A stretch of 64,000 nt of DNA from an uncultured Prevotella sp. Lineage in GTDB: Bacteria; Bacteroidota; Bacteroidia; Bacteroidales; Bacteroidaceae. The first letter of the stretch is position 1, and each line of letters opens with the position of its first letter. The notes under the pieces were generated by a model, which saw only the letters and a list, made by a program, of their open reading frames with translations, was not told where the DNA came from and made no database searches. Of this stretch, positions 1 to 64,000 are shown piece by piece. The stretch is taken from positions 71,022 through 135,021 of the forward strand of contig CAZEEP010000001.1 of assembly GCA_964511295.1 (NCBI GenBank), read 5' to 3'. A program made the translations under genes and the position numbers.

Positions 1-2465
1 TAGTGGCCTACGCTTGCGCCAAGCTCGATGTTCAGGTTGCGGCCGACGACGGGCTTGCCCGTAAGCGTAGCCTCGAAACCGATGTTGTCCAATGAGCCGC
101 CGTTGCTAAGATAGCTGTTTACACCAAGCACTGGGTTGTCAATATCCTTAATGGTCAGCAGGTTGGACGTATGGTCATAGAAGTAGTCGAAGTCGAGGCC
201 AATCCTGTTGTTGAGCCATGACGACTTAATTCCTATGTCAAACTTGCCGGTCTGCTCCCACTTAATACCGTCGTTACCAATGTTGTTGAGCTGTATACCG
301 TTGGCAGTGTTGAGATACTTCACAAGGTTGAAAGACGTGCGTGCAGCGTAGTTGCTTATGCCGTCGTTACCGCTGATATCGTAGCCCGTGTGCAACAGAA
401 GATAGTTGAGGGCATCGGTCTTTGGGAACCAGCTTTCGCTCGTCAATGCCCAGCCTGCTTGTACGCTTGGGAACAAGCCCCATCTTACACCTGCCAACTT
501 CAGCGCGCCGCTTGCGTTCTCACCAAAGCGGCTGTTCGACTCCATAGCCAATGACAGCTGCAAGAAGTATTTATTTCTGTAGCTATAGTCGGCATTGGCA
601 TACCAAGTGAAGCTTCTCCATTGGTCGTTCACGCCGCTTGCGCTTTGGAAGTCCATGTCGGTGGATATGTTCGGTGTCTTGTCGTTACCGCCTGACGAAT
701 ACTGACCCTTCGGAGCGTTCTGGTCATACGAGAATGAGTTGAAACGCAAGCCTCCGAATGCGGCAATAGTGCTTTGCCCCATAACCTTCTTGAACTCAAG
801 CCTTGTGTCGCTCTGGATGGAGTTCTCTTTTGCCGAGAATGCCATTGCCATGTTCTCCACACGCCCAATGTCAGGAATAGTGAACGAAGGCATTCCACCC
901 AACGGCCTGTAATAACGCTGCGATACATAGTCATAAGTATAGCTGAATGTCTCAGAGAGGCTCAGGTACTTATTGAAATTGTACTTTGGCGTAATGACGG
1001 CGTTGAAATGCGTCATCTCCACCCTGTTCTTGTCTATTCGGCTACCATTGGCAAGCAATGCCGTCGGGTTACCCAAAGTGAGATCCTTGTCAAGTTCCGT
1101 CAGGAAATCGTCGGGGCCGCTGAGAGTGGACGAGAGCTTGTGCGTGGTATTGTTGTAAGTATAAGGGCTCAGTATGGGAGCCTTGATGAGCGACAGGAAC
1201 GTAGGCGATGCAACTGGGCCTGCCGTGAAGTCCTCAGGAGCTCCATTGTCGAAGACATTCCTGTTGGTCTTTGAGAATGAGAGGTCGAAACGCGTGCTGA
1301 GGTCTTTCAGAATCTTGAGGTCGTTGTTGAAGCGCACGGCAAGGCGGTTGAAGCCGTTCTCGCGTGCTGTGCTCTGCGCGTCGGTGTAACCCAGCGAGAG
1401 GTTGTACATACCGATGTTGTCACCACCCTGCACGTTGATGTTGTAGTTCTGCGTCACAGCAGTGTGATAAGCCTCCTTTGACCAGTCAGTGTCGTTATGG
1501 TATGTGTTATAATAGAACTTGGACTTGTCGTCTGACAGGAACTTGAAGGTTCCCGTAAAATTGTCAATATTCGGGTATGTGCCCAGCATCTCTGCGGCAT
1601 ACAGCCTGTAGGATGTCGAGTTCATCATGTCCGGAAGCTTAGGCACCAAGTTCACCCCGGCTCCGATGTTGGCATCAATCCGCGTAGCCATAGAGTGGCC
1701 GCGCTTTGTCGATATGAGTATGACACCGTTCGAGCCTTTTGCGCCATAGATGGCAGTACCGTTCTTCAGCACCTGTACCTGGTCGATGTCCTCAGGAATG
1801 ATGTTAAGCCAGAAGTTCACATAGTCGCCATCGTGAATAGCCTCCCTCGTGTATTGCATGTCCTGCACTACGCCGTCAATCACGACAAGCGGCATGGAAT
1901 TGGAATTGAGAGAATGCAAGCCGCGGATGAACTGCACGGCACCGTAGCCTGAGCCTCCATTGCGCGCCACGGTGCGCATGTCAGCGCCCAGTTGCTCGCC
2001 TATTTGGACTTCTGCGGTCAAGCCTGTAGTGTTGTACATCGTCACCTTTGGCGAAGCCGTTATGTTGGTTGCATCTTCGAACATTGGCTTGAAGTGGTCA
2101 TTGATAAGCTTTACCGTTATCTCTTTTCCACCCTTTTTGTCAATAGCGATTTTTTGGCTTATGTACTTTGGAGTGTGCACATAAAGCGTAGTCTCCGTAA
2201 CCGGCACTTTTATCGTGAACTCACCCTTGGCATTGGTCATTGCTATGTACCTGTTGTCGCCCAACGCTTGCACCGACACACCGGTTACAGGCTGGCGCGT
2301 GCCCATGTCAATGACCGTGCCCTTGATCTCCCTCATCTGTCTTGACGGCAACGCCACCGTGGGCTTTGCCTTGGCTGCTGCGGATATATTTGCATCCTGT
2401 GCCACGGCAGGTACGCCATTGCACAAAGCCATAAGGCAGATGCACGTTATATAATTTTTCCTCAT
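1..2465 (-). CDS. SusC/RagA-family TonB-dependent outer-membrane transporter, N-terminal ~820 aa; the C-terminus runs off the window start
   Basis: Absent from the ORF track because there is no stop codon in the window. Reverse translation from the ATG (rc of cat at 2463-2465) gives the signal MRKNYITCICLMALCNGVPAVAQ and a CarboxypepD_reg-like stretch (IKGTVIDMGTRQPVTGVSVQALGDNRY..NAKGEFTIKV). The plug motif IPEDIDQVQVLKNGTAIYGAKGSNGVILISTKRG (rc of ~1697-1799) is in frame with that ATG. Confidence 0.85.
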   Translation of the reverse strand, partial: MRKNYITCICLMALCNGVPAVAQDANISAAAKAKPTVALPSRQMREIKGTVIDMGTRQPVTGVSVQALGDNRYIAMTNAKGEFTIKVPVTETTLYVHTPKYISQKIAIDKKGGKEITVKLINDHFKPMFEDATNITASPKVTMYNTTGLTAEVQIGEQLGADMRTVARNGGSGYGAVQFIRGLHSLNSNSMPLVVIDGVVQDMQYTREAIHDGDYVNFWLNIIPEDIDQVQVLKNGTAIYGAKGSNGVILISTKRGHSMATRIDANIGAGVNLVPKLPDMMNSTSYRLYAAEMLGTYPNIDNFTGTFKFLSDDKSKFYYNTYHNDTDWSKEAYHTAVTQNYNINVQGGDNIGMYNLSLGYTDAQSTARENGFNRLAVRFNNDLKILKDLSTRFDLSFSKTNRNVFDNGAPEDFTAGPVASPTFLSLIKAPILSPYTYNNTTHKLSSTLSGPDDFLTELDKDLTLGNPTALLANGSRIDKNRVEMTHFNAVITPKYNFNKYLSLSETFSYTYDYVSQRYYRPLGGMPSFTIPDIGRVENMAMAFSAKENSIQSDTRLEFKKVMGQSTIAAFGGLRFNSFSYDQNAPKGQYSSGGNDKTPNISTDMDFQSASGVNDQWRSFTWYANADYSYRNKYFLQLSLAMESNSRFGENASGALKLAGVRWGLFPSVQAGWALTSESWFPKTDALNYLLLHTGYDISGNDGISNYAARTSFNLVKYLNTANGIQLNNIGNDGIKWEQTGKFDIGIKSSWLNNRIGLDFDYFYDHTSNLLTIKDIDNPVLGVNSYLSNGGSLDNIGFEATLTGKPVVGRNLNIELGASVGH

Positions 2466-2543
2466 TTTCTTTGATTTAATGATTTGAATTAAAGCGGTAC
2501 AGACGGCCCGCAAGGGGCCGCCCCTGCTTAAAGGCAAGAATCT

Positions 2544-4259
2544 CTAATAATCTTTTGGCAAGGTATATTCAGGATGTTCTTTCATGTATTCGTCAAGCTC
2601 CTTCGGCACGAGCAAGATGCAGTCAATGCCGAACGTACGGCTGTAGATGTCACGCTCGCGGCTCTTCGACCTTTCGTTTATCTTGATGTACGGGTAATAG
2701 TTGCCGGTGCCATAGTAAGCAATCGGGAACGTGAAGTTGCCCACGAGCATGGTGTCCACCTTGCCGGCAGTTGTTACAAAGTCTTCGCCCCTCAGTTCCT
2801 TTACCTTTCCCTTTTCGTCGTTATAGCCGATGGTCAGGCGGAGCTTGCTCGGCAGGGGCAAGGTGTCGTAAACATTGGTGATGTTTGTTGGCACGAACAC
2901 AATGTAGATATTGTATTCCGTCGAGCGCACGTTAGGCAGGTAATAGTCTACCTCCGGGTTTGACTGGCTGCCAGATGGCGCTATAGACGCATACATGCTG
3001 TTGGACAGCTTGCCCGGCACGGCAGGGTTGCGGTTGGCGGCAGTAACACGTGGCGACGAAATGACAGCCTGGTTTGAGTAGGATACATACCTCGTTGCCT
3101 CTCCCTCAATGCGTATTATCGGATTCCACGTAAGCCAGGGATGCATGCCGATGTTGTCAGTGTAGAATACCGATCCGTTGGAGGCGTCACCCCGCGTGAC
3201 GTTTGCAAACAGCTTTGCGGCATCGTCGTGCATGAGCTTTGTTCCGCCTGTGGTGACCAAAGAGTCAGCCTCAAGCTTCTGCCCGGTCTGCAATGACTCC
3301 AAGCGTGAATTGTCATAAAGGTTGTTGTTGAAGAACAAGTCCTTCATTATGCTCCTGTTGGTGATAGAGTCAAGCAGATACTCAGCGTTGATGCTTACCT
3401 TTTGCTCCACTCTGCCTGAAGCCGCAGTGGCAGCCGTATTGGCAAGGAACGTGAAGTCAGGCACATAGTTATAATACTTCTTAATCGCCTCCTTCGCCTT
3501 AGTCCAAGCCTCGTTGGTTGGCACGAGCATGGTGTAGTTGCTGTCCTCGGCGTTTATCAGAGCGTTGTATCTCCTGTAGAGGTCGTTGGTCTCCGTATAC
3601 ACAGAGTCAAGGTATGTCCTCTCACCGTCTTTCAGCGGGCCCTCCGTACTCTTGCTGAGGTCAAGCTTGCGCACGTCATAGCTGTGGTAGAAAGCAGCCA
3701 CCGAGTCAATGGGTTGTATTTCAGGCGACAGCATCTCGTATATGTTCGCGAAGAAAGGCAACCTGCCAGTCGTGAGGTGTATCACGCCATTGGTGCTGAG
3801 AATGTTCGGCTGCGTAACCTGCACGCCGCCCATTGTATATGAACCGAAGCCCTTGAACTCCTTGAACTTGTCGTTCAGCAACAATACCTTTTTATCAACA
3901 GTACCGGATGCGGAGATATTGTTCTTGGCTATGTGGTTCTGCAAGAACTCTCTCAGCAACTTGTCGTTGCCAAGATTGTTGATGCTGTCGTAGTTGAAGG
4001 TTCCGTCGGCAGGAATCCACGCAGTATAGCTGTTGGGAGCGTTGAGCACCGAATCGTAGCCTGCCTTCAAGGCAAGCGCACGAAACTGTGACATATTTTC
4101 ATTTGCAACTATATTCTCCCAAATCGTTGAATTGGCAGAGCCTGCTACATTGTCGGCAGTATAGTGGTCGTCCCAGTCGGAGCAAGCTCCTGCCATGACG
4201 GCAGTGATTGCCACTGCGACGGGAATGCACACCTTTCTTATATTATGCTTTTTATTCAT
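2544..4259 (-). CDS. Fasciclin (FAS1) domain surface lipoprotein, 571 aa
   Basis: Lipoprotein signal (..AVMAGACSDW). FAS1-type motifs YTAWIPADGTFNY, NGVIHLTTGRLPF, YTMLVPTNEAWTKA and LQNHIAKNNISASG. Follows the 694-aa FAS1 gene after a 21-nt gap. Confidence 0.75.
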   Translation of the reverse strand: MNKKHNIRKVCIPVAVAITAVMAGACSDWDDHYTADNVAGSANSTIWENIVANENMSQFRALALKAGYDSVLNAPNSYTAWIPADGTFNYDSINNLGNDKLLREFLQNHIAKNNISASGTVDKKVLLLNDKFKEFKGFGSYTMGGVQVTQPNILSTNGVIHLTTGRLPFFANIYEMLSPEIQPIDSVAAFYHSYDVRKLDLSKSTEGPLKDGERTYLDSVYTETNDLYRRYNALINAEDSNYTMLVPTNEAWTKAKEAIKKYYNYVPDFTFLANTAATAASGRVEQKVSINAEYLLDSITNRSIMKDLFFNNNLYDNSRLESLQTGQKLEADSLVTTGGTKLMHDDAAKLFANVTRGDASNGSVFYTDNIGMHPWLTWNPIIRIEGEATRYVSYSNQAVISSPRVTAANRNPAVPGKLSNSMYASIAPSGSQSNPEVDYYLPNVRSTEYNIYIVFVPTNITNVYDTLPLPSKLRLTIGYNDEKGKVKELRGEDFVTTAGKVDTMLVGNFTFPIAYYGTGNYYPYIKINERSKSRERDIYSRTFGIDCILLVPKELDEYMKEHPEYTLPKDY

Positions 4260-4280
4260 AGTTCTTAAGCTTTCGAGAAG

Positions 4281-6365
4281 TTAAAACATGTCTTCCGAGT
4301 ATTGTGAATTGTTGTATACGTCTTCCGGTACGAGCTCGATGTAGTCCAAGTGGAGCATAGGCCCTGTGTCTTCGAGTACCGACTTGAACCTGAGCCAGTA
4401 TTCGCCTTGCTTCATGGTAACCTTTGCAAGCACTCGGCGTATCGTGCCGGCCTCTCCTCTTGCGTTTCCGCCGCCACGGCAAATCATGCCAAGCGGGCCG
4501 CGCATATATCCGAGGTTGTGCATTGAATAGTCGCTTTCCAGTCCGTCGTCGTCGGTAAGCGTATATGTGCACCATCCCGTGATGGCATCAGGTGTAGCAG
4601 TGTTGGCGGCAGGACGATGACGCATGTCAAGCGGAATGTCCAACGGAGTCATTTGGTTTTGGTCGTTGGTACCGACGCCCATGAAGATCTGCATCATACC
4701 GCGGTTGCCGGTTCCTGTTCCGCCAATAGCCTGGTAGCCCATACGTATTTCGTATGCCCCGTCTGGCACAGGAGGCAACTTTATGGCGATGTCGTACTTT
4801 CCCTGAACGTTTATCTCGTCTGCTTCCCACGAGTACCAACGAGGTTTGTCACCATCCATCTCGGTAGGCATATAGCGCACCTTGGAATCAGTACCATTAT
4901 AGGAAATCATGTTCGTGAAATATCCCACGGGTATACCCATTTGCTTCTCTGACACGCCATTTCCCAAATTTTTAAGCTCGTCAGTAGACATGTGCCTGAA
5001 GCGGTTGGACAGCAATTCCGGGAACAGAGACGTTATGTCAAATCTCAGACGCTCGTTGAGAACGCCGCGCGGCACGTTTTCCTTGTAAACCAAAGGAGCG
5101 TTGAGTGAATAGATCATGCCATTGAAAGCCGAAATGGGCTTTGTGGCGTTGGTTATCATCACACCCTCGTCCAATATGGCGTGCATGGCTGCAGAGCCTG
5201 TTTTCAATGGCGTGTCCGTCAGCGTGCTGTTGTTGGTCCAGCGGTTTATCACCTTGTCCCCGTTCTCGTATGATATGCGCATGAGCGTGTGGGGCAGCAA
5301 TGTCTCAAAGTAGTTCATGGCAGGCGAGCCTTGCGTCTTTGCATAGTCTTCGCCATAGTAAACCAGGTCGCTGGATGAAATGTTACCACTGACGAGGTGA
5401 TAGCGCACGAACATGTTGAGCGCGTTGTTCGCATTCTTGTAGTCAGAGCCGGTGCTGACGTTTATGTTGTTGTTGCGGTAATGGTCATACCAGCCCGTAC
5501 CCTCTTTGGCGCAATCGCCGTATTGCTCGTTGGCATACGCCACCAAGTCCTCAAACGAGTTTATGCCCGCAGCCTGCAGCACTTCGTTGGTCTCCGCAAA
5601 TATTGTAAATCCGACTTTGCACTCCGTAGGTACGTAGAGATTAGCGTTGTTATTGTCACTCCTGTTCGGTCCCGTAGAAGCGTCAAAGCCATCGCGCCTG
5701 TTTACGAGCAGCGAGTCGGAAAGCCCCGTTTTTTCCAGAGCCTCACAGAAGATGCTGTATTCAGAATGCTTTCCCAACTCATTGCTGAGCATGTTGTTTG
5801 AACGCGGTATGACCCGGTCAATCTCGTGTAGCACGCCGTTTTGCAGCTCAACGTCCACAGTGTCGGTAAGGTGGGCTGAGTTGTTCAGCGTAACCCTTCC
5901 GAGAGAATCTATCGACGTGTTTACGTCACGCCTCAATATGGTTGTGAAGTAGCCGCCCTTGCTCATGCCTACGCTCATCACCTTGGTGTAGAGCAGGTGG
6001 AAAAGCGCGATGTCCTCACAAAGCGAGTCGGTGAGTCCTACAAGGCTTTTCTCCGTCATGCCGTTGTGTGGTATCTCAGCCTCCACGTCCTCGTACAGGC
6101 TGTCTATATACGTCTCCAGTGCCTTGTTGTCCGGGACAAGGCAAGTATAGGTGCCATAGCTTGAGAGTATGGCATCGTAGCCTATCCTGCTGAGGATATA
6201 GCTGAAGTTGCTGAACTTCTCCGGACGGTTGGCAAGATAATCCTCGATTGTCTCGCCTGTAAAGCTGTACATGTTCGACTCGTCAATGTCTTCTTTGCAC
6301 GAAGTCAAGCAGAATGCTACCTGGAGCGTAGCCAATAGCATCCATAGGAATTTATATCGTTTCAT
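4281..6365 (-). CDS. Fasciclin (FAS1) domain surface lipoprotein, 694 aa
   Basis: Lipoprotein signal (LQVAFCLTSC). FAS1 motifs YTCLVPDNKALETY, NGVLHEIDRVIPRS, FTIFAETNEVLQAAG and VRYHLVSGNISSSDL. The C-terminal ~200 aa form a non-FAS1 beta-rich domain. Lies directly downstream of susD. Confidence 0.75.
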   Translation of the reverse strand: MKRYKFLWMLLATLQVAFCLTSCKEDIDESNMYSFTGETIEDYLANRPEKFSNFSYILSRIGYDAILSSYGTYTCLVPDNKALETYIDSLYEDVEAEIPHNGMTEKSLVGLTDSLCEDIALFHLLYTKVMSVGMSKGGYFTTILRRDVNTSIDSLGRVTLNNSAHLTDTVDVELQNGVLHEIDRVIPRSNNMLSNELGKHSEYSIFCEALEKTGLSDSLLVNRRDGFDASTGPNRSDNNNANLYVPTECKVGFTIFAETNEVLQAAGINSFEDLVAYANEQYGDCAKEGTGWYDHYRNNNINVSTGSDYKNANNALNMFVRYHLVSGNISSSDLVYYGEDYAKTQGSPAMNYFETLLPHTLMRISYENGDKVINRWTNNSTLTDTPLKTGSAAMHAILDEGVMITNATKPISAFNGMIYSLNAPLVYKENVPRGVLNERLRFDITSLFPELLSNRFRHMSTDELKNLGNGVSEKQMGIPVGYFTNMISYNGTDSKVRYMPTEMDGDKPRWYSWEADEINVQGKYDIAIKLPPVPDGAYEIRMGYQAIGGTGTGNRGMMQIFMGVGTNDQNQMTPLDIPLDMRHRPAANTATPDAITGWCTYTLTDDDGLESDYSMHNLGYMRGPLGMICRGGGNARGEAGTIRRVLAKVTMKQGEYWLRFKSVLEDTGPMLHLDYIELVPEDVYNNSQYSEDMF

Positions 6366-6375
6366 AGTATCCGTT

Positions 6376-8136
6376 TTATTGTTTTACTGATGTCTCAACG
6401 AGCTTGAAAACAGGATTCTGCTTCAGCAGCTTATTGACCTTCAAGTCATGCTGGTAAATGGGCCAATACAGGTAAGGCTCCGATTTCATCTTGTAAATAA
6501 ACACATCACCTCCGGTAGTGTATTTCCTTGCTGCCATTGCCAGCATTGGCTGGTAAAGTTGCGGCCACTCCACCTGGTCAGCCATAGGCTTGGTTATGTC
6601 CACGCCTTCCATGTGCCTGTAGCAATACCTCATGAGGTCAAACCAGCGCTTTCCCTCGAAAGACAGCTCGCGTCCTCTTTCTGCAAGCACAAGGTTTTCC
6701 ATTTCACCTTGCGTTTGGAAGTCGCCTATTTTCAGCGTGTCGGTGGGAGCGTTGCCGCGTGTAGACATAGAACGCTTGTTGACTACCTGCACGAGGTTGA
6801 AAGCCTGTTCCAGCGCGCTTTCGTCCTCTTGCGATATCTGTACAAGAGCCTCTGCCTTCATCAGCATGACATCGGTGAGACGGTATACCATCCAGTTCTG
6901 CGTGAAGTTGGCTACACGGCGCGTAGCTCCCTGCGCGAAATTCTGCCCGTTGCCGGAAGTGGGCGCGTTGTCGCCAGTGATAGTGGCGTACTTGCGGATG
7001 TTCAGCTCAGTATAGTCGTCATTCTCTACCTCGAATACATTGTCCCAATAGCGATGGTCGTTCTTTGAGAAGAAAATCTTCTGCGACGATTGGGTGTTGG
7101 CATCCGTCGATGTCGCATTGAAAATCTGCGAAGCCATGAAGCGAGAGATGGCAGAGTTGTCGCTTGTACGGTATAGATAGTTGCAGAGAGTGGAGTTGGC
7201 ATTGGTGTTTCCGTCATACTGCAATTCCAGGATGCTTTCCCTTGAGTTGCCGTTTACGAATATCTCCCTCATAGCGTTCTCTGCCGTATACAGATGGTAG
7301 CGGTCATTGGCGTCTCCCACCGTCACCTGGTCGGTATTGTTCTCCTTGAACCATTTGTCCTTTGACTCGATTATCATGTCGCAATAGGATATGCACTGCC
7401 TGTAATCGCTCACATTATGGGTCATTGAGCCACGCCAGAGGTAGATGTCTGCAAGGAGCGCGTTGACGGCGTCACGGGTGAAATAGCCCTTGTTGCGCCA
7501 GTTGCCATTGCCGTAGGCGCCCGACTTCATCACGAGATGTCCTGCTTCCTCAAGGTCATTGATGCAGAATGCGAGCACGCTGTCCGGTGCCGACTGCGGT
7601 ATCACCATCTGCTCGTCATCGTCTTCGTAAGCCTGCTTCGTGTAAGGAACGTCGCGGAAAGCCCTCACGAGGTAGAAGTAGCACAGCGAGCGCAGCGCAA
7701 GCATGTTGCCGCGCACCACCTCATAGTCGCCCTGCGTGAACTCCGGGTCAATCTCCATCACCTTTGGCGCGTGCTCAAGCACTATGTTGCAACGGTTAAT
7801 GACAGCGTAGAAAGAAGCCCAGTCACATACGTTCTGCGTTTGCAGCAGGTTTACCGCGCTGATGTTTTCGAAGTCATTGTTTGTAAAACTCGTGCTCTGT
7901 ATCACCTCGTCCGAACGGAACGTGCTCCATACTATGGCCCTTTCCTCGGTTGCGCCTGAAATCATTTGCGCGTATGCTGCTGCCATAGTTTCCTGGACGT
8001 CACCTGCCGTTTTCCAGAAATCCTTGCCCGTGACGCGGTCGGTAGGATAAATCGTGAGATAGTCATTGCAAGAAGTGACCGTCATCAATCCCACAGACGC
8101 AAATGCGAGCATACTGAGAATATGTTTGATTTTCAT
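6376..8136 (-). CDS. SusD/RagB-family nutrient-binding outer-membrane lipoprotein
   Basis: Motifs SCNDYLTIYPTDRVTGKDFW and LRSLCYFYLVRAFRDVPY, positioned immediately after susC. The start was moved to Met10 (MKIKHILSMLAFASVGLMTVTSC lipoprotein signal; cat at 8134-8136). This removes the overlap with the susC stop at 8153. Confidence 0.85.
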   Translation of the reverse strand: MKIKHILSMLAFASVGLMTVTSCNDYLTIYPTDRVTGKDFWKTAGDVQETMAAAYAQMISGATEERAIVWSTFRSDEVIQSTSFTNNDFENISAVNLLQTQNVCDWASFYAVINRCNIVLEHAPKVMEIDPEFTQGDYEVVRGNMLALRSLCYFYLVRAFRDVPYTKQAYEDDDEQMVIPQSAPDSVLAFCINDLEEAGHLVMKSGAYGNGNWRNKGYFTRDAVNALLADIYLWRGSMTHNVSDYRQCISYCDMIIESKDKWFKENNTDQVTVGDANDRYHLYTAENAMREIFVNGNSRESILELQYDGNTNANSTLCNYLYRTSDNSAISRFMASQIFNATSTDANTQSSQKIFFSKNDHRYWDNVFEVENDDYTELNIRKYATITGDNAPTSGNGQNFAQGATRRVANFTQNWMVYRLTDVMLMKAEALVQISQEDESALEQAFNLVQVVNKRSMSTRGNAPTDTLKIGDFQTQGEMENLVLAERGRELSFEGKRWFDLMRYCYRHMEGVDITKPMADQVEWPQLYQPMLAMAARKYTTGGDVFIYKMKSEPYLYWPIYQHDLKVNKLLKQNPVFKLVETSVKQ

Positions 8137-8152
8137 TTCGTGTTTTTTTAGA

Positions 8153-11100
8153 TTAGAATCCAATGTTTAAGTTCATTGTCACCGACTTGCTTCTCGGCGT
8201 CTGCGAGTTGTCCTCTGCAATGCCGAACGAACCTGCCGAGTGCTCCGGGTCGGTACCGCTGTAATGGCTCCACACAAACGGGTTTTGTATAGAAACCGAG
8301 AGCGCGAGCTGGTTCAGTCCGAGGTTCTTCAGCATCTTCTTCTCGAAGGAATAGCGCAGCTGTATATAGCTCAGGCGCAAGAAGCTGCCTGTCTCCACGA
8401 AGCGGTCGCTACCGAGCCAGTTGTAGCCGGTGTTGTACATAGCCCTCGGAATCTGCGTCACGTCGCCGTCCTTGCGCCAGCGGAAGTTGACCGCCGTGCT
8501 TTGGTTGTAAGCGTTGTACATTTCCTCAAGCGACATTCTTGCCTTGTTGATCTCCTTGAAACCTACGCGGTAGCTGAAGTTGGAGCGCAGCGAGAACCTG
8601 CCGTAGTTGAAGGTCAGGTTGAAGCCGCCCTGCCACTGAGGGTTGGAGTTGCCAAGATAAACGATGTCGAGCTGGTTTATCTGTCCGTCGTGGTTCACGT
8701 CCTCGTAGATGGCGTCACCACCATGGAACTGGTATGTGGAAGCGCCGTTGAGGTAGTTGTATACCACTCGCACGGGCTCGCCGTTACGGTTCATCAGCAC
8801 ACGTCCGTTGGCATCGGTAGCCACAGGAGCAGTCTTACCCGAAGCGAGGAACTGGTTGATGAAGTCCCTGAACTGGTTGCTGTCCCAATTGTTCAAGTCG
8901 CGCTGGTCGGTCAGGTACTCGTAGCTGTACTGGTAAACGCCCTTGTATCTCAAGCCGAAGATAGAACCCAACGGGTTGCCCACCTGTATGCGCTTGAGCC
9001 ATGTGCCGCGTGAGCCTGCGTTCCACTGGTCGTTCAGTGACTCGAGCACGCTCTCGTCCATGCTCTCGATGCGGTTGAAGTTCTGCGCCACGTTCACGCT
9101 TGCCGTCATTGAGAACTTGCCCACGTTGATGATCTTGTTGAGGCTTACGTTCAGCTCCCAACCCTTGTTGCTCATCTCGCCGACGTTCGAATAGGCAAGC
9201 ACGCTGAAGCCGGCTGTCGAAGGAATGTCCACATTGCCCATGAGCAGGTTCTTCGTGCGCTTGTAATAATAGTTGAAGTCACCGGTGATCTTGTCGTTGA
9301 AGAAACCGAAGTCACCGCCGATGTTCCACTGTGAAGTCCTTTCCCACTTCAGCTTGTTCAGCTGCAGTCCCTCAAGGTAAGTGACACTCTGGTTGCCCGA
9401 ACCGCTACCATACGAACCGTCGGTGCGATAGCGAGCGTACTGCAAGTACTCCCTGCCCGGTGTCCTTCCCACGATACCCCATGACGGGCGGAACGACAGC
9501 ATGGAGAGCACGCGGCGGCTCCAGTCCATCCAAGGCTCCTCTGAGATGTTCCATCGTGCGCTGAAGCCCGGGAAGATACCCCACTTGCTTGAATCGCCGA
9601 AACGCGTGGTTCCGTCAACGCGGAGCGACGGGTCAACGGCATAGCGTCCCTTGTATGAGAAGTGGCCCGTGTAGATGGCGCCCATGCTGCGTCCCTCGCC
9701 GTTTCCGGTGCTCATCGACGACAGGTTGCCGCCCGTTGAAGGCGACGTGATGCCCGAAGGCAAGTTGCGCGATCCCACGTTCTGGCTTGTGCTGTTGTTG
9801 AAACTCATCTCCACGCGTGCCATCATGGTGCTGTAGAAGTCCTTGTTCTTGAAACGCGGCGTGAAAGTGAGCGTGTGCCTTGTCGTGAGCGAAAGGCTGC
9901 TGTTGTCGCTGGTGGAGATGCGGTTGTAGTCGCCGTCAGTCCATCCGCTTGTCTCCAGCGAGCCCGGGTAGAAGACGTTGGATGACGAGGAGTAGATGTC
10001 AAAGTACACCTGTCCTGTATATTTCAGCTGTGTCTCGTCGTCGTGTATGCCGAGCAATTGGTACTCGAGCCTGAAGTCAGGCGATATACGGTACTGGCTC
10101 TCGTGGTTGTAAGCCTCGTTGGCAATAGCCACAGGGTTGCCAAGCGCGCGTATGGAGCTGAGCTGCGGCGCAGACGTGTTGCTGACCGACGAGCCGGCTG
10201 CGTTGTTTGCGCCCGACGGCAACATTATATAATATATGTCAGTGTCATTGCCGTTTGCGTCCTGCCTGTATATGCTCATGTTCGGCGCAATCTTCTGCGC
10301 AATGCCGAGCAGTCCGGTGTAGTTCTTGTTGTTCCTGGTGTATGTGAGCGGGAACTGTGTCGAGAACTTTATGCGGTCGCTCACGAAGTAGTCGAGCGTC
10401 AACCTCGTGGAGAAACGGTCGAGGCTCTGCTTGATGATGGAGCCTATCTGGTGGTCATAGCCTGCGCTGACGCGGAAGTTGGCCTTCTCGCCGCCACCGC
10501 TGATGGTCACATAGTGATATTGCGAAACGCCCGTTTGCGTCACAGCCTTCACCCAGTCGGTGTTGTTGTTCCAGTTCTCATACTCAGCCCACGACTTGTT
10601 GTAGTTTATCTCGTTGATGTTTGTCGTGGCGTCGGCAGCCTGCGAAGGGTTGTAGTACATTTCCTTCAGCATCATGGTGTAGTCGTCACCGTTGAGCAGG
10701 TTGTAGCCCTTAGGCTGCCAGTTAGCCTGCATTCGCAGCGAGTAGTCCACGCGTATCTTTCCGCGTGAGCCGCGCTTGGTGGTAATCTCGATAACGCCGT
10801 TTGCGCCCCTCGATCCCCATATGGCCGTAGCGGCGGCATCCTTCAGGACGCTGATGGTCGAGATGTCCTCCGGGTTGATGGAGAGCAGCGATGCGTAAGT
10901 CTCCTCGTTGGCGTTGGCGAAGTCGAAGTTCTCGTCGTCTGCCGTCTCGAAGATGTTGCCGTCCACCACGATCAGAGGCTCAGACGAACCCGTGATAGAG
11001 GTGATACCGCGCAGGCGCATGGAGGTGCCAGCACCGAGGTTACCGGAGTTCACCACCACGTCGAGACCTGCGATCTGTCCCTGCAGCGCCTCGTCGGCAG

Positions 11101-11545
11101 AGGTGAAGCCCAGGCCTTCCACCTGCGACATGTCGAACTTCTGCACAGCCATTGACACCTCCTTGTCGGGGATGTTCAGTCCGCCGCGGTTGAAGCGGTT
11201 GCCCGCCGTGATCACGACTTCCTGGAGCTGTGCTTCCGACTTAAGCATGATGTTGAACTCGCGCTTGCTGCCGATGACGGCGGAATAGGTCTGGTATCCC
11301 ACGTATGTTATGCGCAGCTTGTGCTTTGGGTTCTTGATGTCGAGGGAGAAGTTACCGTTGATGTCCGTCTGCGTGTAAGCCACGTTACGGTTGTTCTCGT
11401 CTATCTCCACGACATTACACATCATCACTGGGCCTTCGTCAGAATTGACGACACCTGTAATACGTGTGCCCTGCGCATGAATGTCATGCGGAAAGGCGCA
11501 ACACAAAATTGTCAGTATGAAAAATATTAAACTCTTGGCTTTCAT
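8153..11545 (-). CDS. SusC/RagA-family TonB-dependent transporter, 1130 aa
   Basis: Signal peptide and a CarboxypepD_reg-like N-terminus (ITGVVNSDEGPVMMCNVVEID..TDINGNFSL). Plug motifs DEALQGQIAGLDVV and ISVLKDAAATAIWGSRGANGVIEITTKRG. C-terminal beta-barrel ending ..NLNIGF. Confidence 0.9.
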   Translation of the reverse strand: MKAKSLIFFILTILCCAFPHDIHAQGTRITGVVNSDEGPVMMCNVVEIDENNRNVAYTQTDINGNFSLDIKNPKHKLRITYVGYQTYSAVIGSKREFNIMLKSEAQLQEVVITAGNRFNRGGLNIPDKEVSMAVQKFDMSQVEGLGFTSADEALQGQIAGLDVVVNSGNLGAGTSMRLRGITSITGSSEPLIVVDGNIFETADDENFDFANANEETYASLLSINPEDISTISVLKDAAATAIWGSRGANGVIEITTKRGSRGKIRVDYSLRMQANWQPKGYNLLNGDDYTMMLKEMYYNPSQAADATTNINEINYNKSWAEYENWNNNTDWVKAVTQTGVSQYHYVTISGGGEKANFRVSAGYDHQIGSIIKQSLDRFSTRLTLDYFVSDRIKFSTQFPLTYTRNNKNYTGLLGIAQKIAPNMSIYRQDANGNDTDIYYIMLPSGANNAAGSSVSNTSAPQLSSIRALGNPVAIANEAYNHESQYRISPDFRLEYQLLGIHDDETQLKYTGQVYFDIYSSSSNVFYPGSLETSGWTDGDYNRISTSDNSSLSLTTRHTLTFTPRFKNKDFYSTMMARVEMSFNNSTSQNVGSRNLPSGITSPSTGGNLSSMSTGNGEGRSMGAIYTGHFSYKGRYAVDPSLRVDGTTRFGDSSKWGIFPGFSARWNISEEPWMDWSRRVLSMLSFRPSWGIVGRTPGREYLQYARYRTDGSYGSGSGNQSVTYLEGLQLNKLKWERTSQWNIGGDFGFFNDKITGDFNYYYKRTKNLLMGNVDIPSTAGFSVLAYSNVGEMSNKGWELNVSLNKIINVGKFSMTASVNVAQNFNRIESMDESVLESLNDQWNAGSRGTWLKRIQVGNPLGSIFGLRYKGVYQYSYEYLTDQRDLNNWDSNQFRDFINQFLASGKTAPVATDANGRVLMNRNGEPVRVVYNYLNGASTYQFHGGDAIYEDVNHDGQINQLDIVYLGNSNPQWQGGFNLTFNYGRFSLRSNFSYRVGFKEINKARMSLEEMYNAYNQSTAVNFRWRKDGDVTQIPRAMYNTGYNWLGSDRFVETGSFLRLSYIQLRYSFEKKMLKNLGLNQLALSVSIQNPFVWSHYSGTDPEHSAGSFGIAEDNSQTPRSKSVTMNLNIGF

Positions 11546-11565
11546 ATCCTTTTTAGGTGTGATTG

Positions 11566-14442
11566 TTAATACCGTTTGCTAAGCCTGTTGTCGAAGTCCT
11601 GCCTGAAGCCGGCAAGTTTCTTCGCTGCGTTGGCGCCAGTCCACGTGCTGTCGAACCTGCCGTCCTTGCTGTAGATCAACGGCGTGTTTATTTCGTGCAC
11701 TACAGCGAACGAAGACGTGTTGATGCGCGTTGCCGATGCCGGCAGCGCGTTTAACACGTAGTCGCGCGTCATCTTGTTGCACATCAGTCCGTTCTCCTTT
11801 ATCGTCACTGCCTGTCCCGACGCGTCGTGCACCGTGAACTGGTTGTTTCCGCCCGTCAGTCTCAGGCGTTGCTTCACGCCCAGGTCTGAGGAATAAGCGG
11901 TGTTGAACTCCTCGCCCTGCGCCGTGTTGAGAACCGTAAGGTTGTCAGACATCACGGTGTTGTCTACATATATTGACACGCTCTGTATGTGATAGCGTAT
12001 GAAGGCGTTTATAGCCTCTATCATTGCCAGAACCTTGTCGCGTGCGGCGCTGTATTCGGGATCCGGATACTCGGGGTCGAACTCCATGTCCTCGTATGGC
12101 TCATACACTTTATAGACGTCGTCCCATGACGGCAGTCCAAGCTCGTGAGCCTTGTCCATTGCGTCGTTGTCGGGCACGTAGAACGTGTAGTTGTACGAGT
12201 TGAAGTAGTTTACGTTGTCAGTCAAGCCGTTGTTGGCTACGAACACGTGGTAAGGCGCCGTCTTCGGCTTGTTGGTCACGGTGCTGTTGCCCACGAACTT
12301 CTCGCTCGACCACTCCATGAGCTGGTCCATGCGCTCGTCGGTGCAAAGCTCGAAGAACTGCGAGAACTGCGGCGAGTTTGCAATGACATCGTACACCGAC
12401 TGCCGCGGAGCCTCTATCACGTGATCCAGGACGTAGGTCACGCCGTTCTTCTCCTGATACTTCTTCTCCACTCCTGAGACAGGGCGCACGTTCTCTATCT
12501 GCGCGCCGCCAGCCACGCTGTTGCCGTCGAAATAAATCTCGCCGCCATGCTTTGTCTTGTAATAGCGGTTGGAGCCGAAAGTAGCTCCCTGCGGCAACAC
12601 TATCGTGTGATAGTTGAGGATGTCGGTCAGCTGCGTGGTGAAATCGGCAATGCCCACCTCGCCTATAGAGTCGCCAACCTCGTGGGTGTTAGGGTTGTAT
12701 GCCCATGCCGAGCAGTACACCAGCGAGTTGTGTCCCGATGTTTGCGCGGCAGGATAGAACTTCAAGGCGCGCGGCTGGTCGGAGCCGAGCCTGGTCGGGT
12801 CTATATAATATTGTCCGAAAGCGTCGTCGGTGGGGATGAAAAGCGCGTAACATGCCTTCATGGCAAGCAGATACGCATAGTAGTTCAAGTTAAGGTTGAG
12901 CGGGCTGCTGTTGTTCTTGCCGTCGTTGATGGCCGAAAGCATGATGCGCATGTTGTCGGCAAAGAGGGCAGGCGAATAGACCGACTGGTACTGGTCGGGA
13001 GCTATGACGGTGTTGAGCATGTAAGCCACGCCGTTGTTGGCTATCTTCACGTCGTAAGAGCCGTCGCCCTTGGTGCTTAGGATTTGTGTTGACAGCCCCA
13101 TAGGCTCTGATGCGTCGTTCAGCACGCTGCCGAACTTGCTCGGCACCGACGCGATGAACGAGTTCTTCATGAGGTTGTTGAGGAACGTCTGCACCACGTC
13201 TATGCGTATGGAGTCTATGTTTTCGGCAAGGAACTCCTCGGTATTGGGCTGCTTTCCGAACTGGTCTATGATGAACGAGCCTTCGCCGCCCGGCAGGAAG
13301 TACTTCTTCATAGCCTCGTCCGTAGGCACGAAGATAGTGCCCATGTCGCTGAGGTTGGTCGCGCCGTTGGGATAGTAGCCGTTCCATCCCGGGTCGAACG
13401 ACAACGGGTAGGCGAACGCCGGGGCGAGGCGGTCCTTCGGGTCGGTCGTCACGTATGCGTTGCCGCCCTGCGAGCGGCTGCTGAAGTAGCGGCGCTCGTA
13501 TATAGAGTCTATCAGCTCCTTGCCGTTGGCAAGAGCATAGTCGTTATAGTTGTTTGTGATAGCCTGGTTGAACACCGGGATGCTGAAGCGGTCGAGCATG
13601 CGGCTGAAGTAGCGGCTGTCCTCGTTGTTGCGCAGCACGTCGGCAAGGTTGCTTGGCGGCACAAGCACGTCCTGCAGCTGGTGTATGTAGCCGTTCAGGC
13701 ACGATATGTCGGAGTTTACCACCGGGTTGCGGAAAATGTACAGCGCGCCGTCCTGGTATGGCTTGCCGGTGATTATCTGGAAGTCGTTGTCGGCTCCTGC
13801 CACGGTTATGCCGTTGCCTGTCATTTGCGACTGCGTGAAGTGCACCATCATGGGCTGCGTGCCGTCGTTGACAAGGTTTATGCCCGTCCGGTAATGCTTC
13901 TCCCAGTAGCTGTTGTTTGCCGGCATGCCCGTCACATTATATATATGCTGTATGGAGTCGATGACGCTCAGCGCGGTGTTGTGCTTCAGCGCCCTGCCCC
14001 TCGTCACGTCCGTGGCGCCGTTCGACACGTTCGACAGCATGTTTGAGAGGATGGCGTTGTCGAGCATCGAGCCGTAAAGCAGGAACTTCTTCTGCGACTC
14101 CGTCAGGTCTTCGTATTTCCCCACCCCCATAGTGTTGTTGGCGAAGAAACGCTCGAAGGCTTCGTCGTTCGCGGGGAAGACGGTCTTGGAACCGGTCCGT
14201 TGCAATGTCTCGGCATAGCCCAAGTCATCGACAAGCCGTAGGTAATACTTGAATGTTCCCGTCAGCTTCGCCTGGTCGGGTTCACTCAGCTGTGCGTAAA
14301 TGCTCGTCATGCCGGGACTCACCCCGTCATCGTCGAGCTTGTAGCTATCGGTACACGACGACATTATCGCCAAGCACGACAGCGAACCGAAAACCGTACG
14401 TAGTGCGGATTTGGTCAAGTTAAAATAACAATAGTCCATCAT
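11566..14442 (-). CDS. Large multi-FAS1 (fasciclin) domain lipoprotein, 958 aa; first gene of the operon
   Basis: Lipoprotein signal (LSCLAIMSSC). Repeated FAS1 signatures: KTVFPANDEAFERFF, NGYIHQLQDVLVPP, TIFVPTDEAMKKYF, LFIPTDDAFGQYY, TFYVPDNDAMDKA, IRYHIQSVSIY and VVHEINTPLIY. Confidence 0.75.
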   Translation of the reverse strand: MMDYCYFNLTKSALRTVFGSLSCLAIMSSCTDSYKLDDDGVSPGMTSIYAQLSEPDQAKLTGTFKYYLRLVDDLGYAETLQRTGSKTVFPANDEAFERFFANNTMGVGKYEDLTESQKKFLLYGSMLDNAILSNMLSNVSNGATDVTRGRALKHNTALSVIDSIQHIYNVTGMPANNSYWEKHYRTGINLVNDGTQPMMVHFTQSQMTGNGITVAGADNDFQIITGKPYQDGALYIFRNPVVNSDISCLNGYIHQLQDVLVPPSNLADVLRNNEDSRYFSRMLDRFSIPVFNQAITNNYNDYALANGKELIDSIYERRYFSSRSQGGNAYVTTDPKDRLAPAFAYPLSFDPGWNGYYPNGATNLSDMGTIFVPTDEAMKKYFLPGGEGSFIIDQFGKQPNTEEFLAENIDSIRIDVVQTFLNNLMKNSFIASVPSKFGSVLNDASEPMGLSTQILSTKGDGSYDVKIANNGVAYMLNTVIAPDQYQSVYSPALFADNMRIMLSAINDGKNNSSPLNLNLNYYAYLLAMKACYALFIPTDDAFGQYYIDPTRLGSDQPRALKFYPAAQTSGHNSLVYCSAWAYNPNTHEVGDSIGEVGIADFTTQLTDILNYHTIVLPQGATFGSNRYYKTKHGGEIYFDGNSVAGGAQIENVRPVSGVEKKYQEKNGVTYVLDHVIEAPRQSVYDVIANSPQFSQFFELCTDERMDQLMEWSSEKFVGNSTVTNKPKTAPYHVFVANNGLTDNVNYFNSYNYTFYVPDNDAMDKAHELGLPSWDDVYKVYEPYEDMEFDPEYPDPEYSAARDKVLAMIEAINAFIRYHIQSVSIYVDNTVMSDNLTVLNTAQGEEFNTAYSSDLGVKQRLRLTGGNNQFTVHDASGQAVTIKENGLMCNKMTRDYVLNALPASATRINTSSFAVVHEINTPLIYSKDGRFDSTWTGANAAKKLAGFRQDFDNRLSKRY

Positions 14443-14811
14443 ATTATGGTTCTGATTTATGTTTATACGTTTTTACGTTCTTTTTCCGGTTTTTGCTTTT
14501 CGCTGCGAAGTTAATAAATTATAACTACATGTGTGTTTATTTTTTTTCAATATTTGTACGCTTTGCCTTGGAAACAACGCTTTTGCACACAATTGTCAGA
14601 GAAGCGTACAAACTGGGGGGGGTAAGCGCCTGTGCGTTTTTTAGCCCTTTTTGTTTATTTTCATCGCTAAGACGGCTTCGAACAATTTTGTCGTAGAAAC
14701 AGACATGCCGTTCTGTTTTTTTTTGCCAAATTTGCAGCGCAAACCAATAGAGACAATTTCTCATAAGCTAAAAATGAAAACACACATTATTATAATAAAG
14801 CATTTACGTCT

Positions 14812-14932
14812 TTGTCGTGACGCGGCAAAGCTTTCGTCGGATTGCGACAAAGCTTTTGACGTATTGCCATAAAAGTTTCGTCGGCACGCGATAAAACTTT
14901 TGCCGCAAGGCGAAAAAATGACAATCGGGGCG
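14812..14932. promoter_or_regulatory. Operator-like array of five tandem units with exact 22-bp spacing in the divergent PUL promoter region
   Basis: The units are GCGGCAAAGCTTTCGTCGGATT, GCGACAAAGCTTTTGACGTATT, GCCATAAAAGTTTCGTCGGCAC, GCGATAAAACTTTTGCCGCAAG and GCGAAAAAATGACAATCGGGGC. Their YGCGR cores start at 14821, 14843, 14865, 14887 and 14909. Each unit is an imperfect palindrome, CGnCAAA..TTTnGnCG. Confidence 0.5.
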
Positions 14933-15095
14933 CCGCCAATGACGCAAGCAACGCCTAAAACGGCATGCGACCACGCACAGCACGACGACAATAGCACTAC
15001 GACAATATATAAAAACATATATAAAAGCAACATAACAAAAACAAATATAATTAACATTATTAATCTTAAGTTCAACCTAAAAAAAATCAAAAAAC

Positions 15096-17417
15096 ATGAT
15101 TAAAAGGTTTACTTCAGTAGCGATTTTGGCAGCAAGCTGCTTCTTCGCTTATGCACAGGAGGTGGATTTGACTCAGTTCCAGACCCTTCCCACAGAGAAA
15201 GGTAAGGGCGTGACCACATCTCTGCAAAACAACGGCATTTGGGTGGCTTACAAGGCTGCACCAGGCACCAATCTCGGTTCTGCCACTTGGGCAAAGTTTA
15301 ACAATCCTTGGGGCGGTAACGGCCGCGTGTACTTGGAGAATGCCGGTAAGGACGAAGAAGGCAACGACATGTACATCATTGCCGGACAGGGAAGGTTCAT
15401 CACCGACTTTGGCGATGACGGCCGTTCAATAGTCGGCATAAAGGCTGATGCCAAGCCTTTCTCGGCAGTCCGAGACACGGAAGGCAAGCTGTATTTCAAG
15501 GATCCTGTTGACAATAAATTCCTTATAGCCGACAATGGCAATACCGACAATATCCTCATGAAAAGCGACGCTGATGCCACAGGCTGGGAAGTAGGCACAT
15601 GGCAGGGCGTCACTTTCGCGCGTCTCGACGTGAAGCCGTTTGACGGTGACGCAGGTGGCGTGAACATTGAAAAATGCGCCGACGGCTACTACTATGGCTC
15701 ACTCTATTTGCCTTTCGCAACAAAGGTACCAAACGGTAACACACTGCCTAACCAGCAACATGGCGATAAGGCTGTAAAGGTTTGGAAACTTGACGGTTAT
15801 GCTGACGACATTGAAGTAACGGAGCTGAACCCGGGCGATGACGTTCCGGCAGGAACGCCAATCCTCGTACGTGCAACGGCCATGAACGTTGACTTCCCAA
15901 TAGTCCCTACATCAGAATATGTTGACCAGCCAGCCGAGGAAAGCTTCTTCACAGGCTATTACACCGTGGCTCCCGAAGGCGAGAATTTCCAGCTCAGCAT
16001 CAGCGACGGCTATCCAAAATTCGCCAGAGCGGCAATCATCACTGACCCGGAATCGCCAAACGCAATAAGGCAGGCAGCAGTGAACCTCGGCTACATCTTG
16101 GCTAACAATGACAATGAAGACATCTTTGAGTATCGTTTCGACTTCGAGAATAACACCTTGACAGGTTATGAGAATCCCGACTACAAGAGAGTTCTTGAAA
16201 ACAAATACTCAGAGCTGCTGAACAACGCAGGCACACCTTTCGGCATCGACCCAGCTGCTGCTGAAGAAATCAAAGCAGAGATAGCCGCCCTCGACGACCC
16301 GACAGAGGAAGAATACGACGCAATAGTTGAAAAAATCTCAAACAGCACTTACTATCCCGACGTCGTTTACACCGCCATCAAGAACAATGGCTATGCCGGC
16401 GACAGGGAACAGAGTGACCGTCAAGGCATGCATGCAGACTTCGGCACTCCTAACGGAGCCAACGGCCGCGCATACCTGAAGAAGGCAGACGAAAGCGGCT
16501 CGAAATACTATTTCGGCTTCAACGGACGCTACGTGCAGGCTCCTGTAGTGGGCGAGCAATGCACACTCGGCACCGATCCCGTGGCTTTCGACCTGACAGT
16601 AACAGGAATCGGCCAGTTCACGCTGGCATACGAAGGCATAGCACTTGTAGACGCAGGTGCCCAAATGCAGGGCGGCAACCTCTACGCACAGGATGAAGAC
16701 GGCAACGACAGAGAAGACGAGGAGGGCAACAAGACCGTAAACGGCAATGCCATCTGGACTGTCGAAAACAGCTACAACAACTGGGTAAGAGCTGACGCAA
16801 AGGTAGACCTTTCAGACGTGACAGGCTTGCGCTATGGCACCATAACAGTGCCTTATGACGTGAAGGCAGACAAGGACAATGATGCAGAGGCACGCTTGTT
16901 CATCATGAACTATAACGACGATGACGACCTCGTGCTCAATGAGGTGGAGACTCTGCCGGCAGGTACACCGGGTGTCGTGGCTGGCACAAGCGCCTCGATT
17001 CTTCTCAACATAACCGGCGGCTACGTCACCGAGCCTGTATTCGATCTTAACAACAACGCCCTGATTGGCATCATGAATGGAAGCAACAAGCCGGCAACAG
17101 ACACCTATACATATCCCCACTTCCTCGCAAAAGGCACAACAGAAGGCGACGATGTCACCACCATACCAGAGTCATGCCTGGTAATGTCAACCACCGGCGG
17201 CAGCTATGACATCAACATGGCTTTCCTTGACGGAATGAATAACGCCAGCGACATGGAGGTCGTCAACTTCAAGAGCATCGTAACCGGCATCGAGAGCGTG
17301 CAGGCTCCTGCAACCAAGAAGGCAAGCAACGCCATCTACAACATGGCAGGACAGCGCGTAGGTGCTGACTACAAGGGCATCGTGATAAAGAATGGCAAGA
17401 AATACATCAACAAGTAA
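15096..17417 (+). CDS. Secreted protein of unknown function with a T9SS C-terminal sorting domain, 773 aa
   Basis: N-terminal signal peptide (AILAASCFFAYAQ). The C-terminal tail ..NAIYNMAGQRVGADYKGIVIKNGKKYINK matches the T9SS type-A CTD pattern. An internal duplicated module is present (YGSLYLPF..VTELNPGDDVPAGTPILV and YGTITVPY..NEVETLPAGTPGVV). No catalytic motif was recognised. Confidence 0.6.
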   Translation: MIKRFTSVAILAASCFFAYAQEVDLTQFQTLPTEKGKGVTTSLQNNGIWVAYKAAPGTNLGSATWAKFNNPWGGNGRVYLENAGKDEEGNDMYIIAGQGRFITDFGDDGRSIVGIKADAKPFSAVRDTEGKLYFKDPVDNKFLIADNGNTDNILMKSDADATGWEVGTWQGVTFARLDVKPFDGDAGGVNIEKCADGYYYGSLYLPFATKVPNGNTLPNQQHGDKAVKVWKLDGYADDIEVTELNPGDDVPAGTPILVRATAMNVDFPIVPTSEYVDQPAEESFFTGYYTVAPEGENFQLSISDGYPKFARAAIITDPESPNAIRQAAVNLGYILANNDNEDIFEYRFDFENNTLTGYENPDYKRVLENKYSELLNNAGTPFGIDPAAAEEIKAEIAALDDPTEEEYDAIVEKISNSTYYPDVVYTAIKNNGYAGDREQSDRQGMHADFGTPNGANGRAYLKKADESGSKYYFGFNGRYVQAPVVGEQCTLGTDPVAFDLTVTGIGQFTLAYEGIALVDAGAQMQGGNLYAQDEDGNDREDEEGNKTVNGNAIWTVENSYNNWVRADAKVDLSDVTGLRYGTITVPYDVKADKDNDAEARLFIMNYNDDDDLVLNEVETLPAGTPGVVAGTSASILLNITGGYVTEPVFDLNNNALIGIMNGSNKPATDTYTYPHFLAKGTTEGDDVTTIPESCLVMSTTGGSYDINMAFLDGMNNASDMEVVNFKSIVTGIESVQAPATKKASNAIYNMAGQRVGADYKGIVIKNGKKYINK

Positions 17418-17470
17418 TTCTCCCATAAACCACAGCCTACACACGCTGTGATTACGCAACACTTCCATCG

Positions 17471-17512
17471 GGCCATGCACAGACTGCCAACAACTCTGTG
17501 CATGGCCTTTTG
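17471..17512 (+). terminator. Rho-independent terminator after the 773-aa gene
   Basis: Perfect 13-bp stem GGCCATGCACAGA / TCTGTGCATGGCC (17471-17483 and 17495-17507), followed by TTTTG. Confidence 0.75.
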
Positions 17513-17573
17513 CTTATGCAGGAAAAAGAACATGTATGACGCAAATTCATACTGCGCAGCTGTTCTTTTTACG

Positions 17574-17581
17574 TAACTTTG
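17574..17581 (+). promoter_or_regulatory. Bacteroidetes -7 promoter box TAACTTTG upstream of the GH28 gene
   Basis: Exact TAnnTTTG match, 30 nt upstream of the ATG at 17611. Confidence 0.5.
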
Positions 17582-17610
17582 CAAGGCTTAAATATAAAAA
17601 CAGCAATTAT

Positions 17611-19026
17611 ATGAACACAAAACCAATTAGAAAAATTACCACATCACTATTGCTCCTTGCGAGCTTGACATCAACGGCTAAGAACATCGACATCCAAAGC
17701 TACGGCGTAGCGGCCGACGGCGTGACCATGCAGACGGCTAAGATACAGCAGGCTATAGACGAATGCTCAGCCACGGGCGGCGGCGTGGTGACGTTCGCTC
17801 CCGGCAAATACCTCACGGGCACCCTGCGCCTGAAGAGCAACGTGGAGATGCGCATAGAGCGCGGCGCAACCATCCTCGGCAGCACCAACGTGCCGGGCGA
17901 CTATCCCGTCCGCGCCCTGATCTACGCCGAGGGCATAGAAAACGCCGGCATCTCGGGCGAGGGAATCATCGACGGACAGGCAGACACGCCCGAATATCTC
18001 GCCCACGGCTTCAAGGTGAACGACGGCGTTCGCCCCAACGGCATCTTCTTCAAGGACTGCAAGAACATGACCGCCAAGGACTTCGAGATACGCGACGTGG
18101 ACAGCTGGACCTTCCGCCTTTTCCGTTGCGACGGCGTGAGAATACAGGGCATCAAGATCCACTCGCTCATGCAGGGCAACAACGACGGCATCGACGTTGA
18201 CGCACGCAACGTGACCATCACGGGATGCCTCATAGAGTGCGACGACGACGGCATCTGCCTGAAAAGCGACGACCCGAACTTCCTGCCGGAGAACATCGTC
18301 GTGAGCAACTGCGTCATAGCAAGCAACTGCAACCCCATAAAGTTCGGCACATCGTGCTACGCCGGCTTCCGCAACGTGACCATCACCAACTGCACCATCC
18401 GCCCCGCCACGGAAAGCCATATCTGGGACTGGTCGAAGGACTATGACCGCCTTGCCCCGAAAACCATCACCGGCCTTGCAGGCATAGCCATAGAATGCCC
18501 CGACGGAGGCAAGATAGAGCAGGTGGCAATCTCTAACATCACCATGAGCGGCATCATCACGCCCATATTCATCAACCTCAACAAGCGCCACGGCGGCGGC
18601 AAGGGCTACATCAAGGACGTTGCCATCTCGCAGATCAAGGCTGTTGCCTACGGCATCATCCCGAGCATCATAAGCGGCGTGCCGGGAATGCGCATAAGCG
18701 ACATAACCCTGCGCGACATAACCGTGGAGCACGAGGGCGGCGAGGCTGCAATGACAAAGAGGCTGCAGGAAAACCTCACCGGCTATCCCGAGAACAGAAT
18801 GTACGGCAGGAAGAACCCGGCAGGCGGACTGTACGTGCGCCATGCTGACAACGTGAGGGTGTACAACCTGCGCGTCGTACAGCGCAACAAGGACATGCGC
18901 CCGGCAGTGGTAGCCGACGACGTGAACGGCATGCAAATAAACGGACTGCAGACCGTGAACACGGGCAAGGACGCAGTTCAAGCCATCGAGAGCAGCAACA
19001 TCACCCTTGACGGAAAGAAAATCTAA
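17611..19026 (+). CDS. Glycoside hydrolase family 28 (polygalacturonase-like, right-handed beta-helix)
   Basis: TAKIQQAIDECSATGGGVVTFAPGKYLTGTLRLKSNVEM (pectate_lyase_3-like N-terminus). GH28 motifs GNNDGIDVD and CDDDGICLKSD. The start was trimmed to MNTKPIRKITTSLLLLASLTSTA (signal peptide), downstream of the -7 box. Confidence 0.8.
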   Translation: MNTKPIRKITTSLLLLASLTSTAKNIDIQSYGVAADGVTMQTAKIQQAIDECSATGGGVVTFAPGKYLTGTLRLKSNVEMRIERGATILGSTNVPGDYPVRALIYAEGIENAGISGEGIIDGQADTPEYLAHGFKVNDGVRPNGIFFKDCKNMTAKDFEIRDVDSWTFRLFRCDGVRIQGIKIHSLMQGNNDGIDVDARNVTITGCLIECDDDGICLKSDDPNFLPENIVVSNCVIASNCNPIKFGTSCYAGFRNVTITNCTIRPATESHIWDWSKDYDRLAPKTITGLAGIAIECPDGGKIEQVAISNITMSGIITPIFINLNKRHGGGKGYIKDVAISQIKAVAYGIIPSIISGVPGMRISDITLRDITVEHEGGEAAMTKRLQENLTGYPENRMYGRKNPAGGLYVRHADNVRVYNLRVVQRNKDMRPAVVADDVNGMQINGLQTVNTGKDAVQAIESSNITLDGKKI

Positions 19027-19032
19027 AAAGAA

Positions 19033-21756
19033 ATGGCACACAACAGGAACTTCCTTGAAATTCCGAATATCAAAGTGAAAGCGACTCTGATGCTTGCCGC
19101 ATCGCTCACTTTCGCCGCGGACGCTATGGCACAACAAACGTTCAGCCCGGAAAGCGTGGTAAAGGCGTGCGACGTGGTACGCACAGACTTCGTCGCCGAG
19201 ACGGTAGGCCTCTACCAGGGCAACGGCGAGATGGGGTGCACATACGCGCCCCTGGGCCTGCACTGGCATACCGATTACACCAACAAATACGGCGAGACAA
19301 AGCTGGTGAACCTCAACCACAGAGTGAGGGCAAGGTATCATCACGACTACCTCGTGCCGCTGTTGCAGGTCTATTGGAACGACTTCCCCAACAAGTCGGC
19401 GGCTACGGGCATAACCGGCTACGAGCAACGGCAGAGCTTCTACGACGGCACCGTGGACACGCGTTTCACGGCAAAAGGCGTCACGTATAGCGTAAAGACC
19501 TGGTTCGACCCCGTCGAGCCAAGCCTCGGCTTTATCAACATAAACGCCTCTGAGGCAGGTACAAAGATAACCGTCGACCCGATGGAGAACCCGCAGGCTC
19601 ACTACAGCCAGAAGATGGTGCAGCAAGTTTCTCTTGCCAAAGAGGGCGACAACACCTACCGCGTGACGGTGAACTGCAAGCAATGGCAGCAGAACGGCAC
19701 GCACGACTGCTATGTCCCCCACAGCAGCGACGTATATGTGTCCACCAACGCCACGATGAGCGTGGAGAACAACAACATCGTCATCTCACTGGCAAAGGGC
19801 GACAACTATGTGTGCCTCTCCTACGGGAAGCCGGCAACCATAACCCCCAAGGCTTCGCTTGCCCAGACGAGCGGCTGGTGGCACGGCAAATGGGACGAGC
19901 AAGGCATGATAAGCGTGAGCGACAAGAATGCCGAGAACACATGGGTGCGCTCCGTAGCGATGTTCCTTTCCAGCTACGACGACAGAAAGAACGGGCTTTG
20001 CCCGCCGCTGAGCTTCTCTGGAACCAACTGGAGCTTCTACTATCCGCAGGACGTGAGCTACGTGCATCCGGTGTTCCTCTCAACAGGCAACCTGAGCATT
20101 GCGCGGTCGTGGATTGAGAAATGGGCTACGGAAATAGACGGGCAGCGCGACTACACCAAGCGCATTTACAAGCAGGACGGCGTGATGATACCGTGGGTGT
20201 ACCCTTACAACGGTTTCGAGGGCTACCATGAAGGCGGTTTCCCCATGCACACCTACGCGCAGATACACCAGGGAGCCTACTACGTGCGCATGGCGCTGCA
20301 AGTGGCAAACCTCGTAAACGACGCCGCATGGACTTCCACCTACGCCATGCCCGTGCTCAAGGGAGTGGCAGAGTTCTACAGCAACATCGCCACCAAGCAC
20401 GACGACGGCTATTGGCACCTGTACAACAACCCGTCGAGCGGACAGGACGAGTTTGGCGGCGACAACAGGACAGACTACGTGGACGTGCTCTACAGTGCCC
20501 AGTACGTGCTTCAGCAAGCCGTAGAGCACGGCATCGACCCCAACGGGAGGTATTCGCAAATACTGAAAGACGGGCTTGCCTTCCCTGCCCTGCTCGACCC
20601 CACAGGCAGCTATTACTATGCTTTCCTTGGCGGCGAGAACACTTTCGGCTCGCAAAAGCATCCTTCGCAGCTGAACGAGCTTATCGACGACCCTGTCTAC
20701 AGCAACCCTTCCAATCCTGCCATATTCGTTTACCTGAAGCGCAACGAAATGACTATCGACGCTTCTAAGCCCTTCTACTGGGGCTGGACGCTTGGCGCCT
20801 TCCTGCTCTCAGGGTCTCGTCTCGGACTGACGGAGCAATGGAAAGCCGACTGGGAAAACATGAGGAAGTCTGACTATGTGGACTCAGAATGGATACAAAG
20901 CTTCGAGACATCCACTCACTGGAACATGTCTTACTACAACATCAACAATGGTTTCATAGCCCAATCGTTGCTTTGCAACCTTGTTGATGACTGGTACGGA
21001 AGGCTGGAGATTGGCAAGTGCAACCCCTGGGAAGGCACCCAATACTTCCGCAACATCGTTTCGCAGCTCGGCGTAAACGTGAGCGGCACAGTGGACGGAA
21101 AGGACTACGACGTGATGCTCACGGCGTGGAAAGACTGCTCTTTCAAGCTGTACGACCAAGAGGTCAATCTGAAGAAAGGCGAAAGCAAGAGGTTCAAAGG
21201 CACCGCGCCCGACTTCAAATATGACATCGTGATACCCGTAAACTATAGTCTGGAGGCCGAAAAGGCCTCCTTTCAAGGCGGGGCGCGCGTGTCCTCTGAC
21301 AACGACTGCTCCGGCGGCGCAAGGCTGGGCTATCTCGGCAAGGGGGCTACCGTTACGTTCAACTATGACGCTAAAAAAAAAGGACTGTATGACCTTACGC
21401 TGTTTTACATGACGAGCAACGACCGCTTTTTCGAGATAAATGTCAACGGCGGCGAGACCATCACCACGCCAAGCCTCAACAGCGGAGGCTGGAACGGCAA
21501 CTCGGCAGGCAGATACACTCTGCAAATAGAGTTGCAGGAGGGGAACAACGAGATAACGCTCGGCAACGCCAACGACGACGCCCCAAACTTGGACAAGATT
21601 GAGTTGAGCTTCAACGAAAAGGCAACATCCATCAGCATCCCGACCCAAGACCAGAGGCGCCAGGCTACATACACCATTGGCGGGCAACGTGTTCAGGGAA
21701 AGCCATCAGCGCCCGGGCTGTATATTGAAAACGGGAGAAAAGTGATCAAAGAATAA
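19033..21756 (+). CDS. Multidomain glycosidase-like protein: (alpha/alpha)6-like catalytic region, CBM6/35-like module and T9SS CTD, 907 aa
   Basis: The central region has a NPSSGQDEFGG motif resembling the TGPDEY catalytic motif of GH65 / clan GH-L enzymes. The C-terminal LEAEKASFQGGARVSSDNDCSGGARLGYLGKGATVTFNY..GLYDLTLFY..INVNG..GGWNG..LQEGNNEITLGN..APNLDKIELS fits the CBM6/35 pattern. The tail YTIGGQRVQGKPSAPGLYIENGRKVIKE is a T9SS CTD. The family assignment of the catalytic part is uncertain. Confidence 0.55.
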   Translation: MAHNRNFLEIPNIKVKATLMLAASLTFAADAMAQQTFSPESVVKACDVVRTDFVAETVGLYQGNGEMGCTYAPLGLHWHTDYTNKYGETKLVNLNHRVRARYHHDYLVPLLQVYWNDFPNKSAATGITGYEQRQSFYDGTVDTRFTAKGVTYSVKTWFDPVEPSLGFININASEAGTKITVDPMENPQAHYSQKMVQQVSLAKEGDNTYRVTVNCKQWQQNGTHDCYVPHSSDVYVSTNATMSVENNNIVISLAKGDNYVCLSYGKPATITPKASLAQTSGWWHGKWDEQGMISVSDKNAENTWVRSVAMFLSSYDDRKNGLCPPLSFSGTNWSFYYPQDVSYVHPVFLSTGNLSIARSWIEKWATEIDGQRDYTKRIYKQDGVMIPWVYPYNGFEGYHEGGFPMHTYAQIHQGAYYVRMALQVANLVNDAAWTSTYAMPVLKGVAEFYSNIATKHDDGYWHLYNNPSSGQDEFGGDNRTDYVDVLYSAQYVLQQAVEHGIDPNGRYSQILKDGLAFPALLDPTGSYYYAFLGGENTFGSQKHPSQLNELIDDPVYSNPSNPAIFVYLKRNEMTIDASKPFYWGWTLGAFLLSGSRLGLTEQWKADWENMRKSDYVDSEWIQSFETSTHWNMSYYNINNGFIAQSLLCNLVDDWYGRLEIGKCNPWEGTQYFRNIVSQLGVNVSGTVDGKDYDVMLTAWKDCSFKLYDQEVNLKKGESKRFKGTAPDFKYDIVIPVNYSLEAEKASFQGGARVSSDNDCSGGARLGYLGKGATVTFNYDAKKKGLYDLTLFYMTSNDRFFEINVNGGETITTPSLNSGGWNGNSAGRYTLQIELQEGNNEITLGNANDDAPNLDKIELSFNEKATSISIPTQDQRRQATYTIGGQRVQGKPSAPGLYIENGRKVIKE

Positions 21757-21775
21757 CATTTAACCAAGCAAAGAC

Positions 21776-24004
21776 ATGAGAAAAAGCTACTTATTAAGCC
21801 TGTTGCTTGCCATTTTGCTTGGCTTGCCGCCCATGCTCGTGCAGGCGCAAGGCGTGACAGGCTTCCTGAAGGTGTCGCAGCCGAGGCAGGGCGAGGTGGT
21901 CTTGAGCTATCAGCCGTCGAGGCTCGGCTTCATGGACGATATAGAGATAATAGTGCCGAAAGGCATAAACATAAAAGGCACAAACACCTACGTAAACATA
22001 ATAGGACGCGGAGAAGTGCCTCTCGACAGCCTGAGCAGCCAGCCGGTGGGCCGACATGGCAACAAGTCGGCTATCATGAGCGTAGGCTCCTACAGCATTG
22101 GCAAGTCGGCTAAAGGCAAGCTCCTCACGCTGCGCAACGTTGACCTCCGCCCTGCCAACACTCCTGCCGTCACGCTGCGCTTTACCAATGTCTCGCTCAG
22201 GAAAGGCAGCACAAGCAGCTTCAAGGCGCGCTACCTGCTCAGCGACAAATTCAAGATAGACAACGAGGCGTGGCGAGGCGAGGCATACGCCGTGGGCAAC
22301 GGGGAATGGTCGGCACAGTCGGAAGCAAAGTTTGTATACGGAAAACTTGACCCGGCAGTGACCCACAAGGAGGTACATGCCTCGGAGCTCGGCATCAAGC
22401 CCGGCGACGACTGCACGGCTCGGCTCAACGAGGCAATAGAAAACCTTAGCCGTAACGGCGGCGGCACCATAGTGTTCGGCGACGGCACCTACAACGTCCG
22501 CACGGTGAAGCTGAAAAGCCACGTGTGGCTGCGCCTCTCAAAAGGCACCTCCATACTGATGTGCGGCAAGGGTGACGCACCGGAAAAGACATGGTACAAG
22601 GACCATTCAGTGAATGCCGGCTCAGGCAGCCTTGACGCAACGCCGTATGACGACACCGACAACTACCTCGTAAAGCAGGACATGGGGCACAGCTTTTTCC
22701 ACAACGCCATGTTCGTGGCTGAGCGGCAGGAGGACATACGCATCGTCGGCAACGGGCGCATTTCGGGCAACAACTGGCTGAAGACGGGCAACGGCGAGCG
22801 CAACGACAAGATGTTCTCGCTAAAGCAATGCCGCGACATAGAGATTGGCGGCATATCCAACGGCCTTGACCTGTGGTATGACGAGCAGGCTGACGAGCCT
22901 TACTACCTGAACGCCAACGGACAGAGGGAGGGCGACACGTCGGGCATGATGCACATCGACAACGGCGGCCACTTCGTGCTTCTCGCCACAGGCACCGACA
23001 GCATAAGCTTCCACGACGTGTATTGCGGAAAGGCAAGCACCAACAACGCGCGCGACATCCTCGACTTCATGGAGTGCCGCTACGTGAGCGTCAGCAACCT
23101 CTACTCTAAGGTCAACGGCGACGACATCATGAAGATTGGCTCCGACTGCTCTCTGGGATTTACACGCAAGGCATGGCACTACATGGTGAGAAACGTCATT
23201 GGCGACACCAATTGCAACGTGTTCCAGATAGGCTCTGAGACTGCCGACGACATCACCGACGTATGGGTGGACAACCTCTACGTTCTCGGCACGAACAAGG
23301 CTGGTTTCTCCATTTCGTCAAACGACGGCGGAACCGTGAGCCGTATATGGTTCGGCAGCGGCAAGACGGGGACGCTGCGCCGCTCGCAATTCTTGCGCAC
23401 GCGCACGCCTTTCTTCCTTTCCATAGCCAACCGCGCCCGCGTGATCGGCTCCGACGCAAAGCCCTTCACATACAACGAGAACGGGATAGAGCGCAAGGAG
23501 CTGCTCGTGACGAACATCCCTATAGGCAGGGTCGAGAACATAAGCATACGGGGCGTTGACGTAAAGGAGGTGTATGCAGGCAGCTGCTACAGGACAACAA
23601 GATGGAAGCCATACAACGGGCAGGCTGAGTCTACGCCTATCATTGCCGGCTACAAGCTCCCGGACAATAAGGACGTAAAGGGCGGGCTGGGCTTCACCCT
23701 GCCCGACGGAGACATGAAGCGCGACGTGGAAAACGTCACCATAGAGGACGTGAACGTCACGCTAAAGGGCGGACACAAGCAGGAGGACGCCAACGCCATA
23801 CCGCCGGAGATGGGCTTTGGCAAGTTCAACATACGCGATTTCCTCGTACAACCGTCATGGGCGGTATGGGCAAGGCATGCCAAAGGGGTGAGAATATCCA
23901 ACAGCCGTTTCAGCACGGAAAAGAGCGACGGCAGGCCGGCTTTCCGCTTTGACGATGCCACGGACTGCGTGACAACAAACGTAACCACCCGCAATGGCGA
24001 ATGA
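21776..24004 (+). CDS. Pectin-lyase-fold (beta-helix) glycosidase-like protein, GH28-related, with an extra N-terminal domain, 742 aa
   Basis: Signal peptide. ELGIKPGDDCTARLNEAIENLSRNGGGTIVFGDGTYNVRTVKLKSHVWL (pectate_lyase_3-like). Beta-helix motif NNARDILDF..KVNGDDIMKIGSD, analogous to GH28 NTDGxD / DDxIAxKS. Confidence 0.6.
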   Translation: MRKSYLLSLLLAILLGLPPMLVQAQGVTGFLKVSQPRQGEVVLSYQPSRLGFMDDIEIIVPKGINIKGTNTYVNIIGRGEVPLDSLSSQPVGRHGNKSAIMSVGSYSIGKSAKGKLLTLRNVDLRPANTPAVTLRFTNVSLRKGSTSSFKARYLLSDKFKIDNEAWRGEAYAVGNGEWSAQSEAKFVYGKLDPAVTHKEVHASELGIKPGDDCTARLNEAIENLSRNGGGTIVFGDGTYNVRTVKLKSHVWLRLSKGTSILMCGKGDAPEKTWYKDHSVNAGSGSLDATPYDDTDNYLVKQDMGHSFFHNAMFVAERQEDIRIVGNGRISGNNWLKTGNGERNDKMFSLKQCRDIEIGGISNGLDLWYDEQADEPYYLNANGQREGDTSGMMHIDNGGHFVLLATGTDSISFHDVYCGKASTNNARDILDFMECRYVSVSNLYSKVNGDDIMKIGSDCSLGFTRKAWHYMVRNVIGDTNCNVFQIGSETADDITDVWVDNLYVLGTNKAGFSISSNDGGTVSRIWFGSGKTGTLRRSQFLRTRTPFFLSIANRARVIGSDAKPFTYNENGIERKELLVTNIPIGRVENISIRGVDVKEVYAGSCYRTTRWKPYNGQAESTPIIAGYKLPDNKDVKGGLGFTLPDGDMKRDVENVTIEDVNVTLKGGHKQEDANAIPPEMGFGKFNIRDFLVQPSWAVWARHAKGVRISNSRFSTEKSDGRPAFRFDDATDCVTTNVTTRNGE

Positions 24005-24042
24005 TTCAGCCCTTGCTTCTTAGGAAACAAGACGACATATTC

Positions 24043-24091
24043 AAAACGATTGCGCCGTAAACGAATTCTGTTTGCGGCGCAATCGTTTTTC
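24043..24091 (+). terminator. Rho-independent terminator after the beta-helix gene
   Basis: Stem AAAACGATTGCGCCG / CGGCGCAATCGTTTT around a loop centred on GAATTC, followed by a T-run. It also forms the first two units of the 22-bp CGCCG/CGGCG array. Confidence 0.7.
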
Positions 24092-24210
24092 ACGCACGGC
24101 GTATGTGCTCTGCATGTACGGCGTGCGTGTGTCGTATGTACGGCGAATGTAATATCCACGCGCGGCGTGCGTGTGCTGTACGCGCGGCGTGCCTTGTCCG
24201 TAAGCCGTAC
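24053..24210. repeat. Tandem array with exact 22-bp phase, CGGCG-core family (locus A)
   Basis: CGCCG/CGGCG pentamers start at 24053, 24075, 24097, 24119, 24141, 24163 and 24185. These seven units each sit exactly 22 bp apart, and a degenerate eighth lies near 24204. Example unit: TACGGCGTGCGTGTGTCGTATG. Confidence 0.8.
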
Positions 24211-24273
24211 AAACCATATTCGTACAAATGTTCTTGACAGCCATGCACTATTTTATGTTTTTTGAAAAAAATA

Positions 24274-24305
24274 TTTGTAAATATAGAGAAAAACGAGTAA
24301 CTTTG
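24274..24305 (+). promoter_or_regulatory. Bacteroidetes promoter (-33 TTTG, 20-nt spacer, -7 TAACTTTG) for the HTCS gene
   Basis: TTTG at 24274-24277 and TAACTTTG at 24298-24305. The annotated ATG lies only 5 nt downstream. The mRNA is therefore leaderless, or the true start is Met5 (24323). Confidence 0.5.
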
Positions 24306-24310
24306 TAGAA

Positions 24311-27300
24311 ATGACTCTAAAAATGCGCAATCTACTTATAAAAAACATAGCAACTCTCGTATGCGTGATGCTCGCACCTCTTGGCATAATGTCCGAAAAC
24401 GTGCGGATAATAAATTCTTCCAACGGGCTGTCAAGCCAGTCGGTTCTGCGGCTGTGCCAGGACTCAAACGGCTTCATACTTGCCGGCACCTATACGGGGC
24501 TAAACCTTCTCAACGGCTTCAGTTGCGAGCCGCTCGGGATTGGCATCGGCCCTTTCCTGACGGCAGGCAGCATAATAGACGACATTCAAAAAGGTGAAGG
24601 GTCGGACATTTGGGTGCACACCAGCTTAGGGCTTGAAAAGTTTGACTTGCCAAACGGCACCTTTGAATACCATCCCGAGATTTCCGGAACATTCCGCCTT
24701 GCCACGAACAACAACGGCGTTGTAGCCGTGATGAAGGACGACGGCAAGATACACCTGTACGACAAAGCCAACTCAAAGTTCGACTATACAGGCATAGACG
24801 CACAGGGCTACAACAGGATTTGCAACTTCTTTGTAGACAACTACGACTACCTGCACATCGCGTACAACGACTTCCACCTCTATGGGAAAATAAGCAAGGA
24901 CGGCAACGGCCGCTACACGCTAAAGGCACTGCGCAAGCAAAAAAAGTCGATGTCATCGGGCGTGAGGGGCACATGGTATAAAGACGACTACGTGTTCGTG
25001 CTTGACTCAAAATACAACATATACAAGTCTGACATCACGCAGAACAGCCAAGGCAACTTGCTGCCGTCGTTTGTTTACAACATTGCCGGCCTCGTAAAGG
25101 AACGCGGCAATGTGTCGAAAATCATACATGACGGCAAGGACATCATCTTAGGCTTTCAGCACCAAGGAGCCGTGAGGCTTAAGTTCCAGTCGATGAACAC
25201 CAAGGTTTATGCCGAGGAACCGCTGCCGGTAAAGGGCGGCGTGGTGGACATACTGAAGGACCGCAACCAGGACATACTGTGGTTTGCCACCGACGGCATG
25301 GGCATATACCTGCTCAACCACGAGAGCTACAGCCTCAAAAACGAGATATTAAGCAGGCTGAGCGACAAGCTCATATCGCCCGTGCGCTCGCTGTACCGCG
25401 ACAAGCAGGGCAACCTGTGGGTGGGAACGAAAGGAAACGGAATACTGCGCTATCCGGCTTACCAGCCTTTCGGCAGCCGCGTGGAACCACAATATATAAA
25501 CAGCAGCAACTGCCAGCTCGTGAACAACTCGGTCTACAGCTTCGCGCCAAGCAGCATGAACATACTGTGGATAGGCTCGGACGGCGACGCTCTGAACTAT
25601 TATTCATACGCCACGCAAAGCATTGAAACCCTCAATGTAGGCGGCGGCAAGATGTACAACGTGCATGACATTGTGGAGGTAAGCCCCTCGGAGATATGGG
25701 TGGCTACGGGCGGACACGGCGTCTTCCGCATATCGCTTGACTACAGGCAAGGCAAGCCCGTGGCACGCAGCGCAAAGCAGCTTTTCTACGACAAGACGCA
25801 TCCCGGCAACTCACAGTTCACGTCGATCTGCCGACAGGGCGACAGATACCTCTGGATAGGCAGCCGCAGCAAGGGCGTGTACCGTTATGACCTAAAGACC
25901 GGCAAGACAAGAATATTCAGCTTTGGCGACGCGAACCACAATCCCAAAAACGACATCCTCTCGGTAAAGGTGCTCGACAACGGCCACGTGTTCTGCGCCA
26001 CATCGGCAGGACTCATAAGGCTCTATGACACCAATGACCCGATAAAGTGGGAAGTGGTTGGAGGACAGCACCTGCATAAAGGCAACGTGGTCTTCAGAAG
26101 CGCAACCTCCATAGGCAACAGCGTGTGGGCGGTGACCTCGAACGCCATAATAGTATATAACGACAAGACTAATTGCCTGACAAGGCTGACTGCCGACAAC
26201 GGCATCAAGATTTCGGAGTTCAGCGACGGCGCAGCCTACTACGACCCAAGCACGGGCATAAAGTACTTTGGAGGAACCAACGGTTTCGTGGCGGTGTCAC
26301 GCATTGACCCTAACGCCCCAAAAGACTATCACCCGCCACTCTACTTCCAAAACATCTCCTTCGGCGACTCCATCATGGCGCTGCCGCATGAAAAATGCGG
26401 CAAGGTGAAAATAGCCTACCGGCACAACGACTTCGTGCTGTCATACAACACCCCCGACTATATCGACGGTAGCAGCTATTTCTTCCAGTATCGCTTCAGC
26501 GACAGCGAGCAGTGGGTGGACAACGGCAACCACAGGCAGCTGAGCTTCACCAACCTCGACTACGGCACGTACAAACTCAAGGTGCGCTACATCAAGGGCG
26601 GATACACCAGCCCCGAGTACTGCCTCGTCATACGCGTGCTGCCGCCCTGGTACCTCTCATGGTGGATGAAGACGCTCTACCTGCTGTTCTTCCTTGCCGT
26701 CGGCGGATACATAGCCTACCAATACCTTGCAAGGCAACAGGACAAGCGCCAGCGCCTCGTGAACGAGATGAACCAGCAACGCAAGAACGATGTATACACG
26801 TCGAAGCTGCGCTTCTTCACAAACGTAACATACGAGTTTTCAGTCCCCCTGTCACTCATCGTCGGCCCCTGCCAGCGCATACTCGGCATGAGCGAACTAA
26901 ACCAGCATGTGCGCCACTACGTGGAAATAATACAGCGCAACTGCCAAAGGCTCAACAAGCTCATCAGCGAGATACTGGAGTTCCAACGCATAGAATCCAG
27001 CCACAGGCAAGTGAACATATTAAACGTCAAGGTGTCTGACGAAAGCTTGAGCTTGGTTGACATGTTCCAAGTGATGGCAGAGTCGAGGCACGTGAGGTTC
27101 ACGACAAACGTGCAGCCCAACATAACGTGGAGCACCGACTATGACGCGTTTGTAAACATCGCCACCAACATGCTCTCCAACGCGTTCAAGAACGTGCACG
27201 AGTATGGGAGCGTGGGCATGAGCCTGACGGTAGAGGACGACTGCCTGGTGATGACGTTCTCCAACACCGGCCCCGCCATCCCGAAAGAGAAGTTTGCGAA

Positions 27301-28384
27301 GATGTTCGACCGCTACAACATACTTGACCGTATAGAAGGCGGCAAGGGCAAGGATGAAACCGTACTTGAATTTGCCATAAGCCGCGGACTCATACTGCTG
27401 CTTAAGGGAGAGCTGGGCATGGACAACCATGACGGCGTGAACGTCTTCACAGTCAAGTTGCCAAGACTGGAGGTGGAAAACAATAAAAACGCCGACAGCG
27501 CAATGAGCTACATGGGCGAGCCTCATGCCATCGTGGAAAGCGAGCTCAGGTACAAGCCCAAGAACAAGATTGTGGACGACAAGCCGACGATAGTGCTGAT
27601 AGACGACAACGACGAAATGCTGTGGTTTATCAACGACTGCTTCGAACAGGATTATAACGTGGTGAGTTTCCGTGACAGCCAGGAAGCGCTGGACGAGATT
27701 GTGCATTACAACCCCGAGGTCATAATGTCGGAGATAGTGTTGCAGCCATTCAGCGGCATAGAGGTGTGCCAACGACTGAAGCAGAACGTCGTCACGGCGC
27801 ACATACCGATAGTGCTCATCTCCACCGTCAACAACGACAAGACACGCATTGCCGCGATGGACGCCGACGCCGACGCGTACATACCACTTCCGTGTGACAT
27901 AAACTACATGCGCTCCGTGGTCAACAAATTCATGAAGTCGAACAAGACGCTGAAGAACTACTATGAGTCTTCGCTGTCAAGCTACGAGTTCGTGAACGCC
28001 AAGTTCATACACAAGGAAGACAAGGAACTGTTTGACAAGATGATGGAAATCATCAAGGACAACCTTACCAATCCCGAACTGTCCACACAATTCATAGCCG
28101 CAAAGCTTGGACTGGGCGTAAGAAACCTCTACAGGAGGTTACAAAACATTACGGACAAGAAGCCAAGCGCATTTATCAAGGACATGAGATTGGAGAAGGC
28201 GCGGCAGTTGCTCACAAAGTCGAAAATGTCGATGGAGGAAGTTTGTTACAATTCGGGCTTTGTCAACCGCGGCACCTTCTACAAGCTGTTTGCCGCCAAG
28301 TTCAACTGCACTCCCAAGCAGTATCATGACATGATGATAGGCAAGACCGAGGAGATGCTGTCGGACTATAGCGACGAAGATTAG
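24311..28384 (+). CDS. Hybrid two-component system (HTCS) regulator with beta-propeller/Y_Y_Y sensor, TM, HisKA-like, HATPase-like, receiver-like and AraC HTH domains; phosphorelay residues are degenerate
   Basis: Architecture read from the translation. The propeller repeats include GLNLLNG, WFATDGMGIYLL, LWVGTKGNGILRY and LWIGSRSKGVYRY. The TM segment is LYLLFFLAVGGYIAY. The H-box-like sequence is FFTNVTYEFSVPLSLI. The receiver-like sequence is TIVLIDDNDE..PEVIMSEIVLQP, and the C-terminal AraC HTH is ..EEVCYNSGFVNRGTFYKLFAAKFNCTPKQY. Confidence 0.85.
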   Translation: MTLKMRNLLIKNIATLVCVMLAPLGIMSENVRIINSSNGLSSQSVLRLCQDSNGFILAGTYTGLNLLNGFSCEPLGIGIGPFLTAGSIIDDIQKGEGSDIWVHTSLGLEKFDLPNGTFEYHPEISGTFRLATNNNGVVAVMKDDGKIHLYDKANSKFDYTGIDAQGYNRICNFFVDNYDYLHIAYNDFHLYGKISKDGNGRYTLKALRKQKKSMSSGVRGTWYKDDYVFVLDSKYNIYKSDITQNSQGNLLPSFVYNIAGLVKERGNVSKIIHDGKDIILGFQHQGAVRLKFQSMNTKVYAEEPLPVKGGVVDILKDRNQDILWFATDGMGIYLLNHESYSLKNEILSRLSDKLISPVRSLYRDKQGNLWVGTKGNGILRYPAYQPFGSRVEPQYINSSNCQLVNNSVYSFAPSSMNILWIGSDGDALNYYSYATQSIETLNVGGGKMYNVHDIVEVSPSEIWVATGGHGVFRISLDYRQGKPVARSAKQLFYDKTHPGNSQFTSICRQGDRYLWIGSRSKGVYRYDLKTGKTRIFSFGDANHNPKNDILSVKVLDNGHVFCATSAGLIRLYDTNDPIKWEVVGGQHLHKGNVVFRSATSIGNSVWAVTSNAIIVYNDKTNCLTRLTADNGIKISEFSDGAAYYDPSTGIKYFGGTNGFVAVSRIDPNAPKDYHPPLYFQNISFGDSIMALPHEKCGKVKIAYRHNDFVLSYNTPDYIDGSSYFFQYRFSDSEQWVDNGNHRQLSFTNLDYGTYKLKVRYIKGGYTSPEYCLVIRVLPPWYLSWWMKTLYLLFFLAVGGYIAYQYLARQQDKRQRLVNEMNQQRKNDVYTSKLRFFTNVTYEFSVPLSLIVGPCQRILGMSELNQHVRHYVEIIQRNCQRLNKLISEILEFQRIESSHRQVNILNVKVSDESLSLVDMFQVMAESRHVRFTTNVQPNITWSTDYDAFVNIATNMLSNAFKNVHEYGSVGMSLTVEDDCLVMTFSNTGPAIPKEKFAKMFDRYNILDRIEGGKGKDETVLEFAISRGLILLLKGELGMDNHDGVNVFTVKLPRLEVENNKNADSAMSYMGEPHAIVESELRYKPKNKIVDDKPTIVLIDDNDEMLWFINDCFEQDYNVVSFRDSQEALDEIVHYNPEVIMSEIVLQPFSGIEVCQRLKQNVVTAHIPIVLISTVNNDKTRIAAMDADADAYIPLPCDINYMRSVVNKFMKSNKTLKNYYESSLSSYEFVNAKFIHKEDKELFDKMMEIIKDNLTNPELSTQFIAAKLGLGVRNLYRRLQNITDKKPSAFIKDMRLEKARQLLTKSKMSMEEVCYNSGFVNRGTFYKLFAAKFNCTPKQYHDMMIGKTEEMLSDYSDED

Positions 28385-28413
28385 CGAGCCTTCAAACGGC
28401 TTCGCTCTGAAAC

Positions 28414-29910
28414 TCAACGAGCTTTCAACGGCTTTGCGCTGCCCATCGGTATGAATACGAACTCAATGCCCTTGCCGTGCTTGGGGTCGAGGTTGCGGCT
28501 GTAGCGCATGGTCTCCGGCGAATCCCAATGCTCAAACACGCCAAGGCTTTCCACGGGCTTGCCGCCCTGCATGTACTTAGTGCCTGAAGGCGCATTCTGC
28601 GGGTCAGCCATCTCAAGGAGATAGTCGCTTGCCTGGTTGCGGACGAGGATGCGCGGCACGTTGTAAAAACCTGTCTCCCTGTTGTTGATACTTTGCGCAT
28701 AGAGCAAGTCGAGCCCTACGCTTTCAAGCGCCACTTCGTCAAGCGAGGCAAGCAGCGATGCCGGCCAATCGGTGTTTTCATAAGGCTCCACCCTGTTGTA
28801 GAAAGGCGCATTGGGGAAATGCAAAGGATAGGAGGCGTGCTTCCTGCCGCAATAAAGCCCGTCGAGCATGAACAGAATGGTCTTCGCCCCAAGGTTTGGC
28901 GACGCGTTCAAGTCAACGAGCGGCGAGTATGCGTGAGGCTTGCCGTCTTGCTGCGTGTTCAGGAAATGGTGCATCTCCCACGGAGCGCGCACGCTTCCGG
29001 CATGGTTTTTCGCCGTCATGGTGACTGCCGTCTGCCCCTCGTCGCCAAGCTCCATATAATTGAACGGATAGCTGTGCAGCTTCAGCATGGCAAGGTTTAC
29101 GATGTAGGTAGCGTCATACACCTGTCGCGGAATGACCCTTGCGCCGTCAAATTTTCCAGCCGAATAGTCTATGGCACGAATCCAGTTAGGCTTCTGAAGA
29201 AGCGAGTGGTCGCCCGTTTTGGGGTTCACGGGCTGGTACTTGCGCACTCCCGGGTCGTCTTGCACAAACTTCACGTCGGGATATTCGCCCCAAACAAGGT
29301 TCAGAATCTCCGCTGCAATAGGGCGGCGACCGTCGTATATAATAATGTCTTGTGGGCGTACCCCTGCCGCTTTGACCAGCTGGCGAACCATTGCCAGTAT
29401 CACCTGCGGAGCCTCATCGCTCCTGTTGCTATATGTCTCGCGAGCCTTGGCGTTGTTGAGGTTCACCTTCACGGCAACGACCTCGCCCGGCTTGTAAGCT
29501 CCGTCTTTCTTGCCGAAACGCTGCTGGTAATAATACCTGAAAATCTTGCGCCACGCATCCTTGTCGCTTTTCGCGCCAGTCAGCCGCCTAAGCGTCACCG
29601 ACATCATTTCCGAGCATTTCTCCAAGTCGGTGTTCTCCGGCAGGAACCATTGGTCTTCCTCCACGTTCCATCTTCCTTTCCATCGGCACACCTCCGGGTA
29701 ACGTGTCATGACAACGCGTCCGGGATAGATGCCGCGCGCCTTGCCTATCGGCTGGTTGCTGACACCGGGCTTCCATGTAAACTCTTTCAGCAGGCTTTCC
29801 TTTATGGGCTCGGCGTTGGGATACTTCGTCTTGTCCCACGTGCCTTGCTGCGCCTGCACGGCAACGGCAAATCCAAGAAATGCCGTAAGAATAAACGCTT
29901 TTCTATTCAT
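28414..29910 (-). CDS. Secreted hypothetical protein, 498 aa; weak resemblance to the DUF362 family
   Basis: Signal peptide (FLGFAVAVQAQQ). VVAVKVNLNNAKA and APQVILAMVRQLVKAAGVRPQDIIIYDG resemble the DUF362 N-terminal pattern. The CDS itself is well supported by its length and codon bias, but the family call is tentative. Confidence 0.45.
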   Translation of the reverse strand: MNRKAFILTAFLGFAVAVQAQQGTWDKTKYPNAEPIKESLLKEFTWKPGVSNQPIGKARGIYPGRVVMTRYPEVCRWKGRWNVEEDQWFLPENTDLEKCSEMMSVTLRRLTGAKSDKDAWRKIFRYYYQQRFGKKDGAYKPGEVVAVKVNLNNAKARETYSNRSDEAPQVILAMVRQLVKAAGVRPQDIIIYDGRRPIAAEILNLVWGEYPDVKFVQDDPGVRKYQPVNPKTGDHSLLQKPNWIRAIDYSAGKFDGARVIPRQVYDATYIVNLAMLKLHSYPFNYMELGDEGQTAVTMTAKNHAGSVRAPWEMHHFLNTQQDGKPHAYSPLVDLNASPNLGAKTILFMLDGLYCGRKHASYPLHFPNAPFYNRVEPYENTDWPASLLASLDEVALESVGLDLLYAQSINNRETGFYNVPRILVRNQASDYLLEMADPQNAPSGTKYMQGGKPVESLGVFEHWDSPETMRYSRNLDPKHGKGIEFVFIPMGSAKPLKAR

Positions 29911-30061
29911 GTTTTTCTTTTTTTGATTAATTCTTAAAAGCGATACAAATATACGGAAAGTTTGGTGTGTATTGCGTATGTTTTACTGACAATCCTGTTG
30001 CCCATTCCTATCCTGTAAATGTTTGTCACGAAATCGGACAAAAAAAACACCACCATTATAC

Positions 30062-30069
30062 TACTTTTG
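30062..30069 (+). promoter_or_regulatory. -7 promoter box TACTTTTG upstream of the CE15 gene
   Basis: TAnnTTTG match, 32 nt upstream of the ATG at 30101. Confidence 0.45.
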
Positions 30070-30100
30070 CATAATGAAAGCTTAAAATCAAAATAAACTT

Positions 30101-31303
30101 ATGAGAAACACAATTGCCACAATCAGTTTCCTTCTTTTGCCTGCCATGTCACCGGCGCAAGATATAAAGATGGAATGGACTCGTAACTTTGACGAGTCAA
30201 AGGTTCCTGCATATACGCTGCCCGACCCTTTGCTATGCGAGAACGGCGAAAAGGTCAGGACCGTAGAGGAATGGGAGAAGCATCGCCGCCCCGAGCTGCT
30301 TGACCTCGTCACCACATACATGTACGGGAAAGCACCTGTCCTGAAGCATCCGTTGCAATGGCGCGTAGACTCCATAGACAAGAGCTACAGGTTCGCCAAA
30401 GGCAAAAGCCAGCCGCAATACACACGCAAGATAGTAACGATATACCTGACGGAAAAGAAAGACAAGGGGGCTTTGTTCCATGCGGAGATTATAACGCCCA
30501 ACGCGGTGTCAAGCCCCGTGCCCACGTTCATGATGTTCGGAGGCAACAAGCTTGCCAAGGGCTTTGGCGCAACGCAGAAGATACTGGACCGCGGCTATGG
30601 CGTAGCGGTGCTGAACACCACCGAGGGCGTGCCCGACGGCATGGACGCTTTCAAGCGCGGAGCCATTCCGGCTTATTACGCCGACGGGCAAACATACCGC
30701 CTGCCCGACCAGTGGGGATGCCTTGCCGCATGGGCATGGGAGGCAAGCCGCCTGCTGGACTACCTACAGTCCGACGAATCGGTAGACGCCTCCAAGGTTG
30801 CCATACTCGGGCACTCGCGCATGGGAAAGGCAGCCCTGTGGACCGCCGCCCGGGACGAACGCTTCGCCATGTCAATACCCGTAAACTCAGGCTGTGGCGG
30901 CTGTGCGCTTTCAAGGAGGATGATAGGCGAGACATTGTGGGCAATGAACGACCGCTTCCCCTACTGGACCTGCGACAATTTCCAGCAGTTCAACATGCGT
31001 GAGGCATACTTGCCCTTCGACCAGCATTCGGTCATATCGCTCGTTGCGCCACGCCCCGTGTACCTCGCCACCGGCAAGGACGACAGCTGGGCCGACCCTC
31101 TGGGCGAGTTTCTTGCAGGCAAGGCAGCCGAGCCCGTCTACGCCCTCTACGGGCTGCAAGGCATAGGATGCGACAAGCAGCCTGCCGTGGACGTTGCCAT
31201 GAACAAAGGCCATATCGCCTACCACATACGCACGGGCGGACACGCCATTCTCGACTTCGACTGGGACAAGTTCCTGGAATACGCCGACCGATACTTGAAA
31301 TAA
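30101..31303 (+). CDS. Carbohydrate esterase family 15 (glucuronoyl esterase)
   Basis: Signal peptide. The CE15 nucleophile motif GHSRMGKAALW (G-x-S-R-x-G-K) is followed by NSGCGGCALSRR. The C-terminal RTGGHAILDFDW contains the candidate catalytic His. Confidence 0.8.
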   Translation: MRNTIATISFLLLPAMSPAQDIKMEWTRNFDESKVPAYTLPDPLLCENGEKVRTVEEWEKHRRPELLDLVTTYMYGKAPVLKHPLQWRVDSIDKSYRFAKGKSQPQYTRKIVTIYLTEKKDKGALFHAEIITPNAVSSPVPTFMMFGGNKLAKGFGATQKILDRGYGVAVLNTTEGVPDGMDAFKRGAIPAYYADGQTYRLPDQWGCLAAWAWEASRLLDYLQSDESVDASKVAILGHSRMGKAALWTAARDERFAMSIPVNSGCGGCALSRRMIGETLWAMNDRFPYWTCDNFQQFNMREAYLPFDQHSVISLVAPRPVYLATGKDDSWADPLGEFLAGKAAEPVYALYGLQGIGCDKQPAVDVAMNKGHIAYHIRTGGHAILDFDWDKFLEYADRYLK

Positions 31304-31325
31304 CAAATCTCTGTAATATAAACAC

Positions 31326-33860
31326 ATGAACAAAAGATTCTTAACAACCATCACTCTTGCTCTCGCCATAGCATCGGCTATGGCGCAGGGCAACCTCGAC
31401 GTTGCCACCCAAAAGGCAAAGGCCACCCTCGCTAAGATGACCCTTGACGAGAAGCTTCGCCTCATAGACGGCAACGGCTTTGACATACAGCCCATAGAAC
31501 GCCTTGGCATAAAGCGCGTTCACATGTATGACGGCCCAATAGGCGTGCGCGGCACAAAGCCAGCCAACGCCATCTATCCGTCCGGCATCGAAGGTGCCAT
31601 TGCCGAGCGACTGGCGCCTACCAACAGCACCGCCTACCCTGCGTCGGTGATGCTCGCCGCTACATGGAACCCTCTGTTGGCACACGACTATGGCTATGCC
31701 CTCGGACGCGACAGCAGGGCGCGCGGCATAAACATCATACTGGGCCCGGGCGTGAACATATACCGCTCGCCACGCAACGCACGCAACTTCGAGTATATGG
31801 GCGAGGACCCGTTCCTGACATCACGCATGGCTGTGGGATACATACAGGGCGTGCAGGCTAACCCGGGCGTGATAGCATGCGTGAAGCATTTCGCCGCAAA
31901 CAACCCCGAGAGCGGACGATATGACGTAAGCTCCGACGTAGACGAGCGTACAATGCACGAGATATACCTGCCGGCGTTCAAGGCTGCCGTGCAAGAGGGA
32001 GGCGTAGGTTCCATAATGTCGAGCTACAACCGTATATGGGGCACGTGGACATCGGAAAACTACTGGCTCATGCACGAGGTGCTGCGCGGCAATTGGCATT
32101 TCCCGTTCATCTCCATGACCGACTGGGGAGCCGCCCACCACACCGCGCCAATAGTGAAATACGGAGTTGACTTGGAGATGCCAGGCGGCTCGGCAATGTC
32201 TGCCAAGAGGGTTAAGCCGCTCATAGAAAGCGGAAAGCTCACCGAGGCAATGATTGATGAGAAAGTGCTCAACATTCTTCGTACATGCTATTATTTCAAT
32301 CTCTACGACTACGACACTCCCGACCTGTCCATCCCACTCGACAACAAGGAGAACGCCGAGACAGCATATCGCGTAGCTAAAGAGGGATTCGTATTGCTGA
32401 AGAACGAAGGCGTGCTGCCAATAGGGCAAAACGTGAAGCGCATCTGCATCACCGGCCACAATGCACTCGACTATGTGTCGGGCGGAGGAAGCAGCATTGT
32501 CACGCCGTTCAGGAAGACATCGCCCTACGAGCAGATTGCCGCCCTGTGCAAGAAGAAAGGCATAAAGCTTGAATACAGGGACCTTGAAGAAAACCCGGAC
32601 GTTGTAAGTACTTGCTGTTTTACCGACGCCAAGCTGAAGAAACAAGGCATCAGCGCAACATATTATAACAACAAGAACCTGCAAGGCGAGCCGATGCTCT
32701 CGCGCATAGAGAAAAGCGTGCATTCGCCGTGGCTTAAGAACCCCATAAAGAACCTTAACCCGGACAACAGTTTCTCTGCACGCTACAAGACATGGGTGTG
32801 CGTGAAGGAAAGCGGATCATACATCATAAGCGTCAGCGGCGACGACGGCTACAGGATGAAGATGGACGGCAAGACAATCGTAGACGACTGGCACGACGGC
32901 ACTGCACGACTCTTCACGAAGGAATTGCAGCTGGAGGCAGGCAAGACCTACCCGATAGAGATAGAATATTTCCAAAGCGGCGGCGGTTGCTCGGTTGACT
33001 TTAAGCTGAACCGCGTAGATGCCAACGGCAAAGCACGCATACGTCAGGAACTGTCCGGCTTCGACCTTGTTTTAGTGTGCGAAGGCCTCGACAAGAACCT
33101 TGAGGCAGAGGGTGGCGACCGCACGTTCGCCCTGAACAAAGACCGCGAGTCGGTACTTGAGGCAGCGGCAAACAGCGGCGTTCCTGCCGTGGCAGTAATC
33201 AATGCCGGCGGCAATATAGAAAGCCAGCAATGGGAACCGAAACTGAAAGGACTGATATGGGCATGGTACTCGGGGCAGGAAGGCAACCGCGCACTTGCCG
33301 ACATCCTGTTCGGAAACGTGAACCCAAGCGGCAAACTGCCTATGACTTTCGAGCGCAAGGCAGAGGACAACCCGTCATATTACACCTATTCTGACCAAGG
33401 CGGAAAGCACGTGCAGTGGACGGAAGGCGTATTCACAGGCTATCGCGGCTATGAGAAGAAAGGCATAAAGCCCCTCTATCCTTTCGGCTACGGACTGAGC
33501 TACACGTCGTTCGAGCTGTCAAAGTTCGACATCTCGACTTCAACCGATACCATAACCGCCACAGCAAGCATTGCCAACACAGGCAAGCGCGAAGGCGCCG
33601 AGGTGGTGCAGCTATATGTCGGCAAATCAGGAAGCAGCCCCGTGCTGCGTCCGGCAAAAGAGCTGAAAGGCTTCCAGAAAATATCGCTCCAGCCAGGCGA
33701 GAGCAAGAGCCTGACGATAAAGGTACCAGTGGAGGCTCTCAAATATTACGACGTAAACACCCACCAGTGGGTCAGCGACCCTGGCAAATACAATGTCTAC
33801 ATGGGCACGTCAGTTGAGGACATTAAGCACCAGTGGCAGATAGAGATTCCCGAGCCATAG
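31326..33860 (+). CDS. Glycoside hydrolase family 3 (beta-glucosidase/xylosidase type) with an inserted PA14 domain
   Basis: MTLDEKLRLIDG, GPGVNIYRSPRNARNFEYMGEDPFL, KHFAANNPE, and MTDWGA (nucleophile region). PA14-like ISATYYNNKNLQGEP..GSYIISVSGDDGYRMKMDGKTIVDDW. Fn3-like C-terminus VVQLYVG..LKGFQKISLQPGESK. Confidence 0.9.
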   Translation: MNKRFLTTITLALAIASAMAQGNLDVATQKAKATLAKMTLDEKLRLIDGNGFDIQPIERLGIKRVHMYDGPIGVRGTKPANAIYPSGIEGAIAERLAPTNSTAYPASVMLAATWNPLLAHDYGYALGRDSRARGINIILGPGVNIYRSPRNARNFEYMGEDPFLTSRMAVGYIQGVQANPGVIACVKHFAANNPESGRYDVSSDVDERTMHEIYLPAFKAAVQEGGVGSIMSSYNRIWGTWTSENYWLMHEVLRGNWHFPFISMTDWGAAHHTAPIVKYGVDLEMPGGSAMSAKRVKPLIESGKLTEAMIDEKVLNILRTCYYFNLYDYDTPDLSIPLDNKENAETAYRVAKEGFVLLKNEGVLPIGQNVKRICITGHNALDYVSGGGSSIVTPFRKTSPYEQIAALCKKKGIKLEYRDLEENPDVVSTCCFTDAKLKKQGISATYYNNKNLQGEPMLSRIEKSVHSPWLKNPIKNLNPDNSFSARYKTWVCVKESGSYIISVSGDDGYRMKMDGKTIVDDWHDGTARLFTKELQLEAGKTYPIEIEYFQSGGGCSVDFKLNRVDANGKARIRQELSGFDLVLVCEGLDKNLEAEGGDRTFALNKDRESVLEAAANSGVPAVAVINAGGNIESQQWEPKLKGLIWAWYSGQEGNRALADILFGNVNPSGKLPMTFERKAEDNPSYYTYSDQGGKHVQWTEGVFTGYRGYEKKGIKPLYPFGYGLSYTSFELSKFDISTSTDTITATASIANTGKREGAEVVQLYVGKSGSSPVLRPAKELKGFQKISLQPGESKSLTIKVPVEALKYYDVNTHQWVSDPGKYNVYMGTSVEDIKHQWQIEIPEP

Positions 33861-33875
33861 ACGCTCCCTCCTTGC

Positions 33876-33920
33876 GCCACGGCGGCATTGCCTACGGACA
33901 GTGCCGCCGTGGCTCGTTTT
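33876..33920 (+). terminator. Rho-independent terminator after the GH3 gene
   Basis: Perfect 12-bp stem GCCACGGCGGCA / TGCCGCCGTGGC (33876-33887 and 33902-33913), followed by TCGTTTT. Confidence 0.7.
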
Positions 33921-33960
33921 ACCTGAAAAAACATGTTTTAATTTTATAGGAAACAGAGTT

Positions 33961-35493
33961 ATGTTAAAACACAAAATCATGTTGAGCCTCGCCCTCCTTT
34001 GCCTTGCATGGGGCAAAGCATCGTCCCAGAATGCCATAACGCTTGACGGCAACGCCTCTCTGGGCAAAGTGTCGCCATACGTGTTCGGCCAGTTCATAGA
34101 GTACATGGGGCAGTGCGTCAACGGCGGCGTGTTCGAAGAAGGCTCGCCCCTCTCCGACACCAAGGGCGTGCGGCAGGACGTACTCGCCAAGGCGAAGGAG
34201 CTCGCGCCCACCATGCTCAGATTCCCTGGAGGCACGTCTATCAAGGTGTTCCATTGGGAGGACGGCGTAGGGCCTCTCTCGGAAAGGAAAAGCCGCAAGA
34301 ACCTTGTATGGGGCGGCATAGACAATTACCATTTCGGCACCTGCGAGTTCATACAGTATTGCCGTGAGTTAGGTTGCGAGCCCGTGCTCGTCATCAACAT
34401 CTCCACAGGTACGCCCGACGAGGCTGCCAACTGGGTGGAGTACTGTAACGGCACGGAAGACACCTATTACGCCAACCTGCGCCGCAGCCACGGATTCGAG
34501 AAACCGTTCAACGTGAAGTACTGGGCACTTGGCAACGAAGAAGCCGCCGAGCCGGACGCCGGCAGGCATCAAGACCCTAACTTCTACGTGAAAGACGTGT
34601 GGCAATACATCAAGCTCATGAAGCTCACCGACCCATCAATAGAGCTTATCGCCAACGGCGAAAGGGGTAAGCCCGAATGGAACAAGGCCATCCTCGAAGG
34701 CCTCAACGGAGCCATAAACTACATTTCCTACCACGGCTACGTGAGCACCGCCGCAAGCCGCCCCTACTCCATCTTCGAGGGCATCAGCCAAGTGGACAGG
34801 GAACTGACCGCCTTTGCCGCCGACATACGCAAGTACGCCCCCGGCGACAAGCCAAAGACATGGCAGCGCTGGTACCGCTTCCCGGCACGCACCAAGCCCA
34901 TCCAAATAGCTATGGACGAATGGGGGATATGGGAACGGCAGGGAGCCGTCTACGGCACCACCGACATCTACGAGTGGCGACACGGGCTCGCCACGGCATG
35001 CTACCTAAACGTCATCCTGCGCCATGCCGCCGACATGGGCATGTGCAACTGGGCACAGATGGTGAACGTACTCGCGCCAATCATGACCAACAAGCAAACC
35101 TCTATCCGCCAGACGGTCTTCTTCCCCCTCAAGGAGTACCGCCACGCCGCCCTCGGCGAGAGCCTGACAGCAAACGTGGTGTCGGAGAAAGCAAACGGCA
35201 ACCTCAACGCCATCGACGCTGCCGCAACAATAGACCGCGACAATCGGCAGATAGTGCTTTTCGTGGTCAACATATCACCGAATGCCGTCAAGACATCGCT
35301 TGAGGCAAAGAATCTCGGCAAGCTCACGCTCACCAAGTCTACCACTCTAACCAGCGACAAACTTGACGCAACCAACGTGTTGGAAAAACCCGACCGCAAT
35401 GTGGTGAAGACCGCCGTGAAAGCGGAGAAGCGCAACGTCAAGGACTATACGTTCGCAGCCAATTCTGTAACAGTGCTGACATTGTCCTACTGA
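33961..35493 (+). CDS. Glycoside hydrolase family 51 alpha-L-arabinofuranosidase
   Basis: FGQFIEYMGQCVNGGVFEEG, LRFPGGTSIKVFHWEDGVGP, FGTCEFIQYCRELGCEPVLVINISTGTPDEAANWVEYCNG, VKYWALGNE and IAMDEWGIW. The start was trimmed to the ATG at 33961 (MLKHKIMLSLALLCLAWGKASSQ signal). The ORF-track GTG at 33901 lies inside the terminator. Confidence 0.85.
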   Translation: MLKHKIMLSLALLCLAWGKASSQNAITLDGNASLGKVSPYVFGQFIEYMGQCVNGGVFEEGSPLSDTKGVRQDVLAKAKELAPTMLRFPGGTSIKVFHWEDGVGPLSERKSRKNLVWGGIDNYHFGTCEFIQYCRELGCEPVLVINISTGTPDEAANWVEYCNGTEDTYYANLRRSHGFEKPFNVKYWALGNEEAAEPDAGRHQDPNFYVKDVWQYIKLMKLTDPSIELIANGERGKPEWNKAILEGLNGAINYISYHGYVSTAASRPYSIFEGISQVDRELTAFAADIRKYAPGDKPKTWQRWYRFPARTKPIQIAMDEWGIWERQGAVYGTTDIYEWRHGLATACYLNVILRHAADMGMCNWAQMVNVLAPIMTNKQTSIRQTVFFPLKEYRHAALGESLTANVVSEKANGNLNAIDAAATIDRDNRQIVLFVVNISPNAVKTSLEAKNLGKLTLTKSTTLTSDKLDATNVLEKPDRNVVKTAVKAEKRNVKDYTFAANSVTVLTLSY

Positions 35494-35555
35494 TTTCTAA
35501 ACAGCTTACGCGGCAAAGGCATTAGACATCACAAGAAAAGGATTTAGTGATAGTA

Positions 35556-35644
35556 TTAAACAGCAATTGTCGGCAATTACCAGCAATTACCAAAAATTAT
35601 TCTATTTATTATTGCCGGGCATTGCCGGCAATTGCTGTTAAAAA
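35556..35644. repeat. MITE-like inverted-repeat element flanked by TTAAA direct repeats
   Basis: The left arm AACAGCAATTGTCGGCAAT (35559-35577) and right arm ATTGCCGGCAATTGCTGTT (35621-35639) are reverse complements with one mismatch. Each arm is built from three tandem 10-mers (CAGCAATTGT/CGGCAATTAC/CAGCAATTAC and ATTGCCGGGC/ATTGCCGGCA/ATTGCTGTTA). The spacer is AT-rich, and TTAAA lies immediately outside both ends. Confidence 0.5.
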
Positions 35645-35872
35645 AATCTTACATGGAGTATCAATTCAATAAGATGTTTGTACAAAAGATTACGCAGTCT
35701 CAGCCCTTCCTAAAAGAAACTCACGAAAATCCATACAAAATAACAGGTAAAAACTATAGCAAGACACTGGAGTCGTCTGCTAAAGATTGAGTCTTTGCGA
35801 AAATAATGCTTGCCTACATTTTATTTTGATATTTTCTTCCTATTTAATTCCCACGCTTCGATATTTTTTTCG

Positions 35873-35880
35873 TAAGTTTG
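35873..35880 (+). promoter_or_regulatory. -7 box TAAGTTTG upstream of the decayed AAA-ATPase gene
   Basis: TAnnTTTG match, 24 nt upstream of the ATG at 35904. Confidence 0.4.
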
Positions 35881-35903
35881 CAACTGTAATCAAAACGCAG
35901 GCT

Positions 35904-36113
35904 ATGAAGTACCCGATAGGAATACAAAATTTTGAGAGTTTACTTGGCAATGGATATACCTACGTAGACAAGACTGCCGATGCAGCCTTGTAGCAGATTG
36001 AGGACAAAGGCTATGCCAAACCACTTGCCGCCGATTCACGCATACTCTTTAAAATAGGCGTAAACTTCTCCAGCGAACATCGCAACATAGACGACTGGAA
36101 GGTGGCAGAATAG
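35904..36113 (+). pseudogene. Remnant of a predicted AAA-ATPase / PD-(D/E)XK (PDDEXK_9, DUF1703-type) gene, with an internal deletion and a nonsense codon
   Basis: The N-terminus MKYPIGIQNFESLLGNGYTYVDKT is typical of this Bacteroidales family. It is joined in frame to the family's C-terminal end ..ADAAL*QIEDKGYAKPLAADSRILFKIGVNFSSEHRNIDDWKVAE. TAG at 35991-35993 sits where full-length members have Gln. About 60 codons remain of a protein that is normally ~500 aa. Confidence 0.65.
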
Positions 36114-36277
36114 ATTGCTTTTGTCAATAAAAAATCATGCACCCCCTCTCAGGAGCAGCCATTTTTAGAAAAAACATGTGTTCGGTTTGCTACAGCACAA
36201 CCACAGGCTGAAATGCAACACACAGTGTATCAATATATTATAAGAAAGGATAAAAAATAGCATTTTTGAGCCACTAT

Positions 36278-36314
36278 CTTTACGGCGTAAAGACGACACG
36301 TTTACGCCGTAATT
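36278..36314. repeat. Two-unit inverted copy of the CGGCG-core repeat (locus D)
   Basis: TTACGGCGTAAA / TTTACGCCGTAA form a perfect 12-bp stem. ACGGCG at 36282 and ACGCCG at 36304 are again 22 bp apart. Confidence 0.6.
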
Positions 36315-36470
36315 AACAGCCCAATGCAAAGCCACGCAAGAGATAGACATCCAAAGTAGCCTTCCCTCACTCTAAAACGGGTAGTTGCAATTGTTTAATC
36401 TTTTTACTTTTTGTAAACAATTATCATACTTATTTCCCTAATATGGCTTTTTTATATTAACTTTGCCGAC

Positions 36471-37637
36471 ATGAGCAAAAACAACATACGGATTGTAGCA
36501 GCCAAACCGGAGCAGGCTACCGAGATAGCGAGCCTCATAATGGAGGCTATGGACCATGACTGCTGCCAGAACTTCGCCGGGCAGGAGCATACGCTTGACG
36601 ACTTCCACTGCATGATGACCGAGCTGGTGAAGATGGAGGACAGCCAGTACAGCTACCGCAACACGCTCGTGGCTATCCTGCCACACAGCCCCTCGAAGAA
36701 AGGCGAAGACGGCAAGGAAAACGAGATAGCCGGTTGCATAGTGGGCTATGACGGCAAGGACTTGCTGACACTGCGGCGGAGATTCATTGACGCGGCAAAG
36801 GAATGGCTCGGGCAGGACTTTTCCGGTATGGACGAAGAAACACGTGCCGGAGAGTATTATCTCGACTCGCTGTGCGTGAAAAAAGAGTTCCGCAAGCGCG
36901 GCATTGCCACACGCCTCATAAACGCCGTAATAGAAAAACATGGCTCGCAACCCGTAGGCCTGCTTGTTGACCACACTCACCCTTGGGCTGAAAGGCTGTA
37001 CAAGGCTATAGGTTTCCGCTTCGTCAATGAGACCGCATGGGGCGGACATGCCATGCGGCACTTGCAGTATCCCGTGCGCTGTAGCGAGTTCGGCAACGAT
37101 CCGTTGATGGTGCACTACCACGACGAAGAATGGGGCACGCCGTGCCATGACGAGCGCAACCACTTCATGTACCTGCTCATGGAAAGCATGTCGTGCGGGC
37201 TGTCGTGGCATCTGATGCTGAAAAAGAGGGAAGTCTTCCGCCAATGCTTCGCCGGCTTTGACGTTGCGAAGGTGGCGGCTTTCACTGACGACGACGTAAA
37301 GCGCATAATGAACACAGAGGGCATGATTCGCTCGCAGAGGAAGATTCGAGCAATGATAAACAATGCGCAATGCTTCGTGAAAGTGCAGCAGGAACTTGGC
37401 TCGTTTGACAAATATATATGGGGCTTCACCGATGGAAAGAGCCTTGTATACCCTTCACACCAAGTGGAACAGGTGACACGCAATGACCTCAGCGACCTTA
37501 TATCGAAAGACATGAAGAAGCGTGGCTTCAAGTATTTGGGCCCGGTCATTGTCTACAGCCACCTGCAAGCCATCGGTGTCATAAACGATCATCGCCACTA
37601 CTGCTTCCGCTACAAAGAGCTTATAGCACAGAAATAA
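36471..37637 (+). CDS. Fusion protein: N-terminal GNAT acetyltransferase domain plus C-terminal DNA-3-methyladenine glycosylase I (Tag)
   Basis: GNAT motif A: LDSLCVKKEFRKRGIATRLINAV. Tag portion: RCSEFGNDPLMVHYHDEEWGTPCHDERNHFMYLLMESMSCGLSWHLMLKKREVFRQCFAGFD..IRSQRKIRAMINNAQCF..GSFDKYIWGF..DHRHYCF, with the Zn-ligand Cys/His positions present. A TAACTTTG box sits at 36458-36465. Confidence 0.75.
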   Translation: MSKNNIRIVAAKPEQATEIASLIMEAMDHDCCQNFAGQEHTLDDFHCMMTELVKMEDSQYSYRNTLVAILPHSPSKKGEDGKENEIAGCIVGYDGKDLLTLRRRFIDAAKEWLGQDFSGMDEETRAGEYYLDSLCVKKEFRKRGIATRLINAVIEKHGSQPVGLLVDHTHPWAERLYKAIGFRFVNETAWGGHAMRHLQYPVRCSEFGNDPLMVHYHDEEWGTPCHDERNHFMYLLMESMSCGLSWHLMLKKREVFRQCFAGFDVAKVAAFTDDDVKRIMNTEGMIRSQRKIRAMINNAQCFVKVQQELGSFDKYIWGFTDGKSLVYPSHQVEQVTRNDLSDLISKDMKKRGFKYLGPVIVYSHLQAIGVINDHRHYCFRYKELIAQK

Positions 37638-37887
37638 ACTGTAAGTGAAAAGTGGCAAAACAATTATAAAATACCATTTTTGTCGCTTTTCACCACTTCT
37701 CCCTCGCCTTCAAAGCCCATCTTTCTTTCAATTTGTAAGCAAAAGCAAAATATTGGCATTCAAGATATTAGAAAACAAATACAACCTAATGGAGAACAAA
37801 TAAACAACAGTTTCTTGAAAAAATGATGTTAAAAGTTTGCAGAATGGATTTTTTTGCCTAATTTTGAAGCCAACTAAAAATCCTTCT

Positions 37888-38877
37888 ATGAACCCGAACA
37901 ACAAACCAAACCTGGCAGACCTTGTTCGCCAAGCCAAACAACTCCCTTCACAAACAGTGAAGGTGGTGCAAACCAAACGTTTCTGGACCGACCTGCTGCT
38001 TATGACCGTGGGCATGTTCGTCGCTTCAATGAGCGTTCATTTCTTCCTGATTCCAAGCCACTTGGTTGTCGGCTCGATAACCGGCCTTTCCATAGTCTTG
38101 GAAAAACTCATGCCTTTTGCCACGCTGGGCACGTATATCGTTATAATAAACGCAATCCTGCTCGCCTGCTCATTCCTGCTGCTTGGAACCGAGTTTGGGG
38201 CAAAGACTGTGTACACGGCACTCATACTGGGACCTATGGTAGACTTCCTCAACTGGATTGCGCCTATGCAGGACTCGCTTTTCACCGTGGTCATTGCCGG
38301 AACAGGGCAGCACATCCTGAACCCGTGGTTCGACATGCTGTGTTTCGTGCTCATACTGAGCATATCTCAAACAATACTGTTCAACATAAACGCATCGACG
38401 GGCGGACTCGACATTCTGGCAAGAATCGTGAACAAATATTGCAACATAAGCATAGGCACGTCAGTGACCGTGGCTGGCGGAGCAATCTGCTGCACAGCTT
38501 TTGCCATCAACGACGTGAGCTTCGTGATAGTTGGCCTCATAGGCACTTGGATCAACGGCATCGTGCTGAACCACTTCATGGGGACGGTGAACTCGAAGGT
38601 GCGCGTATACATCATTACCGAGCACTACGAGAAGGTGCAGCGGTTCATAGTGGAGAAGCTTGAGCGCGGATGCACCTTACATCAAATAACCGGCGGATAT
38701 ACCAACAAGAACCGCATACAGGTGGAATCGGTGCTGACGAAGGAGGACTTCTCAAGGCTAATAGACTACATGCACGCCGAGAAGATGGAATCGTTTATGA
38801 CAACGGACAGCGTGAGCCAAGTGTACGGACTATGGAACAAGCGCACGCTGTTGGAGCTGGCACAACCTAAACTTTAA
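37888..38877 (+). CDS. YitT-family membrane protein (DUF161 TM repeats plus C-terminal DUF2179)
   Basis: Multiple TM helices (VHFFLIPSHLVVGSITGLSIVL..). C-terminal soluble domain VRVYIITEHYEKVQRFIVEKLERGCTLHQITGGYTNKNRIQVESVLTKEDFSRLIDYM. The start was trimmed to the ATG at 37888. Confidence 0.65.
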   Translation: MNPNNKPNLADLVRQAKQLPSQTVKVVQTKRFWTDLLLMTVGMFVASMSVHFFLIPSHLVVGSITGLSIVLEKLMPFATLGTYIVIINAILLACSFLLLGTEFGAKTVYTALILGPMVDFLNWIAPMQDSLFTVVIAGTGQHILNPWFDMLCFVLILSISQTILFNINASTGGLDILARIVNKYCNISIGTSVTVAGGAICCTAFAINDVSFVIVGLIGTWINGIVLNHFMGTVNSKVRVYIITEHYEKVQRFIVEKLERGCTLHQITGGYTNKNRIQVESVLTKEDFSRLIDYMHAEKMESFMTTDSVSQVYGLWNKRTLLELAQPKL

Positions 38878-38896
38878 AAAAGACCTGATACTGACT

Positions 38897-39949
38897 ATGA
38901 AAACGAATCTATTACACAGCATTAGGGCTTTCCTCATAATAATATTCATGGGGGTAGCGGCCACGGCATGTGCACAAATAGTGGACGTGGAAGGAGTGGA
39001 TCTGCGCTTTGAGGCAAGGGGAGAATATGACTACCAAAGCGTTGACGGCGAGAAAGTAGTACCTAAGACGGGATTCAAGGGACGGCTGATAAACATCTTC
39101 CTGCAAGGCGACATTGGCAGCGGCTTCTCTTACAAATACCGCCAAAGGCTGAACGAGATACACAAGGACAAGTCGTTTTTCGACTCCACCGACTGGCTTT
39201 ACCTGCAATGGGACGTAACCCCGAGGCTTGGCTTCATGTTCGGCAAATGGGTAGTGCTCACAGGCGGCTGGGAGTTTGACCCTGCACCGATAGACGTATT
39301 CCAACTCGGCGAGTTCAGCAGCATGTTTCCTTGCTACCAGTGGGGAGCAGACGTAGTGCTGAACGTCAATCCCGGGCACGACAAGCTCATATTGCAAGTG
39401 ACGCAAAGCCCTTTCAGGGACGACTGGAAGCTGCGATCGGGGAAGGACGAGGACACGTATGGATATAGCCTTATGTGGTATGGCAGCCACGGATGGTACC
39501 ACTCGGCATGGTCTGTGAACATGATGGAATACGAGCCGGGCAAATATATCAATTATCTTTTCTTTGGCAACAGGATAAAACCTTCGGACGAACTTGAATT
39601 TGATTTCGACATAATGAACCGTGCCGTCAAGGGACAGACCTTTCTTTTCAAGGACGTATCGCTGAGCGGCATTGCCAAATGGCAGCCAATGAAACAACTG
39701 AAAGTATATGCCAAGGCAAACTACGACGTGAACCGCTCAGGCAAAGATGCAGACTATTGTCTGCACGACGGCACTGAGATAACACGCGTTGGCGGAGGCG
39801 TTGAGTATTTTCCGCTCGGCAACGAAAAAGTGAGGTTTCACGCAAACTACAACTATAGCTTCGGAAAGAACAACAACTGCAACGGCGCACAGAAAGACAA
39901 ACAACACAAGGTGGAGATAGGCGCCACCTGGAAAATGCAAGTGCTGTAA
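38897..39949 (+). CDS. Putative outer-membrane porin (beta-barrel; OprO/P-like)
   Basis: Signal peptide (GVAATACAQ). Alternating amphipathic beta-strand pattern rich in aromatic residues and Gly (FEARGEYDY, FSYKYRQRL, LYLQWDV, GYSLMWYGS, FHANYNYSFG). The family call is tentative. Confidence 0.45.
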   Translation: MKTNLLHSIRAFLIIIFMGVAATACAQIVDVEGVDLRFEARGEYDYQSVDGEKVVPKTGFKGRLINIFLQGDIGSGFSYKYRQRLNEIHKDKSFFDSTDWLYLQWDVTPRLGFMFGKWVVLTGGWEFDPAPIDVFQLGEFSSMFPCYQWGADVVLNVNPGHDKLILQVTQSPFRDDWKLRSGKDEDTYGYSLMWYGSHGWYHSAWSVNMMEYEPGKYINYLFFGNRIKPSDELEFDFDIMNRAVKGQTFLFKDVSLSGIAKWQPMKQLKVYAKANYDVNRSGKDADYCLHDGTEITRVGGGVEYFPLGNEKVRFHANYNYSFGKNNNCNGAQKDKQHKVEIGATWKMQVL

Positions 39950-40028
39950 GATTACAATCGAACTACAAAAAGGGAGCGTTGCCTCACGGCACGCCCCCCA
40001 GACTGACAAAAAATGTATAGGTATGAAT

Positions 40029-40808
40029 TTACATTTTTGTTATTATGCCTTGCTCTGTAGAGCTAAGGAACTGTATTATGTTCTGAATCTCAGGGCTGTC
40101 GGGCACCTGCGACTTTATTTGCAGAACCGAGTCGAACACGCTATTCATGCCGTGGAAAACAAGGCGATAGGCGTTGGCAACATGCTTCTGAACCTTATCG
40201 TCGATACCAGCAGTGGTCATCATGGTGCCGTTGGGGCCGCCATACTTCACAGGCGAGCCACCGGCGATGATGTAAGGCGGCACGTCCTTTGAAAATGTAG
40301 TGCCAGCTTGCACCATTGCGAAGTCGCCAACACGCGTGCGCGCATTCTCAATGACAGACGACGAGAAAATGACACCCGTGCCAATCTCGCAGTCGCCTGC
40401 AATCTTCGTGCCATAGCCGATGACACACTTGTCGGCAATCTTCGTGTCATGGCTGACGTGTGCACCCTCCATTATGAAGTTGTCGTTGCCGATTACTGTC
40501 CTGCCACCCTCATGTGTGGCACGGTTTATGACCACATTCTCACGGATGATGTTGTTGTTGCCGATTATGCACTCCGTGCGCTCGCCACAAAACTCGAAAT
40601 CCTGTGGCAATGCACCCAATACAGTACCCTGATGCACCATATTGGTATGACCCAGCTTCGTACCGTTAAGTATCGAAACAAACGGGAAGATGACGCAGTT
40701 GTCGCCAATCTCCACGTAGTCCTCTACATATACAAACGGATATATCTTTACGTTGTTGCCGATTTTCGCCTTTGGCGAAACGACAGCTTTTGGACTTATA
40801 TCATTCAT
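40029..40808 (-). CDS. lpxA: Acyl-ACP--UDP-N-acetylglucosamine O-acyltransferase (LpxA), divergent stand-alone copy
   Basis: Left-handed beta-helix hexapeptide repeats throughout. Catalytic-His region MEGAHVSHDTKIADKCVIG. C-terminal helical domain with ..VANAYRLVFHG (canonical AY+L/I motif). Confidence 0.75.
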   Translation of the reverse strand: MNDISPKAVVSPKAKIGNNVKIYPFVYVEDYVEIGDNCVIFPFVSILNGTKLGHTNMVHQGTVLGALPQDFEFCGERTECIIGNNNIIRENVVINRATHEGGRTVIGNDNFIMEGAHVSHDTKIADKCVIGYGTKIAGDCEIGTGVIFSSSVIENARTRVGDFAMVQAGTTFSKDVPPYIIAGGSPVKYGGPNGTMMTTAGIDDKVQKHVANAYRLVFHGMNSVFDSVLQIKSQVPDSPEIQNIIQFLSSTEQGIITKM

Positions 40809-40875
40809 AATTTATAATTCATAATTCACAATTCATAATGCTTAATGCATAATTCATAATGCACAACTCATAATT
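40806..40875. repeat. Ten tandem heptamers (CATAATK), the first containing the lpxA start codon
   Basis: The units are CATAATT TATAATT CATAATT CACAATT CATAATG CTTAATG CATAATT CATAATG CACAACT CATAATT. The period is exactly 7 bp from 40806 to 40875. On the lpxA sense strand the unit reads AATTATG. Confidence 0.85.
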
Positions 40876-40950
40876 AAATGGCTTACCAATTCTTATTTTT
40901 TTGATTCATGATTCAAAAAACAAATTGCTTGGCAATCCTACTGCTCCTGC

Positions 40951-40976
40951 AATTATGAATTATGCATTATGAATTA
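40951..40976. repeat. Three inverted copies of the same heptamer, overlapping the stop codon of the efflux OMF gene
   Basis: AATTATG AATTATG CATTATG AATTA at 40951-40976. It is complementary over about 17-20 nt to units 6-8 of the main array. Confidence 0.75.
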
Positions 40977-42359
40977 AAAAGAGCCTCCTCCAAGTGCCTG
41001 GTACAGGCTAACAACAGCCTGCATCTTGGCAAGGTCGTCGCCGACCTTGGAGAGTTGGACGTTGAGGAGCTGGCTCTCTGCTGTTATGACCTCGAGGTAA
41101 GTGCTTCCGGCAGAAGCCATCAAGGCGCGTGTGTCCTCCACGTTCTTCTTAAGAACCTCTATCTGCTTTGCCTCTATTTGGCTCTTTTCCTCAGAGCTGT
41201 TGTACTTCACGAGGGCGTTGCTCACCTCAGAGCCGGCCTGTAGGATGCTCTGCTGCCATGTGTTGTAAGCCTGCTCATATTGATCTTTGGCAACCCTCAA
41301 GCCGGCAATGAGCTGGCCGTTCATGAAGATGGGCTGGGTGAGCGAACCAACGGCAGAAGCGAGCCACTTGCCCGGGTTCACCATCCCGGAACCGTTGCTG
41401 AATCCGCCCGTGCCGCTAATGGTGATGCTCGGATAGAACCTGCTGCGTGCGTTCTCTATCTGGTAGAAGCAGCTCGCGAGATTCATCTCGTTGGCATGAA
41501 CGTCAGGACGGTTGGCAAGCACCTTTACCGGCACTCCTACAGCAAGGTTGGTAGGCAACGACTGATTGTCGAGTTTGCCACGAGATATGGCGTGGGCAGG
41601 CTCAGAGAGCAACAGGCTCAGGGAGTTCTCGCTCTCGCGAATGCTGCGCTCGATGTCCTTCTTCTGCGTCAATACACTGTAGTAGTTGCTCTCCGCGCTT
41701 TGCACGGCGGTGGAGCGCACGCCACGCACTTCCTGATGCTGCACCTTCATGATGTCCCAAGTCTCCTTCGTGAGCTTCTCCATGTCGTTGACTATCTGGA
41801 GCTGCTTGTCGAGCATAAGGAGGGTGTAATAAAGGTTGGCAACGCCTGCAACGAGCGATGTCTGAACAGAGCGCTTGTAGTCCTTGCTCTGCAAGAGCAC
41901 CATCTGCTGGGCGCGCTTGGCAGATGTCAGGCCGCCAAAGAGCGACAAGTTCCACGACGCGTTGACGGGGAGCGAGTAGCTCTTGGTCGTCGCCTCGTTG
42001 AAACGTGTGATGTTGCCCTGCGGCGTGAATACGAACTGCGGCACGAATGCCAGCTTTGCAATCTTCAGCTGCGCCTCAGCCATGTCTATGTTGAGAGCAG
42101 CGTTGAGCATGTTCGTGTTATTGTCAATTGCCTTTTGGATAAGGGATTGCAATTGTGGGTCAGTGAACACCTCGCGCCAAGGCAGACTGCCAAGCGATGT
42201 AGTGTCGGTCACGGCAAGAGTATCGGTTGCCGACACTGGATCGCGAACGACACCTTGTGCGTTGACCGACGGCCGCTCGTACTTGCCGTAAAGGCTCTTG
42301 CAACCAGTCAGGGACAAGGCGGCAAGGCCACATATCATAATATAATTGAATGCTTTCAT
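40974..42359 (-). CDS. RND efflux outer-membrane factor lipoprotein (TolC / NodT family)
   Basis: Lipoprotein signal (LAALSLTGCKS). Two-repeat coiled alpha-helical OMF pattern (..LQSLIQKAIDNNTNMLNAALNIDMAEAQLK..). Last gene of the adaptor-pump-OMF operon. Confidence 0.85.
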   Translation of the reverse strand: MKAFNYIMICGLAALSLTGCKSLYGKYERPSVNAQGVVRDPVSATDTLAVTDTTSLGSLPWREVFTDPQLQSLIQKAIDNNTNMLNAALNIDMAEAQLKIAKLAFVPQFVFTPQGNITRFNEATTKSYSLPVNASWNLSLFGGLTSAKRAQQMVLLQSKDYKRSVQTSLVAGVANLYYTLLMLDKQLQIVNDMEKLTKETWDIMKVQHQEVRGVRSTAVQSAESNYYSVLTQKKDIERSIRESENSLSLLLSEPAHAISRGKLDNQSLPTNLAVGVPVKVLANRPDVHANEMNLASCFYQIENARSRFYPSITISGTGGFSNGSGMVNPGKWLASAVGSLTQPIFMNGQLIAGLRVAKDQYEQAYNTWQQSILQAGSEVSNALVKYNSSEEKSQIEAKQIEVLKKNVEDTRALMASAGSTYLEVITAESQLLNVQLSKVGDDLAKMQAVVSLYQALGGGSF

Positions 42360-42388
42360 TTATCTTTGAACCTAATGGTTTCTTGAAT

Positions 42389-42434
42389 CTTGTCCATCCT
42401 CCTCCCCTTTATGAAGAGGAGGATGGGAGACAAG
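42389..42434. repeat. GC-rich stem-loop between the RND pump and OMF genes
   Basis: CTTGTCCATCCTCCTC / GAGGAGGATGGGAGACAAG (bulged stem) around the loop CCCTTTATGAA. The T-run follows on the plus strand only, which is antisense to the operon. Confidence 0.55.
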
Positions 42435-42438
42435 TTTT

Positions 42439-45400
42439 TTAATCTTCAAACTGATCCTTATACACAGTCATTTTCTTGTTGTGCGCATACTGCTTCAACT
42501 CGACGGCTGCATCAGGATTAACCTCGTCCTCAAACTTCAGCGGGCTGAACTTCTCCTGCAACCACTGGAAGAACACGAACAAGGCCGGAACCACGAACAG
42601 CTGGCAAGTAGTACCGATAAGCATACCTCCCACGGCGGCGGCACCCATAGTTGAGTTACCGTTTTTGCCAACACCTGACGCGAACATCAGTGGCAACAAA
42701 CCAATAATCATGGCGAGAGATGTCATGAGGATGGCGCGCAAACGAGCTGAAGCACCAAGGATGGCTGCATACTTGATTGCCATACCCGTCCTACGACGCT
42801 CAAGGGCAAACTGCACGATGAGGATGGCGTTCTTGGCAAGCAGACCGATAAGCATGATGAGCGCAATCTGCATGTAAATGTCGTTGGAATGGCCGAAGAT
42901 CTGCGTGAAGATGAAAGCTCCGGCAAGACCGAACGGCAATGACAGCAACACGCAAAGAGGCAGGATGTACGACTCGTACTGAGCGGAAAGAATCAGGTAC
43001 ACGAAGATGAAGCAAAGCACGAAGATAAGAGCCGTTGAGTTGCTCGACTCTGCCTCGGAACGTGTCAGACCCGAATACTCGTAACCGTAACCCGTGGGCA
43101 GCACCTGCGAAGCCACCTCCTCACAAGCCTTAAGGGCATCACCCGAAGAGTAACCGCCATTGGTGTTAGGAGTAATGTTCAGGTTGATTGACGTGAACAG
43201 GTTGAAACGGGCGATGTTTGACGGACCATAAACCTTGTCGAGCGTGATGAACTCGTTGACAGGAGCCATCTTGCCATTGGCAAGGCGCACGTAAATGTTG
43301 CTCATGTCCTCAGGACGCATGCGGCTTTCCACATCCGAGCGTATCATGACGCGGAACAGCTTACCGTAAGCGTTGTAGTTGGAAGCGTAAAGGCCGCCGT
43401 AGTAGCCTTGCAGCACGCCAAGCACCGACGCAGGAGTTGTGCCTGCCTGCACACACTTGGCAACATCCACGTTAATCATGTATTGTGGATAGTTGGGGTT
43501 GTATGAGGTCATGGCGTTCATGATTTCCGGACGCTTGTTAAGCTCGGCAAGATAGTCCTTGGTGACCTTGAAGAACGTGTTCAGGTCGCCACCGGTCTTG
43601 TCCTGCAATGTCATAGAGACACCGTTGTTGGCAGAGAAACCAGGAATCATTGGCGGTGCGAAGGCAAGAATCTGAGCGTCCTTGATAGAGGCGGTCTGCT
43701 TGTAAATCATACCAAGCACCATGTTAGCCTCCTTCGGGTTGACAAACAGCTGCTCCATGCCGCCACCTGTCACGGCACTCCACAGGCGCGAGAAGATATT
43801 CTTCTGCTCACGCTCCTCAAACGGCTTAAGCTTGATGATGAACGTTGCCTGGTCAGAACCCTGTCCGGCGATGAAGTTGTAACCCACGATCTGCTCACGG
43901 CGCAAAATGGCAGGGTTGGACGCGAGCATCTTGTCAACGTGGTCGGCAATCTCCTTGGTACGCTCCTGGCTCGTACCAGGTGCAGCAGACATGGTTACGA
44001 ACAACGTACCCGTATCCTCATCAGGCACAAGACCCGTAGAGGTGGTTGACATCGTTATGACAAGAACCACAACACCCACGACAACAGAGATGACAGTGAT
44101 TATGCGATGGTTGATGAAGTGCTCAACACCCTTCTTGTACTTTTCCTGCAACTTGTCGAACGTGCGGTTGAAACCGGCGTGGAAACGATCCAGGAATGAC
44201 ATCTTCTTCTCGCCCTTCTCTGCGTGGGGCTTCAGGAACATGGCACAAAGAGCAGGTGACAGCGTAAGGGCGTTGACAGCCGAAATCACGATTGACACAG
44301 CCATGGTGACACCAAACTCACGGTAGAATGTTCCGGAAGTGCCGCCAACGAACGACACCGGCACAAACACAGCCGACATCACAAGAGTAATGGATATGAT
44401 GGCACCGGAAATCTCGTTCATGGCATCAATTGAAGCCGTGAGCGCGCTCTGGTAACCTTGGTCGAGCTTGGCGTGCACAGCCTCCACAACCACGATGGCA
44501 TCGTCGACCACTATGGCAATGGCAAGCAGCAACGCCGACAGCGTGAGCAGGTTGAGCGAGAAGCCGAACAGCTGCAGGAACACGAACGAGCCCACAAGGG
44601 CTACAGGCACGGCAATCATCGGGATAAGCGTAGAGCGGAAATCCTGCAAGAAAACGTAAACAACGAGGAACACGAGTATCAGCGTGATGACAAGCGTGAA
44701 GACAACCTCGTGGATTGATGCGAAGAGGAACTCGGTAACGTCCTGCTCGATAGTATATTTCATGCCGGGCGGCATTGACTTCTGAGCCTCGGCAAGGGCT
44801 GCCTTGACATCGGTCGCAATCTGCGTGGCGTTTGAGCCGGCAATCTGCTGCACCATGCCCATAACGGCATCGTGACCGTTGTTCTTCAGGTTCACATTGT
44901 ACATGAACTGTCCCTGCTCCACATCGGCAACGTCCTTAAGGTAAAGGGTCTCGCCCGTGGTCTTGCTCTGCAGGATGATGTTCTTGAATTGCTCAGGAGT
45001 CTTTAGGCGACCAGTGTAACGCAGCGTGTACTCGTAAGCCATGTTGGTCTGCTCGCCGAACGATCCAGGCGCAGCCTCGACGTTCTGCGTGGCAAGTGCC
45101 GCCGTTACGTCAGACGGCATGAGGCCATATTCCTTCATCTTGGTAGGCTTCAGCCATATACGCATAGAGTAGTTGGCCAAGGCTGGTCCCTGTACGTCAC
45201 CCACACCGTTGATACGCTTCAAGAGCGGCACGATGTTGATGTCATTGTAGTTGGTGAGAAACTTGGTGTCATAGCGGCCGTCGTCTGTCGTCAGCGAATA
45301 CATTATGACGTTGGAAGTCTGTCGCTTGGTCACCGACACACCCATCTGCGTAACCTCCGCAGGAAGCAACTGCAAAGCCTGCTGCACGCGGTTCTGTACG

Positions 45401-45720
45401 TTGACGGCGGCCATGTCGGCGTTTACGCCTTGCTTGAAGTAAACAGTGATGCTTGCCGAGCCAGTGTTCGTGGCGGTCGAAGTCATGTAAGTCATGTTCT
45501 CCACACCGTTGATGCTTTCCTCCAAAGGCGTGATGACGGAGTTCAGCACCGTCTCAGCGTCAGCTCCCGCATAGGTTGCGGACACCATGATGGTTGGCGG
45601 TGCGATGTCCGGATACTGCTCGATAGGCAGGGACACAAGCCCGATGGTACCCAGCAACACGAAGAAGACTGAGATCACCGTGGAGAGTACCGGGCGTTTT
45701 ATAAAGTTGGTAAAACTCAT
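42439..45720 (-). CDS. RND efflux transporter permease (AcrB/HAE1 type), 1093 aa
   Basis: MSFTNFIKRPVLSTVISVFFVLLG..IEQYPDIAPPTI. 12-TM topology with two large periplasmic loops. Conserved ..VDDAIVVVE.. motif. Confidence 0.92.
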   Translation of the reverse strand: MSFTNFIKRPVLSTVISVFFVLLGTIGLVSLPIEQYPDIAPPTIMVSATYAGADAETVLNSVITPLEESINGVENMTYMTSTATNTGSASITVYFKQGVNADMAAVNVQNRVQQALQLLPAEVTQMGVSVTKRQTSNVIMYSLTTDDGRYDTKFLTNYNDINIVPLLKRINGVGDVQGPALANYSMRIWLKPTKMKEYGLMPSDVTAALATQNVEAAPGSFGEQTNMAYEYTLRYTGRLKTPEQFKNIILQSKTTGETLYLKDVADVEQGQFMYNVNLKNNGHDAVMGMVQQIAGSNATQIATDVKAALAEAQKSMPPGMKYTIEQDVTEFLFASIHEVVFTLVITLILVFLVVYVFLQDFRSTLIPMIAVPVALVGSFVFLQLFGFSLNLLTLSALLLAIAIVVDDAIVVVEAVHAKLDQGYQSALTASIDAMNEISGAIISITLVMSAVFVPVSFVGGTSGTFYREFGVTMAVSIVISAVNALTLSPALCAMFLKPHAEKGEKKMSFLDRFHAGFNRTFDKLQEKYKKGVEHFINHRIITVISVVVGVVVLVITMSTTSTGLVPDEDTGTLFVTMSAAPGTSQERTKEIADHVDKMLASNPAILRREQIVGYNFIAGQGSDQATFIIKLKPFEEREQKNIFSRLWSAVTGGGMEQLFVNPKEANMVLGMIYKQTASIKDAQILAFAPPMIPGFSANNGVSMTLQDKTGGDLNTFFKVTKDYLAELNKRPEIMNAMTSYNPNYPQYMINVDVAKCVQAGTTPASVLGVLQGYYGGLYASNYNAYGKLFRVMIRSDVESRMRPEDMSNIYVRLANGKMAPVNEFITLDKVYGPSNIARFNLFTSINLNITPNTNGGYSSGDALKACEEVASQVLPTGYGYEYSGLTRSEAESSNSTALIFVLCFIFVYLILSAQYESYILPLCVLLSLPFGLAGAFIFTQIFGHSNDIYMQIALIMLIGLLAKNAILIVQFALERRRTGMAIKYAAILGASARLRAILMTSLAMIIGLLPLMFASGVGKNGNSTMGAAAVGGMLIGTTCQLFVVPALFVFFQWLQEKFSPLKFEDEVNPDAAVELKQYAHNKKMTVYKDQFED

Positions 45721-45853
45721 ATTATTTCTTTTTTTAGAACAAAAGAATAAAAAGAATAATCGCTTCGCTAAGAATAAAAGCCATTACTTACAAGGTTTGT
45801 CTATCTTAAATTTGGCTCTTACCCTTTTATTCTTTAATTCCTTTTATCCTTTT

Positions 45854-47053
45854 TTATTTACTACTCATCGCGTTGGCGAAATCTTTGGCGTTGCCCTGTG
45901 CCGCGCCAAGCTGCTCAGCTTTCTTCACCTCCTGCTCATACTGCTCCTCAGTGATAGGCGTGATGGCTTGCCCGTCGGTCAGTTTCGTTATGCCCTTCAC
46001 GACATAGCGGTCGCCCACGGCAAGACCCTTGCTGACAACGTAGTTGATGCCGTCGTTCTGCGGCTCAACGCTGACCTCTGAGTAGTGCACCTTGTTGTCC
46101 TTGTCAACCTTATAGATGAAAATCTTGTCCTGCACCTGAGCCGTAGAGTTCTGCGGTATGATTATTGCGTTATCGTGCACGCGCGGCACGATGATTGTGC
46201 CTGCACCGCCGCTCTTAAGCAGACCGTCGGGGTTGGTGAAGTGGGCAATGAGGCTATACGAACCAGTGGTGGCATCTATTACGCCGCTCATCTTCACGAG
46301 CTTGCCGGGATGGTTGTACACCGTTCCGTCGGCAAGTTGCAGCTTCAGCGTCGGGAATGAATTGATTGCACCAGCCGTTGAGCCGTATTGCTTCTGGATT
46401 GAAAGCATCTGTGCCTCGTTCAGCGAGAAGAAGACCTCTACTGTCGATACATCGGAAACCGTGGTGAGCTGAGTGGCCGCACTGACGAGCGCACCCTTCT
46501 TGTAAGGCAGGCTGCCCACGACACCACTTGCAGGCGACGTGACCGAGCACCAGGCGAGCTGCTCCTTTGCGGATGCAAGTGCAGCCTCAGCCTGTGCCAC
46601 CTGTGCCTGTGCCTGCGCAAGGCTGTTCTTTGAAATGGAAAGCTCATACTGACCAATGATGTGCTGGTCGAAAAGCTTCTGGTTGTTGTCGTAAGTGGTC
46701 TTTGCAGTGTTGGCAGCGGCCTTTGCGGTGTTGACAGCAGCCTGAGCCGAGCGCACGGAGGCGCGGTAAGTCTCACTGTCGATAGTGAAAAGCACCTGTC
46801 CGGCACTCACACGCTGACCCTCATGAACAAGGACATTCGTTATGAAACCTGAGACTTTAGGACTCACCGTGACATCCTGAATACCCTTGATAGTGGCAGG
46901 GAAAGTGGTCTGCATGTCTGCCGATGACGCTCCCACTGTTACTACTGGGTAATGGTCATTACCCAAGTTGGCAAGACTGTTGCGACCTTTACTTCCACAA
47001 GAAGCGAGGCTCAAAGCAGCCAAACCTACAAACAAATAACTCTTAATTTTCAT
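45854..47053 (-). CDS. RND efflux periplasmic adaptor (membrane fusion protein)
   Basis: Lipoprotein signal MKIKSYLFVGLAALSLASCGS (start trimmed to Met24; cat at 47051-47053). Biotinyl-lipoyl-like VSGFITNVLVHEGQRVSAGQVLFTID, alpha-hairpin QAQAQVAQAEAALASA, and beta-barrel domains. Confidence 0.88.
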   Translation of the reverse strand: MKIKSYLFVGLAALSLASCGSKGRNSLANLGNDHYPVVTVGASSADMQTTFPATIKGIQDVTVSPKVSGFITNVLVHEGQRVSAGQVLFTIDSETYRASVRSAQAAVNTAKAAANTAKTTYDNNQKLFDQHIIGQYELSISKNSLAQAQAQVAQAEAALASAKEQLAWCSVTSPASGVVGSLPYKKGALVSAATQLTTVSDVSTVEVFFSLNEAQMLSIQKQYGSTAGAINSFPTLKLQLADGTVYNHPGKLVKMSGVIDATTGSYSLIAHFTNPDGLLKSGGAGTIIVPRVHDNAIIIPQNSTAQVQDKIFIYKVDKDNKVHYSEVSVEPQNDGINYVVSKGLAVGDRYVVKGITKLTDGQAITPITEEQYEQEVKKAEQLGAAQGNAKDFANAMSSK

Positions 47054-47292
47054 ACCTATATATAAAATGTAATTATTAAAATCTATTTTCAGACCTTCCC
47101 TTACAGGAGAAATGAAATACACATTATCCTAAAAACGCTGCAAAATTAAGAAGAAAAAAGCAGAAAACTATTTTTGGAATACAAGTTTTAACAACAATTA
47201 GATAGGTTTTTTCTTTCTTATAGCCAACACGCGCAATATATGAAAGAAGACTGCGTTTAAACAATAACAAAGAAGAAAAGAACAACGATTTT

Positions 47293-48006
47293 ATGCAAAG
47301 AAAGAGGTTCCTATTACTGCTTGTGCTTGGCGTGTTTGCCACAATGTCTTCCCAAGCTCAGCCGGAAGCAGGCACATTTTCCATTATCCCACGCTTTGGC
47401 GTTTCTCTGTCAAACATAACCAACGAAAGCCTTAACATAGCAGCCAACTCAACGGGTAGCGATTACTCGCTTGACAGCAAATATCGCGAAGGGGCATTGG
47501 GAGGTGTCGACGTGCAATATCAAGTAAACAATATACTGGCTCTATCAGCCGGACTGTCGTATTCAAGGCTTGGATGCAAATACGAGGATTCTGACATTAC
47601 GGGCTTTCAGCCCGGCGAATATAATGTATTCAGCAACTGCCGTATCAGCATCGACTACCTGAACCTGCCACTTCTTGCCCATGCCTATATAGCCAACGGC
47701 TTCTCTGTGAACGCCGGAGTGCAGGTGGGTTACAAGGTTCACAGCAACATGCACACTGAAAGCACTAAAGTCACAATCAACAAGAACGGGAGCTATAGTT
47801 ATGCCGACGTTCCACAGAAAGACGACAAAGAGTATCTTTATATCAACAAGTTTGATTTCTCCATTCCCGTTGGCATCTCCTACGAATACGCCAACGTGGT
47901 ACTCGACTTGCGATACAATATAGGCATTACCAAGGTCTTCGACTTGACGGACCACGGCGAAAACAGGAGCATAGCCTTTTCTGTAGGTTACAAGCTGAAC
48001 CTGTAG
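47293..48006 (+). CDS. Small outer-membrane beta-barrel protein (OMP_b-brl / porin family)
   Basis: Signal peptide (VFATMSSQAQ). The pattern FSIIPRFGVSLSN.., GVDVQYQV, LSAGLSYSRLG, and C-terminal ..IAFSVGYKLNL is typical of 8-10-stranded barrels. Confidence 0.65.
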   Translation: MQRKRFLLLLVLGVFATMSSQAQPEAGTFSIIPRFGVSLSNITNESLNIAANSTGSDYSLDSKYREGALGGVDVQYQVNNILALSAGLSYSRLGCKYEDSDITGFQPGEYNVFSNCRISIDYLNLPLLAHAYIANGFSVNAGVQVGYKVHSNMHTESTKVTINKNGSYSYADVPQKDDKEYLYINKFDFSIPVGISYEYANVVLDLRYNIGITKVFDLTDHGENRSIAFSVGYKLNL

Positions 48007-48043
48007 GCAGTAACACTCGTCAGCCTTGCGAGTGCCACACAGA

Positions 48044-48156
48044 CGGCGCACGTGTCACACTCGCACGGCGTGCGTAGATAGAACATACGCCGTACATAGA
48101 AGGCATGTACGGCGTACGTAAGTAGATATACGGCGTAAAGAATTCTTTACGCCGCA
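48044..48156. repeat. 22-bp-phased CGGCG/CGCCG array (locus B) between convergent genes
   Basis: Pentamers start at 48044, 48066, 48088 (CGCCG), 48110, 48131 and 48150 (CGCCG). It contains two perfect hairpins: TACGCCGTACAT/ATGTACGGCGTA, and CGGCGTAAAGAATTCTTTACGCCG centred on GAATTC. Confidence 0.8.
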
Positions 48157-48189
48157 ATTATTATGCCAAAAGCAAGACGGAAAGGCTTA

Positions 48190-48669
48190 TCATTGCGGAT
48201 AAGCCATGTTCTCAGGCTTTATGTTTTCAAGCACTTCGGCGAGGAACTTGCGTGCTTCCCACCGCGCCATAGGCAGGTCGTGGAGCAGGTAATTGCCACA
48301 ATCGCGAGGCGCAGCACCGGGTATTTCACCCTCATAACCGGCTACAAAACTGAAAGTCCTGCGCATGAGGTCAACAATGTCCTGCGGTTCAAGGTCGCCT
48401 CGCAACAAAAGATAGTTGCCCGTGAGGCACCCCATCGGCCCCCAATAAATCACACGGTCTTTCCACTCGGTGTCGTTTCTGAGGAACGTGGCGGCAAGAT
48501 GCTCTATCGTGTGCAGTGCGCCGGCATGAACCACCGGCTCACGATTGGGTTCCTTCATGCGTATGTCGAACGTGGTGACGGTCTCGCCGCCCACTTCGTC
48601 TTTTCTCGAAACATATATGCCACGAAGCAGTTTCTCGTGGTTTATGGTGAAGCTTGGTATTTTATTCAT
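48190..48669 (-). CDS. luxS: S-ribosylhomocysteine lyase (LuxS)
   Basis: The metal-binding HTIEH motif, GPMGCLTG, and an overall length of 159 aa match LuxS. Confidence 0.9.
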   Translation of the reverse strand: MNKIPSFTINHEKLLRGIYVSRKDEVGGETVTTFDIRMKEPNREPVVHAGALHTIEHLAATFLRNDTEWKDRVIYWGPMGCLTGNYLLLRGDLEPQDIVDLMRRTFSFVAGYEGEIPGAAPRDCGNYLLHDLPMARWEARKFLAEVLENIKPENMAYPQ

Positions 48670-48707
48670 CTTAATTGTAAAAGCAAATACTTCTTTAAAA
48701 ACCTATT

Positions 48708-50189
48708 TTAATAATCCACCGTCACCGATGCAGGATATACGCGGTAAGGGTCAAACCACAGCTTGCAACTGCTTGTCATGTCGTCGAGGCTTGGCTTGAG
48801 CTTGCCGCTGAAAACCTTTTCGCCGTTTACATATACGGTTACCTTTTGCTTCAAGTCGACCAGCTTGTCGTTAAGATAAATCCTCAGTCTGCCGCCTGTA
48901 GCCTTCGTGTAGTGCTTCTTTACGTTCAGCTCAATGTCCCATTGCGGATCTTTCTCCGTCACGGTATACTCTGCGTTGCTCACCGTCAGCCTTATGTCGT
49001 TGCCGTCAATGTCCATGACATAGTAGGTGCGGATGCTGTCATTGGTCTGCCGCCCGTTGTCCGGCCGTTTCTCTACGCACAGGTTATAGAACCCACGGCG
49101 ATACCTCCCGTCCATTTCGAAGTCTTCCCACATCACTTTCTTAGGATAAGGATTGCGCGTAAAGGTTTTCAGCCACGGTGTCGTCAGCCTGTAGTCGATG
49201 GTGTGTCCGTGTTTTGGGATAAGCTCAACACGATGGCGGAAAAGCGAGTCGCCCGTTTGCCGAGACACATTGTCGACGCGCTGAAGCGAGTCGAACGCCT
49301 CGGCAGTGCGCATGGTGAGTCGGCTGCGGTAGAAACCATAGTCGAGCTCGCCTGTCAAGAGCGAGAAGCCTATGTTGGCGCAGTTCTCAGGAGGAGCGTT
49401 GCGCAGAGGCTCACCACCAGCCATAGGGCCGGCAGCAGCCCAATAGTCAGCATAAAACGAAGCCAGCCGCTGGCTGCCATAGCCGCCTTCGGAAATGCCG
49501 AAGACATAAACATGGTTAGCGTCCACGAAGCCACTGCTGAGCGTCTGGCGCAACAGCTTTTCCCAAGCGAACTGCTTGGCGCGCTGCCACCAACGGTAAT
49601 ACTGGCCTGTGTTGGGTATCTGCGGAATGAAATAAACCGACGGACTGTCATTGAAAATCATAGCCCAGCGGCGGCCGTACATCCATTCGAGGTCGCGCGG
49701 CCCTGACCCGTGCAGATAAAGGTACATAGGATAAAGCCCGCCGGCAGGCTCTGAGCCTTTCGAGCCCCAGAAATAATTCATGTGTGCGTCGGCCTCCAGC
49801 GTTGCCGGCAAAAGCCATGAGCCGGTAACGCTGTCGCTGAGATTGCGCAGGCTCGGCAGCTTGCCATCAGACATCGTGGCGTTGGCTTCGCGCCATGCTT
49901 TCCACACCAGCCTTTGCCAAACGCCGGCATCAGCCATCTTCTTTATCTTTGCCGCAAAGCTTGGTTCCACGACCTGCTCTCTGCCTCCCATAAACGCCGA
50001 GGCATCAAGGCTCAACGCCTTAGAGTCGGCAAGAAGGCTCTGGCGGAAGCTTTCGGCAAGCAACCTCACCACCTCGGCAGAGTCAGAAGCCGCCAATGTC
50101 GTCTTTTTCTTGTTTGATACATTTCCGGCAAAGCCGTAAAGCGTGCTGAGCAAGCACGCAAGGACTATTGCCGACATGTTGATTTTCAT
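48708..50189 (-). CDS. Secreted alpha/beta-hydrolase-fold esterase-like protein, 493 aa
   Basis: Signal peptide. YLYLHGSGPRD (oxyanion-region-like) and VYVFGISEGGYGS (GxSxG nucleophile elbow). Confidence 0.55.
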   Translation of the reverse strand: MKINMSAIVLACLLSTLYGFAGNVSNKKKTTLAASDSAEVVRLLAESFRQSLLADSKALSLDASAFMGGREQVVEPSFAAKIKKMADAGVWQRLVWKAWREANATMSDGKLPSLRNLSDSVTGSWLLPATLEADAHMNYFWGSKGSEPAGGLYPMYLYLHGSGPRDLEWMYGRRWAMIFNDSPSVYFIPQIPNTGQYYRWWQRAKQFAWEKLLRQTLSSGFVDANHVYVFGISEGGYGSQRLASFYADYWAAAGPMAGGEPLRNAPPENCANIGFSLLTGELDYGFYRSRLTMRTAEAFDSLQRVDNVSRQTGDSLFRHRVELIPKHGHTIDYRLTTPWLKTFTRNPYPKKVMWEDFEMDGRYRRGFYNLCVEKRPDNGRQTNDSIRTYYVMDIDGNDIRLTVSNAEYTVTEKDPQWDIELNVKKHYTKATGGRLRIYLNDKLVDLKQKVTVYVNGEKVFSGKLKPSLDDMTSSCKLWFDPYRVYPASVTVDY

Positions 50190-50211
50190 AAACTTTTATT
50201 TAGAATTTTGA

Positions 50212-50919
50212 TTAATTGTCAGCTTCACTTATAGCCTTCAGAAACACTCTGGTCACCTCAAAGCTTCCTTCCGCCATGCGATCCCAAAAGTCAAAATACT
50301 GAGCCGCCTTGTTGTCCTTAAGCGGCACATCGCTGATGATGCGGAAAGAAACAAACGGCACACCATAGATGTGGCACGTCTGGGCAATGGAACAGCTTTC
50401 CATGTCCACGGCCTCAGCCTCGGGAAAGCGTTCGAGGATAGCCCGCATCTTCTCGCGCGAATCGACGAACCAGTCGCCGCTCACCGTCAGTCCGCTCTTT
50501 ATCTTCTTGCCTTCAGGCATGTCGATGGCAAGAGCCTTGCTCACCAAGCCTTCCGGAGCCGCAAAGCGTGCAGGCAAGCCCGGCACCTGCCCGAAAGCGG
50601 CATTGTCGCCACAATAGACATCGTGGTAAACGCATTCGGATGCCACAACAACGTCCATTACATTGAGACCGGTGTCGGCACCGCCTGCGCATCCGGTTGA
50701 GACTATAAGGTCGGGATGATAATTGTCTATGAGCTCCACGGCACCAACCGCCGAGTTCACCTTGCCAATACCACACTGCTGCATGATAACTTCCAAGCCA
50801 TGAAGCGTGCCAATGACAAACGTTTTGTTGTGACGGCTTTCTTCGTGGGAAGAATCAAGCAAGGTGCGCAGCTGCGCAAACTCCTTGTCCATCGCAACAA
50901 TGATTCCTATTTTCTTCAA
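50212..50919 (-). CDS. mtnN: 5'-methylthioadenosine / S-adenosylhomocysteine nucleosidase (MtnN/Pfs)
   Basis: MKKIGIIVAMDKEF, STGCAGGAD and AVDMESCSIAQTCHIYGVPFVSFRIISD. Confidence 0.88.
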   Translation of the reverse strand: MKKIGIIVAMDKEFAQLRTLLDSSHEESRHNKTFVIGTLHGLEVIMQQCGIGKVNSAVGAVELIDNYHPDLIVSTGCAGGADTGLNVMDVVVASECVYHDVYCGDNAAFGQVPGLPARFAAPEGLVSKALAIDMPEGKKIKSGLTVSGDWFVDSREKMRAILERFPEAEAVDMESCSIAQTCHIYGVPFVSFRIISDVPLKDNKAAQYFDFWDRMAEGSFEVTRVFLKAISEADN

Positions 50920-51019
50920 AATCGCAAAATTGATGGTTATTAATAATGCAAAGTTACTAAAATAAGGGCAAAGCCGACGTTTTAACTTTAAACTTTTGAC
51001 ATTTCATCAAAAAAATACC

Positions 51020-51027
51020 TAACTTTG
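51020..51027 (+). promoter_or_regulatory. -7 box TAACTTTG upstream of the yfhO-like gene
   Basis: TAnnTTTG match, 23 nt upstream of the ATG at 51050. Confidence 0.45.
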
Positions 51028-51049
51028 TGCAAAATATCAACAGCTTAGT

Positions 51050-53554
51050 ATGAAAACTTTGAAGAAATGGCTGCCCGACATCGTGGCAGTGGTGCTTTTT
51101 GCCCTAATAGCATTTGTTTATTTTGCACCTGCCGACATCGACGGGCGCATACTCTACCAACACGACTCACAGGCAGGCGTGGGCGCAGGGCAGGAAGCAA
51201 AACAGTATCAGGAAAAGACCGGCGAAAAGACATGGTGGACGAACTCGCTTTTCAGCGGCATGCCAATGTACCAGATCGCTCCGTCGTACAAGAGCACCAG
51301 CCTCCTGAGCCAAGCCACAAAGGTTTACCACCTGTGGATGCCCGACAACGTATGGTACCTGTTTGCCTACCTCTTGGGGTTCTACATACTGCTAAGAGCG
51401 TTCAATTTCCGCCAGCATCTCGCCGTGCTGGGCTCCATAATATGGGCGTTCTCAAGCTATTTCCTCATCATCATAGCCGCAGGGCACATCTGGAAAGTGA
51501 TGGCACTTGCCTACCTGCCGCCCATGATAGGCGGCATGGTGCTCGCCTACCGTGGCAAATACCTGTGGGGATTCATCGTCACGGCTATCTTCGCGGCGTT
51601 TGAGGTCAACGCCAACCATGTGCAGATGACCTATTACTACCTGTTCATTATCCTCTTTATGGTTGTGGCGTGGTTCGTCTCCGCCATCCGCAACCATTGG
51701 CTCCCCCGTTTCTGGAAAGCTACGCTCGTGGCGTTGGCGGGCGGCTTAATAGGCATTTGCCTGAATATTTCCAACCTTTACCATACGTGGGAATACTCTC
51801 AGCAAAGCATGAGAGGAAAAAGCGAACTGGTGAAAAAGAACACTGCCAACCAGACATCGAGCGGTCTTGACCGCGACTATATCACGCAGTGGAGCTACGG
51901 CATAGACGAGACATGGACTCTGCTTGTGCCAAACGCCAAGGGCGGCGCAAGCGTTCCAATGTCTGCCAACAGCAAGGCTATGGAGAAGGCTGACCCTCAG
52001 CTCATGCAGGCCTACCAACAGCTCGGGCAGTATTGGGGCGACCAGCCCATGACGAGCGGTCCCGTCTACGTTGGGGCTTTCGTGCTGATGCTGTTCTTCC
52101 TTGGATTGTTCATTGTGAAAGAACCTATGAAATGGGCTCTGCTTGCTGCCACGGTGTTGAGCATTCTGCTCTCATGGGGGCGCAACTTCATGGGCTTCAC
52201 CAACTTCTTCCTCGACTATGTGCCCATGTATGCCAAGTTCCGCACGGTGTCCTCAATACTCGTAATAGCCGAATTCACCATCCCGTTGCTGGCAATGATG
52301 GCTTTGAAGAAAATCGTAGACGAGCCTGAGATATTGAAGAAAAAGATGCGGTGGGTATGGGTGTCGTTCGCCCTCACCGGCGGTTTTGCCCTCGTTTTCT
52401 GGCTTGCCCCGGGACTGTTCTTTTCCAGCTTCATCTCGCATAACGAGCTGATGCAGTTCAATCAAATAGCCCAACAGGGAAGTGACGCAGCACAGTTTGT
52501 GAACATGCTCAAAGCCAACCTCACGAGCGTACGGGAATACATATTCTCAAGCGACGCCCTGCGGTCGTTCATTATCATCGCCATCGGCACGGCCTTGCTT
52601 CTGCTTTACAAATACCGCAAGCTCAACTCGCAGTTCATGGTGGGCTGCATTGCCTTGCTCTGCCTCATCGACATGTGGCAGGTGGACAAGCGCTACCTCA
52701 ACGACTCGATGTTCGTGGAGAAGAGCGTGCGCGACACTCCGCAACAAATGACCCAGACCGACAGGCTGATTCTGCAAGACAAAGGCCTTGACTACCGCGT
52801 ACTCAACCTGGCTTCGAACACGTTCAATGAGAATGAGACTTCCTATTACCACAAGAGCATTGGCGGATACAATGCCGCCAAGCTGCACCGCTATCAGGAC
52901 ATGATCGACTATTACATTGCTCCTGAAATGCAGAAGATGATGCCTGCAATATCGAGCGCGGGCGGCGACATGACGAAGGTGAACGGCGACAGCATATTCC
53001 CCGTACTCAATATGCTCAATGCCAAGTACATCATCCTGCCGTTGCAGAACGGGCAAAACGCACCGCTGCAAAACCCATACGTCAACGGAAACGCTTGGTT
53101 TGTGGACAAGCTTGCCTATGTTGACAATGCCAATCAGGAGATTGACCGAGTGGGGAAGATTGACCTGAAGCACGAAGCCGTTGCCGACAAGAAGTTTGAA
53201 GCTCAGCTTGGCAAGGCTGTAAGGCAGGACGGTACGTCTATGGTCACCATAAAGAGCTATGCGCCAAACCACCTTGTATATGAAACAAATTCTGACAAGG
53301 GCGGCGTACTGGTATTCTCAGAGATTTATTATCCGGGCTGGACAGCTACGGTTGACGGACAAAAAACTGACATAGGCAGGGTGAACTACATCCTGCGTGC
53401 CATCAACACCAAGCCCGGCAAGCACGAAGTGGTGCTCGATTTCCACCCTGCTTCCATACGCACCACCGAGGGCATAGCCTATGCGTCATACGGCATCCTT
53501 GCCATCGCAATAGCACTCGGGCTGTTTGTGGAGTACAGGAAAAAGAAGAAATAA
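51050..53554 (+). CDS. YfhO-family polytopic membrane protein (glycosyltransferase-C-like), 834 aa
   Basis: Many TM helices in the N-terminal ~500 aa and one at the extreme C-terminus, with a large extracytoplasmic C-terminal domain. The N-terminus ..YFAPADIDGRILYQHDSQAGVGAGQE..WWTNSLFSGMPMYQI is typical of Bacteroidetes YfhO-like proteins. Confidence 0.6.
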   Translation: MKTLKKWLPDIVAVVLFALIAFVYFAPADIDGRILYQHDSQAGVGAGQEAKQYQEKTGEKTWWTNSLFSGMPMYQIAPSYKSTSLLSQATKVYHLWMPDNVWYLFAYLLGFYILLRAFNFRQHLAVLGSIIWAFSSYFLIIIAAGHIWKVMALAYLPPMIGGMVLAYRGKYLWGFIVTAIFAAFEVNANHVQMTYYYLFIILFMVVAWFVSAIRNHWLPRFWKATLVALAGGLIGICLNISNLYHTWEYSQQSMRGKSELVKKNTANQTSSGLDRDYITQWSYGIDETWTLLVPNAKGGASVPMSANSKAMEKADPQLMQAYQQLGQYWGDQPMTSGPVYVGAFVLMLFFLGLFIVKEPMKWALLAATVLSILLSWGRNFMGFTNFFLDYVPMYAKFRTVSSILVIAEFTIPLLAMMALKKIVDEPEILKKKMRWVWVSFALTGGFALVFWLAPGLFFSSFISHNELMQFNQIAQQGSDAAQFVNMLKANLTSVREYIFSSDALRSFIIIAIGTALLLLYKYRKLNSQFMVGCIALLCLIDMWQVDKRYLNDSMFVEKSVRDTPQQMTQTDRLILQDKGLDYRVLNLASNTFNENETSYYHKSIGGYNAAKLHRYQDMIDYYIAPEMQKMMPAISSAGGDMTKVNGDSIFPVLNMLNAKYIILPLQNGQNAPLQNPYVNGNAWFVDKLAYVDNANQEIDRVGKIDLKHEAVADKKFEAQLGKAVRQDGTSMVTIKSYAPNHLVYETNSDKGGVLVFSEIYYPGWTATVDGQKTDIGRVNYILRAINTKPGKHEVVLDFHPASIRTTEGIAYASYGILAIAIALGLFVEYRKKKK

Positions 53555-53557
53555 TAA

Positions 53558-53591
53558 CCCCACCCCCAGCCCCTCCCCTGAAGGGGGTGGG
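53558..53591. repeat. GC-rich palindromic repeat, copy A
   Basis: CCCCACCCCCAGCCCCTCCCCTGAAGGGGGTGGG. Internal stem CCCACCCCC/GGGGGTGGG. Lies immediately after the yfhO-like stop. Confidence 0.65.
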
Positions 53592-53703
53592 TAGATGCCA
53601 TAGGGACAAAATCTTGGGCTAAGATTAATAGCAAACCGTTAGTTATAGGTTGCGCATCTCCGGCAAAGGAACATTACCTCTTTTTGTCGATTATTAGTGG
53701 GCG

Positions 53704-54567
53704 TTAGTCATTGGTTGCGCATCCCCCTCCCCATTCAGCGGAGGTGCTGGGGATGGGGTCTCGCTGCCTCACCGCCTCGAAAAGCAATATGGCGGCAGAC
53801 ACAGAAACGTTGAGCGAGTCGAGCCTGCCTTTCATCGGTATGCGTATATGCGCGTCGGCAGCATTGCGCCAGGTATTTGTAAGTCCCGTTGACTCTGTGC
53901 CCATGACGATAGCCGTGGGCTTTTTCATGTCCACATCATAATAAAGACTGGAGTCTTGGAGCTGCGCCGTAAGGATGCTTATGCCCCGTTTCTTCAAGAA
54001 AGCAATGCAGTCTTCCGACGAGCACGCCACCGTGGGCACGGTGAATATTGCGCCGATGCTACTGCGTATGAGGTTCGGATTGAAAAGGTCGGTAAGAGGG
54101 TCACAGACAATAACCGCGTCGGCGGCGGCAGCATCAGCCGAACGAAGCACTGCGCCGAGATTGCCAGGCTTTTCCACCCGCTCGAGCACCATTATCAATG
54201 GCGACGGCGGCAACCTCAAGTCGTCAAGCCCCAATGCCCTCACCTTCATTTCGGCAATTGCGCCTTCCGTCGTTCCACGGTATGCCATCTTGCCATATAC
54301 CTGCGGCGAAACCTCAAAGCTTCTCACCTGCGAAGCCAATGCCCTCACCTCGGCTTCGCCCTCATAACCCTGCATCAGCGAGGGACAATAAAACAATGTG
54401 TCTACCTCGAAACCTGCATGAATGCAGTGGAGAAGCTCACGCACGCCCTCAACTACGAAAAGCCCTTCCTTTCGCCGTTCGGATGATTTCTGCTGGAGCA
54501 GCATCAGCTTCTTGACCTTGGGATTTTGCGCGCTCGTTATTATATTGTCTGTTTCCATATTCGACAA
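53704..54567 (-). CDS. TrmH/SpoU-family RNA 2'-O-methyltransferase
   Basis: SpoU motifs VLERVEKPGNLGAVLRSADAAAAD, VMGTESTGL and IPMKGRLDSLNVSVSAAILLFE. The last ~17 codons (PIPSTSAEWGGGCATND) are encoded by the GC-rich repeat. Confidence 0.85.
   Translation of the reverse strand: MSNMETDNIITSAQNPKVKKLMLLQQKSSERRKEGLFVVEGVRELLHCIHAGFEVDTLFYCPSLMQGYEGEAEVRALASQVRSFEVSPQVYGKMAYRGTTEGAIAEMKVRALGLDDLRLPPSPLIMVLERVEKPGNLGAVLRSADAAAADAVIVCDPLTDLFNPNLIRSSIGAIFTVPTVACSSEDCIAFLKKRGISILTAQLQDSSLYYDVDMKKPTAIVMGTESTGLTNTWRNAADAHIRIPMKGRLDSLNVSVSAAILLFEAVRQRDPIPSTSAEWGGGCATND
53722..53759. repeat. GC-rich palindromic repeat, copy B (inverted relative to A)
   Basis: The reverse complement CCCCATCCCCAGCACCTCCGCTGAATGGGGAGGGGG aligns to copy A with about 5 mismatches. 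It is adjacent to one of two direct repeats CGTTAGTnATnGGTTGCGCATC (53637-53661 and 53702-53726). It lies inside the 3' end of the trmH-family ORF. Confidence 0.65.
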
Positions 54568-54604
54568 AATTACTACTTTACAACGGATTGACCAAACAAT
54601 TTGC

Positions 54605-54612
54605 TAACTTTG
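54605..54612 (+). promoter_or_regulatory. -7 box TAACTTTG upstream of the GSCFA gene
   Basis: TAnnTTTG match, 38 nt upstream of the ATG at 54650. Confidence 0.45.
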
Positions 54613-54649
54613 CGTCTCGAAAAGACAGTAAAACAAATATAAGGAAGCT

Positions 54650-55519
54650 ATGGATTTCCGTACAATAGTAGACATAGAGCCATCAGAATGGCAGATTGAG
54701 CCGTGCGAACGGATGCTGTTCGTGGGCTCATGCTTCGCCGACAATATAGGGAAAAGATTTCTGGAGGAGAAATTCCGTGCCGTGGTCAACCCCTACGGCG
54801 TGATGTACAATCCCGCGAGCATACTGCACACCGTCAGCCGCCTCATCAGCGAGAAAGTCATGCCGTTCAAGGAAAACGAGGCAGGAACCGCCGTCTTCAC
54901 GCTCGGCACAAACCACGTCTACATATTGAAGGAGACGGGCGAGATAGTGGACAACTGCCGCAAGCGTCCGCAATGCCTTTTTCAAGAGGAAGAACTTACG
55001 GTGGACGAATGCGCCAACCACTTACTGCAAGCCATAAAAACCATTCACTACCGCTTTCCGCTCGTGCGCTTCATCCTTACCGTCTCGCCCATACGCTACC
55101 GCAAGTACGGCTACCACGGATCGCAACTGTCAAAGGCAACGCTGTTGCTTGCCGTGCACCAAGCCTGCAAAGCAGTCCAAGGCTCAGCGGAAGAACCAAA
55201 GGTCACCTACTTTCCATCCTACGAGATAATGAACGACGAGCTTCGCGACTACCGCTTCTATAAACCCGATATGCTCCACCCAAGCGACCAAGCCGTGGAA
55301 TATATCTACGAGCGGCTCGGCGAAACATACTTTTCACAAGCCACAAAGGAGTTTCTGAAAGAATGGAAGCCCGTAAAGGAAGCGCTCGCCCACCGGCCTT
55401 TCCATCCGGAAGCAGAGGAATACAAACGTTTCATGGAAAAAAACATAGAGAAGGCAGAAGCCTTGAAAAGGAAATATCCTGCGCTTGAATGGCAAACTGA
55501 TTTCGCCAACCGACAGTAA
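54650..55519 (+). CDS. GSCFA-domain protein
   Basis: Contains the eponymous motif in MLFVGSCFADNIGKRF. Its length and the ..LHPSDQAVEYIYERL.. region are consistent with the GSCFA family. Confidence 0.75.
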   Translation: MDFRTIVDIEPSEWQIEPCERMLFVGSCFADNIGKRFLEEKFRAVVNPYGVMYNPASILHTVSRLISEKVMPFKENEAGTAVFTLGTNHVYILKETGEIVDNCRKRPQCLFQEEELTVDECANHLLQAIKTIHYRFPLVRFILTVSPIRYRKYGYHGSQLSKATLLLAVHQACKAVQGSAEEPKVTYFPSYEIMNDELRDYRFYKPDMLHPSDQAVEYIYERLGETYFSQATKEFLKEWKPVKEALAHRPFHPEAEEYKRFMEKNIEKAEALKRKYPALEWQTDFANRQ

Positions 55520-55604
55520 TCCACCCTACTCCATCAATAATATCTTCCAATCACACAAAAGAAATCTTACGCCGCCCCTACACCACAGAAAAAGCAATAA
55601 ACAC

Positions 55605-56069
55605 ATGGAATATATGTCACAAGAGGGCTACGACAAGCTCTCGGCAGAGCTCAACGAACTCATAAAAGTAAGACTGCCGGAGGTCATAGACTCTATATCC
55701 GAGGCGCGCGACAAGGGCGACCTCAGCGAGAACTTCGAATACCGAGCCGCCAAGCGCGAGCAAGGACGCCTGCTCGGCAGGATACGTTTCATGCAAAACG
55801 TGCTGGCACATGCCCGCGTGATGCCGTCAACAAACCTTACCGCCGACAGCGTGCAGCTGCTCACAAAGGTAGAGCTGCTGAACCTCGCCACCAACAAGCA
55901 CATGGCTTACACCATTGTCAGTCCGCACGAGGCAAACGCCGCGCACGGCAAAATCTCGGTGAAATCGCCTGTGGCAAAAGCCATACTAAACAAGAGGGCA
56001 GGCGAGGTCGTTGAGGTGCAGGTACCCATCGGCACCATCAAGCTACGCATAGAAAGCATAAGCCTGTAA
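55605..56069 (+). CDS. greA: Transcription elongation factor GreA
   Basis: MEYMSQEGYDKLSAELNELI..ARDKGDLSENFEYRAAKREQGRLLGRI. C-terminal FKBP-like ..SVKSPVAKAILNKRAGEVVEVQVP. The start was trimmed to the ATG at 55605. Confidence 0.9.
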   Translation: MEYMSQEGYDKLSAELNELIKVRLPEVIDSISEARDKGDLSENFEYRAAKREQGRLLGRIRFMQNVLAHARVMPSTNLTADSVQLLTKVELLNLATNKHMAYTIVSPHEANAAHGKISVKSPVAKAILNKRAGEVVEVQVPIGTIKLRIESISL

Positions 56070-56142
56070 AACACAGAGACGCAAAGCCTGCCTTAAGGTC
56101 TTGTAATTTGAAAACATAGGAAATGGCATACATATATTCACG

Positions 56143-56240
56143 CGCCGTCATCACCGTACCTCCACGCCGCTTACTTTGTACTTCTATGCCGCCTTCTTTG
56201 TACTCCTACGGCGGCATCCTTGTATCTTTACGCCGTAAAC
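56143..56240. repeat. 22-bp-phased CGCCG/CGGCG array (locus C, mostly inverted orientation)
   Basis: Pentamers start at 56143, 56165, 56187 (TGCCG), 56209 (CGGCG) and 56231, each exactly 22 bp apart. Example units: CACGCCGCTTACTTTGTACTTC, TATGCCGCCTTCTTTGTACTCC, TACGGCGGCATCCTTGTATCTT. Confidence 0.8.
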
Positions 56241-56257
56241 GACATTGCCACATAATA

Positions 56258-56309
56258 GAAAAAGTAAATCCCCTGCGTAAGAAATAATATTACCTTACGC
56301 AGGGGATTT
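56258..56309 (-). terminator. Rho-independent terminator for the minus-strand small gene
   Basis: Perfect 16-bp stem AAATCCCCTGCGTAAG / CTTACGCAGGGGATTT (56266-56281 and 56294-56309). On the minus strand it is followed by ACTTTTTCT. Confidence 0.75.
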
Positions 56310-56384
56310 ACTTGAAATATGAAGGAAATAAAGTTTGAAACAGTAGGCGGCTAAGCCTCTACATATACATTTGTGCGTCCTATC

Positions 56385-56516
56385 TTAGTTCTTTTCAGCA
56401 CCGGTAGCCTCGCCATGCGCATTTGCCGACACATAGAGCATCTTCTGTCCGCTCTCATCTTCGAAGTTGGACGGATATACTGCTACGTGCAACGGTTTGT
56501 TCTTTTGTCTTGCCAT
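56385..56516 (-). CDS. Small ORF, 43 aa, unknown function (MARQKNKPLHVAVYPSNFEDESGQKMLYVSANAHGEATGAEKN)
   Basis: Below the ORF-track size cutoff. It has a canonical Bacteroidetes promoter upstream and a strong terminator downstream. Whether the product is a peptide or a small RNA is unresolved. Confidence 0.45.
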   Translation of the reverse strand: MARQKNKPLHVAVYPSNFEDESGQKMLYVSANAHGEATGAEKN

Positions 56517-56545
56517 TTAATTTAATTTATGTGTTTTGTCTACCG

Positions 56546-56576
56546 CAAATTTACAAAAATAATCGTTATACGCAAA
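56546..56576 (-). promoter_or_regulatory. Canonical Bacteroidetes promoter (TTTG, 19-nt spacer, TAAATTTG) for the small ORF
   Basis: The minus-strand sequence reads ATATTTGCGTATAACGATTATTTTTGTAAATTTG. The -7 box is the rc of 56546-56553 and the -33 TTTG is the rc of 56573-56576. The ATG lies 30 nt downstream. Confidence 0.6.
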
Positions 56577-56638
56577 TATCCATTCCCTATATGGAGGGAG
56601 TGAAGAACGGAGAATGGGGAATGGGAAACCTTACGTTC

Positions 56639-57310
56639 CTATACTTTGGAAAAGGAAGACCAAAGCCTGTCGTCGGGCAACGGGGAGACGACGTGTATGA
56701 GCTGCTTGGACACAGGATGGGTGAACTCCACTTCATGTGAAAGCAGCGAGATGCTGCCGTCGGGATTGGAACGCCGTGCGCCATATTTTAGGTCGCCCTT
56801 GATGGGACAGCCGATATGGGCAAGCTGGCAGCGTATCTGGTGATGCCTGCCTGTCAGCAAGTTGACTTCCAAAAGATGATAATGGTCGCTGTGCGCCAGC
56901 AGGCGGTATTGCAGTACAGCCTTCTTCGAGCCCGGCACTTCTCTGTCATAAGCATAGCTCTTGTTCTGCTTCTCGTTGCGAACAAGCCAGTTGGTCAACG
57001 TGCCTTGCGGCTGCTGAGGAGCCTGTTGGGTTATCGCCCAATAGGTTTTGTGCACCTCGCCATTGCGGAACATATCGTTGAGACGAGAGAGAGCTTTGGA
57101 GGTTCGGGCAAAGACGACAAGCCCCGCCACAGGACGGTCAAGGCGATGCACCACGCCGAGGAAAACGTTCCCCGGCTTGTGATACTTCGCCTTGATGTAT
57201 TCTTTTACAATCTCCGAAAGCGGACGGTCGCCGGTCTTGTCGCCCTGCACTATCTCGCCCGCTTCCTTAAAGACTATTATAATGTGGTTGTCTTCGTAGA
57301 CTACCTTCAT
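56639..57310 (-). CDS. RluA-family pseudouridine synthase (no S4 domain)
   Basis: Catalytic motif VVHRLDRPVAGLVVFARTSKA. HQIRCQLAHIGCPIKGDLKYG. Confidence 0.85.
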   Translation of the reverse strand: MKVVYEDNHIIIVFKEAGEIVQGDKTGDRPLSEIVKEYIKAKYHKPGNVFLGVVHRLDRPVAGLVVFARTSKALSRLNDMFRNGEVHKTYWAITQQAPQQPQGTLTNWLVRNEKQNKSYAYDREVPGSKKAVLQYRLLAHSDHYHLLEVNLLTGRHHQIRCQLAHIGCPIKGDLKYGARRSNPDGSISLLSHEVEFTHPVSKQLIHVVSPLPDDRLWSSFSKV

Positions 57311-57325
57311 AAAGTTATAACCGGA

Positions 57326-58078
57326 TTACATGTTCATTCCGCCATCTACCTGTATGACCTGTCCTGTGACATAGCTGGACATGTCAGAAGCAAGGAACGT
57401 GGCAACGTTGGCAATGTCCTCCACCTTTCCTGCACGGCGCAGAGGAATGTTCTTTACCCACTCCTTGCGGACATCATCCGGCAGAGCCTCCGTCATGGCG
57501 GTGTCAATAAAGCCAGGAGCTATTGCGTTGGCACGCACGCCACGGCGGCCTATCTCCTGACCAATGCTCTTGGCGAGGGCTATAAGACCGGCCTTAGAAG
57601 CAGCATAGTTGCACTGTCCTGCATTTCCGTGAACGCCTACCACGCTTGCCATGTTTATGATTGAGCCACCTTTCTGGTGCATCATGATTGGCGTGCAGGC
57701 ATGAATGAAGTTGAACGCGCTCTTGAGGTTGACGTTTATCACGGCATCCCACTGCTGCTCTGTCATTTTCAACATAAGCCCGTCCTTGGTGATACCAGCG
57801 TTGTTCACGAGAATGTCTATCGAGCCGAACTCCTTCTGCACCTCGGCAACCACTTCGGCTGTCTGGTTGAAGTCAGCTGCATTGCTGGCATATCCCTTTG
57901 CCTTTACGCCCAAAGCCTGTATCTCGCGCTCAGTAGCGAGCCCGCCATGCTCCTCGTCGATGACAAGGTCGGTGAATGCGATGTTTGCGCCCTCAGAGGC
58001 GAATTTTAAAGCGATGGCTTTTCCTATGCCACGCGCTGCGCCTGTAATGAGCGCTGTCTTTCCTTGTAATAATCCCAT
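57326..58078 (-). CDS. fabG: 3-oxoacyl-ACP reductase FabG (SDR family)
   Basis: TGAARGIGKAIA (cofactor site), NNAGIT, and YAASKAG (YxxxK). The start was trimmed to MGLLQGKTALITG (cat at 58076-58078). Confidence 0.85.
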   Translation of the reverse strand: MGLLQGKTALITGAARGIGKAIALKFASEGANIAFTDLVIDEEHGGLATEREIQALGVKAKGYASNAADFNQTAEVVAEVQKEFGSIDILVNNAGITKDGLMLKMTEQQWDAVINVNLKSAFNFIHACTPIMMHQKGGSIINMASVVGVHGNAGQCNYAASKAGLIALAKSIGQEIGRRGVRANAIAPGFIDTAMTEALPDDVRKEWVKNIPLRRAGKVEDIANVATFLASDMSSYVTGQVIQVDGGMNM

Positions 58079-58153
58079 AATGAAAATATGATTATGTTTT
58101 CTATTTACGGTGCAAAAATAGTGCTTTTGTTTCAATTACACAAGGAAAACACG

Positions 58154-58189
58154 AAAAAACCGCCGCCACAATGCTGTGACGGCGGTTTT
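58154..58189 (-). terminator. Rho-independent terminator downstream of tRNA-Thr
   Basis: The minus strand reads AAAACCGCCGTCACAGCATTGTGGCGGCGGTTTTTT: an 11-bp GC-rich stem followed by T6. Confidence 0.8.
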
Positions 58190-58191
58190 CG

Positions 58192-58265
58192 AGCCTCTTG
58201 TCGGATTCGAACCAACGACCCCGAGATTACAAATCACGTGCTCTGGCCAACTGAGCTAAAGAGGC
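58192..58265 (-). tRNA. tRNA-Thr (anticodon UGU)
   Basis: The reverse complement is GCCTCTTTAGCTCAGTTGGCCAGAGCACGTGATTTGTAATCTCGGGGTCGTTGGTTCGAATCCGACAAGAGGCT. It folds into a cloverleaf with a 7-bp acceptor stem, a GCTC/GAGC D stem, the anticodon loop TTTGTAA and a GTTCGAATC T loop. There is one T-T mismatch in the anticodon stem, and CCA is not encoded. Confidence 0.8.
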
Positions 58266-58267
58266 AG

Positions 58268-58366
58268 GTGGGCAAGCGGTTCTTATCGCGCCGCTACAAC
58301 CAAGTACCCTTGCTACGTTCCCGTCCTGGGGGATTCCGAGGGAGCTGGCCGTAAGAGACTTGCCCG
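58268..58366 (-). ncRNA. ffs: Signal recognition particle RNA (small/4.5S type)
   Basis: The reverse complement contains CCCAGGACGGGAACGTAGCAAGGGTA. This matches the helix-8 pattern CAGG-NNN-GGAA-NNN-AGCA-NGG of bacterial SRP RNA. The closing helix is GGGCAAG...CTTGCCC. The ends are approximate. Confidence 0.75.
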
Positions 58367-58400
58367 TGTTCATCTGAGGGGCTTGCCCCAAATGCGAGTG

Positions 58401-58408
58401 CAAAGGTA
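58401..58408 (-). promoter_or_regulatory. -7 box TACCTTTG (minus strand) upstream of ffs
   Basis: The rc of CAAAGGTA at 58401-58408 is a TAnnTTTG match, about 35 nt upstream of the SRP RNA closing helix. Confidence 0.45.
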
Positions 58409-58506
58409 ATACATATTATTGATAAACGGCAAGCCATAAATGAAAAAAGGCACTTTCTTTAACATAATTTTCGAAAAGCCCATATCGCTATACATCTTAA
58501 AATGCG

Positions 58507-58514
58507 TACCTTTG
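58507..58514 (+). promoter_or_regulatory. -7 box TACCTTTG upstream of the small membrane protein gene
   Basis: TAnnTTTG match, 13 nt upstream of the ATG at 58527. This supports the trimmed start. Confidence 0.45.
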
Positions 58515-58526
58515 CAATCAATTATT

Positions 58527-59063
58527 ATGATTAACGTAGTAGCACTTGTTCAGTTAAAGGCGTTTGCCCGTCAAGACGGCTTTCTCCTGTTCCTGCTGTG
58601 GGCAGCCAGTTTCGCGGCAATGGTAACTAACCCGGCATCATCGTGGGGCGGCGCGCTTGCCTTTGCCACACCTTTCTTCGTGGGATGGCTGTTGGTACGA
58701 TTCCGCAATTATGCCCTTGACGGAGTCATATCCTTCAGGCGCGCCTTGGCATTCTCACTTTACACTTTCTTTTATGCCTCGCTACTCTTTGCCGTGGGGC
58801 AGTATGTCTATTTCCGCTTCTTCGACCACGGTTCGTTCCTGACCATGCTTCTTTCGAGCATTAAGGTATACGAAACGCAGGGCATATCTCTTGGCGACCT
58901 GCGCCAGTCGCTCACGATTGTTGGTCAGCTGACACCTATTGAGATTGCGTTTGCCTTCATGATGCAGAACTTCCTGATAGGGCTTGTCTTGAGCTTCCCG
59001 ATAGCCATGTTCACGCAGAAGCGTAAGACCACGCCCCCTGCCTCTTTTAACAACCAGCAATAG
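58527..59063 (+). CDS. Small integral membrane protein (possibly DUF4199 family)
   Basis: Four or five predicted TM helices (FLLFLLWAASFAAMV, FATPFFVGWLLV, LYTFFYASLLFAVGQYVYF, FMMQNFLIGLVLSFPIAMF). Sits upstream of a GT2 gene, as DUF4199 genes often do. The family call is tentative. Confidence 0.4.
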   Translation: MINVVALVQLKAFARQDGFLLFLLWAASFAAMVTNPASSWGGALAFATPFFVGWLLVRFRNYALDGVISFRRALAFSLYTFFYASLLFAVGQYVYFRFFDHGSFLTMLLSSIKVYETQGISLGDLRQSLTIVGQLTPIEIAFAFMMQNFLIGLVLSFPIAMFTQKRKTTPPASFNNQQ

Positions 59064-59073
59064 GACACAGGCT

Positions 59074-60201
59074 TTGACTTGGGATGATGGAAACATAGAA
59101 GACGTGCTGCTTGGCGTAGTGAGACATGCGCTATGGCAAGAGCCTTTGCCAACCGGCAACCTGTCGGCAAGACGCTTCAGGGAGCTTATCAAGGCAGCCG
59201 ACAAACAAGCCGTCAGCGGTATAGTGGTAGCTGCGCTCATGGAGCAAGGCAGCGGCATTGTATTGCCGGGCGACCATGTGATGCGCATGATAATGCTCGT
59301 GCGCTCGGTCAAGCTGTCAAACGCAAGGGTGGCGGCTTCTTTGCAGAAACTATGCATCCTGCTTTCGTCTGCCGCCATTCCTTTTATTGTGGTAAAAGGA
59401 CAAACCGTAGGCGCGCGCTATCCGCGTCCTGATTTGCGGATGCCCGGCGACATCGACTTCTACGTTGCCCCACATGATTGGGACAACGCCATGCGGCTGA
59501 TAAAGACAGAATGGAAGCCCAATTTCCACAAGGACGAAGGGGGAGAGCAGCACGTGGCGTTCGATTGCGGCGGCGTGCTTTTCGAGATGCACTATAATCT
59601 GTACAAGTTTTACAACAAGAGGAACCAAGCTTTCTTTGACAGCCTGCTTTCATATAACATAAGACATGCAGGCAAGGCATGTGTACCCGGTATAGACGCT
59701 GAAGTGCCCGTGCTCAGTGCCGCCGACAACCTGCTTTACACTTTCCTCCACCTGTACCACCACCTTGTGGAGCTGGGCTGCGGGCTGCGCCAGTTTTGCG
59801 ACACAGCCATGCTCCTGAGCCATTTCGAGCAGACTAAAGACAATGTGGACAAGCTTGCCAATAGCCTCAACAGCCTTGGCTTCATGGGAGCTTTCCGCGC
59901 CGTAGGGGCAGTATTGGTAGACAGCCTCGGGCTGCCAGCCGAAAAGTTCCCGTTCAAGCTTGACGCAAGCGACCGCAAGTACAGCCGCGAGATACTTTCC
60001 ATCGTCTTTTGGGGCGGGAACTTCGGGTTCTACGGCATCGACGGGCCTATGCGCAGCGGATGGCGTTACTACGTCAAGGCTTTCTGCCGAAAGGTCAAAC
60101 GCTACCATGCGTTCTACAGCCTCGCGCCTGCCGAGACGCGAGCCATGCTGACACATGAAGTTCCGCGAAAGGTGGGGTTGGCTCTGACGGGAAAGATTTG
60201 A
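59074..60201 (+). CDS. Uncharacterised nucleotidyltransferase-family protein (NTP_transf_5-like)
   Basis: IPFIVVKGQTVGARYPRPDLRMPGDIDFYV matches the core motif of that family (KG..L....Y......R...DID.LV). Confidence 0.55.
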   Translation: MTWDDGNIEDVLLGVVRHALWQEPLPTGNLSARRFRELIKAADKQAVSGIVVAALMEQGSGIVLPGDHVMRMIMLVRSVKLSNARVAASLQKLCILLSSAAIPFIVVKGQTVGARYPRPDLRMPGDIDFYVAPHDWDNAMRLIKTEWKPNFHKDEGGEQHVAFDCGGVLFEMHYNLYKFYNKRNQAFFDSLLSYNIRHAGKACVPGIDAEVPVLSAADNLLYTFLHLYHHLVELGCGLRQFCDTAMLLSHFEQTKDNVDKLANSLNSLGFMGAFRAVGAVLVDSLGLPAEKFPFKLDASDRKYSREILSIVFWGGNFGFYGIDGPMRSGWRYYVKAFCRKVKRYHAFYSLAPAETRAMLTHEVPRKVGLALTGKI

Positions 60202-60274
60202 AAGTCTACGACCAAAGACCAAAGGCAAAAGGAGAAGTTAAAGACAAAAAAACGTTTTGAATATAAATCGGAAA

Positions 60275-61225
60275 ATGAATATATCAGTAGTAGTACCTCT
60301 ATATAACGAGGCTGAATCATTGCCTGAGCTTCACGCCTGGATACAGCGCGTGATGCAGGCCAACAAGTTTACTTACGAGATAATCTTCGTCAACGACGGC
60401 TCCACCGACAACAGCTGGGAAACCATAGAGGGATTGACTAAAAAAGATCCTAACGTGAAAGCCATAAAATTCCGCCGCAATTATGGCAAGAGCCCTGCCC
60501 TGTACTGCGGATTCAGGAAGGCAGAGGGCGACGTGGTAATAACAATGGATGCCGACCTGCAAGACTCGCCCGATGAGATACCCGAACTGTACCGCATGAT
60601 AACAGAGGAACACTATGACCTCGTGTCGGGCTACAAGAAGAAACGCTACGACCCTCTGACGAAGACCATACCCACGAAGCTTTTCAACGCGACGGCGCGC
60701 CGGATAAGCGGCGTGCACAATCTGCATGACTTCAACTGCGGCTTGAAAGCCTACCGCAAGGACGTCGTGAAGAACATCGAGGTGTATGGCGAGATGCACC
60801 GCTATATACCTTACTTAGCCAAGAACGCGGGCTTCGGCAAGATTGGCGAAAAGGTTGTTCACCACCAGGCACGCAAATACGGCAACTCGAAGTTCGGCAT
60901 CAACCGTTTCTTCAACGGCTACCTTGACCTGCTCACGCTTTGGTTCCTCACCAATTTCGGCAAGAAGCCCATGCACGTGTTCGGCTTCATAGGCAGCCTC
61001 GTGTTCTTCGTAGGCTTCATAGCCCTGTGCTGGCTGCTTGTGGAGAAAGCCATATCCTTGAGCCACGGCATCTACGGCGACCTGCTGTCCATGCACGCCT
61101 CTTTCTACATTGCGCTGACCGCGCTCGTCATCGGTTCCCAGTTCTTCCTCGCCGGATTCCTCGGCGACCTCATGAGCCGCCAGAATCCACAACGCAACGA
61201 CTACCAGATAGAGAAGGAAATATAG
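60275..61225 (+). CDS. Family 2 glycosyltransferase, polyprenyl-phosphate glycosyltransferase type (ArnC/GtrB/DPM1-like) with C-terminal TM helices
   Basis: ISVVVPLYNEAESL, FVNDGSTDNSW, ITMDADLQDSPDEIPELY and EMHRYIPYLA, plus two C-terminal TM helices. The start was trimmed from the TTG at 60257 to the ATG at 60275. Confidence 0.8.
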   Translation: MNISVVVPLYNEAESLPELHAWIQRVMQANKFTYEIIFVNDGSTDNSWETIEGLTKKDPNVKAIKFRRNYGKSPALYCGFRKAEGDVVITMDADLQDSPDEIPELYRMITEEHYDLVSGYKKKRYDPLTKTIPTKLFNATARRISGVHNLHDFNCGLKAYRKDVVKNIEVYGEMHRYIPYLAKNAGFGKIGEKVVHHQARKYGNSKFGINRFFNGYLDLLTLWFLTNFGKKPMHVFGFIGSLVFFVGFIALCWLLVEKAISLSHGIYGDLLSMHASFYIALTALVIGSQFFLAGFLGDLMSRQNPQRNDYQIEKEI

Positions 61226-61276
61226 CCCACTGTCCTTACATAAAGAGAAAGGATACAGCAAAAAAGTTCATTATAT

Positions 61277-61807
61277 ATGAGACCGAATAACGTTGACAGG
61301 CACAGGCCGGAAGAAAGGCATCAAGCGGCTAAAGGCAAGCTCTTGTTCTTGCCGTTATGCCTTTTTACCTTTATATTTTTTATAATGTCATGCTCCAGCA
61401 TAGAGTGTCCGCTGAACAATGCCGTGTACACCAACTACCAGCTTCGCGGGCCGGTGACGACGCTGACTGACACCCTCACCATCTCAACCATGCGCACGAA
61501 CGGTCTCGACTCGGTGCTCATAAACCGGCAGGCAAACACCGACAGTTTCTCGCTGCCCGTGAGCTACGGCAAGGAGGAGGACGTTCTTTTCTTTCGCACA
61601 AACCACCTTTTGGACACGGTGTGGGTGACGAAAACCAACGAGCCGCATTTCGAGTCGGTAGACTGCGGGCTGAACTATTTCCACACCCTTACCGGCGTGC
61701 GCTTCACGCGCCATGCCATCGACTCCGTTGTCATCAACCATAAGTCAGTAAACTATGATGTTTCGCCAAAGCACTTCTACATATATTTCAAGGAATACCG
61801 CATGTAG
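61277..61807 (+). CDS. Hypothetical lipoprotein, 176 aa
   Basis: Hydrophobic signal with a lipobox-like FFIMSCSS. No recognised domain. The start codon is uncertain. Confidence 0.45.
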   Translation: MRPNNVDRHRPEERHQAAKGKLLFLPLCLFTFIFFIMSCSSIECPLNNAVYTNYQLRGPVTTLTDTLTISTMRTNGLDSVLINRQANTDSFSLPVSYGKEEDVLFFRTNHLLDTVWVTKTNEPHFESVDCGLNYFHTLTGVRFTRHAIDSVVINHKSVNYDVSPKHFYIYFKEYRM

Positions 61808-62519
61808 CCTTGCCCGCGCCGTGGCTTTCTGCCTGATGTTCGCGCTTGCGCCTTCCGCCTTTGCCCAAATTGGCAGGCAAGGTCAAGGGCAGCTGCGACT
61901 TTCAAAAGAGGAACAGCTGAGGCTGAGGCAAAAGGAAATAGACGACTCCATCCCCCTGTGGCGCGGCTTCCAAGTGAAAGCCGACCTGCTCGGAGCCGTG
62001 GAGCGCGGCGTGTCGTCCTACGGACAGTACGAGGCAGGACTGAGGATAAACCTCAAGGACAAGTACTTCCCTGTCATTGAGCTCGGCTATGGCTCTGCCG
62101 ACGAGAACAATGACGTGACACAGATTCATTACAAGACATCCGCTCCGTATGGCCGCATCGGCTTGGACTTCAACGTCATGAAGAACAAGCACGACATCTA
62201 CCGCCTCTACGCCGGCTTGCGCTATGCCTTCACAAGCTTCAAGTACGATGTTGACCACCCCCCACTTATTGACCCTGTGTGGGGCGGCGAAACACCGTTT
62301 TCCAAACACGATGTGAAGGCAAGCTACAGCTGGGCAGAAGGTGTGGTGGGCATCGACGCAAAAATCTTAGGCCCCGTGCACCTCGGCTGGACTATACGCT
62401 ACCGCCGCAGGCTTTCCCACGACGAAGGCGAACTCGGTAACGTCTGGTATGTACCCGGCTACGGCAAGCAGGGCAGCTCACGCATAGGAGGCTCGTTCGA
62501 AATAATGTTCGAGCTATAA
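61755..62519 (+). CDS. Hypothetical outer-membrane beta-barrel-like protein, 254 aa
   Basis: Signal peptide (FALAPSAFAQ). Alternating beta-strand pattern (GLRINL, IELGYGSAD, YGRIGLDFNV, LYAGLRYAFTSF, GVVGIDAKI) and an aromatic C-terminus ..FEIMFEL. The annotated start overlaps the upstream ORF by 53 nt. Confidence 0.5.
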   Translation: MMFRQSTSTYISRNTACSLARAVAFCLMFALAPSAFAQIGRQGQGQLRLSKEEQLRLRQKEIDDSIPLWRGFQVKADLLGAVERGVSSYGQYEAGLRINLKDKYFPVIELGYGSADENNDVTQIHYKTSAPYGRIGLDFNVMKNKHDIYRLYAGLRYAFTSFKYDVDHPPLIDPVWGGETPFSKHDVKASYSWAEGVVGIDAKILGPVHLGWTIRYRRRLSHDEGELGNVWYVPGYGKQGSSRIGGSFEIMFEL

Positions 62520-62586
62520 CGGAGCGATACTGCTTCGCGCCATCCACTCCCCCACCCAACGACAAACTCCATAAACTCAATACCAC

Positions 62587-63633
62587 ATGCCCCCAACACC
62601 ACCAAGACAAAAGGACAGCCGCACGAGCATAGCCTTGAAGCTCGTCTTCCTCGCCATGCTCATCGTCGGCACGGTGGCAATCATAGCCCGACAACACTCC
62701 ACCCCCTATCAGCACGACACCGGCTTCATCTTCGGCACCATCTACAACATAACGTACCAAAGCAGCCGCAACCTGCAAAACGAGATAGAGGCGGAGCTGA
62801 AAGAAGTGGACGCTTCGCTATCGCCATTCAACAAGCAAAGCATCATCACGCAAGTGAACAACAACAGGCAGGTCAAGCTGAACCGCAAGTTCACCGAAGT
62901 GTTCAGCCTTGCCGAGAAAATATCAAAGGAGACAGACGGAGCTTTCGACATAACCGTAGCCCCCCTTGTGAACGAATGGGGGTTCGGCTTCAAGAAAGGA
63001 GTTGACCCTACACGCCATGTCGTCGACTCGCTGCGCGCCATCATAGGCTACACTAAGGTAAGCTTGAAAGACGGGCGCGTAGTGAAGCAAGACCCGCGCA
63101 TCATGCTCGACTGCTCAGGCATAGCCAAAGGCTACGGCTCCGACTGCGTGGCACGCCTGCTGCGCAAGAAAGGCATCGACAACTTCATGGTTGAGATCGG
63201 CGGCGAGGTCGTCACAAGCGGTATCAATGAGAAGCGCGTGCCCTGGCGCATCGGCGTGACAAAGCCCATCGACGACCCTACACAGGAAAACCAAGAGCTG
63301 CAAACGGTGCTCAATGTAACCGACAAGGCTATGGCTACAAGCGGCAACTACCGCAACTTCTACTATAAAGGAGGACGGAAATACGCCCACACCATCGACC
63401 CGAAGACAGGCTACCCCGTACAGCACAATATTCTTTCAGCCACAGTACTTGCCAACGACTGCGCCACCGCCGACGCTTACGCCACCTCATTCATGGTGCT
63501 CGGCTTGGACGGTGCAAAGAAGATATTGGAGAAACACCCACAACTGATGGCATACCTCATATACTCAGACGCCAAAGGCCGCAACAAAGTGTGGTTCTCG
63601 CCGTCAATGAAAGGCAAAATACTGGAAAACTGA
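62587..63633 (+). CDS. apbE: FAD:protein FMN transferase (ApbE family)
   Basis: FGTIYNITYQS, DGAFDITVAPLVNEWGFG, LDCSGIAKGYGSD, VEIGGEV, ATSGNYRNFY..YAHTIDPKTGYP and ATADAYATSFMVLG. Confidence 0.88.
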   Translation: MPPTPPRQKDSRTSIALKLVFLAMLIVGTVAIIARQHSTPYQHDTGFIFGTIYNITYQSSRNLQNEIEAELKEVDASLSPFNKQSIITQVNNNRQVKLNRKFTEVFSLAEKISKETDGAFDITVAPLVNEWGFGFKKGVDPTRHVVDSLRAIIGYTKVSLKDGRVVKQDPRIMLDCSGIAKGYGSDCVARLLRKKGIDNFMVEIGGEVVTSGINEKRVPWRIGVTKPIDDPTQENQELQTVLNVTDKAMATSGNYRNFYYKGGRKYAHTIDPKTGYPVQHNILSATVLANDCATADAYATSFMVLGLDGAKKILEKHPQLMAYLIYSDAKGRNKVWFSPSMKGKILEN

Positions 63634-63658
63634 TTGCCTAACAATACAAACAGAATTA

Positions 63659-64000
63659 GTGGAAACATCCGCATTATATGACAGTCTCATCCGCATGCCC
63701 CTGTTCACTGGCATGAGCTTGGATGAACTGCAGCGCATCGTGAGCAAGACAAAGATAGATTTCATTAAAGCCGCCCCAAAGGAAACGATAGCACGGCAAG
63801 GTGAGAAATGCGGCCAACTGCTAATGCTCATAAAGGGGCAAACCGCCTGTCACACATGTACCGACGACGGTCGCTATGCAGTATCCGAAAGCCTGTCAGG
63901 GCCAACAATATTGCAACTTGGCAGCATGTTCGGGCTTTTCCAGCAATTCACCCACACCTTCACCGCCCAAACGACATCCTGCCTCATAAGCATCGACAAA
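63659..64000 (+). CDS. Crp/Fnr-family transcriptional regulator, N-terminal cNMP-binding domain; the 3' end runs off the window
   Basis: My translation is ..YDSLIRMPLFTGMSLDELQRIVSKTKIDFIKAAPKETIARQGEKCGQLLMLIKGQTA.., a typical Crp-family beta-roll N-terminus. The frame is open to the window end. The start is uncertain (GTG at 63659 or ATG at 63695). Confidence 0.6.
   Translation, partial: METSALYDSLIRMPLFTGMSLDELQRIVSKTKIDFIKAAPKETIARQGEKCGQLLMLIKGQTACHTCTDDGRYAVSESLSGPTILQLGSMFGLFQQFTHTFTAQTTSCLISIDK

Follow-up and report, generated by a model that had tools for sequence, protein, structure and literature searches.

Canonical hybrid two-component regulators (HTCSs) of Bacteroides, such as BT4663, BT1754 and BT4124, lie among glycan-degrading genes with a SusC/SusD pair, and their receiver and DNA-binding domains are joined by a REC-DBD latch with the motif S/C-H-I-P...D...K (PMC11253607, PMC13292587). 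In BT4124, mutation of the latch yields proteins that bind DNA in the unphosphorylated state (PMC11253607, PMC13292587). One HTCS of B. thetaiotaomicron, BT4236, carries Gln848 at the phospho-His site and a non-consensus latch; this uncharacterised protein is given a single sentence, in which the authors suggest a phosphorylation-independent mechanism (PMC11253607). Among kinases, DivL of Caulobacter (PDB 4Q20) is a histidine pseudokinase with Tyr550 in place of His, and works by binding and conformational change, not by catalysis (PMC4211667). Pseudo- or aspartate-less receivers (PMC12632262, PMC4395418) and the plant pseudo-response regulators are recognised by PF00072 without catalytic residues, Asp-to-Glu being the commonest change in this class and Lys usually becoming Arg. 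In SusR, one membrane anchor links a periplasmic sensor to a DNA-binding domain in the cytoplasm, and no phosphorelay is involved (PMC3878776). A kinase can also activate its regulator allosterically, beyond phosphorylation (PMC4251995).

Here, we analysed an HTCS encoded in a 64-kb stretch of DNA (the window) from an uncultured Prevotella sp. The reading frame is intact, with no internal stops, and translation probably begins at the ATG of position 24323 (MRNLL...), where the orthologue N-termini begin, shortly 3' of a conserved GTAACTTTGTA box (Table 1). The protein has the same end-to-end architecture as the canonical Bacteroides HTCSs, with a Reg_prop/Y_Y_Y sensor, transmembrane helix, HisKA, HATPase_c, receiver and AraC HTH in a single chain, and matches more than 100 HTCSs over its full length. 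Among solved structures, the HTCS sensor domains 4A2L (E 1e-34) and 3V9F match its sensor, and its receiver-DBD part is homologous to 12aw. All HTCS Pfam domains score above the gathering score, with low scores for the phosphorelay domains (HisKA 39, HATPase_c 36 and Response_reg 55 bits).

Table 1. Features of the Prevotella HTCS and its surroundings in the window. Omega is the NG86 estimate for the window against the 87% orthologue (dS 0.64).
Feature	Position	Strand	Omega	Basis or remark
About four direct repeats of 22 nt (TGCGAYAAARCTTTYGNCGNNN), candidate operator	14810..14905	+		precedes operon 15096..24004
TAACTTTG box just 5' of HTCS start	24299..24306	+		inferred promoter; kept as GTAACTTTGTA in all orthologous loci
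HTCS gene	24311..28384	+	0.10	longest ORF, 1357 aa; Pfam HTCS domains complete
Periplasmic sensor, residues ~30-783: Reg_prop beta-propeller repeats, Y_Y_Y (717-765)	24398..26659	+	0.12	Pfam
Transmembrane helix, residues ~784-806, WWMKTLYLLFFLAVGGYIAYQYL	26660..26728	+		read off translation; cytoplasmic-helix boundary from AF2 model
HisKA/DHp, residues 832-896; Tyr841 at phospho-His site	26804..26998	+	0.098	Pfam, alignments
H-box, canonical niaHEf, here NVTYEF; codon of Tyr841 (TAC)	26831..26833			alignments
HATPase_c (CA), residues 943-1052	27137..27466	+	0.093	Pfam, alignments
N-box Asn957	27179..27181
G1 box, here NTGPA	27263..27277
G2 box, canonical srnGlGLai, here ETVLEFAI; ETVLEFA for GxGLGL	27356..27376			alignments
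Receiver (pseudo-receiver), residues 1094-1204	27590..27922	+	0.044	Pfam, 12aw alignment, profile alignment
Receiver acceptor, canonical liitDimmp, here VIMSEIVLQ; codon of Glu1141 (GAG)	27731..27733			alignments
Receiver half of REC-DBD latch, AHIP (Ala1163-Pro1166; consensus S/C-H-I-P)	27797..27808	+		12aw alignment and PMC13292587 numbering
Receiver Lys, canonical YitKPF, here YIPLPC; Leu1193	27887..27889			alignments
Latch partner in DBD, Asp1237	28019..28021	+		12aw alignment and PMC13292587 numbering
AraC-type HTH DNA-binding domain (HTH_18), residues 1262-1339	28094..28327	+	0.042	Pfam, 68.5 bits
Latch partner in DBD, Arg1276 (consensus Lys)	28136..28138	+		12aw alignment and PMC13292587 numbering
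Convergent secreted protein, 498 aa, weak DUF362 signal	28414..29910	-		synteny

The register of the catalytic positions was tested in three ways: with phmmer alignments to histidine kinases of known structure and to 12aw, the receiver-DBD structure of BT4124, with a MAFFT alignment of 120 homologues, and with a profile HMM built from 106 canonical relatives, against which this protein scores 573 bits with high posterior throughout. All three alignment types agreed. Unlike the canonical HTCSs, the Prevotella protein has the phospho-His, the G2 ATP lid, the phospho-Asp and the receiver Lys all replaced, and an earlier note, which had claimed these four losses from motifs aligned by eye, was borne out on each of them. 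Tyr841 stands in register at the phospho-His position in pairwise, multiple and profile alignments, in a column that His fills in 113 of 120 homologues, and the H-box thus holds no phosphorylatable His; VLEF takes the place of GLGL in the pairwise and profile alignments. In the receiver, BT4124 has D1240 where this protein has Glu1141 (in register in all three alignment types), and the Lys of YITKPF where it has Leu1193. The profile alignment, which the note had named as a check on its reading, did not restore His or Asp in register. Its view of the G1 box stood in part: the box is degenerate, but the Asp-to-Asn change is found in about half of the homologues (55 N vs 58 D), including His/Asp-bearing ones, and is thus no specific loss. 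The only unusual G1 change is that of the second Gly to Ala, common to P0005, a His/Asp-bearing sister. The note went too far in holding every critical position to be substituted, since N-box Asn957, the acidic pair Asp1098/Asp1099, Ser1171 and the switch Tyr1190 are kept. The N-box residue is Tyr in three orthologue clusters, which suggests that ATP binding is not maintained, and taken together the N, G1 and G2 boxes are not those of an ATP-binding CA domain. Because the ATP lid is lost, no kinase activity is predicted, and with all four sites replaced intramolecular phosphotransfer would be impossible.

The folds themselves are predicted to be retained. An AF2 model of residues 807-1357, read for confidence and secondary structure, reached a mean pLDDT of 87 with DHp, CA, REC and DBD each folded (about 80-97 across DHp and CA, about 80-88 for the DHp helical hairpin), and low confidence was confined to the ATP lid and the CA-REC linker. 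In Foldseek searches the kinase core matched RetS, HK853 and DivL structures, RetS being the closest fold (TM-score up to 0.85). With its histidine kinase fold kept and its phospho-His replaced, the transmitter has the features of a histidine pseudokinase. As in DivL, the DHp/CA fold is retained with a Tyr in place of the phospho-His and a conserved docking surface around it, the stretch FFTNVTYEFSxP(L/I)SLIVGPCQR being conserved in the clade with one variable position and one Leu/Ile exchange. In DivL, however, the N, G1, F and G2 boxes are kept and the phosphorylated regulator that it senses is a separate one, whereas the Prevotella HTCS has no ATP lid left and carries its partner receiver, which is dead as well, in fused form. 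That receiver is recognised as Response_reg (54.6 bits) with Glu for the Asp, Leu for the Lys, and the DD pair and Ser kept. It thus shares with the pseudo-receivers the Asp-to-Glu change; it differs from them in its Lys-to-Leu change and in sharing a chain with its own dead kinase. The latch reads A-H-I-P...D...R, and its Ala and Arg variants are also seen in His/Asp-bearing relatives. BT4236 is likewise an HTCS without a phosphorylatable His, with Gln there and Tyr here; it was absent from the relatives retrieved, and its CSIP-EK latch occurred in none of the retrieved sequences.

The low Pfam scores could also be put down to a sequencing or assembly error, or to a gene in course of decay, a possibility that we regard as negligible and that the orthologue comparison refuted. 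Tyr, Glu and Leu, together with the lost G2, were common to four orthologue clusters at 99, 87-88, 70 and 69% identity, drawn from several independent assemblies of uncultured Prevotella and including species-level variants, with synonymous variation at Leu1193 (CTT/CTG) and around the substituted sites. In addition, the reading frame is intact at full length and omega is about 0.1 in every domain. Of the earlier claim that five independent losses argue against a single error, the absence of error therefore holds; the losses look less like independent events than like a coordinated decay of one pathway.

Every domain is under purifying selection (Table 1), and the most conserved part is the HTH, with 90-94% identity in orthologues at 69-70% overall. 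Such constraint speaks for a protein that remains functional in the absence of His-Asp transfer, and the note's suggestion of signalling by such a route is supported by the conserved substitutions as well. The constraint on the sensor argues that sensing still matters, and is compatible, too, with a function that is not transcriptional activation. Some constraint has been relaxed, to judge from the dead-clade HisKA omega, about sevenfold that of canonical pairs (0.013-0.014), and from the HATPase identity of 0.61-0.69 against roughly 0.68-0.79 in canonical pairs of similar divergence.

Loss of these residues recurs among relatives. Of the 137 nearest cluster representatives, 29 lacked His and/or Asp, and a neighbour-joining tree gave them many origins. 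The catalytic losses go together: G2 was intact in 4 of 25 His-less vs 104 of 112 His-bearing sequences, and 11 of the 16 sequences without Asp had Leu, Met or Ile for the Lys, vs a non-Lys residue in 4 of 121 Asp-bearing ones. The sisters P0005 and P0006, the nearest His/Asp-bearing relatives (49% identity), retain His, Asp and G2; their G1 Gly is already Ala or Pro and their receiver Lys already Arg, and in P0005 the second acidic Asp is Ala. Compared with the sister, the dead clade lies farther from canonical outgroups in HisKA, HATPase and REC, but not in sensor or HTH. These patterns suggest a stepwise decay. "Dead" versions are thus common among the relatives of this HTCS; one HTCS of B. 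thetaiotaomicron, BT4236, has been remarked on in print.

We favour, with modest confidence, a functional HTCS without His-to-Asp phosphotransfer, which would signal glycan allosterically through a dead scaffold to the AraC DNA-binding domain. The direct support consists of the substitutions and their register, the orthologue conservation, the purifying selection, the retained predicted folds and the frequency of losses in relatives. The periplasmic sensor would still bind a glycan fragment, and the signal would cross the membrane as a conformational change in the dimeric DHp helices; the DHp/CA scaffold may then contact the pseudo-receiver non-covalently and so reach the DNA-binding domain, a route suggested by conservation, with the residues of the HIP-D-R latch retained. 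The net result would be a SusR/ToxR-like, membrane-bound one-component regulator on a two-component skeleton. ToxR and CadC follow the same working principle. The likeness to SusR lies in the proposed way of working only, as all domains here are of the HTCS type; SusR, ToxR and CadC show no homology in the cytoplasmic part, and in this HTCS a dead kinase and receiver of about 400 residues still separate the membrane from the DNA-binding domain.

The Asp-to-Glu change admits another outcome, raised in the earlier note as a phosphomimetic: Glu1141 might lock the receiver on and leave the DNA-binding domain always free, with sensor and kinase as leftovers. Glu is the commonest Asp-site replacement in pseudo-receivers and can partly activate many regulators (PMC12632262); here it is fixed in all four orthologue clusters, and it also occurs in 7 of 16 other Asp-less HTCS representatives. 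Yet this protein has Leu for the Lys that such a Glu is proposed to engage (PMC12632262), the Asp site of other dead lineages holds Asn, Gly, Val or Ile, the latch residues are kept, and a leftover sensor of ~755 aa should decay rather than show an omega of 0.12 and still match solved HTCS sensors. We therefore consider such a constitutive regulator improbable, and the phosphomimetic role weak.

The Tyr, invariant in the clade, might instead be the target of a tyrosine kinase, or covalent control might run through another His or Asp or a kinase in trans, and the DHp of the clade keeps a second His (His869). DivL was reportedly first described as a tyrosine kinase. Tyr phosphorylation is not needed for DivL function, however (PMC4211667), and our protein has lost both its own ATP lid and the catalytic Lys, orthologues do not maintain the N-box Asn, and there is no Asp close to residue 1141; moreover, other dead lineages have Gln, Asn, Arg or Lys in place of the His, residues that cannot be so phosphorylated. 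Covalent control is thus very improbable.

The allosteric reading favoured above treats the protein as the primary regulator of its locus. It could instead be a modulator, forming mixed dimers or docking with a working HTCS in the manner of RetS or DivL, or acting as a phosphorylation-independent repressor that competes for the operator, as modelled on BT4124, the second HTCS of B. thetaiotaomicron PUL75. The fold closest to the kinase core is that of RetS, DivL acts through binding partners (PMC4211667), several loci are repressed by active BT4124 (PMC13292587), and in its DNA-binding domain and linker the protein is nearly identical to P0005. P0005, however, comes from a different genome with a different gene context (GH92 and GH125 genes), and neither the window nor the orthologous loci hold a second HTCS, so we hold a modulator to be doubtful, though worth weighing.

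As for canonical HTCSs, the surroundings are those of a glycan locus: a + strand operon of GH28 and GH28-like genes ends just before the HTCS, CE15, GH3 and GH51 genes follow downstream, and further upstream there is a SusC/SusD pair together with fasciclin-domain proteins. The regulated genes are probably those of this adjacent locus. No operator was tied to the HTCS, the candidate being the 22-nt array, which is kept in place in the closest genome only, that of the 88% orthologue (L006, 483-575), and was not found in L001; its assignment as the operator of this HTCS is speculative. The TAACTTTG box fits the Bacteroidetes -7 promoter motif TAnnTTTG. The convergent secreted protein, which had no sequence match in NCBIfam or PDB, is the only neighbour kept beside the HTCS in all orthologous loci.

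A single intact ORF on the forward strand of the window encodes a hybrid two-component system (HTCS) protein of 1357 aa. Pfam annotation showed a complete HTCS architecture in which all domains passed the curated cut-offs, the three phosphorelay domains with low scores, and the periplasmic portion matched the solved HTCS sensor domains 4A2L and 3V9F. The longest ORF begins with MTLKMRNLL. A conserved GTAACTTTGTA box stands directly before the internal MRNLL, and this box together with the orthologues suggests that the ATG of MRNLL is the true start; because the HTCS has a conserved box of its own, it is probably transcribed alone, independently of its neighbours.

The earlier note had read this protein by eye as a phosphorelay-dead HTCS, with TAC in place of the phospho-His codon and GAG in place of the phospho-Asp codon, and both codons are as described. 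Comparison with solved kinases by phmmer paired fvsNVsHElrtPL with FFTNVTYEFSVPL and GGTGLGLAI with DETVLEFAI, and the crystal-structure sequence 12aw (the receiver and DNA-binding domain of BT4124) paired LIISDVMMP with VIMSEIVLQ and DDYITKPF with ADAYIPLPC. A MAFFT alignment of 120 homologues was concordant, with His in 113, Asp in 114 and Lys in 112 at the same columns. In addition, a profile HMM from 106 relatives with His, Asp and Lys aligned the whole cytoplasmic part in one piece (573 bits, posterior high throughout) and left the pairings unchanged. A profile alignment putting His or Asp back in register, which would speak against a dead phosphorelay, was looked for and does not occur. 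However, the claim that every critical position was substituted was too strong: the Tyr, G2, Glu and Leu changes hold, but N-box Asn957, Asp1098/Asp1099, Ser1171 and switch Tyr1190 are retained. The G1 Asp-to-Asn change, which had been counted as a loss, is a subfamily trait in the MAFFT alignment, present in about half of the homologues including working-looking ones, and only the second Gly-to-Ala change is unusual in the G1 box.

The AlphaFold2 model of residues 807-1357 (55 aligned sequences; mean pLDDT 87.3, pTM 0.67) holds a DHp (HisKA helix) hairpin, a CA (HATPase_c) domain, a (beta-alpha)5 receiver and a two-HTH AraC domain, and prediction is poor only where the ATP lid used to be and in the linker between CA and REC. 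By Foldseek, the kinase core adjoins RetS (TM-score up to 0.85), HK853 and DivL, the last being a histidine pseudokinase whose Tyr-for-His change is identical to that of the window HTCS (PMC4211667). A modulator or competitor role like that of RetS, DivL or BT4124 is possible but rather unlikely; no second HTCS was found near the window HTCS. Pseudo-receivers make up several percent of receivers, with Asp-to-Glu as the commonest change (PMC12632262). The window protein is an HTCS by descent and architecture that fails the defining chemistry of its family, and it is best described as a pseudo-HTCS, its single chain combining a pseudokinase with a pseudo-receiver. Comparative evidence thus supports the main reading of the earlier note. 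Literature on HTCSs with a pseudokinase or a missing histidine yielded nothing besides a remark on BT4236, and no paper connecting HTCSs and pseudokinases was found. The protein is not categorically new, since pseudokinases and pseudo-receivers have been described before, as has one HTCS without the His.

The Tyr, Glu and Leu residues and the lost G2 box are common to four orthologue clusters at 99, 87, 70 and 69% identity, and a fully syntenic Prevotella MAG orthologue (88% identical by tblastn, grouped with the 87% cluster) carries the same changes. The Bacteroidales small SRP RNA in the window places the source organism in the Bacteroidales, and this orthologue narrows it to an uncultured Prevotella. 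A sequence error, against which the earlier note had also argued, or a decaying gene is unlikely: the clusters originate from separate assemblies, and the dN/dS ratio (omega, Nei-Gojobori NG86) between the window HTCS and the 87% orthologue is low, at 0.10 overall (dS 0.64). By domain, omega was 0.12 for the sensor, 0.098 for HisKA, 0.093 for HATPase, 0.044 for REC and 0.042 for HTH; this pair alone gives a clean estimate, dS being saturated for the 69-70% orthologues. HisKA omega in His-bearing pairs was 0.013-0.014, so the dead DHp is several-fold less constrained than a working one, and it is far from neutral evolution. At 69-70% overall identity, the HTH domain retained 90-94%, the receiver 74-80%, HisKA 78-82% and HATPase 61-69% identity, while canonical pairs of similar overall divergence were somewhat higher in HisKA (~0.79-0.91) and HATPase (~0.68-0.79) and less conserved in HTH (0.71-0.84). 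Relative-rate comparison placed the dead clade (the window HTCS and its four orthologue clusters) farther than its sister from canonical outgroups for HisKA, HATPase and REC; for the sensor and HTH it was no farther. Within this clade the DHp motif FFTNVTYEFSxP(L/I)SLIVGPCQR has two variable positions only. Three of the clusters have Tyr for the N-box Asn, a clear sign that ATP binding is not maintained. Between the window HTCS and its 99% relative P0001, four of the ten differences (S861N, E862G, Q865E and H866Q) cluster in the DHp alpha1-alpha2 loop, which may mark a short recombined segment or a loop under relaxed constraint.

Dead relays also occur outside this clade. Among 116 homologues from a full-length search (sample 1), three lacked His at the aligned position, two of which also lacked Asp; the third, P0103, has unrecognisable kinase and receiver domains, and two further homologues have lost the G boxes alone. 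The losses of His and Asp were associated (Fisher p = 4.5e-4). The cytoplasmic part was also searched exhaustively against 1.84 billion cluster representatives, and the 137 nearest full-length non-clade representatives made up sample 2. Here His was absent in 25 (Gln 10, Asn 6, Tyr 4, Arg 3, Lys 2), Asp in 16 (Glu 7, Asn 5, Gly 2, Ile 1, Val 1), and one or both in 29 (21%), a set probably enriched for dead sequences because it was ranked by similarity to a dead query. The frequency of dead HTCSs among relatives would thus lie between about 3% and about 20%, depending on sampling. In a neighbour-joining tree the dead representatives were dispersed over many branches, with nine of them forming one subfamily. 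The relay losses are coordinated. In sample 2, G2 was intact in 4/25 His-less versus 104/112 His-bearing sequences, and Lys had become Leu, Met or Ile in 11/16 Asp-less sequences, with non-Lys in 4/121 Asp-bearing ones. The proposal that Glu1141 acts as a phosphomimetic is weaker, since the Lys thought to be its partner is absent and other dead lineages have Asn, Gly, Val or Ile at the same site. Four HTCS relatives of about 1160-1260 aa (P0103, P0191, P0196 and P0252) have a sensor and an AraC domain with a kinase region that is unrecognisable or partly aligned, which suggests a further stage of relay decay.

In the dead clade, selection maintains above all the DNA-binding domain, and with it the sensor, the receiver, the DHp helices flanking Tyr841 and the residues of the latch between receiver and DNA-binding domain. 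Such conservation is consistent with a protein in which sensing and DNA binding both persist and are linked by kinase and receiver. The dead kinase and dead receiver would form a mechanical connection from sensor to DNA-binding domain, and we infer with moderate confidence that allosteric signalling without phosphotransfer is the most likely mode; covalent regulation through alternative routes is unlikely. Published work makes this plausible. When the receiver of BT4124 is unphosphorylated, a C/SHIP-D-K hydrogen-bond latch ties it to the DNA-binding domain, and breaking the latch makes DNA binding independent of phosphorylation (PMC11253607, PMC13292587). As SusR shows, Bacteroides glycan loci can be controlled in the absence of a phosphorelay, through a DNA-binding domain joined to a membrane sensor (PMC3878776). 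The latch positions of the window HTCS read A-H-I-P, Asp and Arg, and the Ala and Arg variants are older than the phosphorelay loss. Latch loss was rejected as a mark of dead relatives, the full consensus being present in 2/33 dead versus 8/108 canonical sequences (Fisher p = 1).

A broader reading, which we regard as possible but rather doubtful, is that phosphorelay-dead HTCSs form a large, recurrent and so far undescribed class of purely allosteric transmembrane transcription factors, whose His- and Asp-site residues stay in permanent, signal-tuned DHp-receiver contact. First, the replacements at the His site are polar throughout (Tyr, Gln, Asn, Arg, Lys), which fits such a class; this is no more than suggestive, as most of them can be reached from a His codon in a single step, and mutational accessibility explains part of the residue spectrum. 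Second, a hydrophobic residue has repeatedly taken the place of the receiver Lys after Asp loss. Third, purifying selection persists on the dead domains.

P0005 and P0006, the closest sequences that have both His and Asp, share 49% identity with the window HTCS. Their linker and DNA-binding domain are nearly identical to those of the dead clade, and their genes lie among different neighbours, which include GH92 and GH125 genes. In both, the second G1 Gly is already replaced and Lys is Arg, and P0005 also lacks the second acidic Asp. The clade Leu1193 codons, CTT and CTG, are one step from Arg CGN. These sequences read as a stepwise decay, in which the relay would have weakened first and His, the G2 lid, Asp and the basic residue would then have been lost.

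HTCSs are the main switches for polysaccharide-degrading genes in gut and rumen Bacteroidota, and internal His-to-Asp phosphotransfer is assumed for them. A lineage lacking any transfer step, with sensor, dead domains and DNA-binding domain under selection, suggests that the scaffold can signal without phosphate and offers a natural system in which the allosteric coupling of a two-component protein can be studied apart from phosphoryl chemistry. For specialists, the interest lies in how complete the loss is, in the selection that still acts on dead domains and in parallel cases being unexpectedly frequent; frequent dead HTCSs would be relevant to annotation and to sequence-based prediction of glycan-use locus regulation, and would bear on the recently proposed latch-mutation strategy for HTCS activation.

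Features of the HTCS and its locus (window positions; residues and Pfam bit scores for domains)
Feature	Position	Strand	Details
SusC and SusD genes, three fasciclin-domain proteins	farther upstream	-	fasciclin-domain proteins (571, 694, 958 aa) at 2544-6365 and 11566-14442
22-nt direct repeats, ~4 copies	14810-14905		TGCGAYAAARCTTTYGNCGNNN
Operon upstream of HTCS	15096..24004	+	GH28 gene and GH28-like rhamnogalacturonidase relative
20-nt hairpin	24043-24089
ACGGCG (or CGCCG) arrays, 22-nt period	24074-24215, 48043-48130, 56146-56240		direct repeats, intergenic
HTCS ORF	24311..28384	+	alternative ATG at 24323
Tyr codon TAC	26831-26833		phospho-His site
DHp loop differences	~26891-26908		residues 861-866
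Glu codon GAG	27731-27733		phospho-Asp site
498-aa secreted protein	28414-29910	-	convergent with HTCS; weak DUF362 signal only
Genes downstream of 498-aa gene			CE15 glucuronyl esterase, GH3 enzyme with PA14 domain, GH51 arabinofuranosidase
tRNA and small SRP RNA	58192-58372	-	SRP RNA: RF04183, 118 bits
Reg_prop repeats			58.8 bits
Y_Y_Y	residues 717-765		29.1 bits
HisKA	residues 832-896		39.4 bits
HATPase_c	residues 943-1052		35.6 bits
Response_reg	residues 1094-1204		54.6 bits
HTH_18	residues 1262-1339		68.5 bits

The 498-aa gene is the sole neighbour of the HTCS retained across all orthologous loci, and its product had no match in NCBIfam or among PDB sequences. The repeats at 14810-14905, located in the divergent promoter region that precedes the operon with the GH28 gene, are a candidate operator, because direct repeats with a ~20-21 bp period also make up published HTCS operators (PMC3878776). 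Their position is kept in the closest orthologous genome only (L006 483-575), and the array was not found in the orthologue locus L001 or near P0005. The first ACGGCG array, after the hairpin and directly upstream of the putative HTCS promoter, is kept in the 87-88% orthologue loci. It was rejected as a specific HTCS operator, given the second copy at 48043-48130 and its absence upstream of the 69-70% orthologues; such arrays are dispersed in the window and therefore not specific to the HTCS gene. The large fasciclin-domain proteins flanking the SusC/SusD pair are an unusual accessory set for a glycan-use locus. Rfam matches in the window comprised only a tRNA and the Bacteroidales small SRP RNA, whose genes adjoin each other away from the HTCS.
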